A program made the position numbers and the translations under genes. The notes beneath the pieces were generated by a model. The model did no database searches, was not told the origin of the DNA, and saw nothing but the letters and a program-made list of their open reading frames with translations. Of a stretch of DNA of 64,000 nt, positions 1 to 64,000 are shown piece after piece. Source of the DNA: an uncultured bacterium (GTDB lineage Bacteria; Acidobacteriota; Thermoanaerobaculia; Multivoradales; JAHZIX01); NCBI GenBank assembly GCA_965368975.1, contig CBDUPA010000022.1, forward strand, positions 42,550 through 106,549, in the 5' to 3' direction. Positions within the stretch are counted from its first letter, which is position 1, and every line of letters begins with the position of its first letter.

Positions 1-588
1 GATGTCGTGCAGGCCATGTGACGAGATGACCACCGTCGTTTCCTGCTCGCGTACCGTCTCGAGCAGATACTCCAGCGTCCGTTCGCGCACAACCGGGTCC
101 ATGTGGCTCACCGGTTCGTCGAGCAAGATGAGTTCTGGACGGTGGCACAGCGCCAGCATCAGTGCCAGCTTCTGTTGATTGCCGCCGGACAGCGTCTCGA
201 CCTTCGCGAACAGGTCGAGTTGAAGCTTGGCGCGCAGCTTCTCTTCCAGCTCGCGATCCCACGTGTTGTAGAAGCCGGCCACATAGTCCAAGTGCTGCTC
301 TACCGTCAGCCAGCCCAGCAGCTGGATCTTCTGATCCAGCGCACCAATGCGCCGCAGCTGCTCGGCGCCGAGGTCCTGTACGGGCTTGCCCAGCGTGTGC
401 GCAGACCCACCGTCCGGTACGAGCACGCCCGACATGAGGCGCAGTAGCGTCGTCTTTCCCGCGCCGTTGGCCCCGACTAGGCCGATCACGGAACCGCGCG
501 GTAGCGAGAGGTTGACATCGTTTAGCGCCACCTTGCTGCCAAAGCACTTGACGGCGAATTCCATTTCGACCACGGGTTCACGATGCAT
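1..588 (-). CDS. ABC transporter ATP-binding protein (runs off the left edge); paralog of 1954-2841
   Basis: Manual translation, not in the ORF track: MHREPVVEMEFAVK...GANGAGKTT (Walker A)...LSGGNQQK...LILLDEP...VISSH. AGGAGG RBS precedes the ATG at 588. Confidence 0.9.
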   Translation of the reverse strand, partial: MHREPVVEMEFAVKCFGSKVALNDVNLSLPRGSVIGLVGANGAGKTTLLRLMSGVLVPDGGSAHTLGKPVQDLGAEQLRRIGALDQKIQLLGWLTVEQHLDYVAGFYNTWDRELEEKLRAKLQLDLFAKVETLSGGNQQKLALMLALCHRPELILLDEPVSHMDPVVRERTLEYLLETVREQETTVVISSHGLHDI

Positions 589-1954
589 TGCCAACCTCCT
601 CGGGCAGAGTAGGGTTCCGCCGGAGAGAAGCCGCCGCCAGGCGCCAGCCGTTGCGCAGGAGCAAGCGGGAGCTTCGTATCAGTAGGTACAGAGCCAGGAT
701 GAAAGGGAGAAAAGCCAGGATGAAGAAGCTGATCCTGTCGAACCAAAAGAGAAAGAGATAGGCCCCAACTCTCATGTAGAACAACGCTTGCCCGAAGAAG
801 AAACTCTCGGGATTTACGTAGAAGAAGAGATGGAGGGCGAGCCACGCCAGGCTGAGGCTGTCCGCGGAGTACGTCTTCGCCAACTCCTGGAGTAGAGGTA
901 TCGTCGCGCTGGTCAGGATCACGAAGACCAGGAGGCCGACGGGAAAGGCTGTCCAGCCCAGGCCTTCTTGTCCTAGCCATAGGAGGCCCAAGAACGTCAG
1001 GTTGGAGAGCAGGGCCGACAGCACGAGCGAAATGCTCGCCGCCGCGTCCATCGCGTCGTGGGTCTCGCGGGCGACTGGGTAGCGTAGGCTCAGCATCAGC
1101 TTGGGGAATCTGAGGCCCGCGAGAGTATTGATAGAGCCGATGGCGAGCGGGAGCAAGAGCTCCCAACTCGAGTTACTGTGAGCCGCCCAGCCGGAACCCC
1201 GATTGAGGAGCAGGAGCAAGCCGGCGAAGATAAACGGTGCGACGGCGAACGGTAGCCACCAAAACGAGGAGCCAAACTCGAAAAATGCCAGGCGCAGCCA
1301 GTGGCGCCACGTGGCCTTGGAAGGGCGCGGTGTGCACAGCATCGGAACTCGATGGTAGGGCAGCTCGGTTTTCCGGCGCGAGTTTCGAGAGCGGCCTGCT
1401 TCGATCTCTTCACGGAGTTTGGTGCGTCGCAAGGTCCAAAAGAACAACACCAGCACTGGGATAGAAAAGAGCAATGCCAGCGCTCCCTGTTGCCAAGGTG
1501 TCCCCGGGACCGCTTCGAGCGGCGGGCGCTCCGGATCGATGAAGATCGCCGGGATCATTGCGACGACGATGCGCTTCTCGGCTTGCCGCAGCCAGGAAGC
1601 GATCGTCATGCCGCACACCAGCGCCAGCCATTCGAAGCTGACCAGCCAAAAGGCCGTGCCGACTCCCTGCATCAAGGCGATCAAGACAAAGCTGGGCAGC
1701 AGGAAAGCGCAACTGCCCAGGACGGCCTGCCGCCAGATGCGACGCTCGGCGCGCGGCAGCAGCCACGAGAAGTAAGCGCGACGTACGGTAGTTGTTGCCG
1801 CTCCCAGTGCATCGCCTAGCAAGTAGGCGCTGACCAACAAACTCACCTGGACTCCCAGAGAGAAGAAGCCCCGCAGCAGTAGCAGCCAGGTCAGAACCTG
1901 GAGGCAGAGCGCTATGATCAAGGGGATGAGGACTGATTTCCGCGTTGGCATCAT
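578..1954 (-). CDS. Polytopic membrane protein, probable ABC permease of the YtrA-type operon
   Basis: 458 aa with many hydrophobic segments; overlaps the ABC ATPase genes on both sides. Confidence 0.65.
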   Translation of the reverse strand: MMPTRKSVLIPLIIALCLQVLTWLLLLRGFFSLGVQVSLLVSAYLLGDALGAATTTVRRAYFSWLLPRAERRIWRQAVLGSCAFLLPSFVLIALMQGVGTAFWLVSFEWLALVCGMTIASWLRQAEKRIVVAMIPAIFIDPERPPLEAVPGTPWQQGALALLFSIPVLVLFFWTLRRTKLREEIEAGRSRNSRRKTELPYHRVPMLCTPRPSKATWRHWLRLAFFEFGSSFWWLPFAVAPFIFAGLLLLLNRGSGWAAHSNSSWELLLPLAIGSINTLAGLRFPKLMLSLRYPVARETHDAMDAAASISLVLSALLSNLTFLGLLWLGQEGLGWTAFPVGLLVFVILTSATIPLLQELAKTYSADSLSLAWLALHLFFYVNPESFFFGQALFYMRVGAYLFLFWFDRISFFILAFLPFILALYLLIRSSRLLLRNGWRLAAASLRRNPTLPEEVGNAS

Positions 1955-2841
1955 CAGATCTTCTCCAGCAGGTGCAGGAGAGTCCGCTCGAGACTCAGAT
2001 GCCGCTCGATCACATCGACTCGATACCGCTCGCGGAAAGCTTGTGGCTCGGCACCCGTGCGCACGATCAGGCTGGCTCGGTTGTTCGCTCGCGTGATGTG
2101 CTCGACGTACGGCTCCGTGAAGACTTCAGGCAGCTCCGACTCTGTGCCCGCCGCCGGGGCCACGACCCACTCGCGATACTGCTCCTGCAGCTCGTGGACC
2201 GGGCTGTTGAGCGTGATGCGTCCGAAGGCCATGCAGACGACGTGGTCCACTACCTTCTCGACGTCGCGCAGCACGTGAGACGAGATGACGATCGTCGTTT
2301 CCTGTTCGCGCACAGCTTCCAGCAGGTACTCCAGGATCCTTTCTCGCACAATCGGATCCATCGCGCTGACCGGCTCGTCGAGCAGGATCAACTCCGGGCG
2401 ATGGCACAGCGCCAGCAGCAACGCCAGCTTTTGCCGGTTGCCGCCCGAGAGCGAGTCCACGTTGGCCACCTGGCTGAGTTCGAAGCGCTCCAGCAGCTGA
2501 GCTTCCAGGTCGCGGTCCCAATGGTCGTAGAAGCCGGCGACGTAGCGCAAGTGCTGCTCGACGGTCAGGAAATCCAGCAGTCGGATCTCCTGGTCCAGCG
2601 CGCCGATTCGATTCAGTCGAGCCGCGTCGAGACCGGAAGCCGGTACACCGAGCGTTGTCACTTCACCGAATGTAGGGATTAGCATGCCGGTGATCGAGCG
2701 CAGGAGCGTCGTCTTGCCGGCACCGTTGGCCCCGATCAGACCGACGATCGATCCTTTGGGCAGCGACAAGGTGACTTCGTGCAGCGCGGTCGTTTCTTGA
2801 AACTTCTTCGTCAGCATGACGGTCTCGACGGGAGTGCTCAT
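1954..2841 (-). CDS. ABC transporter ATP-binding protein (YtrB-like)
   Basis: GANGAGKTT, LSGGNRQK, ILLDEP, ISSH motifs. Confidence 0.93.
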   Translation of the reverse strand: MSTPVETVMLTKKFQETTALHEVTLSLPKGSIVGLIGANGAGKTTLLRSITGMLIPTFGEVTTLGVPASGLDAARLNRIGALDQEIRLLDFLTVEQHLRYVAGFYDHWDRDLEAQLLERFELSQVANVDSLSGGNRQKLALLLALCHRPELILLDEPVSAMDPIVRERILEYLLEAVREQETTIVISSHVLRDVEKVVDHVVCMAFGRITLNSPVHELQEQYREWVVAPAAGTESELPEVFTEPYVEHITRANNRASLIVRTGAEPQAFRERYRVDVIERHLSLERTLLHLLEKI

Positions 2842-3233
2842 CGCGACTCTCCTTTCGACCCGGCATCCGCCAACATCGCCCCGAACACGCCCAGGGCCTC
2901 ATCGCCGCCCAGGTCGAGTTCTGCCACCAACTGCACCGCCGGCTCGAGGCTGCCGCGCAACCGCTCGATCTGCTGTCCACGCCGGTCGTCGTCCGAGCGC
3001 TTCGCCACCACGGAGGGCAGCCCCTTGCGCCGTTCGATGTAGCCCTCCTCTTCGAGCAGGCTGTACGCCTTGCTCAGCGTCATCGGGTTGACCTTCAACT
3101 CGGCGGACAGCGAGCGCGTGGAAGGAATCTCGCTGCCTTCCGGCAGCTTTCCTGTATCGATGTGGAACTTGATCTGGTCCATGACTTGCCTGTAGACGGG
3201 AATGCCCGAGTGGGCGTCGACCACGATCAACAT
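2838..3233 (-). CDS. GntR-family regulator, YtrA subfamily
   Basis: PVYRQV...IPSTRSLSAELKVNPMTLSKAYSLLEEEGYI wHTH with a short C-terminus; heads an ABC operon. Confidence 0.9.
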   Translation of the reverse strand: MLIVVDAHSGIPVYRQVMDQIKFHIDTGKLPEGSEIPSTRSLSAELKVNPMTLSKAYSLLEEEGYIERRKGLPSVVAKRSDDDRRGQQIERLRGSLEPAVQLVAELDLGGDEALGVFGAMLADAGSKGESR

Positions 3234-3332
3234 TGCCGCCGCCTGTCTCGAACTGGGTTGGATGGATGCCTCATGGGTCCTCTCGATGTCGGTGCCGCGT
3301 CCGGCACAGGGTGCGAGTTCGCGCTGCGTGAG

Positions 3333-3398
3333 GGTGCATCATTCATGTAATGCACCATGAGTATCTGTAAGCCGGGTGTATTTGTCAAGTAATACACC
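3333..3398 (-). promoter_or_regulatory. Two 24-bp palindromic operators overlapping a sigma70 promoter for the GntR/ABC operon
   Basis: GGTGCAT-N10-ATGCACC (3333-3356) and GGTGTATT-N8-AATACACC (3375-3398); minus strand TTGACA (3388-3383)-N17-GATACT (3365-3360). Confidence 0.75.
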
Positions 3399-3454
3399 TG
3401 CCTCTTCTGAGAATGCCGCTGAGGATGCCGCCGAGGAATCGAGCTGCCGAAACG

Positions 3455-3488
3455 CCGAAACCCCCGATCCGGAGGCTGGATCGAGGGT
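3455..3488 (-). terminator. Probable intrinsic terminator after the amidase operon
   Basis: Minus strand ACCCTCGATCC-loop-GGATCGGGGGT followed by TTC. Confidence 0.45.
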
Positions 3489-3563
3489 CATAGTGGGACG
3501 CTAAAGAGGACTAGGAGTGAGGTTATGTGCCGCAGATGGCCGGTCCGTTGGACTCAAGGCTCG

Positions 3564-3800
3564 TCAGTCGGCGGTGTGGGTGGTCCCTTGCGGTAGTGGC
3601 TTCGCTGGCTTCGACTGAGCAGCCTCATGAGCATCCTGCTCTCTCTCCCTTCTCTTCTCTTGACGGACCAGATACGCGCCAACCGCCATCAATATCCAGT
3701 CCAAATTAAAAGGAAAGTCTATTCTCACGGCCTTCAGCACCATGACCACCAACAGGAGGATCATGCCGAAGATGGCGAGGAACTTGGCTCGAGAGTTCAT
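3564..3800 (-). CDS. Small two-TM membrane protein, hypothetical
   Basis: MNSRAKFLAIFGMILLLVV...; ATGA overlap with the amidase stop codon; charged C-terminal tail. Confidence 0.6.
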   Translation of the reverse strand: MNSRAKFLAIFGMILLLVVMVLKAVRIDFPFNLDWILMAVGAYLVRQEKRREREQDAHEAAQSKPAKPLPQGTTHTAD

Positions 3801-4627
3801 GGCAGCTCCCTCCCCACAAACCCCGTCCACAACCCATCCTCCACCAGCCCCCACTCCCGCTGAAACCGCCTCAATGCCGCATCACTCGCTTCCCCCCAAA
3901 CCCCTCGACGCACCTCGTCCTCCTCCCCCCGCAGCACCCCGACGCCCACCAGTGCTCGCTGCCGCCCCTTGACAGTCAGGTACGGTGTCCACACGTCCGG
4001 CACCTCCCGCCCATAGATCCCCGACAGCACCCGCGCGAAGGGAAACCCCAACACATCCTGCTTGTAGGTCGGGCAGAGATCGCTGTGCCCGTGGTGATGC
4101 TCCGGCCGGATGTGGGGAAACGCCGCGACGATCTCTTTGCCGACTTCGATCATCATTTCGATCTGCTCTTCCGGCCACGGCGGGACGCGCAGGATCCACT
4201 TGCCGTTCGGGGTCGCGACACGGATCCAATCCTCTTCGGACGGGTAGCCGCGACGCGCGTAGCCGATGTGCACGGTTTCGATGCCGATGCACGTGCGTGC
4301 ACCCTTGTCAGCGGCTCCCGTGTACGCTCGTCCATCCCAGCGCAGGCGCTGCTGCTTGCCGGCGTGCCACGAGCGATCCTCGAGCCGTACGTATCGATCG
4401 ATGCCTTCGTGCCACGTCCGGCCGACGCCGTAGTGGGCGCTCGCTTGGCCCTTGCGCTCCGGCTCGGGACCACCGATGAGTCGTCGACATTCGGCGAGAT
4501 CTTCCGTCGCCGTCCAGTGCCAGGTGACGCCGTGGGGACGGCTGCCGGTGGCCGCGGGCCAACCGACATCGACGGCGTGGCCGGCGGCGGGGTCGGTGGG
4601 CAGGAGGGTGTCTTCGCGGATCTCCAT
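3797..4627 (-). CDS. N-acetylmuramoyl-L-alanine amidase (Amidase_2) with a C-terminal peptidoglycan-binding-like domain
   Basis: HWTA, SAHY, SWHAG, IGIE, GHSD...K.D motifs; C-terminal ALRRFQREWGLVEDG. Confidence 0.8.
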   Translation of the reverse strand: MEIREDTLLPTDPAAGHAVDVGWPAATGSRPHGVTWHWTATEDLAECRRLIGGPEPERKGQASAHYGVGRTWHEGIDRYVRLEDRSWHAGKQQRLRWDGRAYTGAADKGARTCIGIETVHIGYARRGYPSEEDWIRVATPNGKWILRVPPWPEEQIEMMIEVGKEIVAAFPHIRPEHHHGHSDLCPTYKQDVLGFPFARVLSGIYGREVPDVWTPYLTVKGRQRALVGVGVLRGEEDEVRRGVWGEASDAALRRFQREWGLVEDGLWTGFVGRELP

Positions 4628-4651
4628 GAGGTGCAGCTTACCTTCCGTGCG

Positions 4652-7477
4652 TCAGTTCTCGCGTTCCTGGCGCCGCTCTGCCGTGCGGAGCCGCCGGCGC
4701 ACGTCGCGGAGAGTCTGCTCCAGCTCCTCTTCGTGCTCGCGCAGTTTCTCGTCGTCGTCGTCGGGTCTCGGCTGGAGTCGACGCAGGGACAGGATGGCGG
4801 TGCGCTGCAGGCGGCGCTGGGGTTCGTCGGCGGCGAGTTGGCGCAGGGTCGGCAGGGCGTCGAGGTCGCCGAGCAGGCCGAGGGCGCGGATGGCGGCGGT
4901 GCGGACTTGTAGGTGGCCGGCTTGGGCGGCGTCGACGAGGAGGTCGAGGATGCGCGGGTCTTCTTTCTGCCGGCCGAGCACGGCGAGCAGGGAGAAGGCG
5001 GCTTGTTGTTCGAAGGGTCGTTCGGGGGACCTGGTCCGTGTGCCCGCCCGCTGCAGAGCCAGCTCGACGACAGCGGTGCGCGTTTCAGACTCGAGGGCGC
5101 CGGAGCGCACCAGCGAGGTGAGCGCGTGCAGCGCGCCGACGCGGATCTCGTCGTGCCAGCTGTCGACCTCCAGGGCGGCGTTGAGGGTGGGTAGGGCGGC
5201 TTCGCCGAGCACCATGGCCAGGCTGAGCATGGCTTCCTTCTGCACCTCGAAGCTGGCGTCGGCCGTGGTGGCCGGGGCGATGAGGGCTTGCAGCAGGGCG
5301 GTGGCTTGGGAGTCGGCGGGGAAGCCGCTCAGAGCCGTGGCAGCGGCGGCGCGGACCTTGGGGTGCTCCTGTTCCAGGGCAGTGGTCAGGACGGGCAGGG
5401 TGGACGCTTCGGCGAGCTGCCCCAGCGTACGGGCGGCGGCGGCGCGGACGCCGGAAACGGGGTCGCTGTCGACGGCTGTGGTGAGGGCGGCCAGCACAGC
5501 GGGGTTGGGTTCGACCAGCACCAACGCTTCGGCGGCATCGAGACGGTCGAGGGTGCCGGTGGCGTGACGAAGCTGGTGCAGCAGCAGGTTGGTGTCTTTG
5601 TCGAAGGTGACGCTGGCCAGCAGGTGACGGCCGGGGTCGAACAGCAGCATCTCGGGAGGTGCGGGCACCTCCATCGAGACGGTGGTGACGGCATCGGCGA
5701 AGCGCAAGGGCCGGCGTACCACCCGGCCGCCGGTATGAGCCTCGAGGTGTGTCTCGATGGGGAAGGGCGCGTCGGCTGCTCCGGCTTGAAGCTGACGAAC
5801 GGTCCAGATGATGGTACCGGCCGAGCTGGACTCACCGGCGTCCGGGTCGGCCTCGGAGGTCGAGGCTCGGAACTCGGCGCGCACTTCCAGCTCGGGATGA
5901 CCGGCGCGGTAGATCCAGCGATCGAAGAGAGCGGCGTGCCGCTTGCCCGTCTCGGCTTCGAGGACGTCGAGGAAGTCTTGCGTATCGACCGACTCAGCGG
6001 CGTAGCGCACGACGTAGCGACGCAGAACCCGGCGGAACCGATCGGCGCCCAACTGCTGCCGCAGTACGTGCAACACCAGCGCACCCTTGAAGTAGGTGTG
6101 CCGGTCGTACAGGTCTTCCGGATGGGGGTAGCGACGGCTGATCACCGGCCGTTGGTAGGCATTGGCGGCTTCGGCCAGGTAGCCTTCCAGCAGCTGGCGC
6201 CGATGCAGGTCGAAGGCGGCGGTGCCAAAGCGATCCTCGATGTAGAGCGCCGCCAGGTAGGTGGTAAAGCCTTCGTTCAGCCACACCTCGGACCATTCGC
6301 GGCAGCTGACCCAGTTGCCGAGCCACTGGTGAGCCAGCTCGTGTACCAGCAGGGTTTCGTGACTGATTCGGTGGTCGAGCAGTGAGCGCTCTGTGTGCAG
6401 GGCACGGTCGGTGAGGGTCGTGGCGGAGATGTTCTCCATGCCGCCCCAGGGAAAGTCGCTGACCAGGATCTGAGCGTACTTGGCGAAGGGGTAGGGGGCG
6501 TCGAGGTAGTCGCTCAGGAAGCTCAGCATCTCGGGCATGGCGCCGAAGTTGCGTCGCCAGCCCTCTTCAGCCGCGGTGGGGTTGCTGGCGTCGAACCAAG
6601 GGTGGCCAAGAGGTAGGTAGTAGCTGAAGGGAAGGCGCCGTCCTCGATGCTCGAGGATCTCCCGCTGGACTTGGAAGCGGCCGACCGCGACGGTGAGGAG
6701 ATAGGTCGGATGTGGTTCTTCTTGGCGCCAGTGGAAGATGTACCGTTGGCCGATGGCGGCAGCGCTCCTTGCGAGGCTCGATATTGTCGCATCTGGCGGG
6801 CCGGGTTCCGCGGTGATTTCGGGTTCCAGTGGAAGCACCGTGCGCAACTCTCCAGCCGCCAGGGCCACCTCGCCATCGTCGACGGTGATCCACATTTCGC
6901 TGCTGGTGCGGTCGTTGGGATAGTCGTGGAGCGGGATCCAATGGCGCGTCTGCTCGGCCGCCCCCTGCGACCACACCTGTCGGGGTTCGTCGCGGAAGTA
7001 GATGCCGAGCCGCGGCCGGGCGCGGTAGCGGATGCGCACGTCCAGCCATGTACCGCGGTCGACGGGGTCCGCCCAGTCGAGGCGCAGGCGCTGCCCGTCG
7101 TTGCGGATGCCAGGCGGTGCTGGTAGGCCCTCGATCGTGGTGGCGAGGATCTCGAGATCCACCGCATCGAGTTCCAGGGTCGTCAGCTCGTCGGATAAGG
7201 CCTCGACGCTGAGGGTGACGTCGCCGTGGACGGTGCGGGTCTCATGCTCGAAGCGCACCCGCAAGGCCACGTGATGTAGGTCCCAATCACGGTCCGGTGG
7301 ATAGTGCACCGGCGTCGAGAGAGCACTGAAGGCGGATGTCGGCCCCTCTACTTCGGCGAGGGTTGCCGCGGCTACAGGTGAGACGGGCCAGCTCGAACAC
7401 AAGAGCACGGTGAACGAGACAACTACGGACAAGGTCCACAGCACAGTCAGCCGAACGCGCGCACGGCGTTGGGGCAT
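4652..7477 (-). CDS. M1-family zinc aminopeptidase with C-terminal HEAT repeats
   Basis: GGMEN and HELAH-X18-E motifs; VRAAAARTLG-type repeats; hydrophobic N-terminus. Confidence 0.9.
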   Translation of the reverse strand: MPQRRARVRLTVLWTLSVVVSFTVLLCSSWPVSPVAAATLAEVEGPTSAFSALSTPVHYPPDRDWDLHHVALRVRFEHETRTVHGDVTLSVEALSDELTTLELDAVDLEILATTIEGLPAPPGIRNDGQRLRLDWADPVDRGTWLDVRIRYRARPRLGIYFRDEPRQVWSQGAAEQTRHWIPLHDYPNDRTSSEMWITVDDGEVALAAGELRTVLPLEPEITAEPGPPDATISSLARSAAAIGQRYIFHWRQEEPHPTYLLTVAVGRFQVQREILEHRGRRLPFSYYLPLGHPWFDASNPTAAEEGWRRNFGAMPEMLSFLSDYLDAPYPFAKYAQILVSDFPWGGMENISATTLTDRALHTERSLLDHRISHETLLVHELAHQWLGNWVSCREWSEVWLNEGFTTYLAALYIEDRFGTAAFDLHRRQLLEGYLAEAANAYQRPVISRRYPHPEDLYDRHTYFKGALVLHVLRQQLGADRFRRVLRRYVVRYAAESVDTQDFLDVLEAETGKRHAALFDRWIYRAGHPELEVRAEFRASTSEADPDAGESSSAGTIIWTVRQLQAGAADAPFPIETHLEAHTGGRVVRRPLRFADAVTTVSMEVPAPPEMLLFDPGRHLLASVTFDKDTNLLLHQLRHATGTLDRLDAAEALVLVEPNPAVLAALTTAVDSDPVSGVRAAAARTLGQLAEASTLPVLTTALEQEHPKVRAAAATALSGFPADSQATALLQALIAPATTADASFEVQKEAMLSLAMVLGEAALPTLNAALEVDSWHDEIRVGALHALTSLVRSGALESETRTAVVELALQRAGTRTRSPERPFEQQAAFSLLAVLGRQKEDPRILDLLVDAAQAGHLQVRTAAIRALGLLGDLDALPTLRQLAADEPQRRLQRTAILSLRRLQPRPDDDDEKLREHEEELEQTLRDVRRRLRTAERRQEREN

Positions 7478-7558
7478 GCATCCTCCCGGAGAGAGCGTCA
7501 GGTCACGATAGCCGATCTACAACGACATCGTATTGTAACGCGACCCTCCGGTCCCGGC

Positions 7559-8134
7559 TCACACCAACAACACGCCCTCCAACACCAACAACTGCTGCTT
7601 CACATCCAAGCCGCCGCCGAAACCGGTCAGACTACCGTCGGCACCGATCACACGGTGGCAGGGGACGATGATCGAGATCGGGTTGGCGCCGTTGGCACCC
7701 CCGACGGCGCGCGCCGCGGTGGGACGACCGAGCGTACCCGCGACGCCCGCGGCGATGTCCTGGTAGCTGACCGTGGTGCCGTAGGGAATGCGGCTGAGCT
7801 GATCCCAGACCGCCTTCTGGAACTCAGTGCCGCGCGCCGCCAGCGGTAGATCGAAGTCGCGGCGTTGTTTGCGGAAGTACTCGTCCAGCTGCGCGACCAC
7901 GTGGGCGCAGCGCTCGGCGTCCGGGACCAGGCTGACCCGGTACTGCGTCTCCGCGTCCTCGACCATGCCTTCGAGCGTGCGATCCTGGTTCAGGAAACGC
8001 AGCTGGACGACGGCGCCGTGCTCGTCGACGACCAGGAACAGGTCGCCCACGGGTGAAGGCATGACGTGCGAGTACAAGGTCTCGGGCTGGGCGCCCTGCT
8101 TGGGCGGTGCGTTCTTGACGGTTCGGGCGTTCAT
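7559..8134 (-). CDS. ogt: Methylated-DNA--protein-cysteine methyltransferase
   Basis: GTEFQKAVW...IPYG...ARAVG...IVPCHRVIG. Confidence 0.95.
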   Translation of the reverse strand: MNARTVKNAPPKQGAQPETLYSHVMPSPVGDLFLVVDEHGAVVQLRFLNQDRTLEGMVEDAETQYRVSLVPDAERCAHVVAQLDEYFRKQRRDFDLPLAARGTEFQKAVWDQLSRIPYGTTVSYQDIAAGVAGTLGRPTAARAVGGANGANPISIIVPCHRVIGADGSLTGFGGGLDVKQQLLVLEGVLLV

Positions 8135-9684
8135 GCAGGGTCTCCGAGGGTTCTCCAGAGGTGGTAGGTGGCGAGGCTTCGGTAGGGGCTGAAGGGTTCC
8201 ATGAGGCGCAAGGTCTCGTCCTTGTCCGGCCGCTCCTCGAGGTCGAAGAAGCGGCGCAGGGCTTCGTGTAGGCCGCTGTCACCCACCGGCACGCAGTCGG
8301 CGAAAGCGCAGGCGCGCAGCATGACGTAGTGGGTCGACCAGGGGCCGAAGCCGCGCCGGGCGAGCAGCGTGCGTTCGGCTTCCAGCGGGGGGCGCTCGGC
8401 GAGGCCTTCCGGGTTCAGTTCGCCGGCCACAACGGCACGGGCCAGGTCGATCAGGTATTCCGCCTTGCGCTGCGAGAACTGCAGCGGTCGCAAGTCGTCG
8501 ACGTCCAGCTGGGCGACCTCGGCGGGTGTCGGATGAGCGCGTGGCGGAGTGTCACGGCCGGGCAGGGTGCCGGCGCCTTGGGCGTCCACGTGGACGACCG
8601 GCCCTGCCAGCTCGATCAGGCGTCGACGCAGCAGGCTGGCGAAGCCGACGTTGAGCTGCTGGCCGACGATCGACCACACCATGCCTTCGAAGACGTCCGG
8701 CGTCTGCGGGATGCGCAATCCCGTGTGCCGCTCGAACAGACGGCGCAGCTTCGGTTTGCGGCTCAGCTGCGCGGCGAAGGCTTCAGCGTCGAAGTCGAGG
8801 CCGAGCATGCGCCAGGCGCAGCGATGCGCCGAGGCCATCTCGTGGGTGCTGAGCGGTCGGGGGTCGCTACCGCTGAGCCAGCCCGGCGTCACCGTGACGC
8901 GTAGGCGCAGTCCGTGCGCGGCGTCGCCCTCGAAGTCGAGACCGAGCAAGGCCGGGCGAGCCCTGGCGGAGTCCGAACGAAGCCAGACAATCCGCCGCGC
9001 CGACCGTCCGTCCGCCCACTCCGTGGGACTCTCGGGATCGCGACCGATGAGCGTCAGCGGGTCGTACTCGACATAGCCGTCCGGAAGTTCAAGGACGAAG
9101 CTGTGCGACCCGGGTGGCTCGCCTTCGTCACGACGCAGGCGCCGGTAGTCCCCCGGCGACAGGCCCGTCAGGCGCCGGAAGTTGGCGTGGAAGGTCGAAC
9201 TGCTCTCGAAGCCCACCGCCGCGGCGACATCGAGCAGAGACTCGTCAGAGTCGAGCAACCGTCTGCGTGCCGCGTCGATACGCACGCGTTGCAGGAAGGC
9301 TGCCGGCGTCGTGTGTCCGCAGCGGCGGAACTCGGCGCTCAGCTTGGTATTGCCCATGCCTGCCATCTTCGCCAGTGCTTGCACGTCGGCAAAGATCTCC
9401 GGCGCCGCGCGTGCCGTGTCCCACAGGTCGCGCAGACGTTCGAGGTCCGGGTCGAAGTCGCGGTAGAAGTAATGTGGCCGGCAGCGCTTGCACGGTCGCA
9501 GTCCCGCGTCCTTGGCTGTGTCCTCGGCGTCGAAGAACTGCACGTTCTCCGGCTTTGGATTGCGCGCCGGGCACGAGGGTAAGCAGTAGATGCCGGTGGA
9601 CAGGACCCCCACGATGAAGCGCCCGTCGTAGCTGGCGTCGCGGGCGTAGGCCCGCTCCAACATGTGTTCCCGCGTCAAGTTCAT
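8131..9684 (-). CDS. alkA: Ada-AlkA fusion (Ada Zn domain, AraC HTH, 3-methyladenine glycosylase)
   Basis: STGIYCLPSCPAR, LRPCKRC, VGFESSSTF, IVGQQL, GFGPWST, GDSGL. Confidence 0.9.
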   Translation of the reverse strand: MNLTREHMLERAYARDASYDGRFIVGVLSTGIYCLPSCPARNPKPENVQFFDAEDTAKDAGLRPCKRCRPHYFYRDFDPDLERLRDLWDTARAAPEIFADVQALAKMAGMGNTKLSAEFRRCGHTTPAAFLQRVRIDAARRRLLDSDESLLDVAAAVGFESSSTFHANFRRLTGLSPGDYRRLRRDEGEPPGSHSFVLELPDGYVEYDPLTLIGRDPESPTEWADGRSARRIVWLRSDSARARPALLGLDFEGDAAHGLRLRVTVTPGWLSGSDPRPLSTHEMASAHRCAWRMLGLDFDAEAFAAQLSRKPKLRRLFERHTGLRIPQTPDVFEGMVWSIVGQQLNVGFASLLRRRLIELAGPVVHVDAQGAGTLPGRDTPPRAHPTPAEVAQLDVDDLRPLQFSQRKAEYLIDLARAVVAGELNPEGLAERPPLEAERTLLARRGFGPWSTHYVMLRACAFADCVPVGDSGLHEALRRFFDLEERPDKDETLRLMEPFSPYRSLATYHLWRTLGDPA

Positions 9685-9690
9685 GCACGG

Positions 9691-9728
9691 AGCGTAGCGG
9701 ACGTCGGGATCTTTTGTCTTCCGGATTT
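9691..9728 (-). promoter_or_regulatory. Possible Ada-box-like site and -10 of a leaderless ada-alkA transcript
   Basis: Minus strand AAT-N6-GACA (9727-9715), then TACGCT (9696-9691) ending 6 nt before the ATG; no SD. Confidence 0.3.
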
Positions 9729-9795
9729 CTTCGCTGGATGTGATTGCCGGGAGTGTTGTGACTCGAGAACTAGGCTACCCGCGTACCGCCTCTTC

Positions 9796-10475
9796 TCATC
9801 CGAAGACCCGCTCCCAAGTTGCCCGCAAGCCACCTTCCAGCGCCTCGGCTCCGTACTTCCACGCCACGTACAAAGCCAGCACGGCGATGCCGCCAGCCAG
9901 GGGAGCGATCAGCAGGCCGCCAAGCAGGACCAAGCCGTCTTCTTCCAGCAAGCCACAGGCGAGCACGAAGATGACGAAGCTGGGGGCGGTGTTGGTGAGC
10001 GGGATGGGCAGGCTCATGGAGCAGGCCATCAGGATCACCACGATGCCGATCAGGGCATGAAAGGTACGGTGCTGGGCCATGCGGGTCAAGCGGGGGCGGA
10101 CGAGGACTTCGGTGAAGCGGAAGAGGCTGCCGGCAGCGCCGAGGGTCGTCTTGAGAGTCTTGCCGCCGAGTTTGCGGCGGCGCGACCACTCGGGTAGGGA
10201 CGGGGTGCTGCGGTGCAGGACCATCTGCACGCCGAGGACGATCATCATCAGGCCGAAGGGTGTGGCGTAGCCCGGAGCCGGCAGGGGTAGGGCGGCGGGC
10301 AGGGCGAGGATGGCGAGCAGCAGACCGAAGCCGCGCTCGCCGATGCGGTCGACGAGATCACCGAGGGTGACGTCTTGTCCGTCGAGGGAGTCGACCAGGT
10401 CGGCCAGCTCGACGGACAGGCGCCGGTGCGATGAGGAGGAGGTCGGCTCGGCCTCGCTTTCCGCGCTGGCTGGGG

Positions 10476-10479
<4 letters not shown>
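9796..10479 (-). CDS. exoD: ExoD-family membrane protein
   Basis: [24 protein letters not shown]...[10 protein letters not shown]...GLLEEDG; probable TTG start overlapping the thiC stop. Confidence 0.85.
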
Positions 10480-12230
<1,751 letters not shown>

Positions 12231-12287
12231 CAGGGTCTTCTCCTCGAATTGGATCGCCGAGACGGCAGATGAAGCCAGAACGATGCG

Positions 12288-13793
12288 CTAGGCGTCGCCG
12301 GAGGCCTCGCCTCCGGGTGAATCTTCGGAACTATAGCTCAGGGGTAGCACCAGCACGAGCGTGGTACCTCGTGGTCCGCTGTCACCGACGAACAGACGGC
12401 CGCCGTGCGCTTCGGCGATGCGTCGCGCGATGGCCAAGCCAAGGCCGGTGCCTTGCGTCTTGGTGGTGTAGAACGGCTCGAAGAGGTGGTCGCGCTGCGC
12501 GCCGTTGAGGCCGGGGCCGTTGTCGCGCAGTCTTAGCTGGATGGCGGCGCGGCCTTCGAGCTCGCTGCGTTGGCAGTCGGCCTGCAGCTCGACGTCGTCT
12601 TCGCAGGCGTCGAGGGCGTTCTCCAGAATGTTGCGTAGCACCTGGGTGAGGCGGCCGCGGTCGACCGGGAAGGGAGCGTCGCAGGCGCTGCCGGTGATAT
12701 CGAGACGGCAGCAGCGGTCTTGACGGCGCGCCGCGAGCTGGTCCCAGGCTTCGAGCAGCAACTCCGGAAGCAGCTGGTCGCTGCGTTCGAGCGTGATCGG
12801 AGCAGCGTAGTTGCGCACGTCGCCGTAGAGCTGCTCCAGGTGATTGCCGGCCTGACCGATGCGCTCGACCAGCTGCCGTGCCTCGGGGTCCTCGACCTTG
12901 GCTTTGAGCAGGTCGAGGTACCAGCGCATAGCCTGCAGATCGCTACGACTCTCGTGCGCCAGCACGGTGAGCATCTGGCCGATGGTCGCCAGCCGTTCGG
13001 CGCGCAGGGCGCGATCCTGGGCCCCCTTGAGGCTGGTGATGTCGTGGCCGACCACGAGCAGCGCCGAACCGTTCTCCAGGTCTGGTAGGCGCAGGCTCTG
13101 CCAGAGCAGCCAGGCGCGTGATCCGTCGCGGCGCTGGATCGGCCCCTGGTAGCCATGGGCTGGTAGCTCTTCGAGTACGTAGCGCAGATCCTGGCGATCG
13201 GATTCGGCCAGGTCTTTGGGTAGCAGCAACTCGACCAGGTCTTGGTTCACCGCTTCTTCGACGCTGTAGCCGGTGACCTTGCGGGCGTGCGGATTGAGGT
13301 AGTGGATCTGGTAGCCAGGCTTGAGAATGGCGATCATGCACGGCGCCGCTTCGACCAGCGCCTGGAAGACGGCGTCGCTGCTCTGTTTGGCGAGAAGCAG
13401 GCGACGGTGCTCGGCGAGGCGGTCGAGGGTGGCGCGCAGGGCGTCGGGGTGGACCGGCTTGAGCAAGTAGTCGGCGGCGCCTTGACGCAGGGCGACGAGG
13501 GCGCCGTCGAGGTCGGTGTAGCCGGTGATGATGACGACATCCGCCTGCGGCGCGCGCCGGCGTAGCCAGGGCAGCAGGTCTTCGGCGCGACCATCGGGCA
13601 GACGGCGATCGAGCAAGATGGTGGCGATGGCCGACCAGTCCTGGCGCTGGTGCACTTCGTCGACGCTGCCGGCGGTCTCGACCTTGTAGTCGTCGAGCTC
13701 CAGGATGTCGCGGAAGTTGGCGCGGGCATCGGCGTCGTCTTCGATGACCAGGATTCGATCGGGTAGGGCAGCGGGGCGCAGGGTCGTGTCCAT
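12288..13793 (-). CDS. Hybrid sensor histidine kinase (REC-PAS-HisKA-HATPase)
   Basis: ILVIEDD...LLDRRLPDG...KP; PAS region; LAHESR H-box; DNGPG, FYTTK..GTGLGL. Confidence 0.9.
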   Translation of the reverse strand: MDTTLRPAALPDRILVIEDDADARANFRDILELDDYKVETAGSVDEVHQRQDWSAIATILLDRRLPDGRAEDLLPWLRRRAPQADVVIITGYTDLDGALVALRQGAADYLLKPVHPDALRATLDRLAEHRRLLLAKQSSDAVFQALVEAAPCMIAILKPGYQIHYLNPHARKVTGYSVEEAVNQDLVELLLPKDLAESDRQDLRYVLEELPAHGYQGPIQRRDGSRAWLLWQSLRLPDLENGSALLVVGHDITSLKGAQDRALRAERLATIGQMLTVLAHESRSDLQAMRWYLDLLKAKVEDPEARQLVERIGQAGNHLEQLYGDVRNYAAPITLERSDQLLPELLLEAWDQLAARRQDRCCRLDITGSACDAPFPVDRGRLTQVLRNILENALDACEDDVELQADCQRSELEGRAAIQLRLRDNGPGLNGAQRDHLFEPFYTTKTQGTGLGLAIARRIAEAHGGRLFVGDSGPRGTTLVLVLPLSYSSEDSPGGEASGDA

Positions 13794-13801
13794 GGCTTGC
13801 C

Positions 13802-14248
13802 TCAGGTATCCGGAGTGCCGCTGCGGTGCTCGTGGCCGGTCCGGCGGCTCAGCTGGTAGACGGTGCTCAAGAGATCTTCCATATCCACGGGTTTGTAGCA
13901 CACCGCGTCGATGCCACCGCCGAGTGTCGGCAGTCGTGCTTCGACGCCATACGCGGTGACGATGACCGCGGCGGTGCCGGGACTCAGTTGCTTGAGTCGG
14001 TGGAAGAGGGTCAGTCCGTCCATGTGTGGCATCTTGAAGTCGAGCAGTGCCACGTCATACGTGGTGCGGCTGGCCAGCTCTAGCGCCTCGAAGCCATCGC
14101 CAGCGGTGTCGACCCGGTAGTCGAGTTCGAGCAGGATGTCGCTCAGGTTGGCACACGCGTCCGGCTCGTCATCGACGATCAGGATGTGCGGCTGACGGTC
14201 GCAGCCACGCGAGGAGGAGCGCGAGCGGGCAGCCGGATCACGCGTCAT
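13802..14248 (-). CDS. Single-domain response regulator
   Basis: ILIVDDE...LLDFKMPHMDG...VTAY...KPVD. Confidence 0.88.
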   Translation of the reverse strand: MTRDPAARSRSSSRGCDRQPHILIVDDEPDACANLSDILLELDYRVDTAGDGFEALELASRTTYDVALLDFKMPHMDGLTLFHRLKQLSPGTAAVIVTAYGVEARLPTLGGGIDAVCYKPVDMEDLLSTVYQLSRRTGHEHRSGTPDT

Positions 14249-15569
14249 GGCGAGACCGATTCCTGTCAGGTGCCGGCGTGGGGTCGAGCGCGGCTGTGGC
14301 CGGCAAGCGTACCGTGAAGGTGGCGCCCTGACCGGGCACGCTGGTGACCTGCAGCTGACCTTGGTGTTTCTCCAGGATGCCGCGGCACAGTGCCAGTCCC
14401 AAGCCGATACCGCGCGCCTTGGTGGTGAAGAGTGGTTCGAGAATGCGCGGGAGTTCTGGCTCCGGGATGCCGGGGCCGTCATCGATGACCTGCACCTCGA
14501 CGCTGGTCCCGGTATCGCCGCCCGGAACCCGCGCACGCACTTGTAGGTGGCCGCCCGCGGTCATGGCTTCCCGAGCGTTGCGGATCAAGTTGGCGAAGAC
14601 GATCACCAGCTGAGCCGGATCGGCCTTCACCGCGGGGAGGTCGGGTGGTAGGTCGAGGGTCAGCTGCAGGCCGTTCGTGGGCGGCGTGTCGGACTCGGGC
14701 AGCAGGCCTTCCTGTCCGAGCACCTGGTTGAGCAGGTGGTGTAGCTGGACGGGCTCAAGGCTCGGCATCGGCATACGCGCGAAGTTGGACAGCGCGGTGA
14801 TCACCTCGTCGGCAGCGCGCACTTGGCGCTCGATGCGTTCCAGGTGCTCTTCCACCTTGGCTGCTGCTGGCTCGCGCGCACGGCGTAGGTAATAGGCCGA
14901 CGTCTTGATCACGTTGAGCGGATTGCGCAGCTCGTGCGCCAGTCCACCGGCCATCTGACCGATGGCCGCCAGCCGCTCGGTTCGTTGTTGTTGCGCCGCG
15001 CGCGCCCACTGATAACTGGTTTCGATGATGATCAGGTCCAGATCCAGCCGCTTGTTCAGCGACACGACGGTTGAAGACAGATCGTCGGGGCTGGCTTGCC
15101 ACGCTGCGTGCAGTCGCTGGCACAGCCCCTGGCGCAGGCGGGCCAGGGCAGCCAGGGCGTAGATCTGGTCGAGGCCGATCTCGCTGTGGCGCAGCCCGAC
15201 GCGCCAGCGTCGGCGGATGTAGTCGTCGCTATCGCCGCTGCCCAGCAATTCGTCGAGCCACACGCGCAGGGAGCCTTTGAGTCGCTCGATCTGCACCGCG
15301 CCGCCGGTCAGCACCTGACGCGTGGCGGTATGCCGCTCGATCTCGGCATAGAAATCGTCGATCAGGTCCGGGATGTGCGGTTGCAGGAGCTGGTACGCAC
15401 TGTGCACCCGCTGCGCATCCTCGGCGCTGTAGCCGATGTACTTCTGCAGCTCGGCAATGCGTTGCACGGGAGGCTCAGCTGATCCCTGGTGGTGGCTCGA
15501 TCCCTGGTCGGGACTTGGGACCGGGACGGGACTCGGAGCCTGATGGGCACTGTCCATAGGTGACGCCAT
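14238..15569 (-). CDS. Globin-coupled (protoglobin) sensor histidine kinase
   Basis: N-terminal IDDFYAEI...ERLKGSLRVWL...RVGLRHSEIGL sensor globin; AHELRNPL, DDGPG, FTTKARGIGLGL. Confidence 0.88.
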   Translation of the reverse strand: MASPMDSAHQAPSPVPVPSPDQGSSHHQGSAEPPVQRIAELQKYIGYSAEDAQRVHSAYQLLQPHIPDLIDDFYAEIERHTATRQVLTGGAVQIERLKGSLRVWLDELLGSGDSDDYIRRRWRVGLRHSEIGLDQIYALAALARLRQGLCQRLHAAWQASPDDLSSTVVSLNKRLDLDLIIIETSYQWARAAQQQRTERLAAIGQMAGGLAHELRNPLNVIKTSAYYLRRAREPAAAKVEEHLERIERQVRAADEVITALSNFARMPMPSLEPVQLHHLLNQVLGQEGLLPESDTPPTNGLQLTLDLPPDLPAVKADPAQLVIVFANLIRNAREAMTAGGHLQVRARVPGGDTGTSVEVQVIDDGPGIPEPELPRILEPLFTTKARGIGLGLALCRGILEKHQGQLQVTSVPGQGATFTVRLPATAALDPTPAPDRNRSRHDA

Positions 15570-15625
15570 GTTGAGTCGCGATGGAGAAGCCGTTGCAGGT
15601 GGGAAGCTCCCCGAAGTGCCGCACG

Positions 15626-15697
15626 CGCACTCCCTACGTGGAGGTCCGGCTCGTCAGGGTGGCAGGAAGCCTATCACGCGCGCCCTTTCTACAGTAC
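15626..15697 (-). ncRNA. Degenerate or variant TPP-riboswitch-like element
   Basis: Minus strand AGGGCGCGCG-TGATAG-GCTTCCTGCC-ACCCT-GAC-GAGCCGGACC-TCCA-CGTAGGGA-GT follows the order of TPP blocks (GGG..UGAGA..ACCC..GAACCUGAUC..GCGUAGGGA). P5 is mostly missing and UGAGA reads UGAUA. Confidence 0.45.
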
Positions 15698-15719
15698 TGA
15701 CGAACTACGATGACTTGAC

Positions 15720-17903
15720 TCAGGCTGCCGGGCGCTTCTCTCTTCCGGTCTCGGTTTCGCGCTGCTGGAGGGCTCGCCGGGTCTGATCGAGCGCCGCGTG
15801 CATCGCCGCGCGTTCCTCGTCGCTCAGCGTATCGCCGCCGAAGCTCTCGCGCAGGTAGAAGCGGATCACCCGCGCGGCCGGTTCATGGGCTTGCGGAAAC
15901 CGCTCGCCTGTCCGTTGCTGCAAATCGAGCGGAGCGGTCGCATCGCTGATCTCGAGGCCGCGCCGTTGCAGCAGGCGGCGCAACTCCTGGAAAGCGCGGG
16001 TCGCGTCGCCGCTGCCACGCCGCTGCAGCCACAGAGCCAGCAAGATGATCGCGGTCACCAGTGCGAAGCCGCCGACCAGCAGCCATGGCGAGAGCGCTTC
16101 ACCGCCTTTCTCCACCGGCGTCGGATCCTGCGCCGCGGCTGTCTCTTGGCTGTCGGTGGATGCGTCGTCGCTACGCAGGGAGGCGGTGAGTTCCAGGAAC
16201 CAGTTGCGCAATCCCCAGAGGAACGAGATCTGGTCCTGCAGGCCGAAGGTGAGGATGTAGCGATCCCAGTGGAAGTTGAGGTACTCGGTGATCTGGCGCA
16301 GCATCGTCAGCTGGATCTGGCTGACGCCGGTGGGTCGACCGCCGGGCGGGGTCGGATCGTACTGCTGCCAGCCGACACCCGGCAGGTACGCCTCGACCCA
16401 GGCGTGGGCGTTGCGCTGGCGCACGGTGTAGTCGCGCGTCAGGCGGTTGTACTCGGCGCCCAGGAAGCCGCTGATCAGGCGGGCCGGGATGCCCTCGGAT
16501 CGCAGCATCAGGACCATCGACGAGGCGAACAGCTCGCAGTGGCCGGTGCGGTAGGTGAAGAGGAAGTCTTCGATCGGGTTGTCGTTGATGTCGCCGACGA
16601 AGTCCGTGCTGTAGTTGTAGTTCTGGATCAGGTGCGTTTCGAGGTCGAAGGCTTGCTGGGCGGCGCTGCCCTCGCCCATCACCTCGGCGGCCAGCTCGGC
16701 CATCGCCGGGGTCAGGCCCGTGAGATCGAGCGTCGGCTCGTCGGGGTCGTCGAGCTTCGGCATGACGGCGGTGAGGTTGACCTCGTCTTGCAGCCACACG
16801 CGGTAGTTGAGCGGCCCTCGATAGTTGGTCCACTTGTAAATGGCGCCGCCTTCATCCTGCGCCAGGATCGGCATTAGCAGTTCCATGCGCGTGGCTTTGA
16901 CCGGTACCGGCACGGCGCGGCTGCGGATCGGCAGCAGCCAGACGTTGACCCAGGGGCCTTCGTCGACATCGCCGAGCCGCAGGTCGCTGGTGAGCTGGAA
17001 CTGGCCACGGTAGTTGGTCAGCGTAGTGTCGCGTACTTCGGCGCGCTGCCAGCGCCGCTGGCCGGGGTGGTAGATGTCGTGCGTACCGCCTTTGAACCGG
17101 ATGTCGGCGTTCTCGGGTCGGTTCTCGTCGAACTCCAGGCGCATCACGACTTCCGGGTTGTCGCGCAGGCCACCGATCGAGTTGAGCGTCACCTCGTCGC
17201 TGAAGCCCGTCGAGCGAATCTGCGTGCCGGTGCCGGTACGCATGCCGACGTAGGGGTTGCTGATGCGTGGGAACAGCGTGAACAGTGGCACCGAGAGGAT
17301 CGAGGCGACGATCAGCCAGGCGCTGAGTGCGGTTGCCAGTCGCGGTGGCCCGGTGACGGTCACGGGTGCGTCGGCGTCGAGGCTTTCGAGGGTGCGCGCC
17401 TGCGCGTGGCGGGTCAGCAGGACCAGGCCGATGGCCGCGAATATCAGCAGGTACAGGACGATGCTCGGGTGGACGCTGGTGCCGACGCCGGCCAAGAACA
17501 GGAAGAAGACCGGCAGCAGGGTGAAGGACTCGTCGCGCCGCTTGCCGAGCGCGAACAGTTTGACGATAACGGTGAACATGCACACGTGCACCATCGACTG
17601 CACCAGTTGGCCGCGGAAGGCGGAGAACAGCAGGTCGATGCCCAGCACCGGCAGGTACGCCAGGCCGAGCACGTTGAGCACCCAGGTGGGCAGCTGGCTG
17701 TAAATGCCGTGCCGGGAGCGCTGCAGGAAGACGGCGACCAGGATCAGATAGAGCCCGAGCAGCGGCCACAGGAGTACGCTGTTGAGTGGCAGCGGCAAGG
17801 GAGCCAGCAGCGCCAGGATGCCGAGCAGCAGGTAGCGCTCCTGGCGCAGACTCTGGAGCGCAGTCGCGGCGGTCGTCGGCTCGATCTTCGGCTCACGGCT
17901 CAT
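15720..17903 (-). CDS. Transglutaminase-like membrane protein (TgpA/DUF3488)
   Basis: TM N-terminus; GHCELFAS, IPARLISGF, NAHAWVEAY, YDPTP. Confidence 0.9.
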   Translation of the reverse strand: MSREPKIEPTTAATALQSLRQERYLLLGILALLAPLPLPLNSVLLWPLLGLYLILVAVFLQRSRHGIYSQLPTWVLNVLGLAYLPVLGIDLLFSAFRGQLVQSMVHVCMFTVIVKLFALGKRRDESFTLLPVFFLFLAGVGTSVHPSIVLYLLIFAAIGLVLLTRHAQARTLESLDADAPVTVTGPPRLATALSAWLIVASILSVPLFTLFPRISNPYVGMRTGTGTQIRSTGFSDEVTLNSIGGLRDNPEVVMRLEFDENRPENADIRFKGGTHDIYHPGQRRWQRAEVRDTTLTNYRGQFQLTSDLRLGDVDEGPWVNVWLLPIRSRAVPVPVKATRMELLMPILAQDEGGAIYKWTNYRGPLNYRVWLQDEVNLTAVMPKLDDPDEPTLDLTGLTPAMAELAAEVMGEGSAAQQAFDLETHLIQNYNYSTDFVGDINDNPIEDFLFTYRTGHCELFASSMVLMLRSEGIPARLISGFLGAEYNRLTRDYTVRQRNAHAWVEAYLPGVGWQQYDPTPPGGRPTGVSQIQLTMLRQITEYLNFHWDRYILTFGLQDQISFLWGLRNWFLELTASLRSDDASTDSQETAAAQDPTPVEKGGEALSPWLLVGGFALVTAIILLALWLQRRGSGDATRAFQELRRLLQRRGLEISDATAPLDLQQRTGERFPQAHEPAARVIRFYLRESFGGDTLSDEERAAMHAALDQTRRALQQRETETGREKRPAA

Positions 17904-19060
17904 GCCGCCTCCCGCGTCGCCCTATCGAGGCCGAGGCGCAGTACCGGGGATCGCTCGTCGCTGCTGCGCGGTGCCTCGCCGGCCTCGGTGTCTGGTTCCA
18001 CCAGCGCCAGGGCTTCCAGCACGGCCATCCGTTGACGCGTGCCAGCAGAGAAGGGTAGGCGCACACGGCGGGTCACCAGCTCCAGCTCGAAGCCAGCATC
18101 CAGGTAGGCGTCTGCGGCGGTTGCGGCCTCGCTCACCAGGCGCTCGAAGCGCTGCAGGTCGTCGCCGTCGCACCAGCGGCCGTGGTTGTCGAACAAGGTG
18201 GGATCGACGTGGTTGTCGAACAGGATGGCGATGCGCCGGCCTTCCTCGGCTTCCCTTTCCTGGTACACCAGGTCGCCGGTGCGAGCGCTCCGCTTCCAGT
18301 GGATGTTGCGCGGATCGTCGCCCTCGCGGAAGCCGCGTAGCTCGTGCAGGTCGTGCCCCCAACCCCGCTGTTGGCGGCTGCTGGGGCCGACGTCCGTGTC
18401 TTGGGGGCGCGCTTCGGTGCCGGCCGGGAACAGTTCCGGATAGACCAGCAGTTCGGTCTCGGTGCGGTAGAGCTGCCCCTTCTGGAACAGGCCGAAGGGG
18501 AACAGACTGGTGACGCGCACGCCGCGCAGCCGCTGCCGGCCGCGCCGCCGGAAGACGCAGGGCACCGAGCCTTGAAGCTCCGTGCGCGTGGCTAGCCGTG
18601 AGACGAACCAGGGGGAACTGCTGCTGCTGTCGTCGTCGAAGGAGCGCTTCTTCGTCGCGGGCTTGCCCGTCTTGCTCGATCTCTTGGTTTTTGCGCTGGT
18701 TGCCGTCGATTCACTGACCGCCTGCAGCAGCAGGAACCAGCGTGGCCACCAGCGGGCACGGTTGTGCAGGTGCAGGCCGAGCCGGAAGGGGCGGTTGGCG
18801 AACAGCTCGACCGGGGCTTCCACCTCCACCTGCAAGCCGCGCACGTTGCTGCGCGACACGAAGCCGGAGACGGCGAGCAGGCCGAGCAGCAGAGCCAGCA
18901 CCATGAACAGGGTGTTGTTGCCGGTGTTGGTGGCCGCCAAGGCGACCAGGAAGATCAGGCCGATATAGATGATGCCGAAGCGCGTGCCTCGGATCGCCGA
19001 GGGCCGCGACCGAAAGCGGCGTCGCCGGAGGTCCGGAAGACGAAGTCTGAACTGGGTCAC
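17900..19060 (-). CDS. DUF58-family protein
   Basis: AATNTGNN, FPFGLF, LRGFREGDDPRNIHWKRSAR; GTG start chosen. Confidence 0.88.
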   Translation of the reverse strand: MTQFRLRLPDLRRRRFRSRPSAIRGTRFGIIYIGLIFLVALAATNTGNNTLFMVLALLLGLLAVSGFVSRSNVRGLQVEVEAPVELFANRPFRLGLHLHNRARWWPRWFLLLQAVSESTATSAKTKRSSKTGKPATKKRSFDDDSSSSSPWFVSRLATRTELQGSVPCVFRRRGRQRLRGVRVTSLFPFGLFQKGQLYRTETELLVYPELFPAGTEARPQDTDVGPSSRQQRGWGHDLHELRGFREGDDPRNIHWKRSARTGDLVYQEREAEEGRRIAILFDNHVDPTLFDNHGRWCDGDDLQRFERLVSEAATAADAYLDAGFELELVTRRVRLPFSAGTRQRMAVLEALALVEPDTEAGEAPRSSDERSPVLRLGLDRATREAA

Positions 19061-19079
19061 GGCCGGCTCCTGACCGGCC

Positions 19080-20129
<1,050 letters not shown>

Positions 20130-20179
20130 GTCCTGAGTGTACGGACGCCGGGGCGCCAGAGTTTGTCGAAAGGGACGTC

Positions 20180-20827
20180 TTATTCGCTGCCGGCGGTGGC
20201 GGGGAACTCCGGATACAGCGGGTAGTCGCTGGCCGGCACGTTGCCGCGCACCTCGACGTAGAACATGTGGTTGGCCGGGTCGTAGGCGATGTTCTCGAGC
20301 TTGTGGCTGAGCTGGGTATCCATGCCCTTGAGCAACTGCGAGGTGTCGACGGTGTGGTGGAAGCGGGCGATCTCGTTCTCTGCGCGGTCCGTCTGTACGA
20401 TGTCGAGGGTCAGCTGTGGCAGCGCCTCGTTGTTGGTGTTCTGCAGCAGGATGTCGAGCAGCACGTCGTAGCCGGTCGGCTCGGCCATTGTTGCCTCGGG
20501 CATCGCTGCGGCGTCGCCCTCGGGGGCCGCGTCGGTGGGCAGTTCGTCCGCGGTGTCCTGGGTCTCACCTTCGACGACCATCTCGTCCCCGGCTTCACCG
20601 TCGGTGACCTCCATGTCGGCGGCGTCCAGTTCGGTCGGGTCCGGCTGCGGCTCCTCGTGCGGCATCGCGACCAGGCCGCTCGGGTTGACCTGGACCACGT
20701 ATTTGGCGCGCATCTTGGCGACGCGCTGCACCGGGTCTTCCGGCTGGCAGGCGGTCAGCGGAAGCAGCAGCAGCAGGGCCAGAGTCCAGAGAGTCGAACG
20801 GTGGGTGATCTTCGCAAGCTTGGGCAT
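20180..20827 (-). CDS. Hypothetical lipoprotein with an acidic linker
   Basis: LLLLPLTAC lipobox; AAGGAG RBS. Confidence 0.65.
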
Positions 20828-20939
20828 AGCGATCTCCTTCTTGGCAAGCTTTCTTGGGCAGAAAGCCCCGGGATGACAGAACCAGGGTGGGTGGGGGGAG
20901 CCGGAACCCGTCGGGTGCCGGAGAACTAGGCAAACTATA

Positions 20940-21680
20940 TCAGTGCCTGTCCAGGACCTCTTCCGGGGTCCCGCGCGCCACCAGCCGCCCGCGGTCCAGG
21001 CACAGAACTTCGTCGCATAGCTCGCGCACCTCGTCCGGATCGTGCGACACCCACAGCATCGGGATCGACAGCTCGTGGCGCACGCGCTGGATCAGCGGCA
21101 GCAGGCGCCGGCGCAGGGGGTGGTCTATGGAGGCCAGGGGTTCGTCGAGCAGCAGCAGGCGCGGGCCGGAGCACAGCGCGCGGCCGAGGGCGACGCGCTG
21201 GCGCTCACCGCCAGAGAGGGTCGTGACGCTACGGTCCAGCAAGGGCTCCAGCTCCAGCAAGCCACACACCGTCCGCAGCTGCGCGGCCGGGTCGAGACCG
21301 CGCGCGCGGGCGCGGCGGGCGCCGCTGAGCAGGTTGCGGCGCACGTCCAGGTGCGGGAAGAGCAGGCCGTCCTGCGGAACATAGCCGATGCCGCGGTGTT
21401 CGGGCGGCAGGCGCACGGGAGAGGGGGCTTGGGTGTCGAGCCAAACGTCGGTACCCAGCAAGATGTGTCCGCGCGCTGCCGCGTCGAGGCCGGCGACCGC
21501 ACGCAACGCGGTGGTTTTGCCGCAGCCCGACGCACCGAACAGTGCCGTGACCTGCCGCTCGGCACGGAAGTCGAGATGCAGCTCGAAGCGGTCGAGGGGT
21601 CGCCGCAGCCGCACGTCGAGCACGGGCACGTCGTTCGACAACACCTCAATGGCCGGTATCTCTGTGGACGAAGGCGTCAT
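20940..21680 (-). CDS. modC: Molybdate ABC transporter ATPase (short, no TOBE domain)
   Basis: [36 protein letters not shown]. Confidence 0.85.
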
Positions 21681-22483
21681 AGATGTCTCGACTCTTCAGT
21701 CTTCTGAGAGGCGGCCTTCTGAGAGCCTGCTTGCAACAAGGTCGCTCGCTGGCGGCGGACCAGGTACTCGGACGACAGGATCGCCACCAGGCCGAGAACC
21801 AAGGACACGATCAACAGCACCGCCGCCTGCCGCTCGTCGCCTACCTGCTGGGCGGTGTAGATGCCCGAGGCCAGCGTCTGCGTGCGGCCGGGGATGTTGC
21901 CCGCGACGATCATGGTGGCGCCGAACTCGCCGACCGCGCGCGTGAAGCCGAGGATGGCGGCGGCCAGCAGACCGGGCGTGGCCAGCGGCAGGGTGAAGCG
22001 CAGGAAGACGCGCAGCGGTCCGTGGCCGAGCGTGCGCGCCATACTCTCGAGCCGCGGGTCGACGCCCTCGAAGGCGACGCGCGCGGTGCGCACCACCAGC
22101 GGCGTCGCCATGATCGCCGACGCCAGCACCGCGGCCTTCCAGGTCAGCAGCAGGCCGAGGTCGAAACCCAGGCGGCGCTCGCCCAAGGGGCCATCGGCAG
22201 CCAGCAGCGACAGCAGCAGGTAGCCGACCGCAGTCGGGGGCAACACCAGCGGCAGGCCCACCAGCGCCGACACCAGCGCCTTGCCGCGGAACCGGTAGCG
22301 CGCCAGCGCGTAGGCGAGCAGCGTTCCGGGCGGCACCACCAGCAGCGTCGCGACGGTGGCGATGCGCAGCGTCATAGCCAGGGCGGGCCATATCTCAGCT
22401 GACAGGCCGAGGGCGGCGAACACGCTGGCACAAAGGAGGGTGGTCGAAGGCATGGAAGCCGAGTCTATCCGCAGGGTAGCCAC
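21677..22483 (-). CDS. modB: Molybdate ABC permease (start uncertain)
   Basis: [34 protein letters not shown]. Confidence 0.93.
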
Positions 22484-22513
22484 CTGGGGCTACCTGCCCC
22501 GGATCTTGCCGCG

Positions 22514-23314
22514 CTACTGGGGTGGCAGCACTTCGAAGCCGTGGGCGCGCAGGATCGAGGCCGCGTCGTGGTGTAGGAAGTCGAGGAAGGTCGCTGCCAG
22601 ATCCGCTCGCGGACTGCGCGCGAGGACGGCGACATCGTAGCGGATCTCCGGCGTCAGCTCGGGCGGGATCTCCAGCAAAACGCGCACGCGCTGGTCACCA
22701 CGATGCGTCGCGACCGCGTCCGTGCGGTACACGATGCCGAGGATCTTGGGTTGCGCAACCACCTGTGCCAGGGCCGCGCGGACATCGGCCATGGGTAGCA
22801 CGCGCGCTTCGACCGCCCGCCAGAGTGACGCTTCGCCGTGTCGGACCGCCTGCAGCGTCTCGCGGGCGTAGATACCCGCCGGCACAGCGTCTGGATGGCC
22901 GAGCGCCAGGAACTCGAAGTCGAGCCCGGCCAGTTCGTCGAGTCGCTCCAGCCGCCAGGGGGCGTCCACGTGTGCCACCACTACCAGGCGGTTGCCCAGC
23001 AGCGCGCGTCGCGAGCCCGGGACCAGCAGCGCCTCGGTGTCGAGTTCGTCGAGCCAGCGTGGATGCGCCGAGATGATCACGTCCGCCGCTGCCGGCCGGG
23101 CTTGCAGCTGGCGCGCCAAGACGTTGGAACCGGCGAAGTTGAACTCGAGTCGCTCGGGACCAGGCCATTCGGCCGCTGCCTCGGTCAGTGCGTCGCGCAA
23201 GCTGGCGGCGGCGAAAACGCTCAGCGTGGCGTCGCTTGCCAAGTTGGGAGTTGGCGCGCCGCAGCTCGCCAGCAGGATCACCAGGCCGACGAGCCAGCTC
23301 AGTCTAGTCAACAC
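22514..23314 (-). CDS. modA: Molybdate-binding lipoprotein
   Basis: LASC lipobox, VFAAASL, FAGSNVLA, VPAGIYA, GIVYRTD. Confidence 0.92.
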   Translation of the reverse strand: MLTRLSWLVGLVILLASCGAPTPNLASDATLSVFAAASLRDALTEAAAEWPGPERLEFNFAGSNVLARQLQARPAAADVIISAHPRWLDELDTEALLVPGSRRALLGNRLVVVAHVDAPWRLERLDELAGLDFEFLALGHPDAVPAGIYARETLQAVRHGEASLWRAVEARVLPMADVRAALAQVVAQPKILGIVYRTDAVATHRGDQRVRVLLEIPPELTPEIRYDVAVLARSPRADLAATFLDFLHHDAASILRAHGFEVLPPQ

Positions 23315-23348
23315 CGTCTGGACAACACCGTCTGGACAGCACCGTCTA
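23309..23348. repeat. 14-bp tandem repeat, about 2.8 copies, across the GT2 stop and modA start
   Basis: CAACACCGTCTGGA x2 + CAGCACCGTCTA. Confidence 0.85.
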
Positions 23349-24062
23349 AGCGCCGCCGCGGAACCAGACGTTGAAACGCAGGATCGACCAGATCGCCGCG
23401 AAACCGTCCTTCCAGCCGATCTTCTTGCCCTCGGCGTAGGTGCGTCCGTGGTACGAGATGGGGACCTCGTAGATGCGCGCCCGGCGCTGCGCGAAGCGGG
23501 CGGTGAGCTCGGGCTCGATGCCGAAGCGATTGGAGACCAGCGTCACGCCATCGAGCAACTCACGACGGAACACCTTGTAGCAGGTCTCCATGTCCGACAG
23601 GTTCAGATTGGTGAACATGTTGGACAGCGTGGTCAGGAAGCGGTTGCCCAAGTAGTGCCAGAAGTAGAGCACCCGGTGCGGCCCACCGAGGAAGCGCGAG
23701 CCGAAGACTACGTCCGCGATGTTGTCGTCGATCGGCTGCAGCAGCACCAGGTACTCGCACGGGTCGTATTCCAGGTCGGCGTCCTGGATCAACACCACTT
23801 CGCCGGTGGCGGCCGTGAAGCCGGTGCGCAGCGCCGCGCCCTTGCCCTGGTTGACCTCGTGCTCGATGTAGGTGAAGGCGATGTCGCCCTGCTCCTGCAG
23901 CCGGCGCAGCAGGTCGCGTGTGCCGTCCACGGAACCATCGTCGACCAGGATCAGCTCTTGTTGCCAACCCTTGGGCATGGGGGCTTGTCGCACACGCTCG
24001 AGGATCTCTTCGACGGTGTCGCGCTCGTTGTAGACCGGGATGACGATGGACAGCTTGGACAT
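23346..24062 (-). CDS. Glycosyltransferase family 2 (DPM1-like)
   Basis: [37 protein letters not shown]. Confidence 0.93.
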
Positions 24063-24190
24063 AATGAATTTACCGGGGACGTGGCCGGATGCTACTGACG
24101 CCTCCGAGCGAAGTCAAACCGTACTCAGTACCTATTCAGTACCGGCAGCGGCGGCCGTGACGCCCTGTGAACAAACACTGAGACGCCTGC

Positions 24191-24219
24191 TTGACGGTGC
24201 CGGATGTTTGGGCTAGCCT
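24191..24219 (+). promoter_or_regulatory. Probable sigma70 promoter of recA
   Basis: TTGACG-N17-TAGCCT. Confidence 0.5.
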
Positions 24220-24315
24220 CCAAGGCATTCCCGTCTTGTTCCCGCCCCTCCGGCCCCGGCGTCGAGAGGCCTTCCGCGGACGAGACAGCACCATTCTGAA
24301 GGAGTCCCCACTCTC

Positions 24316-25374
<1,059 letters not shown>

Positions 25375-25403
25375 TTGCGGAGGCTGAGAAGCCCTCTCCC
25401 GGT

Positions 25404-25430
25404 CCCCTCTTCCGTGCAACGGAAGAGGGG
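25404..25430 (+). terminator. Hairpin after recA (no clear U tract)
   Basis: CCCCTCTTCCGT-GCA-ACGGAAGAGGGG perfect 12-bp stem. Confidence 0.55.
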
Positions 25431-25460
25431 CGCTCGACCTGCTAGAATCCCCGGCACATC

Positions 25461-27479
25461 ATGAGAAACCTTCGAGCGCGTTGCTTCCTCGCCCTGCTGG
25501 GTGCCGTACTTCTCACGCTTCCTGCGCTGGCCCAGCCCGCCCAGTCCTTCGAGCCTCCCCAGCCCACCCAGGCCAGCCAGTCCCCCCAGGCCAGCCAGCC
25601 TACCCAGCCCCTCGACCTCGGCGTCGAAGCCAAGGGCGCTGTCCTCGCCGGAGCACAGCTGCACCTCACCGTCAGCGCCAGCCGCCCGGCCGAGGTCGAA
25701 GTGCTGGTTGACGGCACGCCCAAGGGCACCTTCTCGCTCGCCGCCGGTGCCAACGACCTGCAGGTCGAGGACGCGCGGCCGAGTGCCGGTGAGCACGAAA
25801 TCGTCGTGCGATCCGTGGCTTCGGCGGGTGGTAGCACGGAGGCGTTGACCACCGTCAGCACCCTGCCCGGCTGGATCTCCATCCTGCCGCCGCTGGTCGC
25901 CATCGCGCTGGCGCTGATCTTCAAGGAAGTGCTGGTCGCGCTCTTCGCCGGGGTGTTTCTGGGCGCACTGGCGCTCTTCGGTTGGGACCCCTTCGCCGCC
26001 TTCGGCCGTCTCGTCGACCTCTTCGTCAGTAACGCGCTGGCCGACGGGGACCACGCCAAGATCCTGATCTTCTCGACGTTGCTCGGTGGCATGGCGGCCG
26101 TCATGAGCCGTAGTGGTGGCACCCGCGGCATCGTCGAGTTGCTGCGACCGCTGGCCACCAACCCACAACGCGGGCAACTGGCCACCTGGGCGATGGGCGT
26201 GATGATCTTCTTCGACGACTACGCCAACACCCTGATCGTCGGCAACACCATGCGGCCGGTGACCGACCGCCTCAAGATCAGCCGCGAAAAGCTCGCCTAC
26301 ATCGTCGACTCCACCGCTGCCCCGGTTGCTAGCGTCTTTCCGATCTCCACCTGGATCGGCTTCGAAGTCGGCCTGATCGCGGGTGCTTTCGCGACGCTCG
26401 ATCTCAGCTTCGACGCCTACGGGATCTTCCTGGAGTCGATCCCCTACCGCTTCTATCCCATCCTGGCGCTCGTGCTCGGCTTCACCATCGCCGCCAGCCG
26501 TCGTGACTTCGGTCCCATGCTGCACGCCGAGCGTCGTGCCGCCCGGCACGGCAAGGTGATCGGCGACGGTGACACGCCCTTGGCCTCCTACAGCGGTGAC
26601 GTCTTGGAGCCACCCGACGGCAAGCCCCACCTGGCGCGCAACGCCTTGGTGCCGATCCTCACCGTCATCGGCGTCACCCTGCTCGGCCTCTATCGCACCG
26701 GCGCCGCCGCGCTCGATCCGGCCGACTACGCCGACAAGAGCACCTTCCGCTGGGTCAGTGATGTTTTCTCCAACTCCAGCAGCTACGATGTCCTGCTGTG
26801 GGCCAGCCTGAGCGGCGCCCTGGTGGCATTGCTGCTGCCGCTGTTCGGCAAGGTGCTCAGCCTCAAGCAGGGTCTCGACGCGTTGGTCGAAGGCTTCAAG
26901 TCGATGTTGCTGGCCGTCGTCGTGCTGCTGCTCGCCTGGTCGATCGGCGACGTCTGCGACCAGTTGCACACCGCCGACTTCCTGGTCGACCTCACCCGCG
27001 GCGTTCTGTCTCCGGTCGCGCTACCGATCCTCGTCTTCCTGATCTCGGCCGCCGTCGCCTTCGCCACCGGCACCAGCTGGGCCACCATGAGCATCCTGAT
27101 CCCGCTGGTGATCCCGATGCTGCACGCGCTGGCCCTCGACGCTGGTTATGTGGTCGGCGAGGCCGGCTACATGAACCTGCTGCTCGGCACTGTTTCGTCA
27201 GTGCTCGCGGGTAGTGTCTGGGGCGATCACTGCTCGCCCATCTCGGACACCACCATCCTCTCCAGCATGGGCTCCGGCTGCGACCACATCGCCCATGTCC
27301 GAACCCAGCTACCGTATGCCCTCAGCGTCGGCGTGCTCGGCATGCTGATCGGCGATCTGCCGGCCGCCTTCGGTCTCAGCCCCTGGATCTCACTGCTGAT
27401 CGGCATCGTGGTGATCGTCGCGGTGGTGCGCATCCTGGGCAAGCCGAGTTCCGGCGAGAGCGAGCCCGAAGCCGCTTGA
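25461..27479 (+). CDS. NhaC-family Na+/H+ antiporter with an N-terminal exported extension
   Basis: FFDDYAN, ISREKLAYIVDSTAAP, FATGTSW, GDHCSPISDTT. Confidence 0.9.
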   Translation: MRNLRARCFLALLGAVLLTLPALAQPAQSFEPPQPTQASQSPQASQPTQPLDLGVEAKGAVLAGAQLHLTVSASRPAEVEVLVDGTPKGTFSLAAGANDLQVEDARPSAGEHEIVVRSVASAGGSTEALTTVSTLPGWISILPPLVAIALALIFKEVLVALFAGVFLGALALFGWDPFAAFGRLVDLFVSNALADGDHAKILIFSTLLGGMAAVMSRSGGTRGIVELLRPLATNPQRGQLATWAMGVMIFFDDYANTLIVGNTMRPVTDRLKISREKLAYIVDSTAAPVASVFPISTWIGFEVGLIAGAFATLDLSFDAYGIFLESIPYRFYPILALVLGFTIAASRRDFGPMLHAERRAARHGKVIGDGDTPLASYSGDVLEPPDGKPHLARNALVPILTVIGVTLLGLYRTGAAALDPADYADKSTFRWVSDVFSNSSSYDVLLWASLSGALVALLLPLFGKVLSLKQGLDALVEGFKSMLLAVVVLLLAWSIGDVCDQLHTADFLVDLTRGVLSPVALPILVFLISAAVAFATGTSWATMSILIPLVIPMLHALALDAGYVVGEAGYMNLLLGTVSSVLAGSVWGDHCSPISDTTILSSMGSGCDHIAHVRTQLPYALSVGVLGMLIGDLPAAFGLSPWISLLIGIVVIVAVVRILGKPSSGESEPEAA

Positions 27480-27542
27480 CTGCGGGCTGGACGGATTCTG
27501 TCCAGCTCGCTTGCCCATCTTGCCCGTCATTGAGCAGCGCCG

Positions 27543-28460
27543 TCAGGCGGAGCGGCGGTAGGCGCCGGGCCCGACGCCGTACGTCTTCTTGAACGCGCGG
27601 TGGAAGGCGGCTTCACTGTGATACCCCACTGTGGCGGCGATCATGCCCGTACTCTGATCGCTACGCAGCAGCTCCCGGGCGTGGCGCATCCGCAGCTGTG
27701 TCAGGTACTGCATGGGCGTGGACGTCATGAGTTCGTGGAACTTCATGGCAAAGGCTGTGCGCGACATCGCGGCTTCTTGGGCCAGTGCCTCGACTGTCCA
27801 GGCGTTCCCGGGGTCCTTGTGCATGGCCTGTAGGCCACGGCCGACTTGCGGGTGCGCGATCGCGGAGAGGACGGGTACCGCGGCACCGGCGTGATCGGCA
27901 TAGTGACGGATCACCTGGATGAAGAGAATCTCCGACAGGCGGCGGGAGATGGCGTTCGAACCAGGTCGCCCAGAGCCAGCCTCTTGGCTGATGAAGCGCG
28001 TCAGGTTGTCGATCCAGCTGAAGTCGTAGCTGGAGGTTGCTCTGACCGTGATCAGGCCCGGCAGTGCCTGCAGTAACGGGTGCGTCGCGTCCTTGTCGAA
28101 TCCAAAGTACCCGCACACCATCCGCGTAGCCGGACCTTCGCCTCCCCAACGCAAGCAGCCGTCGTCACTCAGCGTGCCCTCGTCGAGAACCTCTGACAGC
28201 GGTCGCGGTGGCGCATCGACATGGGACCTCAGCCAGTGGCCGTTACCGTGAGGGATCAGAACCAGGTCTCCCTTGCTCAGCACGTCCGTGTCGCCGGTGT
28301 CCGGCACGGTGACGTGGCACGGGCCCTGGACGATGACGTGGAAGCGACAGACGTTGCTGTCCGCTGGGACGTCGATCGACCAGGGTGCACCATAGACGGT
28401 GCAGAAGTAGAGGCTTCCCTGCATTTCGAGGTGGTCGAGAATGTCACTCAGAACGTCCAT
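27543..28460 (-). CDS. AraC-family regulator with a cupin domain (RclR-like)
   Basis: MDVLSDIL...FHVIVQG...WTVEALAQEAAMSRTAF...VGYHSEAAFHRAFKK. Confidence 0.9.
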   Translation of the reverse strand: MDVLSDILDHLEMQGSLYFCTVYGAPWSIDVPADSNVCRFHVIVQGPCHVTVPDTGDTDVLSKGDLVLIPHGNGHWLRSHVDAPPRPLSEVLDEGTLSDDGCLRWGGEGPATRMVCGYFGFDKDATHPLLQALPGLITVRATSSYDFSWIDNLTRFISQEAGSGRPGSNAISRRLSEILFIQVIRHYADHAGAAVPVLSAIAHPQVGRGLQAMHKDPGNAWTVEALAQEAAMSRTAFAMKFHELMTSTPMQYLTQLRMRHARELLRSDQSTGMIAATVGYHSEAAFHRAFKKTYGVGPGAYRRSA

Positions 28461-28647
28461 GGTCGAGATTCTATACCATTCCAATTCGGAGTGAGAAACT
28501 GAACGGTGAAGCAAGAATACTGCATTCATGAGCATTCATCATTCTGAATGAGTGCGGGATAGTTCTCTTCGCCGGGGCCGCACAGGTTCCGGCCCAGAAA
28601 CCAGGCCGGCTGGTGCTACAGCAGGCCGTTCCAAGGAGAACAGAAGC

Positions 28648-29166
28648 ATGTCCAAGAACCTCGTCGGATCGTTCATCGTGCTTGTCTTGCTATGTGCGGG
28701 TGTCCTGGGTTCCGCCCCGGCCGTCCACGCTGCCGGTCCGCAGCACGCGCTCAACCTGTCAGCGGGCCTCACCGCCAAAGGAGCGCCACTAGCGCTGCGC
28801 GGGTATGACCCCGTCTCGTACTTCGTTCACCAGGAGCCGCAGCTCGGTACCGCTGACCACTCCGTGCAGTACCAAGGTGCCACCTACCGCTTCGCATCCA
28901 GGGAGAACCTGCGCCGCTTCGAGCAGAGCCCTGAGCGCTACTTGCCGCAGTACGGCGGCTTCTGTGCCTATGGCGTGTCGGTCGGTGCCAAGTTCGACGG
29001 TGATCCCCTCGTCTGGCGGGTGGTCGATGGCAAGCTCTACCTGAACCTCAACAACGACATCCAGCAGGCCTGGAATGCTGACGTCGCCGGCGCTATCGGC
29101 AAGGCCGACGGCAACTGGCCGAAGATCCGCGACGCTGCGCCGGAAACGCTGAAGCCACAAGGCTGA
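28648..29166 (+). CDS. Exported YHS-domain protein
   Basis: Signal peptide; GYDPVSYF, YRFASREN, PQYGGFCAYG; AAGGAG RBS. Confidence 0.85.
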   Translation: MSKNLVGSFIVLVLLCAGVLGSAPAVHAAGPQHALNLSAGLTAKGAPLALRGYDPVSYFVHQEPQLGTADHSVQYQGATYRFASRENLRRFEQSPERYLPQYGGFCAYGVSVGAKFDGDPLVWRVVDGKLYLNLNNDIQQAWNADVAGAIGKADGNWPKIRDAAPETLKPQG

Positions 29167-29265
29167 ATGCCCGCCCCCGTGGTGACCTGACCAGGTCACC
29201 ACTTCCATTTCCAAAACATCGACACTTCGAAATACCTGGCTCCTGGTGAGCCGAAAGGAATCTCT

Positions 29266-31857
29266 ATGTCCGTTCGAAACCTCATTTCAACCTTGGTGCT
29301 GGCAACGGGACTGCTGGTGGTCAGCACTGCACCGGCCGCAGAGCGATCTCTGAGCAAGGAGCCGCCGGCCAGTACCCACGAGATCCTCAGCGAGGACGCC
29401 AACGGTGTTCCAACCTTCGTCCGCGGCGCGCTCGGCTTACTGGACCCGGCTGGTCAGCGCGCCGTCGAAGGCGAGGCCTTCCTACAAGCCTATTCGCAGG
29501 AGATGCTCGGCGCGACCGGCATCGAGAGCTACCAGTTGCGTAAGGAAGTGCAGGACGCCGAAGGCCTCGTTCATCTGCGCTACGACCAGCGCCTGCATGG
29601 GTTGCGAGCCGTCGGCGCTCAGCTGATCGTGCACGCGGATGCCGTGACCGGCGAAGTCTACGCGGTGAACGGCCACTTCGCCTCCTCCGGCGATCAGAGC
29701 GCCAACGCCAAGCTCATGGCCACCGATGCCTTGGGCCGTGCGCTCGAGAAGGCGGGCCTGAGCGGTGGAGAGTTGCAGGGTACGCCCGAGCTGGTCTACG
29801 TTCATACGACTTCCAATTCCTGGCGTCTCGCCTGGCGTGGACGCTACCTGTTCACGTCCGGTACTGAGGCCGAAGGCACCCAGAGTCTGGACGACATCTT
29901 CGCCGACGCCTCCAGCGGCGCCCTGCTGGCGATCCACCCACTATTTCACGACGTCAAGAGCTGGCAGACTTACCGATCCTTCCGCGAGTCGGCGGATGAT
30001 TTCCCGGACCCATTCGGTCCCTGGTTGCTGCCGGGGCAGCTGTTGTGCACGGACGATCAGTCGTGCAGTGACGCTATCGCACAGGCGACGCACGACAACG
30101 TCAGTACCTCTTACGACTACTACTACCAGGTGCACGGTCGTGATTCCTACGACAATGCTGGTGCCACGATCCGGTTCAGTGTCGGGTTCGGGTTTGACCC
30201 GTTTGCTGCTTTCTGGCGTCCAGACTTGCAGCAGGTCGTGTTCGGAGACGGTGATTCGCCCGTGCACACTCTGTGGAATCCCTTTGGCCTAGCGCTCGAT
30301 ATCGTGGCCCACGAACTGACCCACGCGGTGACCGAGAACGAGTCGGCCTTGATCTACTTCGGTGAGTCCGGTGCGCTCAACGAGAGTCTGTCGGACATCT
30401 TCGCGGCGAGCATCGAGGCCTGGGACGAAGGTGGCAACCCGACGATCTACCTCCTGGCTGAGGATGTCTTCACGCCTCCGATCTCCGGAGATGCTCTGCG
30501 TTACATGAGTGATCCGGAGCTGGATCGTTTCAACTTCCTCGCCGATCCCGAGAGCGAGAACTACTCGCGTGACTTCTATCCAGATCGCTTCCAGGGAGCT
30601 GGCGACAATGGTGGCGTCCACTTCAACTCCGGCATCTCCAATCTCGCCTTCTACCTGCTGGCGGAGGGGGGATCCCATCCGCGAGGCAAGAGTGCGGTGC
30701 AGGTGCCGGCGTTGTCCATGACCACCGCGGCGCGCATCTTCTACCGTGCCCAGACCACCTACCTTGCCCCGTCGTCGACCTTCGAGGATGCACGCTTCGC
30801 CACGGCCCAGGCAGCCGAAGATCTCTTCGGTACTGGCAGTCCGCAGGTCGAGGCCGTGCACGACGCCTGGTGTGCCGTCGGTGTTCCCGGATGTGCGACG
30901 GATGCCGAGCCCCCGACCGTCAGCTTCCAGGCCAGTTGCACGGGCTTGACCTGTGCCTTCACCACGGCCCAAACCGGCGGAACTTCCACAGTCACCGGCT
31001 TCACTTGGACCTTCCCCGGCGGTGCGACCGCCTCCGGTGCCAACCCGAGCTTCTTCTTCCCGGGCTACGGCACCTATAGCGTGACCGTCGATGTCGTCGA
31101 TGCTGCCGGTCAGGCGGGTTCGTCCACCGATACCGTGACGGTGACGCCGCCGACGGGGACCATCGATCCCAAGATCGGCAACTGGTACAACCCACAGCGC
31201 AACGGTAACGGCATTGATGTGTGGCGTACCAGTGACGGTCGCTACGGACTTGCCTGGTACACCTATGAGGTCGATGGCACACCGATCTGGTACCAGAGTG
31301 ATGTGGTCGCCAAGACCGCCGTGAGCTGGCAGGCGACACTCAAGCAGGCCACGTGGGATGGCACCTCCGCCACCCTGACTGCCGTCGGTTCCGTCCGTCT
31401 CGATCTCTCGAATCCCAACGAAGCCTGGTTCTCCTGGACGCTCAATGGCGAGTCTGGCGGAGAACGCCTTGAGTTCCTTTTCGGCGGTGGTGGTCGCGAC
31501 GGAGCCTGGTACGCACCGTCAGAACCCGGTTGGGGGATCGAGGTCGCCGAGCAGAGCGGTACCCTCGGAGCCGCGGTCACCTTCTATGAAGGCGGCCAGC
31601 CGCGCTGGGTCAGTGGCAGTGCGGCGGCTGGTTCGGACGTTACGGTGCCGCTGTCCTGGCGCACCGGCACGGGTCTTTGCCCATCCTGCACCGGCGGGGG
31701 CACGACGCCACCGGCGAGTGTACCCGCGGGCAGCGTGCAGCTGCAGATCGCCGGCAGCGCCTCGACCACCGGTACCGCGACCACGAGCGTCATCACGCCC
31801 AGTGGTGCCACCTGGAATCGTGGTCCCGTCGCGATCCAGTTGCTGACCGCGCCCTGA
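29266..31857 (+). CDS. Secreted M4 (thermolysin-family) metallopeptidase with propeptide, PKD domain and a C-terminal repeat domain
   Basis: DIVAHELTH...GALNESLSD...DNGGVHFNSGI; FTWTFPGG PKD; GNWYNP/GAWYAP repeats. Confidence 0.92.
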   Translation: MSVRNLISTLVLATGLLVVSTAPAAERSLSKEPPASTHEILSEDANGVPTFVRGALGLLDPAGQRAVEGEAFLQAYSQEMLGATGIESYQLRKEVQDAEGLVHLRYDQRLHGLRAVGAQLIVHADAVTGEVYAVNGHFASSGDQSANAKLMATDALGRALEKAGLSGGELQGTPELVYVHTTSNSWRLAWRGRYLFTSGTEAEGTQSLDDIFADASSGALLAIHPLFHDVKSWQTYRSFRESADDFPDPFGPWLLPGQLLCTDDQSCSDAIAQATHDNVSTSYDYYYQVHGRDSYDNAGATIRFSVGFGFDPFAAFWRPDLQQVVFGDGDSPVHTLWNPFGLALDIVAHELTHAVTENESALIYFGESGALNESLSDIFAASIEAWDEGGNPTIYLLAEDVFTPPISGDALRYMSDPELDRFNFLADPESENYSRDFYPDRFQGAGDNGGVHFNSGISNLAFYLLAEGGSHPRGKSAVQVPALSMTTAARIFYRAQTTYLAPSSTFEDARFATAQAAEDLFGTGSPQVEAVHDAWCAVGVPGCATDAEPPTVSFQASCTGLTCAFTTAQTGGTSTVTGFTWTFPGGATASGANPSFFFPGYGTYSVTVDVVDAAGQAGSSTDTVTVTPPTGTIDPKIGNWYNPQRNGNGIDVWRTSDGRYGLAWYTYEVDGTPIWYQSDVVAKTAVSWQATLKQATWDGTSATLTAVGSVRLDLSNPNEAWFSWTLNGESGGERLEFLFGGGGRDGAWYAPSEPGWGIEVAEQSGTLGAAVTFYEGGQPRWVSGSAAAGSDVTVPLSWRTGTGLCPSCTGGGTTPPASVPAGSVQLQIAGSASTTGTATTSVITPSGATWNRGPVAIQLLTAP

Positions 31858-31882
31858 GTCTCGAACGAAGGCCGGTTGAATT

Positions 31883-31922
31883 GGGGCGGAGCCCAGGGAG
31901 TCCTCTTGCTGGGTTCCGTCCC
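31883..31922 (+). terminator. Hairpin after the M4 peptidase gene
   Basis: GGGGCGGAGCCCAG...CTGGGTTCCGTCCC stem with G-U pairs. Confidence 0.45.
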
Positions 31923-32034
31923 TACCAGGCGGATTGTCGTGACGGGTCAAAACAATGGCGTTGACCGTCAAGACGTGGGCATGGGGTTTCGGCACACTGA
32001 GCTTGCTTTCAACAACTCTCGAAAGGAGCAAGCC

Positions 32035-32529
32035 ATGAACCACCCAGACAGCCGTAACCACCGGAGCCTGGAGGAACGTCGCATGAGACCTCGATCCGTC
32101 TTCGTCTACCTTCTACTGGCGGGACTTTTGCTCCTGGGAATCGGGGTCGGTATCTTGGTCATGCCCCAGGCCTTCTTTGCCAGCAACGGCATCACCCTTG
32201 CCGAGGATCCCAGCCTGCTGTCAGAAGTGCGGGCTCCCGGTGGCATGCTCACCGCCTGCGCTCTGGTCCTCCTCTTTGCGGCTTTCCGCCCGGCGCGAGA
32301 GGATGTACGACTGCTCGCGCTTCGGCTCACGGTCCTGGTCTACGGTTCCTTCGGCCTCGCACGCCTGCTCGGCATGGCTCTCGACGGCATTCCCGCCAGC
32401 GGTGTCGTTGCAGCAGCCGTGATCGAGTTGGTCGTGGCGGGGCTCGGTTTGGTGCTGCTGTCTCGGCAGGTCGTCGTCAAAGCTCGCCGCAACGGTACGA
32501 CCGCGGAGTCAGTCCCGTCCAGCGCTTGA
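32035..32529 (+). CDS. DUF4345-family membrane protein (alternative start 32083)
   Basis: LLSEVRAPGG...YGSFGLARLLGMALDGIP; 4 TM segments. Confidence 0.75.
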   Translation: MNHPDSRNHRSLEERRMRPRSVFVYLLLAGLLLLGIGVGILVMPQAFFASNGITLAEDPSLLSEVRAPGGMLTACALVLLFAAFRPAREDVRLLALRLTVLVYGSFGLARLLGMALDGIPASGVVAAAVIELVVAGLGLVLLSRQVVVKARRNGTTAESVPSSA

Positions 32530-32602
32530 AGCCGAGGTTCCGGGTGCTTTGCTCTTCGTGCCCCGGCTTCGATAGGTTAGGGGCCAGAATGAGAGGTCGA
32601 GC

Positions 32603-33082
32603 GTGAATCCCGGATCCGTGGTTGCACTGGTTCCCTTGGCGGGGATCCTGCTGATTTCCGGACTCTTGGTCTACGGTCGGCCGCCCCGCGCATGGAAAAC
32701 CAGTAGCCATGAGCGGTTGATTGTCTGGGCTCTACTCGCCGTCGCGGTGCAGTGCCTCCACTTCGTCGAGGAGTTCGTGACCGGCTTCTACGTCCACTAC
32801 CCGCGACTCCTCGGCCTCGACCCGTGGACCCCGTCCTTCTTCGTCGCCTTCAATCTTGGCTGGATCGCGATTTGGTGCTTGGCCGTGGCAGGCTTGCAGC
32901 GAGAGATGCGTGTTGCGCTCGTACCGATCTGGTTCCTGGCACTGGCGTCAGTAGTCAATGCGGTGGCGCATCCGGGAATGGCGGTGGCGGTTGAGGGGTA
33001 CTTTCCGGGGTTGTGGACGTCGCCGGTGTGCGGGGTGGTGGGAGTGGTGTTGGTGCTGCAGCTAAGGGCAGTGGCTGAGTAG
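32603..33082 (+). CDS. HXXEE-domain membrane protein
   Basis: LHFVEE motif, NAVAH, YFPGLWTS. Confidence 0.75.
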   Translation: MNPGSVVALVPLAGILLISGLLVYGRPPRAWKTSSHERLIVWALLAVAVQCLHFVEEFVTGFYVHYPRLLGLDPWTPSFFVAFNLGWIAIWCLAVAGLQREMRVALVPIWFLALASVVNAVAHPGMAVAVEGYFPGLWTSPVCGVVGVVLVLQLRAVAE

Positions 33083-33103
33083 TTACCGGATTGGGATTTC
33101 GAC

Positions 33104-33131
33104 GGTCTTTTTTCTGGTCTATAATTTGGTC
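33104..33131 (+). promoter_or_regulatory. TA promoter: -10 flanked by three GGTC direct repeats at a 12-bp period
   Basis: GGTC at 33104, 33116 and 33128; TATAAT at 33120-33125. Confidence 0.55.
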
Positions 33132-33145
33132 GAGGAGAGCTATCC

Positions 33146-33412
33146 ATGGTCACCAAGCCTTTGTCCGACGTCAAGACGCACTTGCCACAGATTCTCAACG
33201 AAGTCGAGTCCTTCGGAGAAGGGATTTTGGTTACCCGCTCGGGTCGACCAGCAGGTGTCATCTTGTCCGTGGATGAGTACGAGGGATTGATCGAAACGCT
33301 GGAGATCCTGTCGGATCCAGAACTCGCGCAGAGTGTCCGCCGAGGCATTGCGCAGGCCGAAGCGGGCGAGGTGATCTCGCACGAGGATCTGTGGCGTGAG
33401 CTGGAGGGTTGA
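33146..33412 (+). CDS. Phd/YefM-family antitoxin
   Basis: LSDVKTHLPQILNEV...ILVTRSGRPAGVILSVDEYEGLIETLEIL. Confidence 0.9.
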   Translation: MVTKPLSDVKTHLPQILNEVESFGEGILVTRSGRPAGVILSVDEYEGLIETLEILSDPELAQSVRRGIAQAEAGEVISHEDLWRELEG

Positions 33413-33674
33413 CTATTCGCCAGAGGCGGTTCGAGCCATCCGCAAGCTCGATCCACAGATTCGCCGGAGAGTTCGAAAAGGTATAGAACAGCTACAGGTC
33501 GAGCCGCTGCGCGGAAAGCCACTACAGTTCGAGTTCAAGGGGCTGCGCTCTTGGCGAACCGGGGATTTTCGGATTGTGTATTCCGTTCAAGATCATGTGC
33601 TTCGAATTTTGATTGTCACGGTGGGGCACCGTCGAGAGGTGTACCAGAAGCTGCGGACAAAGTTGCGGAGCTAA
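33396..33674 (+). CDS. RelE/ParE-family toxin
   Basis: GKPLQFEFKGLRSWRTGDFRIVY...VGHRREVY; overlaps the antitoxin. Confidence 0.9.
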   Translation: MSWRVDYSPEAVRAIRKLDPQIRRRVRKGIEQLQVEPLRGKPLQFEFKGLRSWRTGDFRIVYSVQDHVLRILIVTVGHRREVYQKLRTKLRS

Positions 33675-33693
33675 GACCGAGGAGATTCTGGTG

Positions 33694-34608
33694 ATGGCGA
33701 TTCCTACGTATCAAGAGTTGATGCTGCCTCTGTTGCGTCTGTCAGGAGATGGCAAAGTTCATGGGCTCCGAGACGCAATCATCTGGCTCGCAAACGAGTT
33801 CGCGCTTTCTCCGGAAGAGCGTCGACTGCGTCTACCGAGTGGTGAGAAGACAGTTCTTGGGAACCGGGCAGGTTGGGCCCGAACCCACCTCAAGAATGCA
33901 GGGCTTCTTGCTTATCCTGCTCAAGGTCAGTTGGTAATCACCGATCGTGGCCGGAAAGTGCTCGCCAAGGATCCGAAGAAAGTCGACAACCAATTACTGA
34001 GTCAGTTTCCTGAGTATCGTGCGTTCATGTCTCGCAATTCAGATGTGGACCCCAATGCAGGTACTTCCGAGGTTACGAGATCTGAGACCCAAACTCCGGA
34101 GGAGGAAATGGAGGCTGCATTTCAATCCCTTCGTGAAGGGCTGGCGGCAGACTTGCTGCAGGCTGTCAAGGATGGATCTCCAGCGTTCTTCGAGTCTTTG
34201 GTTGTCGATCTCTTGGTAAAGATGGGCTACGGCGGAACCCGAAAAGACGCCGGTGAAGCTATCGGCGGCAATGATGACGAGGGTATCGATGGAACTATCA
34301 AGGAGGATCGGCTGGGATTAGATGTCATCTATTTACAAGCTAAGCGTTGGGAGGGGGCTGTTGGTAGGCCCGAGGTCCAGAAGTTTGCAGGTGCGCTTCA
34401 AGGACAGAAAGCCAAGAAGGGTGTCTTCTTGACGACTTCCAGATTCACTCAAGGGGCTCAGGACTATGTAAGGCACCTGGATTCCAAGATCATTCTGATC
34501 GATGGTCGGCGGCTGACGGAGTTGATGATCGACTTCGGAGTTGGAGTAACGACTGTCCAGACATACGAGCTCAAGAGCGTCGACTCAGACTACTTCGCGG
34601 AAGGTTGA
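33694..34608 (+). CDS. mrr: Mrr type IV restriction endonuclease
   Basis: Mrr_N (IPTYQELMLPLL...NRAGWARTHL); DEGIDG...YLQAKRW, FLTTSRF, LIDG. Confidence 0.93.
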   Translation: MAIPTYQELMLPLLRLSGDGKVHGLRDAIIWLANEFALSPEERRLRLPSGEKTVLGNRAGWARTHLKNAGLLAYPAQGQLVITDRGRKVLAKDPKKVDNQLLSQFPEYRAFMSRNSDVDPNAGTSEVTRSETQTPEEEMEAAFQSLREGLAADLLQAVKDGSPAFFESLVVDLLVKMGYGGTRKDAGEAIGGNDDEGIDGTIKEDRLGLDVIYLQAKRWEGAVGRPEVQKFAGALQGQKAKKGVFLTTSRFTQGAQDYVRHLDSKIILIDGRRLTELMIDFGVGVTTVQTYELKSVDSDYFAEG

Positions 34609-34689
34609 GCAGGCTTAAAGAAGGCTGCGATGACAGTACATATCCGTGGTTAGAGTTTCTGAGAGACTGGATGTTGGAAGGGAGAGATT

Positions 34690-35322
34690 ATGGGCAAGAA
34701 CAAAGCTGAGAATGAGACTGAGCGACTGGGTGGGTATTGCATTCATTGCGAAAGCCCGTCGTCATTCTTTCTTTATCGTAGCGACCATTTTGATTTGCGT
34801 GGAGTTCCTTATGTGTACCGGTTTGCATCATGTGATAGGTGCAGCGGTCCTGCCGTTTTCTGGGCTGAGCACGCTGAGGGCTACGATGAAGAGGATCTAG
34901 CGCTCCATCGTGTTTTTCCTCGGCACCGGGCTTCTCTGGCATGCGCGCTTCCTAAGATTGCAGAGCAGTCCTTCAACGAAGCTATGCGCTGTGAAGAAGC
35001 CAAGGCGTGGCTAGCTGCGGTGGTTATGGTAGGTAGGACTCTTGAAGCTGTGTGTCAAGAGCACTTTTCGCAGGAGAAGGGGCTTACTATCTTCAAGGGT
35101 ATTGAGCTTCTATTCAAGGAAGGTCTGATCAGTGAGCAATTGAAGTCTTGGGCTGATGAACTGCGCATCCTTCGAAACATCGGGGCTCATGCAACAGATG
35201 TTGATGTTGATGAGAAGGATGCTAAAGAAGCAATCGATTTCCTTAGAGCGATTCTGGAAAATCTGTATGATTTGACCCCGAAATTTGAAAGCTTCAAGGC
35301 TAGACGAGCGATAGCTAAGTGA
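34690..35322 (+). CDS. DUF4145 (HEPN-like) protein with an N-terminal CxxC zinc ribbon
   Basis: CIHC...CDRC; AAVVMVGRTLEAVC; RNIGAH (Rx4H). Confidence 0.75.
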   Translation: MGKNKAENETERLGGYCIHCESPSSFFLYRSDHFDLRGVPYVYRFASCDRCSGPAVFWAEHAEGYDEEDLALHRVFPRHRASLACALPKIAEQSFNEAMRCEEAKAWLAAVVMVGRTLEAVCQEHFSQEKGLTIFKGIELLFKEGLISEQLKSWADELRILRNIGAHATDVDVDEKDAKEAIDFLRAILENLYDLTPKFESFKARRAIAK

Positions 35323-35343
35323 GGGGTTCAGCGGAGCTATCCC

Positions 35344-35874
35344 TCACCCGCCCCGACGCTTGAACGACCAGGTAAACACAAACCGCGACACCTCCGTCCC
35401 ATCCGCCATCCGCCCGACGGACACCGCCGAGGCCTTCGCCTTCTCCCCAGTCCGTAAAGTTTCCTGAATCGCCGCTGCCAGCTTCGGTCCGTCTTCACAG
35501 GTGAACGTGACCGTCGACGTACCCTTCTTGCCGAACGTCGCCTCGACGTTGACGATCAGCATGCCCACCTTCTGCGGTGCGGCATCGACCAGGATTCCGG
35601 CGATGGCTCCCGTCGACAGCTCGGCGGCCATGGCCTGGACGGCGAAGTACATGGACTGGAACGGGTTCTTGGTCCGCCAGCCGTAGGGGACGGTCGCTTC
35701 GCAGCGGTTTTCGTCCAGGGTGCGCACGCGCAGGCCGGCGAAGAGGGCGGCGGGGAGTTTGGTCAGGAAGAAGAGGCGGATCAGGACGGGACTGAGCAGG
35801 CCCTTGCGGGTCTTGGCGGCTTTGGGGTGCTGGAGGGTCTTGCTGGGATCGAACGTGATGGGGGCTTCGGACAT
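35344..35874 (-). CDS. DUF4442 / hotdog thioesterase-like protein
   Basis: VPYGWRTKNPFQSMYFAVQAMAAELSTG. Confidence 0.75.
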   Translation of the reverse strand: MSEAPITFDPSKTLQHPKAAKTRKGLLSPVLIRLFFLTKLPAALFAGLRVRTLDENRCEATVPYGWRTKNPFQSMYFAVQAMAAELSTGAIAGILVDAAPQKVGMLIVNVEATFGKKGTSTVTFTCEDGPKLAAAIQETLRTGEKAKASAVSVGRMADGTEVSRFVFTWSFKRRGG

Positions 35875-35895
35875 GGGGCTCCTCGGAACCGATCC

Positions 35896-36618
35896 TCAAC
35901 TCAGGCCTTCGGCGGCTCCAGTGTGGACCTGGCCTTCCAGGTAGTCGTGGAATCGGGCCTCGCCGTCGGCCTGAAACTCGACGAACACCATGCCGACGCC
36001 GCGCACGGACTCTCGACCGCCGGTGGTGTGCCGCACGACGCGGGCTTCGCCACGGACCGGCTGGTTGTCGCCGGGCAGACTGAACTCGAAGTTGACCTGC
36101 GAGCCGAGGGGGAAGAACTCGGTGCTGCGCACCAGCATACCGGTGGTGGAGAGGTTCTCCGTCTGCACCATTGCCATGCTCGGACCGTCCGCGAGCTGGA
36201 CCTGCAGGTTGGCCATGAAGCGCATCGCAAGGCGGGGAGCGACGCGCAGCAGGCTGGCAACCTCTTTTTGCAGCCGCTCCGCGGTCTGGTTGATCGACAG
36301 CGCGCGGTTCGCGCCCTTGCCGATATAGAAGCGGGCCTCGTCGATCAGCTCGTCCTCGGTGAGCACGACAAGCGGCGTCTGGCGGCACTTCGAAGCCTCG
36401 GAACGCAAGGCGTCGAGGAACTCCTGCAGCGACGTGTCCGGCAAGGGGTAGCGGACGATCAGAGCGCTGAAGGGGACTAGCGTCAGCAGTTCGAGGGCGG
36501 CGGTGCCGCGCGGGAAGCGGTCGACCTCCCATTCCGCGGGTTCGAAGAGTGGGGAGACCTTGTCGAAGGTCGTGGTGTCGACACCGACGACCAGCAGATT
36601 TCGCTTGTTGATCTTCAT
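35896..36618 (-). CDS. Degenerate receiver domain + PilZ domain protein
   Basis: RVAPR (RxxxR) and NLSTTG (NxSxxG) c-di-GMP motifs; REC-like N-terminus without the canonical Asp. Confidence 0.8.
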   Translation of the reverse strand: MKINKRNLLVVGVDTTTFDKVSPLFEPAEWEVDRFPRGTAALELLTLVPFSALIVRYPLPDTSLQEFLDALRSEASKCRQTPLVVLTEDELIDEARFYIGKGANRALSINQTAERLQKEVASLLRVAPRLAMRFMANLQVQLADGPSMAMVQTENLSTTGMLVRSTEFFPLGSQVNFEFSLPGDNQPVRGEARVVRHTTGGRESVRGVGMVFVEFQADGEARFHDYLEGQVHTGAAEGLS

Positions 36619-36885
36619 GGTGGAGCGTTCGTCAGGAGGGCGTAAACAGTCAACTGCGCATTTCTCACTCTACCATACGGTGTGGACTTGTCCGCGGTTG
36701 CGAACTGCTTGAGACCTGCGACGCAAGGGTGCTTCCGTGGTGCCTTCGTGCGTGCTATGGTGCGCTGCCGGGCTACATCGTCCCGCCTCCGCTCTCGCCC
36801 GACTCAACCTTCCTGAAGACTCGACCAGCCCTCGCCCGACGACGTGATGGCTGACCCTGCCCAATGCACTCCGGAGACTGTACTC

Positions 36886-38706
36886 ATGGCTCTCGAAAGG
36901 CGCGAAGACCTTCGCAATCTCGCCATCATCGCCCACGTCGATCACGGCAAAACGACGCTGGTGGACGCCCTGCTGTGGCAGAGCGGTATTTTTCGCGACA
37001 ACCAGGAGGTGGCCGAGCGAGTGATGGACTCGATCGACCTGGAGCGCGAGCGCGGCATCACGATCATGGCCAAGAATACGTCCATCCGTTACCGCGACAG
37101 CCTGATCAACATCGTCGATACTCCGGGGCACGCCGACTTCGGCGGCGAGGTGGAGCGGACGCTGAAGCTGGTCGACGGCGTGCTGCTGCTTGTCGACTCC
37201 AGTGAAGGGCCGCTGCCGCAGACTCGCTTCGTGCTGCGCAAAGCGCTGGAGCTCGGGCTGCCGCCGATCGTCGTGGTCAACAAGATCGACCGGCCCGACG
37301 CGCGTCCGGCGGAGGTGCTGGACGAGGTCTACGACTTGTTCATCGACCTCGACGCGCACGAGGACCAGCTCGACTTCCCTGTGCTCTTCACCAATGCTCG
37401 TGAGGGCAAGTGCCGGCTGACGGCGGACGGCGAGGAGACGACGCTGGAGCCGTTGATGGAGGAAATCCTGCGCACCGTGCCGGCGCCGACCTACGATCCG
37501 GAGATACCACTGCAAATGCTGGTGACGACGCTCGACTACGACGACTATGTCGGCCGCCTGGCGGTGGGACGCGTGGTCAGCGGCAACCTCAAGCGCGGCC
37601 AGGAGGTAGCGCGCTGCCGTCTGGACGGCGAGGTGGAGCGGGTGAAGGTGACTGGCCTGTTTGGCCACCAGGGACTCAAGCGCGTGGCGGTGGAGACGGC
37701 GGGCCCCGGCGATATCGTGGCAGTGACCGGACTCGATGACATCTTTATTGGCGAGACGCTGGCCGACCTCGACGATCCGCGGCCGCTGCCGGTGATCCGG
37801 GTCGACGAACCGACCATCGCCGTCCACATCGGCATCAATGACTCGCCGCTGTCCGGCCGGGACGGCCAGCACGTGACGTCGCGCAAGCTGCGCGAGCGGC
37901 TGATCAAGGAAACGCTGGGCAACGTCGCGATCAAGGTCGAAGACACCGATTCGCCAGACACCTTCAAGGTCTCCGGCCGCGGCGAGCTGCAGCTGGCGAT
38001 CCTGATCGAGATGATGCGGCGCGAAGGTTTCGAGATGAGCGTCGGCAAGCCGGAGATCCTGACTCGGCGCATCGACGGCAAGCTCCACGAGCCGATGGAA
38101 TTGCTGGTGGTCGACTGCCCGGAGGAGTTTATCGGCGCGGTGACCCAGAAACTGGGCACGCGCCGCGGTCGCATGACCAAGATGAGCAACCATGGCTCGG
38201 GGCGCGTGCGCATCGAGTTTCGGCTGCCGTCGCGCGGCCTGATCGGCTTCCGCAACGAGTTCCTCACCGACACCAGGGGCACCGGCCTGATGCACCAGCT
38301 GTTCGACGGCTTCGACCCGTGGCAGGGTGACATCGTACGCCGGGCCTCGGGGGCCCTGATCTCCGACCGTGCCGGCAAGGTGACGGCCTACGCGGTGGAG
38401 AACTTGCAGCCGCGAGGTGTTCTCTTCGCCGGACCCGGCACCGAAGTGTATGAGGGCATGATCGTCGGCGAACACAACCGTCCGAGCGACCTCGACGTCA
38501 ATATCACCAAAGAGAAGCGACTGACCAACATGCGTGCCTCGAGCGCAGACGAGTTGGTGCGCTTGACGCCGCCGACGGTACTCAGCCTGGAGCAGGCGCT
38601 GGAGCTGATCGAGGACGACGAGTTGGTCGAGGTGACGCCGACCTCTTTCCGGCTGCGCAAGCGCACGCTGCGTGCCGCGTTCCGTAAGAGCAAGAGCAAG
38701 GGCTGA
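36886..38706 (+). CDS. typA: Translational GTPase TypA/BipA
   Basis: [38 protein letters not shown]. Confidence 0.98.
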
Positions 38707-38880
38707 GCGGCGAACCGCAGGCAAGTGTCCCGGTAGAGAGCTGTTGGCGCACAAACTTGGTGAGGTGGTAAGAAGCGCTGGTATGCCTCGCCAGCGTACA
38801 GTACAATCGACAACGGCCTGCCCTCTCGGCAAGCTTTTTGTTGTTGGGTTCCGCCGAACCCCGTCATTTGCAGCACCCGT

Positions 38881-40368
38881 GTGCTAGGGAAGAGGAGTAC
38901 CAGACCGTTGGCCATCCGTAGACTCAAGCGTGCCGTTAAATCGCCGATCCAGCCGGTTCCTCGCGAGCAACCGCTGCCGGCTAGCTTCTATCAAGAGTTC
39001 GCCTACATTCTGCAGGGTGATCCGGTCAGCAATGTGCTGAACATGCCGCAGGGGGCGATTCTCGGGGGGCAGGTCAATCTGCGGGCGCTGGAAGGCACCT
39101 TCGCGGAGATGATCCGGCGCCACGAGTCCCTGCGCTGCCACTTCGAGCCGCAGGAGAGCGGGCCGTTGCTACAGAAGCTGGAGGACCGCGGCAGCTACTA
39201 CCTGCCGGTGATCGACATCAGCGCCCTGCCGCAGGAAGTGCGCGAACAGGAGCGCCAGCGCCTGAGCGCGGCCTTCGCCGGTTTCCCGATGAACCTGCAC
39301 ACCGGGCCGCTGTTCATCACCACTGCCATCCTGCTCGGTCAGGACGCGGCAGCTCCGGGGGGCAGTCCTGGTCCCAACAAGGTGCTGGTGCTGATGAACT
39401 TGCACCACGCGTTCGGCGACGGATGGTCGATGACCGTGCTCAACCAGGAGCTGGTGACCATCTATCGCGCGCTGTCCAAGGGCCGGCCGTCGCCGCTGGC
39501 ACCGCCGCGTTTGCAATTCGCCGACTACGCGGCCTGGCTGCGCCGGCGCATGGACGAAGGCAAGCTGGACCCGCACCGCAAGTTCTGGCACGAGAACCTG
39601 AGTGGCGAGCGCGAATGGCCGCGCTTGCCCTACGACCGCCCGCGGACCGACGACATCGGTGCCCAGGTGCACAGCACGTCGCTGCAGTTCGATCCCGACA
39701 CGGCGAACGACATCCGCACCTTCAGTCGCAAGCTCGGCTGCACGGTGCCGATCACGTTGCTGTCCGGTGTGCATGCCTTGCTCAACGGCTACAGCGGCCA
39801 GGAGGACGTCATCGTCGCCTGGGTGACGGCGGCGCGCAACCGTCCCGAGCTGGCCGGCATGATTGGCCTGTTCATGAACACCGTGGCGGTACGCGCCGAC
39901 ATCGGCGGCGACCCCACGTTCGAAGATCTGGCGGTGCGTGTGCGCAAGGCGTCGCTGGCCGCTTACGACCACCAAGAGATGCCCTACGTCACGCTGCTCC
40001 AGGAGTTGTTCCCGGACCGCAAGCTGGCGCGTACGCTGCTGACTCCGGTGGTCTTCAACATGCTGTCGTTCGCACCGCCGCCAGGTTCGGTCGGTGCGGG
40101 CACGCCGATGGACCTGGACGTCACCATGGAGATGGTGGGTTTGGGTGCCCAGGAGCAGGCGAAGTTCGACCTCACCTTCACCTGCATGGAATCGCCCTCG
40201 GTCATTGCGCTCAGTCTGTCCACCGCCGCCGCTCTCTTCGACAAAGAGACCGCGGAGGCGATTCGCGACGACTACCAGGATCTGATGAACCGGGCCATCG
40301 CCAATCCGGCCTTGCCGATGAGTGAGTTGACCAGCGGACTGCGCCTGCGCAGCCCGTCGAAGCAGTAA
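38881..40368 (+). CDS. Stand-alone NRPS condensation domain protein (alternative TTG start 38908)
   Basis: RRHESLR, LHHAFGDGWS (HHxxxDG), LQFADYAAW, LPYDRPR, IGLFMNT, AYDHQEMPY; no A or PCP domain. Confidence 0.9.
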   Translation: MLGKRSTRPLAIRRLKRAVKSPIQPVPREQPLPASFYQEFAYILQGDPVSNVLNMPQGAILGGQVNLRALEGTFAEMIRRHESLRCHFEPQESGPLLQKLEDRGSYYLPVIDISALPQEVREQERQRLSAAFAGFPMNLHTGPLFITTAILLGQDAAAPGGSPGPNKVLVLMNLHHAFGDGWSMTVLNQELVTIYRALSKGRPSPLAPPRLQFADYAAWLRRRMDEGKLDPHRKFWHENLSGEREWPRLPYDRPRTDDIGAQVHSTSLQFDPDTANDIRTFSRKLGCTVPITLLSGVHALLNGYSGQEDVIVAWVTAARNRPELAGMIGLFMNTVAVRADIGGDPTFEDLAVRVRKASLAAYDHQEMPYVTLLQELFPDRKLARTLLTPVVFNMLSFAPPPGSVGAGTPMDLDVTMEMVGLGAQEQAKFDLTFTCMESPSVIALSLSTAAALFDKETAEAIRDDYQDLMNRAIANPALPMSELTSGLRLRSPSKQ

Positions 40369-40429
40369 CCACATTCATGGTGGAATCCCCGCGGATTCCG
40401 CTGTCGATACGTTCGCGAGGGGAAGACCC

Positions 40430-41650
40430 ATGACTGAATTGCACCGCTTCCGCAACAGTGCCAAGGGCATGAAGTTGCTTGGCCCTTCCTTCGAGGAAGC
40501 AACCCGCAACGGCCTGATGGACATCGTTGCCCGCGACCTGGGCAACGATCACATGCTGTCGGACGATGGCCTCGATTTCATCAATCTGTCGTGCTGCAAC
40601 TATCTCGGCCTGCACAATCACCCGAAGGTGCTGGAATCCACCATCAAGGCCGTGCAGGAGTCGAACACTCTGACGCTCGGCTTTTCCCGCATGCGCATCC
40701 GTCTGAGCCACCTCGACCGCGCCGAGCGCGAAATGTCGGAGGTCTTCGGCTGCAACTGCCTGCTGGTGCAGTCGGCCAGTGTTGCGGCGCTGGCGGTGCT
40801 GCCGATGATGGCGGCCGGCGTGATCGGCACCGGCGAGCCGCCGGTGATGGTCTACGACAAGCACAGCCACTTCTGCATGAACCTCACCAAGCCGGTGTGC
40901 GCTGACGAGACCGAGGTGCTGACCTGCCCGCACAACGACTTCGACTTCCTCGAGGACGTGTGCAAGAAGCACAAGAACGTGGTCTATGTCGGTGACGGCG
41001 TCTATAGCATGGGCGGTCGGACCGTGCTCGAGAAGCTCAAGGAGCTGCAAGACAAGTACGGCCTGTGGCTGTATCTGGACGATTCGCATGCCTTGTCGCT
41101 GTACGGCGAGAACGGCGAAGGCTTCGTGCGCGCTCACCTGAAGGAAGAGGACGAACGTACGGTGATCGTCGGCTCGCTGGCCAAGGGCTTCGGCGCTTCC
41201 GGCGGCGTGGTGATGATCCACAAGAAGTGGGTGCCCAAGTTGATGACGCCGTTCGGTGGTCCGAGCGTCTGGTCGACGCAGCTGAATGTGCCGAGTTGCG
41301 GTGCCGTTCTGGGCTCGCTCGAGGTGCACCGTTCTCCGGAGCTGCAGGAGCTGCAGGGCAAGTTGCAGGCCAACCTCAAGACCTTCGACGACCATATCGA
41401 GACCCCGGGCAAGGGCACGCCGTTCCCAGTGCGCGTGATCCAGATTGGTGACGGCGAGCGGGCGGCCGAGCTGTCCGGTGAGTTGCTGCGCCGCGGCTTC
41501 TACACGTCGGCCGTGTTCTTCCCGATCGTTGCCCGTGGCAAGGCCGGTCTGCGTGCCATGCTGCGCGCCAACAACAAGACTGAGGACATCATCCGCTTCG
41601 TCGAAACCGTCAAGGACGTGGTCGGCGACGAGATCGTCAGCGCCGCCTGA
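40430..41650 (+). CDS. PLP-dependent alpha-oxoamine synthase family protein (KtmB-like), copy 1
   Basis: NYLGL, HSH, DGVYSMGG, DDSH, SLAKGFG (PLP Lys), FFPIVARG..GLR. Confidence 0.85.
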   Translation: MTELHRFRNSAKGMKLLGPSFEEATRNGLMDIVARDLGNDHMLSDDGLDFINLSCCNYLGLHNHPKVLESTIKAVQESNTLTLGFSRMRIRLSHLDRAEREMSEVFGCNCLLVQSASVAALAVLPMMAAGVIGTGEPPVMVYDKHSHFCMNLTKPVCADETEVLTCPHNDFDFLEDVCKKHKNVVYVGDGVYSMGGRTVLEKLKELQDKYGLWLYLDDSHALSLYGENGEGFVRAHLKEEDERTVIVGSLAKGFGASGGVVMIHKKWVPKLMTPFGGPSVWSTQLNVPSCGAVLGSLEVHRSPELQELQGKLQANLKTFDDHIETPGKGTPFPVRVIQIGDGERAAELSGELLRRGFYTSAVFFPIVARGKAGLRAMLRANNKTEDIIRFVETVKDVVGDEIVSAA

Positions 41651-41699
41651 GCGCGCGCTGACGGCGGTCCACCAGAACCGCGATTCGCCAGCAGCTCGA

Positions 41700-41750
41700 G
41701 GGCCGCGGCGCCGTGAACTGAACCTCTCGCGCCCGGCCCCTTTTCGTTTT
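41700..41750 (+). terminator. Imperfect hairpin with U tract inside the cluster (possible attenuator)
   Basis: GGGCCGCGGCG...CGCGCCCGGCCCC followed by TTTTCGTTTT. Confidence 0.35.
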
Positions 41751-41818
41751 CACTTTCCCTTGTTTGTCAATCCCCTCCTGGAGGAGGGTTCTGCAGAAGG
41801 GTCCCGAGGAGACCTGCC

Positions 41819-42700
41819 ATGTTGTTGTACCGCGACATCCTTCTGACGTCCGCACAGACGCCTGAGCGTTTCGTCAAGGCCAAGGAGGTCAAACCCGACC
41901 TCTGCCTGGTCAACTGCGAAGACCCGATTCCCCAATTCGAAGAGGACAAGGCGCGCGCCCGCAAGGTGTCGCTCGAGTGGCTCCAGCAAGAACACGAGGA
42001 GCCACCGTACGGCATCATGATCAACTGCCTGCGCACGCGCTTTGGCTTCCAGGACGTGCTGGCGTTGCAAGAGAGCGGCGCCAGACCCGAATACATCCTG
42101 ATGGCCAAGGTGGAAGATCCGGAGGAGATCCGCATCGTCCACGAGATGTTGTCGCCGGTGATCCAGCCGCTGCGCCTGGGCATGATCGTCGAGTCGCTGC
42201 GCGGTGTCTGGGCACTGCACGAGATCGTGCACGCGGCCCCCAGCGTTGCTGGGCTGGTCCTCGGTGCGGCCGACTACGCCAACAACCTTGGCGTCGACGT
42301 CAATCCGGAGAGCCTGGCTCCCATCCGAGCCCGCATGGGTATGGCGGCGGCCAGCGCCGGCATTGCCTGCTGGGATGCGCCCTACTTCCACTACCAGGAT
42401 CTCGACGGTCTGCGAGAGGAGTGTCGGCGCGCCCGGGCCTTCGGTTTCACCGGCAAGACGACGATCCACCCGAGCCACTGCAAGATCATCGAAGAAGAGT
42501 TCAAGCCCTCGTCGCGCGCCATCGACTTCGCCAAGCGAGTCGTGGCCGCGTGCGAAGAGCGCCGCGGTGGCATCGCGGTGGTCGACGGTCAGATGGTCGG
42601 CCGCCCCTTCGTCGCCAATGCTCGACGGGTGCTGGCGGCGGCCGGCGAGCCGATCCCCCCTACTCAGCAGGGAGATACCCCGCAGGGAGAGACAGCATGA
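41819..42700 (+). CDS. CitE/HpcH-HpaI-family CoA-ester aldolase (KtmA-like)
   Basis: NCEDP, MIVES, GAADY, GFTGKTTIHP, VDGQMV. Confidence 0.85.
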   Translation: MLLYRDILLTSAQTPERFVKAKEVKPDLCLVNCEDPIPQFEEDKARARKVSLEWLQQEHEEPPYGIMINCLRTRFGFQDVLALQESGARPEYILMAKVEDPEEIRIVHEMLSPVIQPLRLGMIVESLRGVWALHEIVHAAPSVAGLVLGAADYANNLGVDVNPESLAPIRARMGMAAASAGIACWDAPYFHYQDLDGLREECRRARAFGFTGKTTIHPSHCKIIEEEFKPSSRAIDFAKRVVAACEERRGGIAVVDGQMVGRPFVANARRVLAAAGEPIPPTQQGDTPQGETA

Positions 42701-43227
42701 AGAACCCCGTCGCCGCTCACAAGCAGGTGGGCGACAAGCGCTACCGCGAGGTGTCCGGCCTCTACTTCGACGACTTCGAGGTCGGCGACGTGTTCGAACA
42801 TCGTCCCGGGCGTACCGTCACCAATACCGACAACATCTGGGGCTCGCTGCTGGCGATGAACCCGCACCCGCTGCACATCGACGCGGCCTACTGTGAGCAC
42901 ACCGAGTTCGGCGAGCTGCTGGTGTCCAGCCTGGTCACGTTCTCGATCGTCAATGCCATGACTGTCACCAGCACCAGCTTCAAGGCGATCGCCAACCTGG
43001 GCTGGGACAAGGTACGCTTGACCGGGCCGGTCTTCGCGGGTGACACGTTGTACGCCGAGTCCGAAGTGCTGAGCAAGCGCGAGTCCAAATCGCGTCCCGG
43101 CCAGGGCATTGTCACCGTGCGCACGCGTGGCCTGAAGCAGGACGGCAGCGAGATCATGCACTTCGAGCGCACGTTCCTGGTGCCAGTGCGCGGCAGTGAG
43201 ACCGTCGAGTCCAAGGCTGGTTATTGA
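42697..43227 (+). CDS. MaoC-family acyl-CoA dehydratase (KtmC-like)
   Basis: GLYFDDFEVGDVFEHRPGRTVT.TDN...NPHPLHID...NLGWDKVR..PVFAGDTL; ATGA overlap with the aldolase. Confidence 0.9.
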   Translation: MKNPVAAHKQVGDKRYREVSGLYFDDFEVGDVFEHRPGRTVTNTDNIWGSLLAMNPHPLHIDAAYCEHTEFGELLVSSLVTFSIVNAMTVTSTSFKAIANLGWDKVRLTGPVFAGDTLYAESEVLSKRESKSRPGQGIVTVRTRGLKQDGSEIMHFERTFLVPVRGSETVESKAGY

Positions 43228-43238
43228 TGGGGGAGTTG

Positions 43239-44234
43239 ATGCGAGCGATCGAAGTCACCGAACCCGGGGGGCCGGAGGTTCTGCAGATCCAGGATGTGCC
43301 GATGCCGGAGCCCGGCCCCGGCCAGCTGCGCGTACGTATTCGAGCGGCAGCGCTCAACTACGCTGACACCTTGCAGCGCAAGGGGCTGCTCAGTGCGCCG
43401 GGCGACAACCAGCGCCTGGGGATCGAGCTGGCCGGCACCATCGACGCCATCGGGGACGGTGCCACGGACGTCGACGGCGGCGCCTGGAAGGTGGGGGAGC
43501 GGGTGTTCGCCATCATCACCGCCGGTGCCTATGCCGAATACGCGCTGACAGAGGCGGCGCTGACCCAGCGCATGCCCGAGAACTGGGACTATCCCGAGGC
43601 CGCCGCGGCACCGGAAGCCTTCTACGTGGCCAACGAGACGCTCTTTCACGTCGGTGGCCTGCAGCGCGGTGACAGCGCGCTGATCCATGCCGGCAGCAGT
43701 GGCATGGGAACCGGCTTGCTGCAGCTGGCGCACGTCAAAGGCATCACCGTGCTGACCACCTCGGGCAGCCCGGAAAAGCGTGCCCGCCTCGAGGAGCTCG
43801 GTGCCGACCTGGTTATCGACTACAAGAACCAGGACTACCTGGAAGCTGTCCGGGAGTTCACCGACGGTGCCGGCGTCGACCTGGTGCTCGACATGGTCGG
43901 CCAGCGCTACCTGGGCAAGAACCTGCAGGCGCTCAAGCCCGATGGTCGGTTGATCCAGATCGGTCTGCTCGAGGGCTACGATCCGGGCGAGCTGGATCTG
44001 CTGCTGCTGGTCATGAACCGTCTGATCGTCCGCGGCTGGGCCATGCGTGGCCAGTCCAACGACGACAAGCGTCAGATCGTGCGTCGTTTCCGTGACCAGG
44101 TATTGCCGCGTTTTGCTGCCGGCGAGATCCGGCCGGTGGTCGACTCCACCTTCCCGCTCGAAGACGCCGCGGGTGCGCACCGCCACCTGGAGTCGCACCG
44201 GCACTTCGGCAAGATCGTGCTGACTGTCGACTGA
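43239..44234 (+). CDS. MDR-family NAD(P)H quinone/enoyl reductase (KtmF-like role inferred)
   Basis: PGGPEVL, ALNYAD, LIHAGSSGMG, GADLVIDY, HFGKIVL. Confidence 0.88.
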   Translation: MRAIEVTEPGGPEVLQIQDVPMPEPGPGQLRVRIRAAALNYADTLQRKGLLSAPGDNQRLGIELAGTIDAIGDGATDVDGGAWKVGERVFAIITAGAYAEYALTEAALTQRMPENWDYPEAAAAPEAFYVANETLFHVGGLQRGDSALIHAGSSGMGTGLLQLAHVKGITVLTTSGSPEKRARLEELGADLVIDYKNQDYLEAVREFTDGAGVDLVLDMVGQRYLGKNLQALKPDGRLIQIGLLEGYDPGELDLLLLVMNRLIVRGWAMRGQSNDDKRQIVRRFRDQVLPRFAAGEIRPVVDSTFPLEDAAGAHRHLESHRHFGKIVLTVD

Positions 44235-44293
44235 CCCGGAACTCGGAGTTTGCATCTCGTCAATTCCGATTCGTGATGGAGTGAGGCCGGACC

Positions 44294-45529
44294 ATGAGTG
44301 GCTTGCATCGTTTTCGCAATAGTGCCAAGGCTATGGCGCTGACCGCGCCGTCGTTTCAGCAGGTCCGTGACCACGGTCTCGTCGGCCTGAGCGTCGAGAA
44401 CCTCGGTGGTGACCTTCTGCGCGGCGCCGACGGCACCGAGTTCACCAGCTTCTCGTTCTACTCCTACCTCGGGTTGGAGAACCACCCGAAGGTCATCGAG
44501 GGTGCTATCGACGCTTTGCGTCGCGTCGGTATGTTCCGCATGCCGATGTCACGCATGCGCGCCAACTTCGACCTCGTTGAGCAGATCGAGGCTGACCTCT
44601 CCGAGCTGTGGCGCTGTAACCTGGTACTCACCTCGTCGGCCAGCAACGCCGCGCTCGGGGTCCTGCCGCTGATGGCCGCCGGCCTGATTGGTGAGGGCGA
44701 AGCGCCCGTGATGGTGTTCGACGGGCACAGCCACTTCTGCATGAACCTGGCCAAGCCCGTGTGCGCCGACGAGACCGAGGTGCTCACCTGCCCGCACAAC
44801 GACTTCGATTTTCTGGAAGACGTGTGCAAGAAGCACGAGCACGTCGCCTACGTCGGGGACGGCGTCTACAGCATGGGCGGTGCCTCGGCGCTCGATGAAT
44901 TGCTGCGCTTGCAGGACAAGTACGGTCTCTACCTCTACTTCGACGACACCCACTCCGTGTCCCTCTACGGTGAGTTCGGCGAAGGCTTCGTGCGTGCCCG
45001 CACCGAGGACCTGCACGAGCGCACCATCATCGCTGCGTCCCTCGGCAAGGGTTTCGGTGCCTCGGGTGGGGCCATTCTGATGCACCAGCGTCACGCCCAG
45101 GCCCTCTTGACACCTTATGGCGGCCCGGTGGTCTGGTCGCAGAGCCTCAATGTTCCGTCATTGGGCGCCATCGTTGGTTCGATCGAGGTCCACCGCACGC
45201 CCGAGCTAGCTGAGTTGCAGCAGAAGCTGCGTCGCAACATCGAACTCTTCGATCGTCAGATCGGCACACCGCAACAGGGCGGTCCGTTCCCGGTGCGCGT
45301 CATTCGTATCGGTGCCGCCGAGGAAGCCGCCGAGATCTCCGGTGAATTGCTGCGTCGTGGCTTCTACTGCTCCGCCGTCTTCTTCCCGATCGTCGCTCGC
45401 GGCCAGGCAGGCCTCCGCGCCATGCTGCGCGCCAACCAGAGCGAAGAGCAGATCGTCCGCTTCTGCGACACGGTCAAGGACGTGGTGGGAGAAGAGCGGT
45501 TGCAGGAGCTGAGCACGCCGTCTGCCTGA
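44294..45529 (+). CDS. PLP-dependent alpha-oxoamine synthase family protein (KtmB-like), copy 2
   Basis: Clear paralog of 40430-41650: SYLGL, DGVYSMGG, DDTH, SLGKGFG. Confidence 0.85.
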   Translation: MSGLHRFRNSAKAMALTAPSFQQVRDHGLVGLSVENLGGDLLRGADGTEFTSFSFYSYLGLENHPKVIEGAIDALRRVGMFRMPMSRMRANFDLVEQIEADLSELWRCNLVLTSSASNAALGVLPLMAAGLIGEGEAPVMVFDGHSHFCMNLAKPVCADETEVLTCPHNDFDFLEDVCKKHEHVAYVGDGVYSMGGASALDELLRLQDKYGLYLYFDDTHSVSLYGEFGEGFVRARTEDLHERTIIAASLGKGFGASGGAILMHQRHAQALLTPYGGPVVWSQSLNVPSLGAIVGSIEVHRTPELAELQQKLRRNIELFDRQIGTPQQGGPFPVRVIRIGAAEEAAEISGELLRRGFYCSAVFFPIVARGQAGLRAMLRANQSEEQIVRFCDTVKDVVGEERLQELSTPSA

Positions 45530-45657
45530 TCTCCTGCTTGGCCCCCTTTTTTGCCACTTAGCGCGTCTTCATATAGAGAGACATCGAGTCGGAGCCGTCG
45601 TGCCGCAAGTACTTCAAGCGCACGCTCTCCCGCTCGGGCGAAAGGAGGTGAGCGCGA

Positions 45658-45747
45658 ATGAACACGGTTTTGGCGTTGCAGGATCTGAGTGATGGTCGCG
45701 ATGACACGCAGCAGCTGTCGTCGCTGATCAGCCTGAATTGTTGCTGA
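45658..45747 (+). CDS. Class III lanthipeptide precursor (29 aa, not in the ORF track)
   Basis: AAAGGAGGTG RBS; MNTVLALQDLSDGRDDTQQLSSLISLNCC*; LxLQ leader motif and S-x2-S-x2-C core; directly upstream of lanKC. Confidence 0.92.
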   Translation: MNTVLALQDLSDGRDDTQQLSSLISLNCC

Positions 45748-45779
45748 GCTCAGCACCGGCTTGATCTTACGCAAAGACA

Positions 45780-45815
45780 GCTTCGGGCGCTTCGCGTCCG
45801 CGTCGCGCCCGGAGC
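45780..45815 (+). terminator. Stem-loop after the precursor gene
   Basis: GCTTCGGGCGC...GCGCCCGGAGC followed by AGTATTCTTTCT. Confidence 0.55.
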
Positions 45816-45877
45816 AGTATTCTTTCTCGATAGCACAACAGCCCGCTGGCGCTGGGCACTGACCTTTTGGATGCACC

Positions 45878-48583
45878 ATGGCACTCGCGATAGAGCGGCG
45901 ACTGAAGCGCGGCATGTTCGCCTTCACAGTCGTCGATCGAAGATACTTTGAAGATCTCGCACGTTATCAACCGGCCGATCGCACGTTTCAAGACCTGATC
46001 GAGGCTCATCTGCCGCCAGCTTGGAGCTGCCGGCGGGAGGAGATCTGGCTCAAGGTGGTTCCGCCGGAGCGGCCGCTGCCGGCACAGGGGTTCAAGATTC
46101 ACCTCTCGGCCACCTCGCGTTCCAGCCGAGACACTCTGGGGCGGGTACTGCCCCTGCTGCTGGAAGGCGAACTGGCTTTCAAAGTCGTGGCCGACGATTT
46201 TCTGCTCGACTTCTTGAATTCCAAGAACGGCTCTCGATCCTCCTCCGGCAAGTTCATCACCATTTACTTGCCCGAGGCGGAGATCGGACTGGACTTGTTG
46301 CCTCGACTGGAGCAGGAGGTTGGCGAGGCGGCGGCGCCGTACATCTTGACCGACCGGCGCTACGGGGACAGTCGGGCGGTCTTCTATCGCTACGGCGGCA
46401 TCCGACCGCACTTCCGGCTCAATCTCTTCGGTGAGAAGGAGCCACTGCTGCGCCTACCGGACGGCAGCCAGGTCCTCGACGAGCGGGCCCCTGTGTTCAG
46501 CTGTCCACCGGGCATCGAGGATCCGTTTCAGCCGCCGCAGGTCACGAGATCGGAAGCCGCGGACGACACCGATCTGCTGCGGGGACGCTACCGGGTGCTC
46601 GAGGCACTGCAGTTCGCGAACTCCGGGGGAGTCTACGCCGGGATCGACGTTACGACGGGGCAGAAGGTCGTGATCAAAGAGGCGCGGCCCTACGTCAGCG
46701 TGCGTCGCGGCTCGGATCTGGACGCCGTGGCGATCCTGGACAAGGAAGCGCGGGTTCTGGAGCGCTTGCAACCACTGTTGTGCGTGCCTCGCTTGCTCGA
46801 TCGCTTTGAACATTGGGAGCACTCCTTCCTGGTCGAGGAGTACATCGAGGGCCGAACCCTGTCCTCGTACCGAGCCCTCGACGATGTCGGCCTGCTGGTG
46901 CAGCCGCGCCTGACAGCTCAGCGGGTCGCAAGCTTCTGTCGCCGCTTCGCGCGGCTCGGTCTCAATCTGTTGCGGGCTGTGCGCGCGTGTCACGATCTCG
47001 GTGTGCTCCTGGGGGATCTTTCGCCATCGAACGTGCTGGTCGACCTGGAAACCCTGGATGTGACGCTGATCGATTTCGAAGGCGCCTTCCTGGACGGCGA
47101 CCACCGTGGCCAGGAGATGGCGGCGGTGACCGGCGGGTTCGTGTCGCCGCGCCGGATTCAGGGGCAGGCACCGGTGCCCGAGGACGACTACTACTCGCTC
47201 GGGTCCGTCCTCTACAGTCTGATCCTGCCGATCCAGGCCTTCTTCCCCTTGCAGCCGGAGGCGCAGCGGACGATGTACCAGGCGATCGAGCACGATCTCG
47301 ACCTCCCGGCGGAGGTCGGGGCGGGGCTCTTCGCGCTGCTGGACGGTGAGCCGGAGCGGGCGCGTGATCACCTGGAAGCGCTCCTGCGACTGCCGCCGCG
47401 GCCGACGGCCTGGTGCCCACGACCGCTGACGCCACCGGACGCGGCCCTGCAGCAGCAAGCCGAGTGCACCCTGCAAGCGATCGTCCGCGACCTGCAGGCG
47501 TGCGCCGACTTCGAGCGCGACGATCGCCTGTGGCCGGCGGACTACCGCGTCTTCACCACCAATCCGCTCAACCTGGCGTACGGTGCTACCGGTATCGCCC
47601 TGTTCCAGCATGCCGTCACTGGCCGGCTCGACGAACGCGTCAGGGGCTGGTTGTTGCAGCACCTACCGTCGTCCAGGACCTGCCCGCCGGGCTTGTTCGT
47701 GGGCATGGCGGGCATTGCCTGTGGCTTGACCGAGCTCGGACTGCCAGACGCAGCCCGTGATGTCCTGGAGGGGGCCTGGCAGTCGCCGTTGCGCGACGAA
47801 GGTTTCGACCTCTTCTATGGTCTCGCGGGCTTGGGGCTGGCGCATCTGTACTTCTGGCACACCTATCGGGAACCGCGCTTCCTGGCTCGCGCTCGGTACG
47901 CGGCGCAGCGGCTCGAGCAGGCCGCGGTCCAGGCGGACATCGGTTGTTACTGGACCAACGTCGATGGTCACCAGTACTACGGCTATGCCCACGGTGGCAG
48001 TGGTGTCGCGCTCTTCCTGCTGCGCTTGCACGAAGCGACCGGCGACGTGATGCCGCTCGCGCTCGGCCGTCGGGCGCTGGAGCACGAGATGTCGGCGGCG
48101 GTGCGGCGTGAGGGGCAGGCAGGCTGGTGGCGCGCGCCGGACCACCCTCTGCTGTCTCCGTACTGGCGCTACGGGGCCGCGGGAGTCGGTAGCGTGTTGA
48201 TCCGCTACTACCAAGCCTTGGGCGACGAGCGCACCTTGCGTCTGGCCGAGGAGGCCGCCGTCTATGCCGCCTCCCGCTACTCGGTCTACCCAGGCCAGCT
48301 CTTGGGCCTCGCCGGCATGGGCGAGTTCCTACTCGACTTGTTTCTCGCCACCGGCGATTCACGCTATCACCACCAGGCCTGGGACCTGGTGCGAAGTGTG
48401 CTGCACTTTCGGGTCGAGACTCCTCATGGCATCTCGTTTCCGGGTGAGGAGTTGATCCGCTTGAGCACGGACTTCGCCACAGGTAGCGCCGGTATCGGCA
48501 TGTTCTTGGAGCGTTGTTTACGGCCACGGCATCGCTTTCTCCTGGACTTGCCAGCACACAGAAAGGTACCTGGCGATGCTTGA
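45878..48583 (+). CDS. lanKC: Class III lanthionine synthetase (lyase-kinase-cyclase)
   Basis: Lyase QGFKIHLS/SSGKFITIY/TDRRY/FYRYG; kinase NSGGVY/VIKEARP/GDLSPSN/IDFE; cyclase YWRYGAAG/STDFATGSAG lacking the Zn-ligand Cys residues. Confidence 0.93.
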   Translation: MALAIERRLKRGMFAFTVVDRRYFEDLARYQPADRTFQDLIEAHLPPAWSCRREEIWLKVVPPERPLPAQGFKIHLSATSRSSRDTLGRVLPLLLEGELAFKVVADDFLLDFLNSKNGSRSSSGKFITIYLPEAEIGLDLLPRLEQEVGEAAAPYILTDRRYGDSRAVFYRYGGIRPHFRLNLFGEKEPLLRLPDGSQVLDERAPVFSCPPGIEDPFQPPQVTRSEAADDTDLLRGRYRVLEALQFANSGGVYAGIDVTTGQKVVIKEARPYVSVRRGSDLDAVAILDKEARVLERLQPLLCVPRLLDRFEHWEHSFLVEEYIEGRTLSSYRALDDVGLLVQPRLTAQRVASFCRRFARLGLNLLRAVRACHDLGVLLGDLSPSNVLVDLETLDVTLIDFEGAFLDGDHRGQEMAAVTGGFVSPRRIQGQAPVPEDDYYSLGSVLYSLILPIQAFFPLQPEAQRTMYQAIEHDLDLPAEVGAGLFALLDGEPERARDHLEALLRLPPRPTAWCPRPLTPPDAALQQQAECTLQAIVRDLQACADFERDDRLWPADYRVFTTNPLNLAYGATGIALFQHAVTGRLDERVRGWLLQHLPSSRTCPPGLFVGMAGIACGLTELGLPDAARDVLEGAWQSPLRDEGFDLFYGLAGLGLAHLYFWHTYREPRFLARARYAAQRLEQAAVQADIGCYWTNVDGHQYYGYAHGGSGVALFLLRLHEATGDVMPLALGRRALEHEMSAAVRREGQAGWWRAPDHPLLSPYWRYGAAGVGSVLIRYYQALGDERTLRLAEEAAVYAASRYSVYPGQLLGLAGMGEFLLDLFLATGDSRYHHQAWDLVRSVLHFRVETPHGISFPGEELIRLSTDFATGSAGIGMFLERCLRPRHRFLLDLPAHRKVPGDA

Positions 48584-51017
48584 GCAAGGCTTGCGCACCG
48601 GACTACGTCTGATGACTCGGCAGCGAGGTTTCGCCACTGCCTTGATCCTCACACTGGCACTGGGCGTCGGTGGGGTCACGGCTTTCTTCGCCGTGCTCTA
48701 CGGCGCCGCGCTGCGGCCGTTGCCGTACCCTCGGTCCGGCGAGCTCGTCTTGTTCCAGTGGCAAGGGCCTGGAGGGGGGGCTTCCTATGCCACCAGCGAG
48801 GGGCGCTTCCGCGCCTGGCAGGCGCAGCCGTCGCCGTTCGCCGCGCTGGCCGCGCACCAGCTCAAGAGCGCGGGGCAGACCGTTGGAGATCCAGGAGGGG
48901 AGCCACGCTATGTCCAGACGCTGAAGGTCTCGACGAGCTTCTTCGAGACCTTGGCAGTGGCACCTTTCTTGGGCCGGGTGTTCTTGCCGAACGATGGCTA
49001 TGCCGGGGCGTCCTGCTCGGTCGTGGTGGCTCATGACTTTTGGCGCCATGATCTCGCTGAACAATGGCCTGCCGAGGTGCGGGTGGGTGGCGAGCACTGC
49101 CAAGTGGTCGGCGTCATGCCCACGGACTTCCGCTTTGCTCCCGCGGCGCAGCTTTGGGTACCGCAGCGTGCGGGGGGTAGGAGCGAGAGCGGGGCCAACC
49201 TCTATGCCGTTCTGGGACGGCTGGCCGAGGGGTTCGACCGACGCCAGGCAGAAAATGCAGTCAATGCGATGGGGAGAGCCGTTGCGGCCAGCGAGCCGCG
49301 GGTGGCCGAGACGGAGCGAATCCGTCTGCTCAGTCTCGAGGAGCGCTTGCGCGGTGCAGGGCGCGCTCGTCTGTGGCCGTTGGCCCTCGCTGGAGGGCTG
49401 GTGCTGTTCGTTTGCCTGCTCAATCTGTCGCATCTCTTGGTGGCGTACGTCGGGTGCCGCCAGCAGTCCCTCAGCCTGCGGCGGGTGCTCGGAGCTCCTT
49501 GGACGCGCATCGGGACCGGGATTCTCGCCGAACTGACGCTGCCGACGCTGACCGGGATCGGGCTCGGGCTGGTCCTCGCATCCGCGGTCCTGGCGTGGGT
49601 CTCGAAGACGGGCGCTCTGGCACTCTCAGCGGTCGCGGTGGTGTCGTTGGGGTGGGTCGAATTTGCCTTCGCTGCCTGGATCACGGTTCTGTGCATGGGC
49701 TTGGTGGTCACGGTCTTGGTTGTGCGCATGGCTCGACGCGAGAGCTCCTCCGCCTTGCGTCCAGAAGCCGCGCACCGCTCCTGTACTCGCATCGTCGGGC
49801 GGCCGCTGGCTCGCAGACTGGTGGCTATCCAGGTCGCGTGCTCGTTGGCCGTTCTCTTCACGACTTTCTTGTTCTATGGCAACCTGCAGCGTCTCGGCCG
49901 AGTCGATCTGGGGTTCGATACGGCAGGTGTCTGGACCTTTCAGGCTCCACGAGAGGCGGTGGCGTCGACGGCCGGCAACCAACGCTTCACCGAGGCGGTG
50001 ATCGAGCGCTTGCAGCTCCTGCCGGGAGTCACGGCGGTGGCCACGACGACCAGTCTGCCGACAGAACTCGGGCTCAACATTCCCGCGGAAGTCGAGAGCG
50101 GGCAGGTGCTCGACGCGGCTTCCGTCGAGTTACGGGCCGTGAGTCCGGACTACTTCCGAGCCTTGAGTATTCGCATCGAGCAGGGCCGTGGACTGGATCC
50201 CCTCGACCAGGCAGGGACATCGCCGGTCGCCGTGGTCAACGAAGCCTTCCAGCGGCGCTTCTGGGGCCGGGGGCCGGAGAGGGACGCGCCCAGTGCTGTC
50301 GGTCAGCGTCTGCGGTTGGCGCGAGGTCTGGGGCCTCTCAGCGACGCGCCGCGGGAGGTCGTGGGCATCGCGGCGGACGTCCGTACCGCTGGCCCGGCCG
50401 TGCCAGTGCCGGCGATTGTCTATGTGCCTCGGCCGCAGCTGCCAGAGGCCCTCCAGGAGCTGATCGATCAGGCTTTCCCAGTCTCGTTTGTGGTCCGTCT
50501 CGAGAACGAGCGCACCCTCGATCCTCGCCGCGTGCGGGCCCTGGTCCGCGACGTGGAACCCTGGCAGGCGCTCACCGCCCATCGCGGTATGGCTGAGGTG
50601 GTGCAGGGAGCCCTGAGCGGGCACCGGCTCCATGCCCTGCTAGCAGTCTTGTTCGGCTTTTTGGGACTGTCGCTGTCGTCGCTGGGCATCTTCGGGGTCA
50701 CCCATGCTGACGTGGTCCTGCGCACCCGGGAGTTCGGAGTACGTAAGGCCATTGGGGCCTGTGAGAACAGTGTGCTCCGCCTCGTTCTGGGTACAGTCCT
50801 CGGACGGACGCTGGCCGCCATTGTGGTCGGACTACCTCTGTGCGGCGCCGTCTTCCGTGGACTCGGAAGCCTGGTCGTCTTCGACGATGACTGGCTCGCT
50901 GCGCTTGGCGGCGCAGCCTTGTGCGTTCTCGCCGTCGCCGTTCTGGCGGCTGTGGTCCCCGCGTGGCGTGCTGCGCGTCTGGACCCTCTGTGCGCTCTGC
51001 GCTCCGAGGAGAGCTGA
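48576..51017 (+). CDS. ADOP-type duplicated ABC permease (MacB/FtsX x2)
   Basis: GFATALILTLALGVG..LRPLPYP; LGRVF; VVGVMP; DLGFD; VSPDYF; RTREFGVRKAIGA; PAWRAARLDP. Confidence 0.88.
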   Translation: MLEQGLRTGLRLMTRQRGFATALILTLALGVGGVTAFFAVLYGAALRPLPYPRSGELVLFQWQGPGGGASYATSEGRFRAWQAQPSPFAALAAHQLKSAGQTVGDPGGEPRYVQTLKVSTSFFETLAVAPFLGRVFLPNDGYAGASCSVVVAHDFWRHDLAEQWPAEVRVGGEHCQVVGVMPTDFRFAPAAQLWVPQRAGGRSESGANLYAVLGRLAEGFDRRQAENAVNAMGRAVAASEPRVAETERIRLLSLEERLRGAGRARLWPLALAGGLVLFVCLLNLSHLLVAYVGCRQQSLSLRRVLGAPWTRIGTGILAELTLPTLTGIGLGLVLASAVLAWVSKTGALALSAVAVVSLGWVEFAFAAWITVLCMGLVVTVLVVRMARRESSSALRPEAAHRSCTRIVGRPLARRLVAIQVACSLAVLFTTFLFYGNLQRLGRVDLGFDTAGVWTFQAPREAVASTAGNQRFTEAVIERLQLLPGVTAVATTTSLPTELGLNIPAEVESGQVLDAASVELRAVSPDYFRALSIRIEQGRGLDPLDQAGTSPVAVVNEAFQRRFWGRGPERDAPSAVGQRLRLARGLGPLSDAPREVVGIAADVRTAGPAVPVPAIVYVPRPQLPEALQELIDQAFPVSFVVRLENERTLDPRRVRALVRDVEPWQALTAHRGMAEVVQGALSGHRLHALLAVLFGFLGLSLSSLGIFGVTHADVVLRTREFGVRKAIGACENSVLRLVLGTVLGRTLAAIVVGLPLCGAVFRGLGSLVVFDDDWLAALGGAALCVLAVAVLAAVVPAWRAARLDPLCALRSEES

Positions 51018-51030
51018 GAGCGGGGAGGGG

Positions 51031-52545
51031 TTACGACCCCGAGCGCGGGGGCGGTGGCGGCAGCTTCGGTGGCGGTGGTAGGTCGTCTGCTTCGCTCGCC
51101 GCTGGCGGTGGCGGAAGCTCTGGCGCCGCCGGGGCGGCTGGTGGAGGCGCCATCGGAGGGGGAGGTGGTGGCGCCGGTGCCGCTGGGATCGGTGCCGCAG
51201 GAGGTGGTGCCGCAGGAGGCGGTGCCGCAGGAGGCGGTGCAACTGGAGGCGGTGCAACTGGCCGTGCCGCTGGCGGTGCAACCGGCGGCGGACCCAGGCG
51301 GGCTGGACTCGGGCGGGGCCCAGCCGGACGGCGGCGGGTGAGTAGGACGATGACGACGATCAACAGCACCAGGGCTACAACGCCACCGATCAGGAGTCCT
51401 TGCTTGCCGCCGAGCTTGGCCAGCAGGCCGGTGTCGGCCGCGGAGTCCGCGCCGGGGGGTTGGCCGGTGCCGTTGTCGGGCGTCCTCTCTCCGGCTGGGT
51501 CTCCACCCGCTTGAGGTGTCGCCGGATCGAGCGCCTCCGCCTCGGAGCCGGCTGGGTCGGTGGTGCCGTCGGTAGTCGTGCCGTCTTCGCTCCCCGTCAC
51601 GCTTCCATCTGGATCAGGGACGCGGCGGATCGTGTCCGGCATCACGCGGATGGTCGGCGGTTCTGCCGGGGGGATTGTCGGTGGGGGTGGTGAGCTGCGC
51701 GGAGCTCGACGGTTCGGGGGAGGTGGGCTCGCGGGTGGCACAGTGACCGGCGGCGGTGACGGCTGAGATTCCGAGCGGTTCGGTCGACGCGCGGGTGGTT
51801 GGGCAGTCCCGGACCCGGACGAAGACGTCGTTCCCTGCCGGCGATCACGGCTGGCCGTGGCGGCGAAGGCTTCGAGGTCGGGCGCGGCTTCTTCCAGGAT
51901 GCGGTCGAGCAGTTCCCGGTGGCGCTTGCGGCGGAAGGCCGAGAAGACGCTGTCGGAATCGAGAGGGTTGTCGAGGGCCTCGCTGCGGCTCTCGTCGCGG
52001 TCGTCACGGTTCCAGGTCCGTTCGTAGCGGCGACGGAAGATGTAGTCAGCGCTGGCGGTCTCGATAACCAGGATCTCCAGGGTCATGCGCTGCTCCCGCC
52101 GCTGGTGACGGTAGCCGCGCACGATGCCGGTGAGCACGTAGGGCACGCCCAGCCGCTGGCCCAGGCGTGCGCCCAGGCTGGGATCGACGGCCACGCGCTC
52201 GGCCGGGATGCCCAGTTCCGCCAACGCGCTGCGGACCGCGGTCCGACTCGCTGGCACCATGCTGTCGAGCTGCGACAAGGTGCTGTGCAGCGCTGCCTCG
52301 CTGTGCTCTTCGAGGTCGGACAAGCTCTCCCCGGAAGCGTTGACGATCTCGACGACCGCCACCTGGATCTGCGCCGCTGCCGGTGCTGCTGCTAGAAGCG
52401 CTGCCAGCAGCACAGCCAGCCCAGTCGAGACCAACAAAGCGAGCAGGCTGAGGGTCGAAGGATGCAGAGTGCCCCTCCGAGGCGTGAGGATCCGGGGTGT
52501 CCCCGGTGCTGGCGGTTCCGGTGGTGAAGGGGCCAGATGGAACAT
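51031..52545 (-). CDS. Exported CsgG/FlgO-like domain protein with a TM anchor and Pro-rich regions
   Basis: Signal peptide; QVAVVEIVN...LGQRLGVPYVLTGIV; TM LLIGGVVALVLLIVVIVLL; poly-Pro tail. Confidence 0.6.
   Translation of the reverse strand: MFHLAPSPPEPPAPGTPRILTPRRGTLHPSTLSLLALLVSTGLAVLLAALLAAAPAAAQIQVAVVEIVNASGESLSDLEEHSEAALHSTLSQLDSMVPASRTAVRSALAELGIPAERVAVDPSLGARLGQRLGVPYVLTGIVRGYRHQRREQRMTLEILVIETASADYIFRRRYERTWNRDDRDESRSEALDNPLDSDSVFSAFRRKRHRELLDRILEEAAPDLEAFAATASRDRRQGTTSSSGSGTAQPPARRPNRSESQPSPPPVTVPPASPPPPNRRAPRSSPPPPTIPPAEPPTIRVMPDTIRRVPDPDGSVTGSEDGTTTDGTTDPAGSEAEALDPATPQAGGDPAGERTPDNGTGQPPGADSAADTGLLAKLGGKQGLLIGGVVALVLLIVVIVLLTRRRPAGPRPSPARLGPPPVAPPAARPVAPPPVAPPPAAPPPAAPPPAAPIPAAPAPPPPPPMAPPPAAPAAPELPPPPAASEADDLPPPPKLPPPPPRSGS
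51191..51261. repeat. 15-bp coding tandem repeat (AAPPP/VAPPP)
   Basis: GGTGCCGCAGGAGGY x3, then GGTGCAACTGGAGGC and a partial copy. Confidence 0.8.
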
Positions 52546-52612
52546 GCGCGCGAACTCCCTGGATGTCGAGAGAGCCGCCGGAGGTTCACTCCGGCGGCAA
52601 GGTAACGGGATC

Positions 52613-53797
52613 TCAGACGTCGGTCGACGAGTCGTCGACGCGCGCCGGTGCCAGGCGGTCTCCCAGGTCTTCGATGCGCCGCGGCGTCGCGAGGATCGCG
52701 CGGTAGAGGTCGAGGACCAGGTAGACGGTGAGGAAGGTCAGGTAGGCGAAGAGGGGCATCAGGCCGATGTTGAGCAGATCGCCACCGGGCATCGGGAGGA
52801 CACCGAAAGCCTGTCCCATGAAGGCGAAGTACTCACCATCGAATACCTGCAGCATCAGCTTGACGGCCGTGAACAGCGCGATCGCGGATCCGACGCCGAA
52901 GCCGACAGGTACCAGGCGTAGACCCAACTTGGCCAGGAAGGCGATGATGCCGAGCGCTTCGTCACCGGCGCTGGTGTCACCGCTGACCTCGACGTTGACG
53001 GTGCGTGGTTGCAGCGCGCAGCCGCAGACGAAGAGCAAGAACAGGAAGAGGCCGAAGGCGGTACCGATCATCGCGAAGTCGATGCTGTCGGTGACCTCTC
53101 GTTGCTTGAAGCCAGCGTAGCTCAGGACCACGAGGGCCGCGATGCCGCCACTGACCGAGAGCAGGGCGAAGACGTCCAGGAAGCTGCGGGAACTGAGCCT
53201 GCTCGGCGACCCGCTGATGAGGCTGGCACCGCTGTGCAGGAAGCGGGCGGCAGCGAAATGCAGAACGAAGCCCAGCGGCAAGGTGAGGAAGATGGCCATC
53301 ACCACGGCTTCGAAGGTCTCGACCTTGATGGCGAAGATGATCTGGGTCAGCACCAGGACGATCACCGCCAGGGCGAAGGCGATGTGCCCGAGGTTGCTCA
53401 GCAGGCTGTTGACGCCGTGTAGCAGATTCTCCGACAACATCCCGCGCAGGCCACCGAGGAGGCGGTCGAGCAGGGTCAAGTGCGGTGTCAGGGCCGAGCT
53501 GTCGTCACTGCTGGCCAGGGTGCGGGCGCGTTCCCAGGGGCCGGGACCGGCACTGGCGACACCTGCCCTGCTACCGCTCGCCATGCCACCCGGTGGCGGC
53601 GGGGGCGGCAGCGGACTGCCGGTGGGAAAGCTGATGCCCTCGAGGGTTTGCAGCTCTACCCACTCGCTCATGCCGGGTTGGGAGACGTAGGTGGTGGGTG
53701 GTAGCTCGCCAGCTGCCGCCATTCCTTGCAAGACACTGAAGTCGGCGGGGCCGAGTTGCTGGCCGTCCTTGTAGTAGTACCACTGCTGTTCGCTCAT
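52613..53797 (-). CDS. GYF_2 (DUF4339) domain membrane protein
   Basis: QWYYYKDGQQLGP...L..M...GELPPTTYVSQPGMSEW; C-terminal TM helices. Confidence 0.8.
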   Translation of the reverse strand: MSEQQWYYYKDGQQLGPADFSVLQGMAAAGELPPTTYVSQPGMSEWVELQTLEGISFPTGSPLPPPPPPGGMASGSRAGVASAGPGPWERARTLASSDDSSALTPHLTLLDRLLGGLRGMLSENLLHGVNSLLSNLGHIAFALAVIVLVLTQIIFAIKVETFEAVVMAIFLTLPLGFVLHFAAARFLHSGASLISGSPSRLSSRSFLDVFALLSVSGGIAALVVLSYAGFKQREVTDSIDFAMIGTAFGLFLFLLFVCGCALQPRTVNVEVSGDTSAGDEALGIIAFLAKLGLRLVPVGFGVGSAIALFTAVKLMLQVFDGEYFAFMGQAFGVLPMPGGDLLNIGLMPLFAYLTFLTVYLVLDLYRAILATPRRIEDLGDRLAPARVDDSSTDV

Positions 53798-53905
53798 GGC
53801 TTCCTCCTGGCTCGGCGCGCTCGTGGCGCCCGAGAATCGCGATCTGGTACAGAGTTGTGGCGGAAGTCTACTACAGGGCACGGCAGCGGCCATGGAGGCC
53901 CTGGC

Positions 53906-56900
53906 TCAATCGAGTTCCGTCAGCGGATGGGGCAGCACCGGCGGTCGTGGAATCTCGCTGTCCGGCAGCTTCAGAGACAGGTCGTCGAACAGCAGCTGGC
54001 GCGGTACCGCGGCGCTGACCACGGGCAAGCCGGGTGCTCCGCCGAAACTGGAGCGCAGTGCGGCACCGGGCGACAGGAAGGGCACGCTGTAGGCAATCGG
54101 CTCGCCCGCGGCACCGACGATCTCTTTGAAGGTGTTGTGGTTGATGCCGGTCAGCTGTCCGTTGCGCAGCAGCTCGGTACGGCCATCGGGGTAGAGCTTG
54201 TAAGCCTCGACGACGTTGACGTTACCGCTGCCCTGGATGCGCTGCGCCATGCGGGCGGTGCTGCTGCCCTGGTCCGGCGCCGGTGTGACCAGAGGGTTGT
54301 CGACGCGCCGGATGACGATGGCGTATTCGAGGTCGCGCTCGGCGGCCAGCGCCAGGAGTTCGCGCTGCAGGGTGTCCCTGTCCTGTGGTTGCTCGCTGCT
54401 CAGGATCAGGTTGCTGGGCAGCGGACCGGCGCCGCGGCGACTTCCCGTGGAGCGGGTCTGGACGGGTACCGGGGTGCGGTCGGTGAGCAGGTGCTTGAGG
54501 ATGCCGCGCTCCACCAGAGTGGTGGTGCTCGTCGCGACGCCTTCGTCGTCGATGCGGGCGTCACCGAACAGGGACAGGCCCTCGTAGCTCCGGCGCAGCG
54601 GATCGTCCACCAAGCGGAAGGCGCGCGGCAGAACTCGGCCGCCGACGCGATCCATGAAGGGTGTCTGGGCGGCGGCGAAGTACTGGTCGAGTTGCGGGTT
54701 GTCGGTCACCGGTCGGCGGAAGGCTGGTAGCTGCGGTGCGAAGAGCTGCAGGAACAGCTCGGCTGCTGCCTGGTCCTCGACCAGTACCGGGCCGTTGTAG
54801 CGCGGTGCCGGTGGCGCCGTGCGCAGGTCGAGCAGGCGTGAGCCGAGTTGACGGACGCGCTGCTTGAGTTCGCTGATCGCCGGCAACTCGTTCCAGTCGC
54901 GCGCGATGAGCAGGAAGGCATCGGACAGGTAGCGGCCATCTTCGGCGCGTGTCGAGGCGGTGACCACGACGCTGATGCTGGTCGCGCCCTGGTCGAAGCC
55001 GCCGCCGCCGGAGTTGAGATAGCGGCTGCGGCTGCGGTCGAGGTCGAGGCGTACGCTCGAGTTTTCGATCCCCGGCATGTCGAGGAACTCGGCCGAGAGC
55101 GTGCGCACCAGGTCCTGTGCCGCCTTGCGGTCGAATTCCAGGCCGGGCCGCGTCTCGACGATGAAGTTGAGGTCGGCGGGTGCGAAGTCGAGCAGGTTGC
55201 TGCTGCGGGTGCGGTTCTGGAGCGCGGCTTGCTTGCGCGCCAGGGTTTCGACCGCTTGCTTGTAGGCGCCATCCGTGGCCAGCCACATCTGCCGGCGCAA
55301 TTCGATCTCGTCGTCTTCGAGCGGCAGTATCGCGCTGCCGCTGCGACCGAGCAGGCCCGCGGCCGAGGACAGGCTGAAGAAGTTGGTGTTGTCGAACTCG
55401 GGGCTGCCGACGCGAATCTCGGAGCTGAACCGGCGGCCTCGGTCGTTCAGGTCGCCGAACAACTGGCCGAGGTGCCCGGTGACCCGCAAGCCTTGATAGT
55501 CGTCGACACGGTAGGCCATGTAGTAGGGGCTCTGCAGCTGTTCCAAGCGCAGATCGCGCAGGGAGCGGCTCAGCTCGGTACCCATGGCTTCGAAGATCGG
55601 GTCACCGACCACCGCGGGCGGCAGGGCAAGCTCGCCCTTGTTCGGCGTGCCGTCGGTCTCGGTCGCCGAGACCTCGGGGTCCGCTGCCGAAGGGGCCGGC
55701 AGGATGGGCAGCCGTTCCTGCGACTTGTCCTGCTTTTGCACCTCGATGGTCGACACCAGGATGCCGGGGGAGATCGCTGCCACCGGCACGCCGCCGGACT
55801 CGGCACCGCAGATGCCGTTGAAGACACCGGGTTGATTGTCGGCTGCGACGATGTTGCGGAAGGCAGCCAGGGGGGTGCCGATCAGGTCGACACCGCGCAC
55901 CAGTTCTTCGTGGCCGTCCGGGTAGACCTTGTAGACCAGGGTCGGCAGCACGTTGAACGCATTGGCGATGCGCCGGCCGGTGAGCGTGAAGCCGCCCTGG
56001 ACCTCGGCGAAGCGCAGGCCGAACGGCTTGCCCTCGGCGCGGATGCGTTCTATCAGCATCTGAGTGAGACGGTCGGGTGCCACGCCGTCCTCGGCTTCGA
56101 CCAGCAGGTTGGATTGGCGGGCGACAGCTTGGAAGCCAGGCGCGCGGCGGCCGTGGCCGTTGGACTCGGGGAAGCCTTCGATCGGTGAACGGGACAGCAG
56201 GAAGCCGCGCAGCACGCCGTCGTCGACAACCGTCACGCGCCGTGCGGCGACACCCTCGTTGTCGAAGCGATAGAAACCAGCCAGATCCGTATCGCCGAGC
56301 TGGTCGAGGGTGGGGTCGTAGTGGAGGTCGAAGGCGGGCGGCAGGATCTGCTCGCCGACCTTCTGCTTGAAGGTCTGGCTGTCGTCTTCGCGCTTCAGGC
56401 GATGCCCCTCGACGCGGTGGCCGAAGACCTCGTGGAAGAAGACGCCGGCAGCGCTGCCGGAGAGAATCGCCGGGCCGGAGAAGGGCTCGACCACCGGTGC
56501 CTGACGCAGTGCCTGCAGTTCACCGATCATCTTCTCGGCGGCGGCGGCCAGTTCGGCGTCGTCGGGCAGGTCTTCGGGGTCGTAGGCGAAGTAGCTCTGG
56601 TAGCGCGGCAGTTCCATGCCGTCGTCGGCCTTGGTGTAGGCGGTCAGCCACAGTTGATAGCTGAGGCGGGAGGTCTGCACCTGCGAGCCTTCGCTGTTGA
56701 CGTACCAGCGGTGCTCGACCGCCGCTTCCAGCGTGGCGCGTGCCTCGTACACGTGCTCGATGCTGGCGAACGGTGCGGTGGCTCGGCGCAGCCGCTGCTC
56801 CCACAGCTGACGATCCAGGCGCAGGTCGGCGAGATGCTCGCTGTGCTGGACGGCGGGCGCACCGGCGAAGTCGGCGGATGGATCTTCGCGCTCGACCGCG

Positions 56901-57430
56901 ACCTGCACGTTGGTGCGCACCTGGGTCAGGCGCTCCAGGGCCCGCTTGTAGGCGCGATCCGTGTGGTACCACAGGATGCTGCGCAGCGACGGACCCGCCT
57001 CGACCGGCAGTTCGATGAAGCTGCGACCGCCCTCGCCCAGGTTGGCCAGCGGGCCGCCGCGCAGCGGGTGCGTGTTGTCGAGCTGTGGATCTCCGACGCG
57101 CAGGTCGATGTCGAGCTGGCGATAGCGCTGGTCATAGCTCTCGGCGAGTTGGCCGAAGAGCGCTTGCAGCTCGATCTCGCGCCGCTCCAGCACCTCGTAG
57201 GAGAGGAAGTAGGGCGGCTCCGGCTGGTCAGCCAAGCCCTCCATGGTGCGCTGGAGTTCGAGTTCGAGGCGGCCGAGAGTGACGTCGAACGGAGGGGCGA
57301 CTTCCGTGACGACCCCCGGCGCGACCGGCGGCTTGGGGTCCGAGGGTGCAGCGTGTGCCGGTGCGGGCGGCTGAATCAGGGGCAGCAGCAGGAGGAAGAG
57401 GAGGGAGGCGAGGGCAGGTGATTTGAACAT
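53906..57430 (-). CDS. Exported TldD-like + TldE/PmbA-like fusion metalloprotease
   Basis: Signal peptide; first half FFHEVFGH, FDNEG, SNGHGR, CGAESG; second homologous half (IDDEG, PSNL) lacks HExxH. Confidence 0.82.
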   Translation of the reverse strand: MFKSPALASLLFLLLLPLIQPPAPAHAAPSDPKPPVAPGVVTEVAPPFDVTLGRLELELQRTMEGLADQPEPPYFLSYEVLERREIELQALFGQLAESYDQRYRQLDIDLRVGDPQLDNTHPLRGGPLANLGEGGRSFIELPVEAGPSLRSILWYHTDRAYKRALERLTQVRTNVQVAVEREDPSADFAGAPAVQHSEHLADLRLDRQLWEQRLRRATAPFASIEHVYEARATLEAAVEHRWYVNSEGSQVQTSRLSYQLWLTAYTKADDGMELPRYQSYFAYDPEDLPDDAELAAAAEKMIGELQALRQAPVVEPFSGPAILSGSAAGVFFHEVFGHRVEGHRLKREDDSQTFKQKVGEQILPPAFDLHYDPTLDQLGDTDLAGFYRFDNEGVAARRVTVVDDGVLRGFLLSRSPIEGFPESNGHGRRAPGFQAVARQSNLLVEAEDGVAPDRLTQMLIERIRAEGKPFGLRFAEVQGGFTLTGRRIANAFNVLPTLVYKVYPDGHEELVRGVDLIGTPLAAFRNIVAADNQPGVFNGICGAESGGVPVAAISPGILVSTIEVQKQDKSQERLPILPAPSAADPEVSATETDGTPNKGELALPPAVVGDPIFEAMGTELSRSLRDLRLEQLQSPYYMAYRVDDYQGLRVTGHLGQLFGDLNDRGRRFSSEIRVGSPEFDNTNFFSLSSAAGLLGRSGSAILPLEDDEIELRRQMWLATDGAYKQAVETLARKQAALQNRTRSSNLLDFAPADLNFIVETRPGLEFDRKAAQDLVRTLSAEFLDMPGIENSSVRLDLDRSRSRYLNSGGGGFDQGATSISVVVTASTRAEDGRYLSDAFLLIARDWNELPAISELKQRVRQLGSRLLDLRTAPPAPRYNGPVLVEDQAAAELFLQLFAPQLPAFRRPVTDNPQLDQYFAAAQTPFMDRVGGRVLPRAFRLVDDPLRRSYEGLSLFGDARIDDEGVATSTTTLVERGILKHLLTDRTPVPVQTRSTGSRRGAGPLPSNLILSSEQPQDRDTLQRELLALAAERDLEYAIVIRRVDNPLVTPAPDQGSSTARMAQRIQGSGNVNVVEAYKLYPDGRTELLRNGQLTGINHNTFKEIVGAAGEPIAYSVPFLSPGAALRSSFGGAPGLPVVSAAVPRQLLFDDLSLKLPDSEIPRPPVLPHPLTELD

Positions 57431-57472
57431 CGAAGCTCCAGGGTTCGGCGCGGCGTGAGCCACACCGAGCGC

Positions 57473-58042
57473 TCATTCTCTGTCGTGATGATCCCAGCCC
57501 TGGCGGTGGCGCAGGGTGGTGATGTGGGCGACGTGGTGCCGGCCATGCCAGGCGTAGGTCTGGACGGAACCGCCGACGGTCTTCTCGCCTTCTTCCGGAT
57601 GATCGTAGGTCCGCGTCAGGTCGTCCTCGTCGAGGGTGCCCAGCAGATTGACCCAGCGCTCGTGGACTGCCGCGAGCAACTGCAGGGAGACCTCGATCGG
57701 CGTTTGTTCGACGTCGGGGAGGTTGGCCCACGCTTTCTCGTTGTACGGCGCGATGCGCGGGTGCGTTTCAGTGAGCGCCAGCTTGCTGCGCTGGTAGCCG
57801 TTGAGGTGGCTGTCGGCCATGTGGTGGACTACTTGCCGCACGGTCCAGCCACCTTCGCGGTAGGGGGTGTCGAGCTGTTCCTCGCTCAGCCCCTCGACGG
57901 CTTGGCGTAGCGCCTGCGGCGTCTGGCGCAACTGCTGCAACCACTGTCGGTACTTGGCGGGGGTGATGTCTGAGTCCAGTTCGAAGGGACCGATGGGGTA
58001 GCGTGGATCACTGTCGGCTCCGGCTGTTGGGGCGTCACTCAT
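57473..58042 (-). CDS. YfiT/DinB-family putative bacillithiol transferase
   Basis: RYPIG, LDTPYREGGWTVRQVVHHMADSH, YAWHGRHHVAHI. Confidence 0.88.
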   Translation of the reverse strand: MSDAPTAGADSDPRYPIGPFELDSDITPAKYRQWLQQLRQTPQALRQAVEGLSEEQLDTPYREGGWTVRQVVHHMADSHLNGYQRSKLALTETHPRIAPYNEKAWANLPDVEQTPIEVSLQLLAAVHERWVNLLGTLDEDDLTRTYDHPEEGEKTVGGSVQTYAWHGRHHVAHITTLRHRQGWDHHDRE

Positions 58043-58147
58043 GGCATCTCCTGGGGCATTAGGAGCCTGGGCTGGCAAGGCCTGGGCGAGAAAACCTGGT
58101 TGGGCAAAGACACTCTGGCATACAAGGTGAAGGTGGTTGGTGGTCGC

Positions 58148-60403
58148 TCAGGGCAGGTCGACTTCTTCCCCCCACACGTAGCGCGCGAACCACTGCCAGT
58201 TGTGCCACAGCGCGGCAAGCTGCTCTTTGGGGCGCGAGATGCCGTGTCCGAAATCCTGGTAGACGACCAGCCGCACGTCGACGCCCTGGTCCTGCAGACC
58301 CTGGTACAGCTTGTAGGCATTCGGGATCGGCACGCGCTGGTCGTTCTCGCCGTGCTGGATCAGGGTCGGCGTGGTGGCCTGCTGGATGTACGTCATGGGT
58401 GATGTCTTGGCGTAGATCTCGGGATCGTCCCAAGGATTGGCCTTCAGGTACTGGCGGGTGAAGGGGTGGATGTCGGTGTTGACGTAGTAGGTCTCCCAAT
58501 CGGAGATCCCGGCACCCACCGAGATGGCACGGAAGCGGCCGCTGGTGGTGGTCAAGAAGGCCGAAATATAACCGCCCTGGCTCCAGCCCATGGCGCCGAG
58601 TCGCTCGGGGTCGGCGAGCCCCAGCTCGACCAGGTGATCGACGCCAGAGAGCACGTCCCAGGCGTCGCCGACCCCCAGGTTGCGCACGTTGAGCGCCCGG
58701 AAGTCGGCGCCGTAGCCGGTCGAGCCGCGGTAGTTGGGTTCCAGCACCAGCGCCCCCTTGGCTAGCCACTGCAACGCCGGGTAGACGTAGCCGGGCGTCG
58801 GGCCGGGCAGGCTGATCGCCGCCGGTCCGCCGTGGATGATCACCATCAGCGGCCGCGCTTCACCTGCTTGCCAATCCGCTGGCTTGTGCAGCACGCCCTC
58901 GATGGTAGCGCCGTCGTGGCTGGTCCACTGGATCACTTCGGCCTGACCCAGCGTCCATCCCTCCAGCTGGTGGTTGGTGTGGGTGACGCGTACCGGCTCG
59001 AAGGTACCGGCCTGGGCCTGGGTGACATCCAGGCGGTAGATCTCTTGCATGGCATCCGGCGTCTGCACCGACAGCGCCATGATCTCGCCGTCCTTGCTGG
59101 TCGTGAAGCCGTGGATGCGCAGGTCCGGGCGTGCGGTCGACAGCGCCGCGACGGCACCGTTGTCGACGTCCAACTCGTAGAGCCCGCGCCGTGTCCCCTG
59201 GTAGGCGGTGAAGAAGACTCCTGCTGGTGTCACGGTGACGCCCTGTGGGTTCTCGTCGAGCTGCACGGGGATGATGCGCGGCGCGCCGGCGGTCTCGGTG
59301 TCCGCGCCGACCGTCACCAGGCCGAGTTGTTCGTTGACGTAGAAGTTCGACGTGGTGTTGCCGTTGGCGGTGAAGAACAGCAATCGCTCGCCGTCGGGCA
59401 GCCACATAGGGACTCCGTCGACACCTGGGCGTTCGACGACCATCCGAAGCTGCGGTAGGTCTGCTTCGCTCTCGCTCTCGCTCTCGCTCTCGCTGTCTCC
59501 GTCCTCGGGTTTGTCCTCTTGCCGGCAGGGGACCGGAGCCGTCAGAGCTGGTACGTCCAGCACGCCGATGTCGGTCGTCACATAGCCGAGGATCGTCGGA
59601 TTGTCGGCACGCTGAACGGCGATGCGGGTGCCATCGGGGGACCAGTCGAAGTCGCCGATATGGAACTCACCGCCGGTCAGGCGTACCGGCTCTGGCAGGT
59701 CGCACGCCGCTGCTTCGGGAGACGCCGCCAGGCGTGGTGGTAGGTCTTGCAACCACAGGTGGCTGAGCCGGTACTCTTGATCTTCGATGGCGAAGTCGCC
59801 GTATTTCTTGGACTGGGCTTCGCGAGCTTCGTCGTCGTCGGCGCGCGTGTAGGCTAGTCGCTTGCCGTCGGGCGAGAAGGCGAAGTCGCCGATGCCGCCA
59901 TCGACCGACGTGAGCGCGAAGGCCTCACCGCCGCTGACGTGGATCAGGTGGAGCTGTCCCTCGCCGCCACGGCGTGCCTGAAAGGCGAGCCACTGGCTGT
60001 CCGGCGACCACGTCGCGTTGCCGCTCGAGCCGTCCTCGGTACGCGTCAGCTGGAACGGAGTGGCGCCATCGCTCGGAGCGAGCCAGATTTCCGTGTCGAA
60101 CCGGTTGTTCTCCCAATCCGTGGTGCGCAGGGTGAAGGCGACGTGGCTGCCGTCCGGCGAGATGCGCGCGCCGCCGGCGCGCCGCAGGTCGATCACGTCC
60201 TCGAAGCTGGGGCCGGGGACGCTTGGCTCAGGCTTGGCGTCTGGTGCGGCTGTAGCCTCTTCCTGCGCTGCAGGCTCTTGCTGAGCACCAAGCGTGGTGG
60301 CGCCAAAGCCGAGAAGCAGGCCCAGAACCCAGCCACAGGTCGACCAGGAAAGTGTGCGACTGTTCGAGGTAGGAGGTTTCGAAAGCGAAATCTGCTGAAT
60401 CAT
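58148..60403 (-). CDS. Exported S9-family serine peptidase (PD40 propeller + catalytic domain)
   Basis: SPDG repeats; IHGGP, NYRGSTGYG, GWSQGG, HGENDQRVP, GHG. Confidence 0.92.
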   Translation of the reverse strand: MIQQISLSKPPTSNSRTLSWSTCGWVLGLLLGFGATTLGAQQEPAAQEEATAAPDAKPEPSVPGPSFEDVIDLRRAGGARISPDGSHVAFTLRTTDWENNRFDTEIWLAPSDGATPFQLTRTEDGSSGNATWSPDSQWLAFQARRGGEGQLHLIHVSGGEAFALTSVDGGIGDFAFSPDGKRLAYTRADDDEAREAQSKKYGDFAIEDQEYRLSHLWLQDLPPRLAASPEAAACDLPEPVRLTGGEFHIGDFDWSPDGTRIAVQRADNPTILGYVTTDIGVLDVPALTAPVPCRQEDKPEDGDSESESESESEADLPQLRMVVERPGVDGVPMWLPDGERLLFFTANGNTTSNFYVNEQLGLVTVGADTETAGAPRIIPVQLDENPQGVTVTPAGVFFTAYQGTRRGLYELDVDNGAVAALSTARPDLRIHGFTTSKDGEIMALSVQTPDAMQEIYRLDVTQAQAGTFEPVRVTHTNHQLEGWTLGQAEVIQWTSHDGATIEGVLHKPADWQAGEARPLMVIIHGGPAAISLPGPTPGYVYPALQWLAKGALVLEPNYRGSTGYGADFRALNVRNLGVGDAWDVLSGVDHLVELGLADPERLGAMGWSQGGYISAFLTTTSGRFRAISVGAGISDWETYYVNTDIHPFTRQYLKANPWDDPEIYAKTSPMTYIQQATTPTLIQHGENDQRVPIPNAYKLYQGLQDQGVDVRLVVYQDFGHGISRPKEQLAALWHNWQWFARYVWGEEVDLP
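59467..59494. repeat. Hexamer microsatellite encoding (SE)n in the S9 peptidase
   Basis: (CTCGCT)n run. Confidence 0.7.
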
Positions 60404-60512
60404 GCTGGCGTCTCTCCGGAACGTGAAGACGGGAGGGCGGGAAACGGGGAAGGCGGAAGTCAGGACTATAGCAGTAGCCCCCCTCCGGCGAGCTTGGCGT
60501 CGTGTCGTCGCC

Positions 60513-60540
60513 TGTAACCTTTTCTCCTCCCCGTGCGTTG
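60513..60540 (+). promoter_or_regulatory. Probable autoregulatory ECF sigma promoter
   Basis: TGTAACC-N16-CGTTG immediately upstream of the ECF gene. Confidence 0.55.
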
Positions 60541-60551
60541 AGTACAGTGGG

Positions 60552-61160
60552 ATGGAAAGCATGCAGCCACCTTCGACATCCAATTCGACAAGTCCAGCCA
60601 CAGCCGGCGCTACAGGCGACGGCGAGAAGCTGCGCGCGCACATGGACAAGGTGTACTCGTTCGCCTACTACTACCTGGGCAACCGCGAGGACGCCGAGGA
60701 CGTGGCGCAGGAGGTGTTGATCCGCTACTGGAACCACCGCGCACAGCTCGACCCGGACGGTACCCCGGCCTGGCTCAACCGGGTGACCCGCAACGCTTGC
60801 TTCGACCAGCTGCGTCGGCGCAAGACGCGGCGCGCGGTGCTCGACCAAGACGGTGACGCCAAGACCGAGCGTGCTCCATCCCCGGGCCTCGACCCGGAGC
60901 GCCAGGCGACCGGCAACGACTTTCAGCGTCACCTGAAGCGCGCTCTGACCGCCGTGCCCGAGCCCTACCGCTCGGTGGTCATCCTGCGCGAGATCCAAGA
61001 TCTGAAGTACGGTGAGATCGCCGGCCGTCTGGAGATGCCGCTGAACACCGTCAAGACCTACCTGCACCGCGGCCGCCGCCAGTTGCGCGAGTTGCTGCGG
61101 GAGGTGTACGACCATGAAGAACGAGATGAAGGACGACCTCTTGCCGTCACCGCACTCTGA
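60552..61160 (+). CDS. ECF sigma factor
   Basis: DAEDVAQEV, AWLNRVTRNACFD, YGEIA..L.MPLNTVKTYLHRGR. Confidence 0.92.
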   Translation: MESMQPPSTSNSTSPATAGATGDGEKLRAHMDKVYSFAYYYLGNREDAEDVAQEVLIRYWNHRAQLDPDGTPAWLNRVTRNACFDQLRRRKTRRAVLDQDGDAKTERAPSPGLDPERQATGNDFQRHLKRALTAVPEPYRSVVILREIQDLKYGEIAGRLEMPLNTVKTYLHRGRRQLRELLREVYDHEERDEGRPLAVTAL

Positions 61161-61959
61161 AACGCACGTGGCCGAGCTGACCTGCTGCGACGTGCTCGAC
61201 CAGCTCGAAGCGCACCTCGATGGTGAGTTGGCGCCGACGCGCCTGGCTGCGATGACGCGTCACCTGCGTATCTGCGCCGCCTGTGCGGACGAACTGGCCT
61301 GGGCGCGTCAAGTTCGCGGTGGCCTGCGCGGGTTGCCGCGGCTGACCTGCCCGCCGGGACTGCTAGAGACCGCGGCTGCTACCGGCAATTCCGCCGCGTC
61401 GACGAGCGAGCCGCTCGCCGACGTCGTGTCCCTGGCGTCGCGGCGGCCCCGATCTGCTGTGCCCGAGACGGTGGCTGTTCGTCGAGACGTCCGTGCGTGG
61501 CGTCCGCTGCTGGCCGCTGCCATCGGAGGGTTGGCTGTCGCCCTGACGCTGCTGTGGGTACCCGGGCTCAGCGGGCCGGGAGCGCCGACGGACGCAACGA
61601 CGCAGGGCGCCGATGCTGCCACGGCTGGAGTGTCCATGGCCGAGGTGGCTGCGGCAGGTGTCGAAGTGCTCGAGTCGACGGCGTCGCCGGCCGATCCGTT
61701 CGCGCTGGACACCGTGCCCAGGGTCTCGCCTCTCGGGCCTGCCGCTGTTCCGGGCGGCGCCGTGCCCGCCGCCGCAGCGCTCGACGCGCAGGCACTGGCG
61801 CAGGCCGAAGACGAGATGCGCTTCGCCCTGGCGTACATCAATGGTATCCACCGGCAGGCCGCGCTGGCGCTGCGCGACCAGATGCGCGAACATGTGGCGG
61901 CGGCACCCTATCGGAGCTTGCAACGGTTGTCGTTGATCGATACGCCCAGTAGTTCCTGA
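61114..61959 (+). CDS. Zinc-binding (zf-HC2) transmembrane anti-sigma factor
   Basis: HLDGEL...HLRICAAC, followed by a TM helix. Confidence 0.85.
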   Translation: MKNEMKDDLLPSPHSETHVAELTCCDVLDQLEAHLDGELAPTRLAAMTRHLRICAACADELAWARQVRGGLRGLPRLTCPPGLLETAAATGNSAASTSEPLADVVSLASRRPRSAVPETVAVRRDVRAWRPLLAAAIGGLAVALTLLWVPGLSGPGAPTDATTQGADAATAGVSMAEVAAAGVEVLESTASPADPFALDTVPRVSPLGPAAVPGGAVPAAAALDAQALAQAEDEMRFALAYINGIHRQAALALRDQMREHVAAAPYRSLQRLSLIDTPSSS

Positions 61960-61987
61960 CTCAATCCCTGCAGAAGCGAGACTGTCC

Positions 61988-62710
61988 ATGCCAAGCTCGA
62001 GATTCGCCTCCCCGGTTTCTGTCACCGCTGCGCTGCTGATCGTCGCGCTATCGTGGCTTGTTGTTCCGGTGCCGGCCGTCCAGGCGCAAGACCTCCTGGA
62101 GGCGCTGCGCAGCGAGCCTGGTTTTGTCGATCTGGAGAGCCTGGACGTCGGCCTGAACTCGGAGCGGCAAGTCGTCGACATTCATCTCACAGGACCGCTG
62201 ATCAAGATGATCGGTGAGGCGACGCGCGAGGAAGATCCCGAGTTCGCCGACCTGGTGGCCGGTTTGCAGTTGGTGCGCGTCAACATCTTCAACCTGGAAG
62301 GCGAAGACGAGACCGATGTCGACATCGAACGCCTCGACCGCCGCACGCGTGCCATGCTGGGTGTCTTGCAAGAAGAGGGCTGGCTACCGGTCGTGCAAGT
62401 GCGCGACGACGGCGATCACATCTACGTCGCGATCAAGATGCGTGGCGACCGCATCGCGGGACTCACCGCACTGTTCCGCGACACCACGCAGCTGGGGCTG
62501 GTCAATATCGTCGGAGATCTCGACCCGGTGCAGATCGGCCGCATCGGTCAGCGTCTCGGGCTCGATCCGCTGCAGCAGCTCGGGGAGTCGATGCACGAGG
62601 GCGACGCCGCTGGTGCCAGTGACGGAGGCGCCAGTGACGGAGGCGCCAGTGACGGAGGCGCCAGTGACGCGGAATCGGCGCCGGCAGCGCCGGAGGAGTC
62701 CGAGCCGTGA
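61988..62710 (+). CDS. DUF4252-family exported protein
   Basis: Signal peptide; PGFVDL, GWLPVVQVRD, VNIVGDLDP. Confidence 0.75.
   Translation: MPSSRFASPVSVTAALLIVALSWLVVPVPAVQAQDLLEALRSEPGFVDLESLDVGLNSERQVVDIHLTGPLIKMIGEATREEDPEFADLVAGLQLVRVNIFNLEGEDETDVDIERLDRRTRAMLGVLQEEGWLPVVQVRDDGDHIYVAIKMRGDRIAGLTALFRDTTQLGLVNIVGDLDPVQIGRIGQRLGLDPLQQLGESMHEGDAAGASDGGASDGGASDGGASDAESAPAAPEESEP
62615..62669 (+). repeat. 15-bp perfect coding tandem repeat, 3.7 copies (ASDGG)
   Basis: GCCAGTGACGGAGGC x3 + GCCAGTGACG. Confidence 0.9.
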
Positions 62711-63282
62711 CGCGCGAACACCATGTGCTCAGGCTGACTCAGTCCTTGCTGGCCCTACTTCTGCTCGTCGGAGCCACCGGCTGCGTGCTGCACACGCCGC
62801 GCACGGACCGCGTTGCCCGTCAGCTCGAAGCCTCCATGCCCGGAGTGCGTTTCGAAGCGCGCGAGGGCGTCAAACTTGGTCGTATGTCACTCGGCCTGGC
62901 CGGACGGCTGACCGCCTTCGCCGCCGACCAGGACGAGGATCCCGAGGTCGAGACGGCATCGCGCATGCTACGCGAACTGCGGCGAGTGGAAGTGGCGAGC
63001 TACGGCCTCGAGGGGGATGAACCCTCCGCCTGGCCCCGTGAGCTGGAAGACGCCTTTCGGCACGAGGGCTGGCGTACCTTGGCCCGCATCCACCAACCGG
63101 ACGGCGCGCTGGCCTGGGTGCTCTATCAGGGGCAGTTCGACCACATGCACAGCGCGCTGGTCATCCACCTGGAGCACGAAGAGTTGAACGTCGTGCGCCT
63201 GGAAGGCCGTCTGGACCGAGTGATCTACGTCGCCATGGATATGGTCCGCAACGGCGAATCCGCGGACATCGTCGATACCTGA
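62707..63282 (+). CDS. DUF4252-like lipoprotein
   Basis: GATGC lipobox; GWRTLARI, VVRLEG. Confidence 0.65.
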   Translation: MTREHHVLRLTQSLLALLLLVGATGCVLHTPRTDRVARQLEASMPGVRFEAREGVKLGRMSLGLAGRLTAFAADQDEDPEVETASRMLRELRRVEVASYGLEGDEPSAWPRELEDAFRHEGWRTLARIHQPDGALAWVLYQGQFDHMHSALVIHLEHEELNVVRLEGRLDRVIYVAMDMVRNGESADIVDT

Positions 63283-63495
63283 ACCAGCCTTGTCGGCGAT
63301 CCAGCAGGATCGCAACCCCTGGTCATGTCGGTCTGGCCCTCCCCCGTGCCCTTCCCTCTCGTCTGCCTACAGATCTTCAAGATTCCGAGTCGCTGTCCAT
63401 ATTTTTGGATCAGACCCACTTTTGTGGCAAGCGTGGCGGCACGGTGAGCCTTGAGACACGGGGGGCTTTGCACTCCTGAGGACTCGTCGGCGACC

Positions 63496-63511
63496 TGGCA
63501 CGCCCCTTGCT
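63496..63511 (+). promoter_or_regulatory. Sigma54 -24/-12 promoter
   Basis: TGGCAC-GCCCC-TTGCT, an exact match to TGGCAC-N5-TTGCW. Confidence 0.75.
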
Positions 63512-63597
63512 GCCGACGGCGTTAGGGGTCCGGTTTCCGCCGTACTCGAGTGTTTGTCCTCACGACTACCAGAACACAACCCACGAAGGAGATTGAA

Positions 63598-64000
63598 TTG
63601 AGCAAGAGGCGTCTGTTTATCGCGATCCTCGCTCTGGCGCTGGTGGCTACCACCGGCACTGCCTGGGCACAGGGAACGCAGACCGGTACCCTTACCGGAA
63701 CTGTTACCGATTCCAACGGTGAGGCCCTGCCGGGTGTCACGGTTACCGCAACCTCCGCGTCCCTGTTGGGCGAGCGCACCGCGTTCACCGGCTCCAACGG
63801 TGACTTCGTGCTGCGCGGCCTACCGCCGGGTGCCTACACCGTCATCTTCGAGCTCGAAGGCATGACCACCGTCGAGCGTACCGCCACCGTCGAACTGGGC
63901 CGCACGTCGCGTTCCAACGCCGAGCTGCAGGTCAGCGCGGTGGAAGAGACCATCGTGGTGCGCGGTGAGAGCCCGACGGCCCTCGAGACCACCTCGGTCG
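63598..64000 (+). CDS. TonB-dependent receptor N-terminus (CarboxypepD_reg-like), runs off the right edge
   Basis: Manual translation from TTG after AAGGAG: MSKRRLFIAILALALVATTGTAWAQGTQTGTLTGTVTDSNGEALPGVTV...LPPGAYTVIFELEG. Confidence 0.8.
   Translation, partial: MSKRRLFIAILALALVATTGTAWAQGTQTGTLTGTVTDSNGEALPGVTVTATSASLLGERTAFTGSNGDFVLRGLPPGAYTVIFELEGMTTVERTATVELGRTSRSNAELQVSAVEETIVVRGESPTALETTSV

Follow-up and report, generated by a model that had tools for sequence, protein, structure and literature searches.

The six genes at positions 38908 to 45529 of the stretch analysed here (64,000 nucleotides of DNA from an uncultured member of the Acidobacteriota, henceforth the window) probably allow a soil-type bacterium to build a "pseudopeptide" resembling protease inhibitors. 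With a probability that we put at roughly one half, they encode a pathway to a ketomethylene pseudodipeptide, the amine of which would be N-acylated by a condensation (C) domain of the nonribosomal peptide synthetase (NRPS) type with a donor that is not encoded alongside. As part of this reading, the region would specify a ketomemicin-like pathway belonging to an NRPS-linked branch of Acidobacteriota and Myxococcota. The layout of the cassette is new to description, and genes specifying a small, ribosomally made peptide of ring shape lie directly beside it.

All six genes are intact and, in agreement with the original prediction, co-oriented; they lie on the forward strand. The first (38908..40368) encodes a free-standing C domain of 486 amino acids. 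While the longest open reading frame begins with GTG at 38881 (495 amino acids), the TTG at 38908 is the more likely start; it is preceded by a GAGGAG box, and a public record of the same protein (P0309) comprises 486 amino acids, matching this start. Downstream follow genes for alpha-oxoamine synthase 1 (AOS1, a KtmB-like PLP-dependent C-acyltransferase; 40430..41650), a KtmA-like CitE/HpcH-type aldolase (41819..42700), a KtmC-like MaoC-type (R)-hydratase/dehydratase (42697..43227), an MDR-family NAD(P)H reductase in the role of KtmF (43224..44234) and AOS2, a paralogue of AOS1 (44294..45529). The starts of the MaoC and MDR genes each overlap the preceding stop by four bases. GC3 values range from 0.82 to 0.86 in the cassette, with 0.86 for the C gene, and the flanking genes are alike. 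The presumed absence of an ATP-grasp ligase and an amidinotransferase is upheld, as searches of the window by tblastn (E <= 1e-3) with the KtmD- and KtmE-like proteins of a Streptomyces locus (L055) gave no match, and neither did searches with T and A domains taken from relatives. No CoA ligase was revealed when the open reading frames nearby were scanned with Pfam. A second organism contains a C protein and an AOS2 that are 93 and 96% identical, respectively, to those of the window.

AOS1 and AOS2 score 479 and 504 bits with model NF005697/PRK07505 (cut-off 342). They are 62% identical, form a sister pair with a support of 1.0 and both contain the family-invariant residues Lys252, His147, Asp217 and His220 (AOS2 numbering). 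Both had been listed correctly before, whereas their duplication had been given no weight; a side-by-side pair of this kind is present in none of the 80 loci that represent the best of 453 relatives. The aldolase matches PF03328 (72.7 bits), the dehydratase PF01575 (64.6 bits) and the reductase TIGR02824, the PIG3 subfamily (345 bits, cut-off 297). Since the top named NCBIfam matches of aldolase and dehydratase are RipC and RipB, the two could in principle constitute an itaconate-type degradation pair, with the synthases acting as BioF or Kbl in primary metabolism. We consider this extremely improbable. The RipC and RipB scores of 219 and 249 bits stay below the equivalog cut-offs of 375 and 340, respectively, the aldolase reaches 113 bits with the citE model (cut-off 443), and the synthases fall far short of the BioF and Kbl cut-offs (158 bits vs. 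426 for AOS1 with the bioF model) while exceeding that of PRK07505. In addition, no CoA-transferase family appeared in Pfam scans of the neighbouring open reading frames, the gene set is elsewhere tied to genes for NRPS or ATP-grasp proteins, and it occurs in just one of 60 relatives and, within the phylum, in 2 of 400 other genomes.

The cassette type as such is widespread, as is evident from the 453 relatives found, and the linkage of its genes is kept across phyla. Among the best 80 of these relatives, the AOS gene is accompanied by genes for MaoC (68/80), aldolase (58/80) and MDR (40/80) proteins. MaoC proteins from related loci share 53-71% identity with that of the window. At the Streptomyces locus, genes for aldolase, AOS, MaoC, a PGM1-type ATP-grasp protein, a 387-amino-acid protein and MDR are arranged in the order of ktmABCDEF. 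The available text of a study on these genes assigns ktmA to an aldolase, ktmB to a PLP-dependent C-acyltransferase, ktmC to a dehydratase, ktmD to an ATP-grasp ligase, ktmE to an amidinotransferase and ktmF to a dehydrogenase (PMC11943689). The corresponding Streptomyces proteins match PRK07505 (516 bits), RipC (216.5 bits, below cut-off), RipB (191 bits, below cut-off) and PIG3, i.e., the same four families with the same score pattern as in the window, so that the ketomemicin-type enzyme set claimed originally is borne out.

The C domain (PF00668, 229 bits, residues 31-484) contains an unbroken HHAFGDG motif at residues 175-181, which confirms the reported intact HHxxxDG signature. In a tree of 217 sequences that included 159 C domains from the host's own genome, it falls into a clade of 13 leaves (support 0.996) together with the terminal C domains of loci L032, L003 and L022 and a C-C protein beside the cassette of L011, and with none of the 159 host domains. 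Judged by this position, the protein belongs with acidobacterial terminal C domains that precede AOS. An NRPS-terminal C domain lies directly 5' of the AOS gene in 10 of the best 80 loci, all from Acidobacteriota and Myxococcota, and in each of the five loci examined by Pfam (L032, L002, L003, L014 and L022) the NRPS ends in ...A-T-C or T-C. The pairing of C domain and cassette noted earlier is therefore real but not unique to the window. Those terminal C domains that come from myxobacteria, six in all, group apart in a clade of their own (support 0.998), so the tie between C domain and AOS cassette does not trace a single lineage. In L011 and L094, the cassette is likewise adjoined by C proteins that are free-standing and share the clade of the window's C domain; L094 has an additional separate A-T protein. 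What is unusual about the window is that its C domain stands alone, without a carrier or adenylation domain nearby. The AOS pair groups in a clade of 28 leaves with NRPS-linked clusters from Acidobacteriota and Myxococcota (support 0.84) and does not fall into the ktm clade of actinobacteria (19 leaves, support 0.99); the two enzymes may therefore use an acyl-CoA and an amino acid other than those accepted by KtmB.

Gene content, unbroken motifs, assignment to families and the evolutionary link of this C clade to the AOS cassette are observations, whereas all substrates, the product and the ketomethylene chemistry of the cassette are deduced from homology. The CitE-like aldolase would combine a 2-oxo acid with malonyl-CoA to form a 2-substituted malyl-CoA, which would be dehydrated by the MaoC enzyme and converted to 2-substituted succinyl-CoA by MDR-catalyzed reduction of the double bond. 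Each AOS paralogue would then join this thioester to an amino acid, yielding an amino-ketomethylene pseudodipeptide and CO2. With its free amine and free carboxylate, the compound would represent the core of arphamenines and ketomemicins. The free-standing C domain would replace the ATP-grasp ligase KtmD and couple the free amine, through an amide bond, to an acyl, aminoacyl or peptidyl group. This group would be supplied as a thioester whose source is not encoded beside the C gene, either on a carrier protein in trans or as a CoA ester.

Support for this reading comes from the enzyme families shared with the Streptomyces locus, from the linkage across phyla and the terminal C domains preceding AOS, as well as from the C domain tree, the free-standing C proteins in L011 and L094, the kept catalytic residues and the second organism. 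It is weakened by the lack of T, A, ATP-grasp and CoA ligase matches, i.e., of a thioester donor in the window, by a two-AOS layout that no other locus among the 80 shares, by the mere 27-28% identity of the MDR protein to the products of the KtmF-position gene in L055, L046 and L064, and by the positions of the AOS outside the ktm clade and of the myxobacterial terminal C domains in a clade of their own. As the AOS product carries no activated group, the succession of steps is conjectural. Taken as a whole, the earlier interpretation is thus partly supported.

On paper, the four enzyme types would already be enough for one or two free pseudodipeptides, i.e., arphamenine-like amino-ketomethylene acids, with the two AOS making two products from different amino acids and the C domain persisting as a functionless remnant of a lost NRPS. 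Many loci lack C domain, ATP-grasp and NRPS genes within 10 kb (e.g., L001, L029, L034, L036, L042 and L173), no gene in the window would supply a donor, and synteny with relatives ends exactly 5' of the C gene, as expected if a rearrangement occurred. We nevertheless judge this unlikely, given that the C gene is undamaged, retains its motif, has a GC3 of 0.86 and is preceded by a good ribosome-binding site, that its product is free-standing in the second organism as well (93% identity), and that same-clade free-standing C proteins adjoin the cassette in L011 and L094. It appears quite improbable that AOS is a chain-release enzyme catalyzing Claisen off-loading of a carrier-bound acyl or peptidyl chain with the terminal C domain as docking partner, in which case the C protein and AOS of the window would serve an NRPS encoded elsewhere. 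AOS directly follows a T-C end in 10 of the 80 loci and is situated between two NRPS genes in L003 and L022, where the fetched DNA encodes no aldolase, MaoC or MDR protein; moreover, the host genome contains an orphan NRPS (G000:C2:503511-508358, monooxygenase-C-A-T) without a release domain. However, the window and most loci tie AOS to three enzymes for a succinyl-CoA-type thioester, and the orphan's A domain shares 48-50% identity with the final A domains of myxobacterial clusters, only slightly more than with A domains of its own genome (47.7%).

By ending at position 45529, the original prediction overlooked three further genes in the same direction, an adjoining class III lanthipeptide operon that starts 128 bp after AOS2. 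Its first gene (45658..45747, forward strand) encodes a precursor of 29 amino acids, MNTVLALQDLSDGRDDTQQLSSLISLNCC, that scores 25.4 bits with NF038154 (cut-off 22), is preceded by AGGAGG 8 bases upstream of the ATG and is the single open reading frame of this kind in the window. Precursors sharing this (I/V)LxLQ leader are encoded 5' of LanKC in L091 and L092. Between precursor gene and lanKC lies a GC-rich hairpin (45780..45815, forward strand; 11-bp stem with an inner 3-bp stem; -55.1 kcal/mol and z = -2.1 for a region of 141 nt), a likely attenuator that was not called in a consensus terminator scan. The lanthionine synthetase LanKC (45878..48583, forward strand), a single polypeptide that combines lyase, kinase and cyclase, reaches 722 bits with the class III model NF038151 (cut-off 575) and 568 bits with the class IV model, below the cut-off of 650, and matches PF25816, PF00069 and PF05147. 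The third gene (48576..51017, forward strand) shares its first 8 bases with the end of lanKC; it encodes an ADOP-family duplicated MacB/FtsX permease, likely an exporter, with matches to PF12704 and PF02687 and 508 bits for TIGR03434, under the cut-off of 622. Taken by themselves, the lanthipeptide genes constitute a complete class III module.

In a rather unlikely scenario, all nine genes (38908-51017) would serve a single product, a lanthipeptide N-terminally acylated with a cassette-derived unit. LanKC would close one ring, either labionin or lanthionine, in a core of 8-9 residues; after leader removal, the C domain would acylate the new N-terminal amine with the cassette-derived unit, supplied in the form of a CoA thioester. 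Such a product would be lipolanthine-like, with a ketomemicin-type unit instead of the polyketide lipid and the C domain instead of the usual acyltransferase. Lipolanthines of the microvionin type are octapeptides of the class III lanthipeptide family that carry an N-acyl unit of PKS/NRPS origin, and the available part of a publication describes a conserved SxxSxxC motif in octapeptide cores as well as a LanD-less subtype with extra C-terminal residues (PMC7540663, section 6). The core SSLISLNCC recalls both, featuring Ser at positions 2 and 5, Cys at position 8 and one extra residue in a very short precursor, and the genome's only HFCD flavoprotein gene (a 461-amino-acid frame) lies away from the locus. 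On the other hand, the core also suits the ordinary SxxSxxxC labionin motif, which occurs twice in the precursor of L091. The nine genes are co-directional, end with a single exporter gene and are separated by no consensus terminator within 38500-51500, although the AOS2 stop is followed by a stem of 7 bp and by a U6 run. The C domain has no partner in the window (tblastn), but the pseudodipeptide released by AOS would carry no transferable thioester. Each module is a rarity within the phylum (2 of 400 other genomes for PRK07505 and likewise for LanKC), yet the two adjoin here, and the second organism seems to have AOS2 and a LanKC on one contig of 7453 bp. That LanKC is only 59% identical to its counterpart, as opposed to 96% for AOS2, indicating that the two modules evolve apart. 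Furthermore, LanKC is absent from all 159 related loci, i.e., from the vicinity of AOS in 80 loci and of C clade relatives in 79 metagenome loci, the LanA-LanKC modules of L091 and L092 stand alone (with an ADOP-like gene adjoining in L091), and genome G021 carries the cassette on contig C1 and LanKC on contig C3.

Regarding known systems, free-standing C domains of the VibH type transfer an acyl group from a carrier to the amine of a free small molecule, creating an amide. By description, the C protein of the window resembles them in standing alone, in its HHxxxDG motif and in its proposed soluble amine acceptor. The arphamenines from Chromobacterium, inhibitors of aminopeptidase B, are free ketomethylene pseudodipeptides of the Arg/Phe type. 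Their skeleton with a free amine corresponds to the expected AOS product; our literature search found no arphamenine gene cluster, and the comparison is therefore one of product skeletons. According to the available text of one publication, arphamenines and ketomemicins are connected via PLP-dependent C-acyltransferases (PMC9239090). With lipolanthine clusters the window has in common LanKC, a very short precursor and genes for another natural-product class in the same block, and it lacks LanD like their subtype III as far as described in the available part of the publication (PMC7540663); unlike them, it encodes neither PKS/fatty-acid machinery nor a known peptide acyltransferase and is non-actinobacterial. 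The ktm cluster presumably shares the core chemistry leading to a ketomethylene pseudodipeptide, with identities between the Streptomyces locus and the window of 45-46% for AOS and 60% for MaoC. It differs in possessing an ATP-grasp ligase and an amidinotransferase in contrast to the C domain and two AOS of the window, and in its hosts, which are Actinomycetota, while the host of the window, as confirmed here, is no actinobacterium but a member of the Acidobacteriota; the available text of a survey for all six ktm genes reports Actinomycetota alone (PMC11943689). Closest in organization are NRPS-linked ktm-like clusters of Acidobacteriota and Myxococcota (e.g., L032, L002, L005, L010 and L014), apparently undescribed so far. 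They share the order C domain, AOS, aldolase, MaoC and MDR, the AOS clade and, in L032, L003 and L022, the C clade, and their MDR proteins are 40-49% identical to that of the window. Their C domain is the final domain of a multimodular NRPS of >3300 amino acids with an ...A-T-C terminus, whereas the window has no NRPS but a separate C protein, a duplicated AOS and a lanthipeptide operon next to them.

Between 38.9 and 51.0 kb of the window, nine genes follow each other in the same direction on the forward strand. The original prediction had listed six of them, all of which are present in their places with matches to Pfam and NCBIfam families, namely a C domain (38881/38908-40368; PF00668, 229 bits), the alpha-oxoamine synthase AOS1 (40430-41650; NF005697 (PRK07505), 479 bits vs. 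a cut-off of 342), a CitE/HpcH aldolase (41819-42700), a MaoC dehydratase (42697-43227), an MDR reductase (43224-44234) and a second synthase, AOS2 (44294-45529; 504 bits for the same model and cut-off). This set was correct as far as it went but had overlooked three genes directly downstream. A class III lanthipeptide precursor of 29 amino acids (45658-45747; NCBIfam NF038154, 25.4 bits vs. a cut-off of 22) starts 128 bp past AOS2 with AGGAGG upstream; behind a GC-rich hairpin that comes after the precursor gene follows the class III synthetase LanKC, whose match to NF038151 (722 bits vs. a cut-off of 575) covers model positions 3-832 of 833 and which contains three Pfam domains; and the start of an ADOP-type duplicated permease (Pfam/NCBIfam) overlaps the LanKC stop by 8 bases. 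The gene after the permease lies on the opposite strand.

On the upstream side, the housekeeping gene bipA ends about 200 bp before the C gene. The arrangement DUF4442-PilZ-BipA is syntenic in four of five genomes of the same family, the fifth being 82% complete. Synteny stops right after BipA, and none of the window genes downstream of BipA occurs near BipA in these five genomes. The TldD/PmbA-like gene found no match in the same five genomes at E <= 1e-50 and thus gave no right border for the island. Beside the DUF4442-PilZ-BipA block, an islet of low GC content (33613-35322; 0.55-0.59 compared with about 0.65 around it) is inserted that codes for an Mrr-type restriction endonuclease as well as a DUF4145/HEPN-like protein and probably constitutes a small defence island. 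Four large peptidase genes are located around the cluster (4652-7477, 29266-31857, 53906-57463 and 58148-60649). They specify, in this order, an M1 aminopeptidase carrying HEAT repeats, an M4 enzyme of the thermolysin type with a PKD domain, a 1185-aa protein in which the TldD/PmbA metallopeptidase domain is matched in two stretches, and an S9 prolyl oligopeptidase. Leader peptidases known for class III lanthipeptides include M1 and S9 enzymes, and arphamenine-type inhibitors are directed at M1 enzymes, too.

According to two sources, ketomemicin (ktm) genes encode an aldolase, a PLP C-acyltransferase and a dehydratase as well as an ATP-grasp ligase, amidinotransferase and dehydrogenase, and the pathway is described as independent of NRPS (PMC11943689; PMC13514850). 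As a reference we used the Streptomyces locus L055, in which HpcH aldolase, AOS, MaoC, a PreATP-grasp/PGM1_C protein, a 387-aa gene and MDR are arranged exactly in ktm order; a ketomemicin-analogue cluster is mentioned in the genome note on its source organism (PMC7317104). In their matches to NCBIfam, the L055 proteins agree with those of the window, both in the models and in the pattern, so that a core of four enzyme types is common to both. Thus, a KtmA-type CitE/HpcH aldolase, a KtmC-type MaoC protein and a KtmB-type AOS stand side by side in the window, while its MDR reductase shares Pfam families and the PIG3 model with the MDR of L055 but is only 27-28% identical to that gene and to its counterparts in two further loci, L046 and L064. 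The predicted lack of an ATP-grasp ligase and an amidinotransferase was confirmed by tblastn: the KtmD-like protein of L055 as query (E <= 1e-3) found no PGM1-type ATP-grasp ligase in the window, nor in the genome as a whole, and for KtmE there was no match in the window and a single one of 30% identity on another contig, C26. In addition, the AOS proteins of the window are excluded from the ktm-type AOS clade (19 leaves, support 0.99, midpoint-rooted tree). On paper the window works like a ktm cluster, yet, judged from its gene content and phylogeny, it is not one.

AOS1 and AOS2 are 62% identical and both keep the residues that are invariant in an alignment of 13 family members, including the lysine of SLGKGFG, which we take to bind PLP as in BioF-type enzymes. 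Comparison with BioF, Kbl and RipB/C, the families that the original prediction had named as alternatives, gave scores under the equivalog cut-offs throughout. An identity as primary-metabolism enzymes is very unlikely for the two synthases, which reach 158 and 138 bits with the bioF model (cut-off 426) and 126 and 121 bits with the Kbl model (cut-off 460), far below both thresholds. The same holds for itaconate degradation (RipA/B/C), as MaoC and the aldolase match the RipB and RipC models only at sub-cut-off levels (249 vs. 340 and 219 vs. 375, respectively). Midpoint rooting was used for a tree of 84 AOS sequences, as the window's own genome yielded no BioF- or Kbl-like outgroup; here AOS1 and AOS2 pair as sister paralogues (support 1.0) inside a clade of 28 leaves that are mainly acidobacterial and mycobacterial (support 0.84). 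The simplest guess for the duplication would be two amino-acid specificities.

Scans of genome and metagenome contigs with single proteins did not return close relatives of AOS2. Alignment-based scans, used afterwards, yielded 453 relatives at one genome per species; the four-enzyme core is thus widespread among species-representative genomes. Many of the best-matching loci stem from Acidobacteriota, alongside Myxococcota. Neighborhoods were counted for the best 80 of the 453 loci in fetched DNA of up to 10 kb on each side, so that numbers are lower bounds where contigs are short. MaoC is found near AOS in at least 68 of these 80 loci, an aldolase of at least 30% identity in at least 58 and MDR in at least 40, compared with at least nine for a KtmD-like ligase and at least seven for a KtmE-like gene. 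At least ten of the 80 carry a C domain that ends no more than 400 bp upstream of AOS. In five of these ten, Pfam analysis identified the C domain as the end of an NRPS, which reads ...A-T-C in L032, L002 and L003 and T-C at the start of the contig in L014 and L022. The Acidobacteriota locus L032, at whose coordinates the AOS match of a genome from the same order (G021) is located, has the gene order and spacing of the window. The NRPS-linked clusters of Acidobacteriota and Myxococcota resemble the window in that a C domain of the terminal clade directly precedes AOS, followed by aldolase, MaoC and MDR, and they differ in that their C domain is fused behind A-T modules, whereas that of the window stands alone. 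In these two phyla the core is wired to terminal C domains of NRPS instead, which suggests a putative general route by which nonribosomal peptides would receive a ketomethylene end. L003 (828-21203) presents a different layout, with AOS between two NRPS genes (...A-T-C, AOS, C-A-T...C, C-A...) and neither aldolase, MaoC nor MDR in the 21 kb fetched, and hints at another mode in which AOS can work for NRPS lines.

For the C gene, TTG 38908 with GAGGAG in front of it is the probable start, which results in 486 amino acids, the size of the public record for the same protein. As predicted earlier, the HHxxxDG motif is intact (HHAFGDG). The reading frame holds the C domain alone, and tblastn searches of the window for T and A domains were negative. 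Among 217 C domains, that of the window falls into a clade of 13 leaves (support 0.996) together with the terminal C domains of L032, L003 and L022, the second terminal C domain of L003, a C-C protein that neighbors the L011 cassette and six proteins from databases. The six terminal C domains from myxobacteria group in a clade of their own (support 0.998). The host genome (7.13 Mb in 59 contigs, 99% complete) is extremely rich in NRPS, with at least 119 Pfam C-domain matches when 111 of 232 candidates were scored and 159 long tblastn matches beyond the C domain of the window; none of these 159 is placed inside the 13-leaf clade. Open frames in this genome extend up to 14804 aa, and for a size of 7.1 Mb it carries a very heavy NRPS load. 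Among metagenome relatives, the best match to the window's C domain (38% identity) stems from L094, where a free-standing C-C protein faces an AOS-aldolase-MaoC-MDR set and a separate A-T protein lies nearby. L011 (9962-21050) and L094 (19-10769) share a cassette variant of DUF3326 protein, AOS, aldolase, MaoC and MDR facing a C-C didomain protein of 918 or 930 aa, to which L094 adds a MarR-GNAT fusion.

In the relatives, a C domain that follows the last carrier domain has no way of releasing the chain other than onto a free nucleophile, and the gene behind it would make a compound with a free amine. We infer that the C domains of this clade join a thioester donor to the amine of the AOS product as an amide, which would be the same step as that of KtmD in ktm clusters. 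The role of KtmD, that of malonyl-CoA and phenylpyruvate, and the steps on malonyl-CoA and 2-oxo acids were reportedly dealt with by Kawata and co-workers in 2017. The window itself lacks such a donor; candidates for the free-standing C domain would be an acyl-CoA, a carrier protein acting in trans or an orphan NRPS on contig C2. The latter (G000:C2:503511-508358; 7512-12359 of L093) is a single module of the type luciferase-like monooxygenase-C-A-T that ends in a carrier domain, lacks a release domain and is located among the housekeeping genes SufBD, Dus and BshC. Its likeness to the last modules of AOS-linked NRPSs exceeds the genome background only marginally, and its putative role as trans partner therefore stays a lead. 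With one C domain and no NRPS, the window represents the smallest version of the C-AOS wiring, and the C-domain step is thereby directly testable. Ketomethylene pseudopeptides are non-cleavable peptide mimics, and known ones inhibit peptidases.

The adjacent operon agrees with class III lanthipeptide clusters in its LanKC with lyase, kinase and cyclase parts and in a precursor with the leader VLALQDL and the core SLISLNCC, i.e., Ser-x-x-Ser-x(2-3)-Cys. Similar leaders occur in L091 and L092, two loci with LanA-LanKC modules. In L092, which belongs to a different genome of the phylum, LanKC is preceded by a tandem of three class III precursor genes (11599-12051, minus strand) with near-identical leaders MQ(N/K)VL(L/S)LQKL and short Cys-rich cores. 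A second organism, from which the proteins P0002, P0123 and P0189 stem, possesses matches to the C domain (93% identity), AOS2 (96%) and LanKC (59%). Lipolanthine cores, according to PMC7540663, are octapeptides with SxxSxxC, to which the subtype lacking LanD adds residues at the C-terminus. The core of the window can be read as SxxSxxC, with positions 2, 5 and 8 occupied and one residue more, and SxxSxxxC fits as well. Unlike in lipolanthine clusters, genes for a PKS/FAS-derived acyl unit and for its transfer to the peptide N-terminus were not seen: Pfam detected no PKS, ACP or GNAT families in neighboring ORFs, and only the ktm-like cassette and the C domain are present. A reading as avionin is unlikely, the single HFCD flavoprotein gene of the genome being a 461-aa frame on another contig.

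Both modules lie tightly together in the same direction, a single exporter closing the row, and their contact offers a cheap test for a new kind of RiPP hybrid. Such a covalent hybrid would be a one-ring class III lanthipeptide of 8-9 residues, the N-terminus of which is capped with a ketomemicin-type acyl unit by the free-standing C domain. The cassette is without a partner for its own C domain, which would speak for this idea, but nothing is activated for transfer after the AOS step. Both modules are rare in the phylum (PRK07505 in 2 and LanKC in 2 of 400 other genomes), which makes their contact conspicuous; on the other hand, LanKC is absent from the fetched DNA of all 80 AOS loci (best 80 of 453) and from 79 C-domain loci, the LanA-LanKC modules of L091 and L092 stand alone, and cassette and LanKC are on different contigs in G021. 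A promoter/terminator consensus scan of the nine-gene region found no promoter-like site and no terminator between the genes, but a stem with a U6 run, seen like the hairpin after the precursor gene by folding only, is located behind AOS2. The core SSLISLNCC resembles lipolanthine cores as presented in PMC7540663 and also fits ordinary SxxSxxxC. In the second organism, AOS2 is conserved at 96% and LanKC seemingly resides on the same 7453-bp contig, as judged only from the equal size of the sole LanKC contig and the longest AOS2 contig. However, the first 14 residues of this LanKC are identical and the remainder is evenly divergent, resulting in 59% identity, which indicates that the modules evolve apart; it looks as if the lanthipeptide module had been replaced or was diverging fast beside a conserved cassette.

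Taken together, we regard the covalent hybrid as unlikely. If true, it would constitute a lipolanthine-like product made without PKS outside Actinomycetota and, to our knowledge, the first case in which acylation of a ribosomal peptide by a C domain is shown. A weaker variant would have the two modules co-regulated, so that a protease-inhibiting pseudopeptide is produced alongside a lanthipeptide. Co-regulation without covalent link is possible within our preferred reading, that of a ktm-like cassette served by a terminal-type C domain.

The open literature searched yielded no description of a cassette resembling ktm in hosts other than Actinomycetota, nor of one linked to a C domain or NRPS or placed beside a lanthipeptide operon. 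The biosynthesis of ketomethylene pseudopeptides is described there only for ktm clusters of Actinomycetota, which comprise six genes and depend on an ATP-grasp enzyme (PMC11943689; PMC13514850). Compared with these systems, all enzyme families and the core chemistry of the window are known, while its wiring is new: a C domain of the terminal type has been set free, AOS is doubled, and the cassette is in contact with a RiPP operon.
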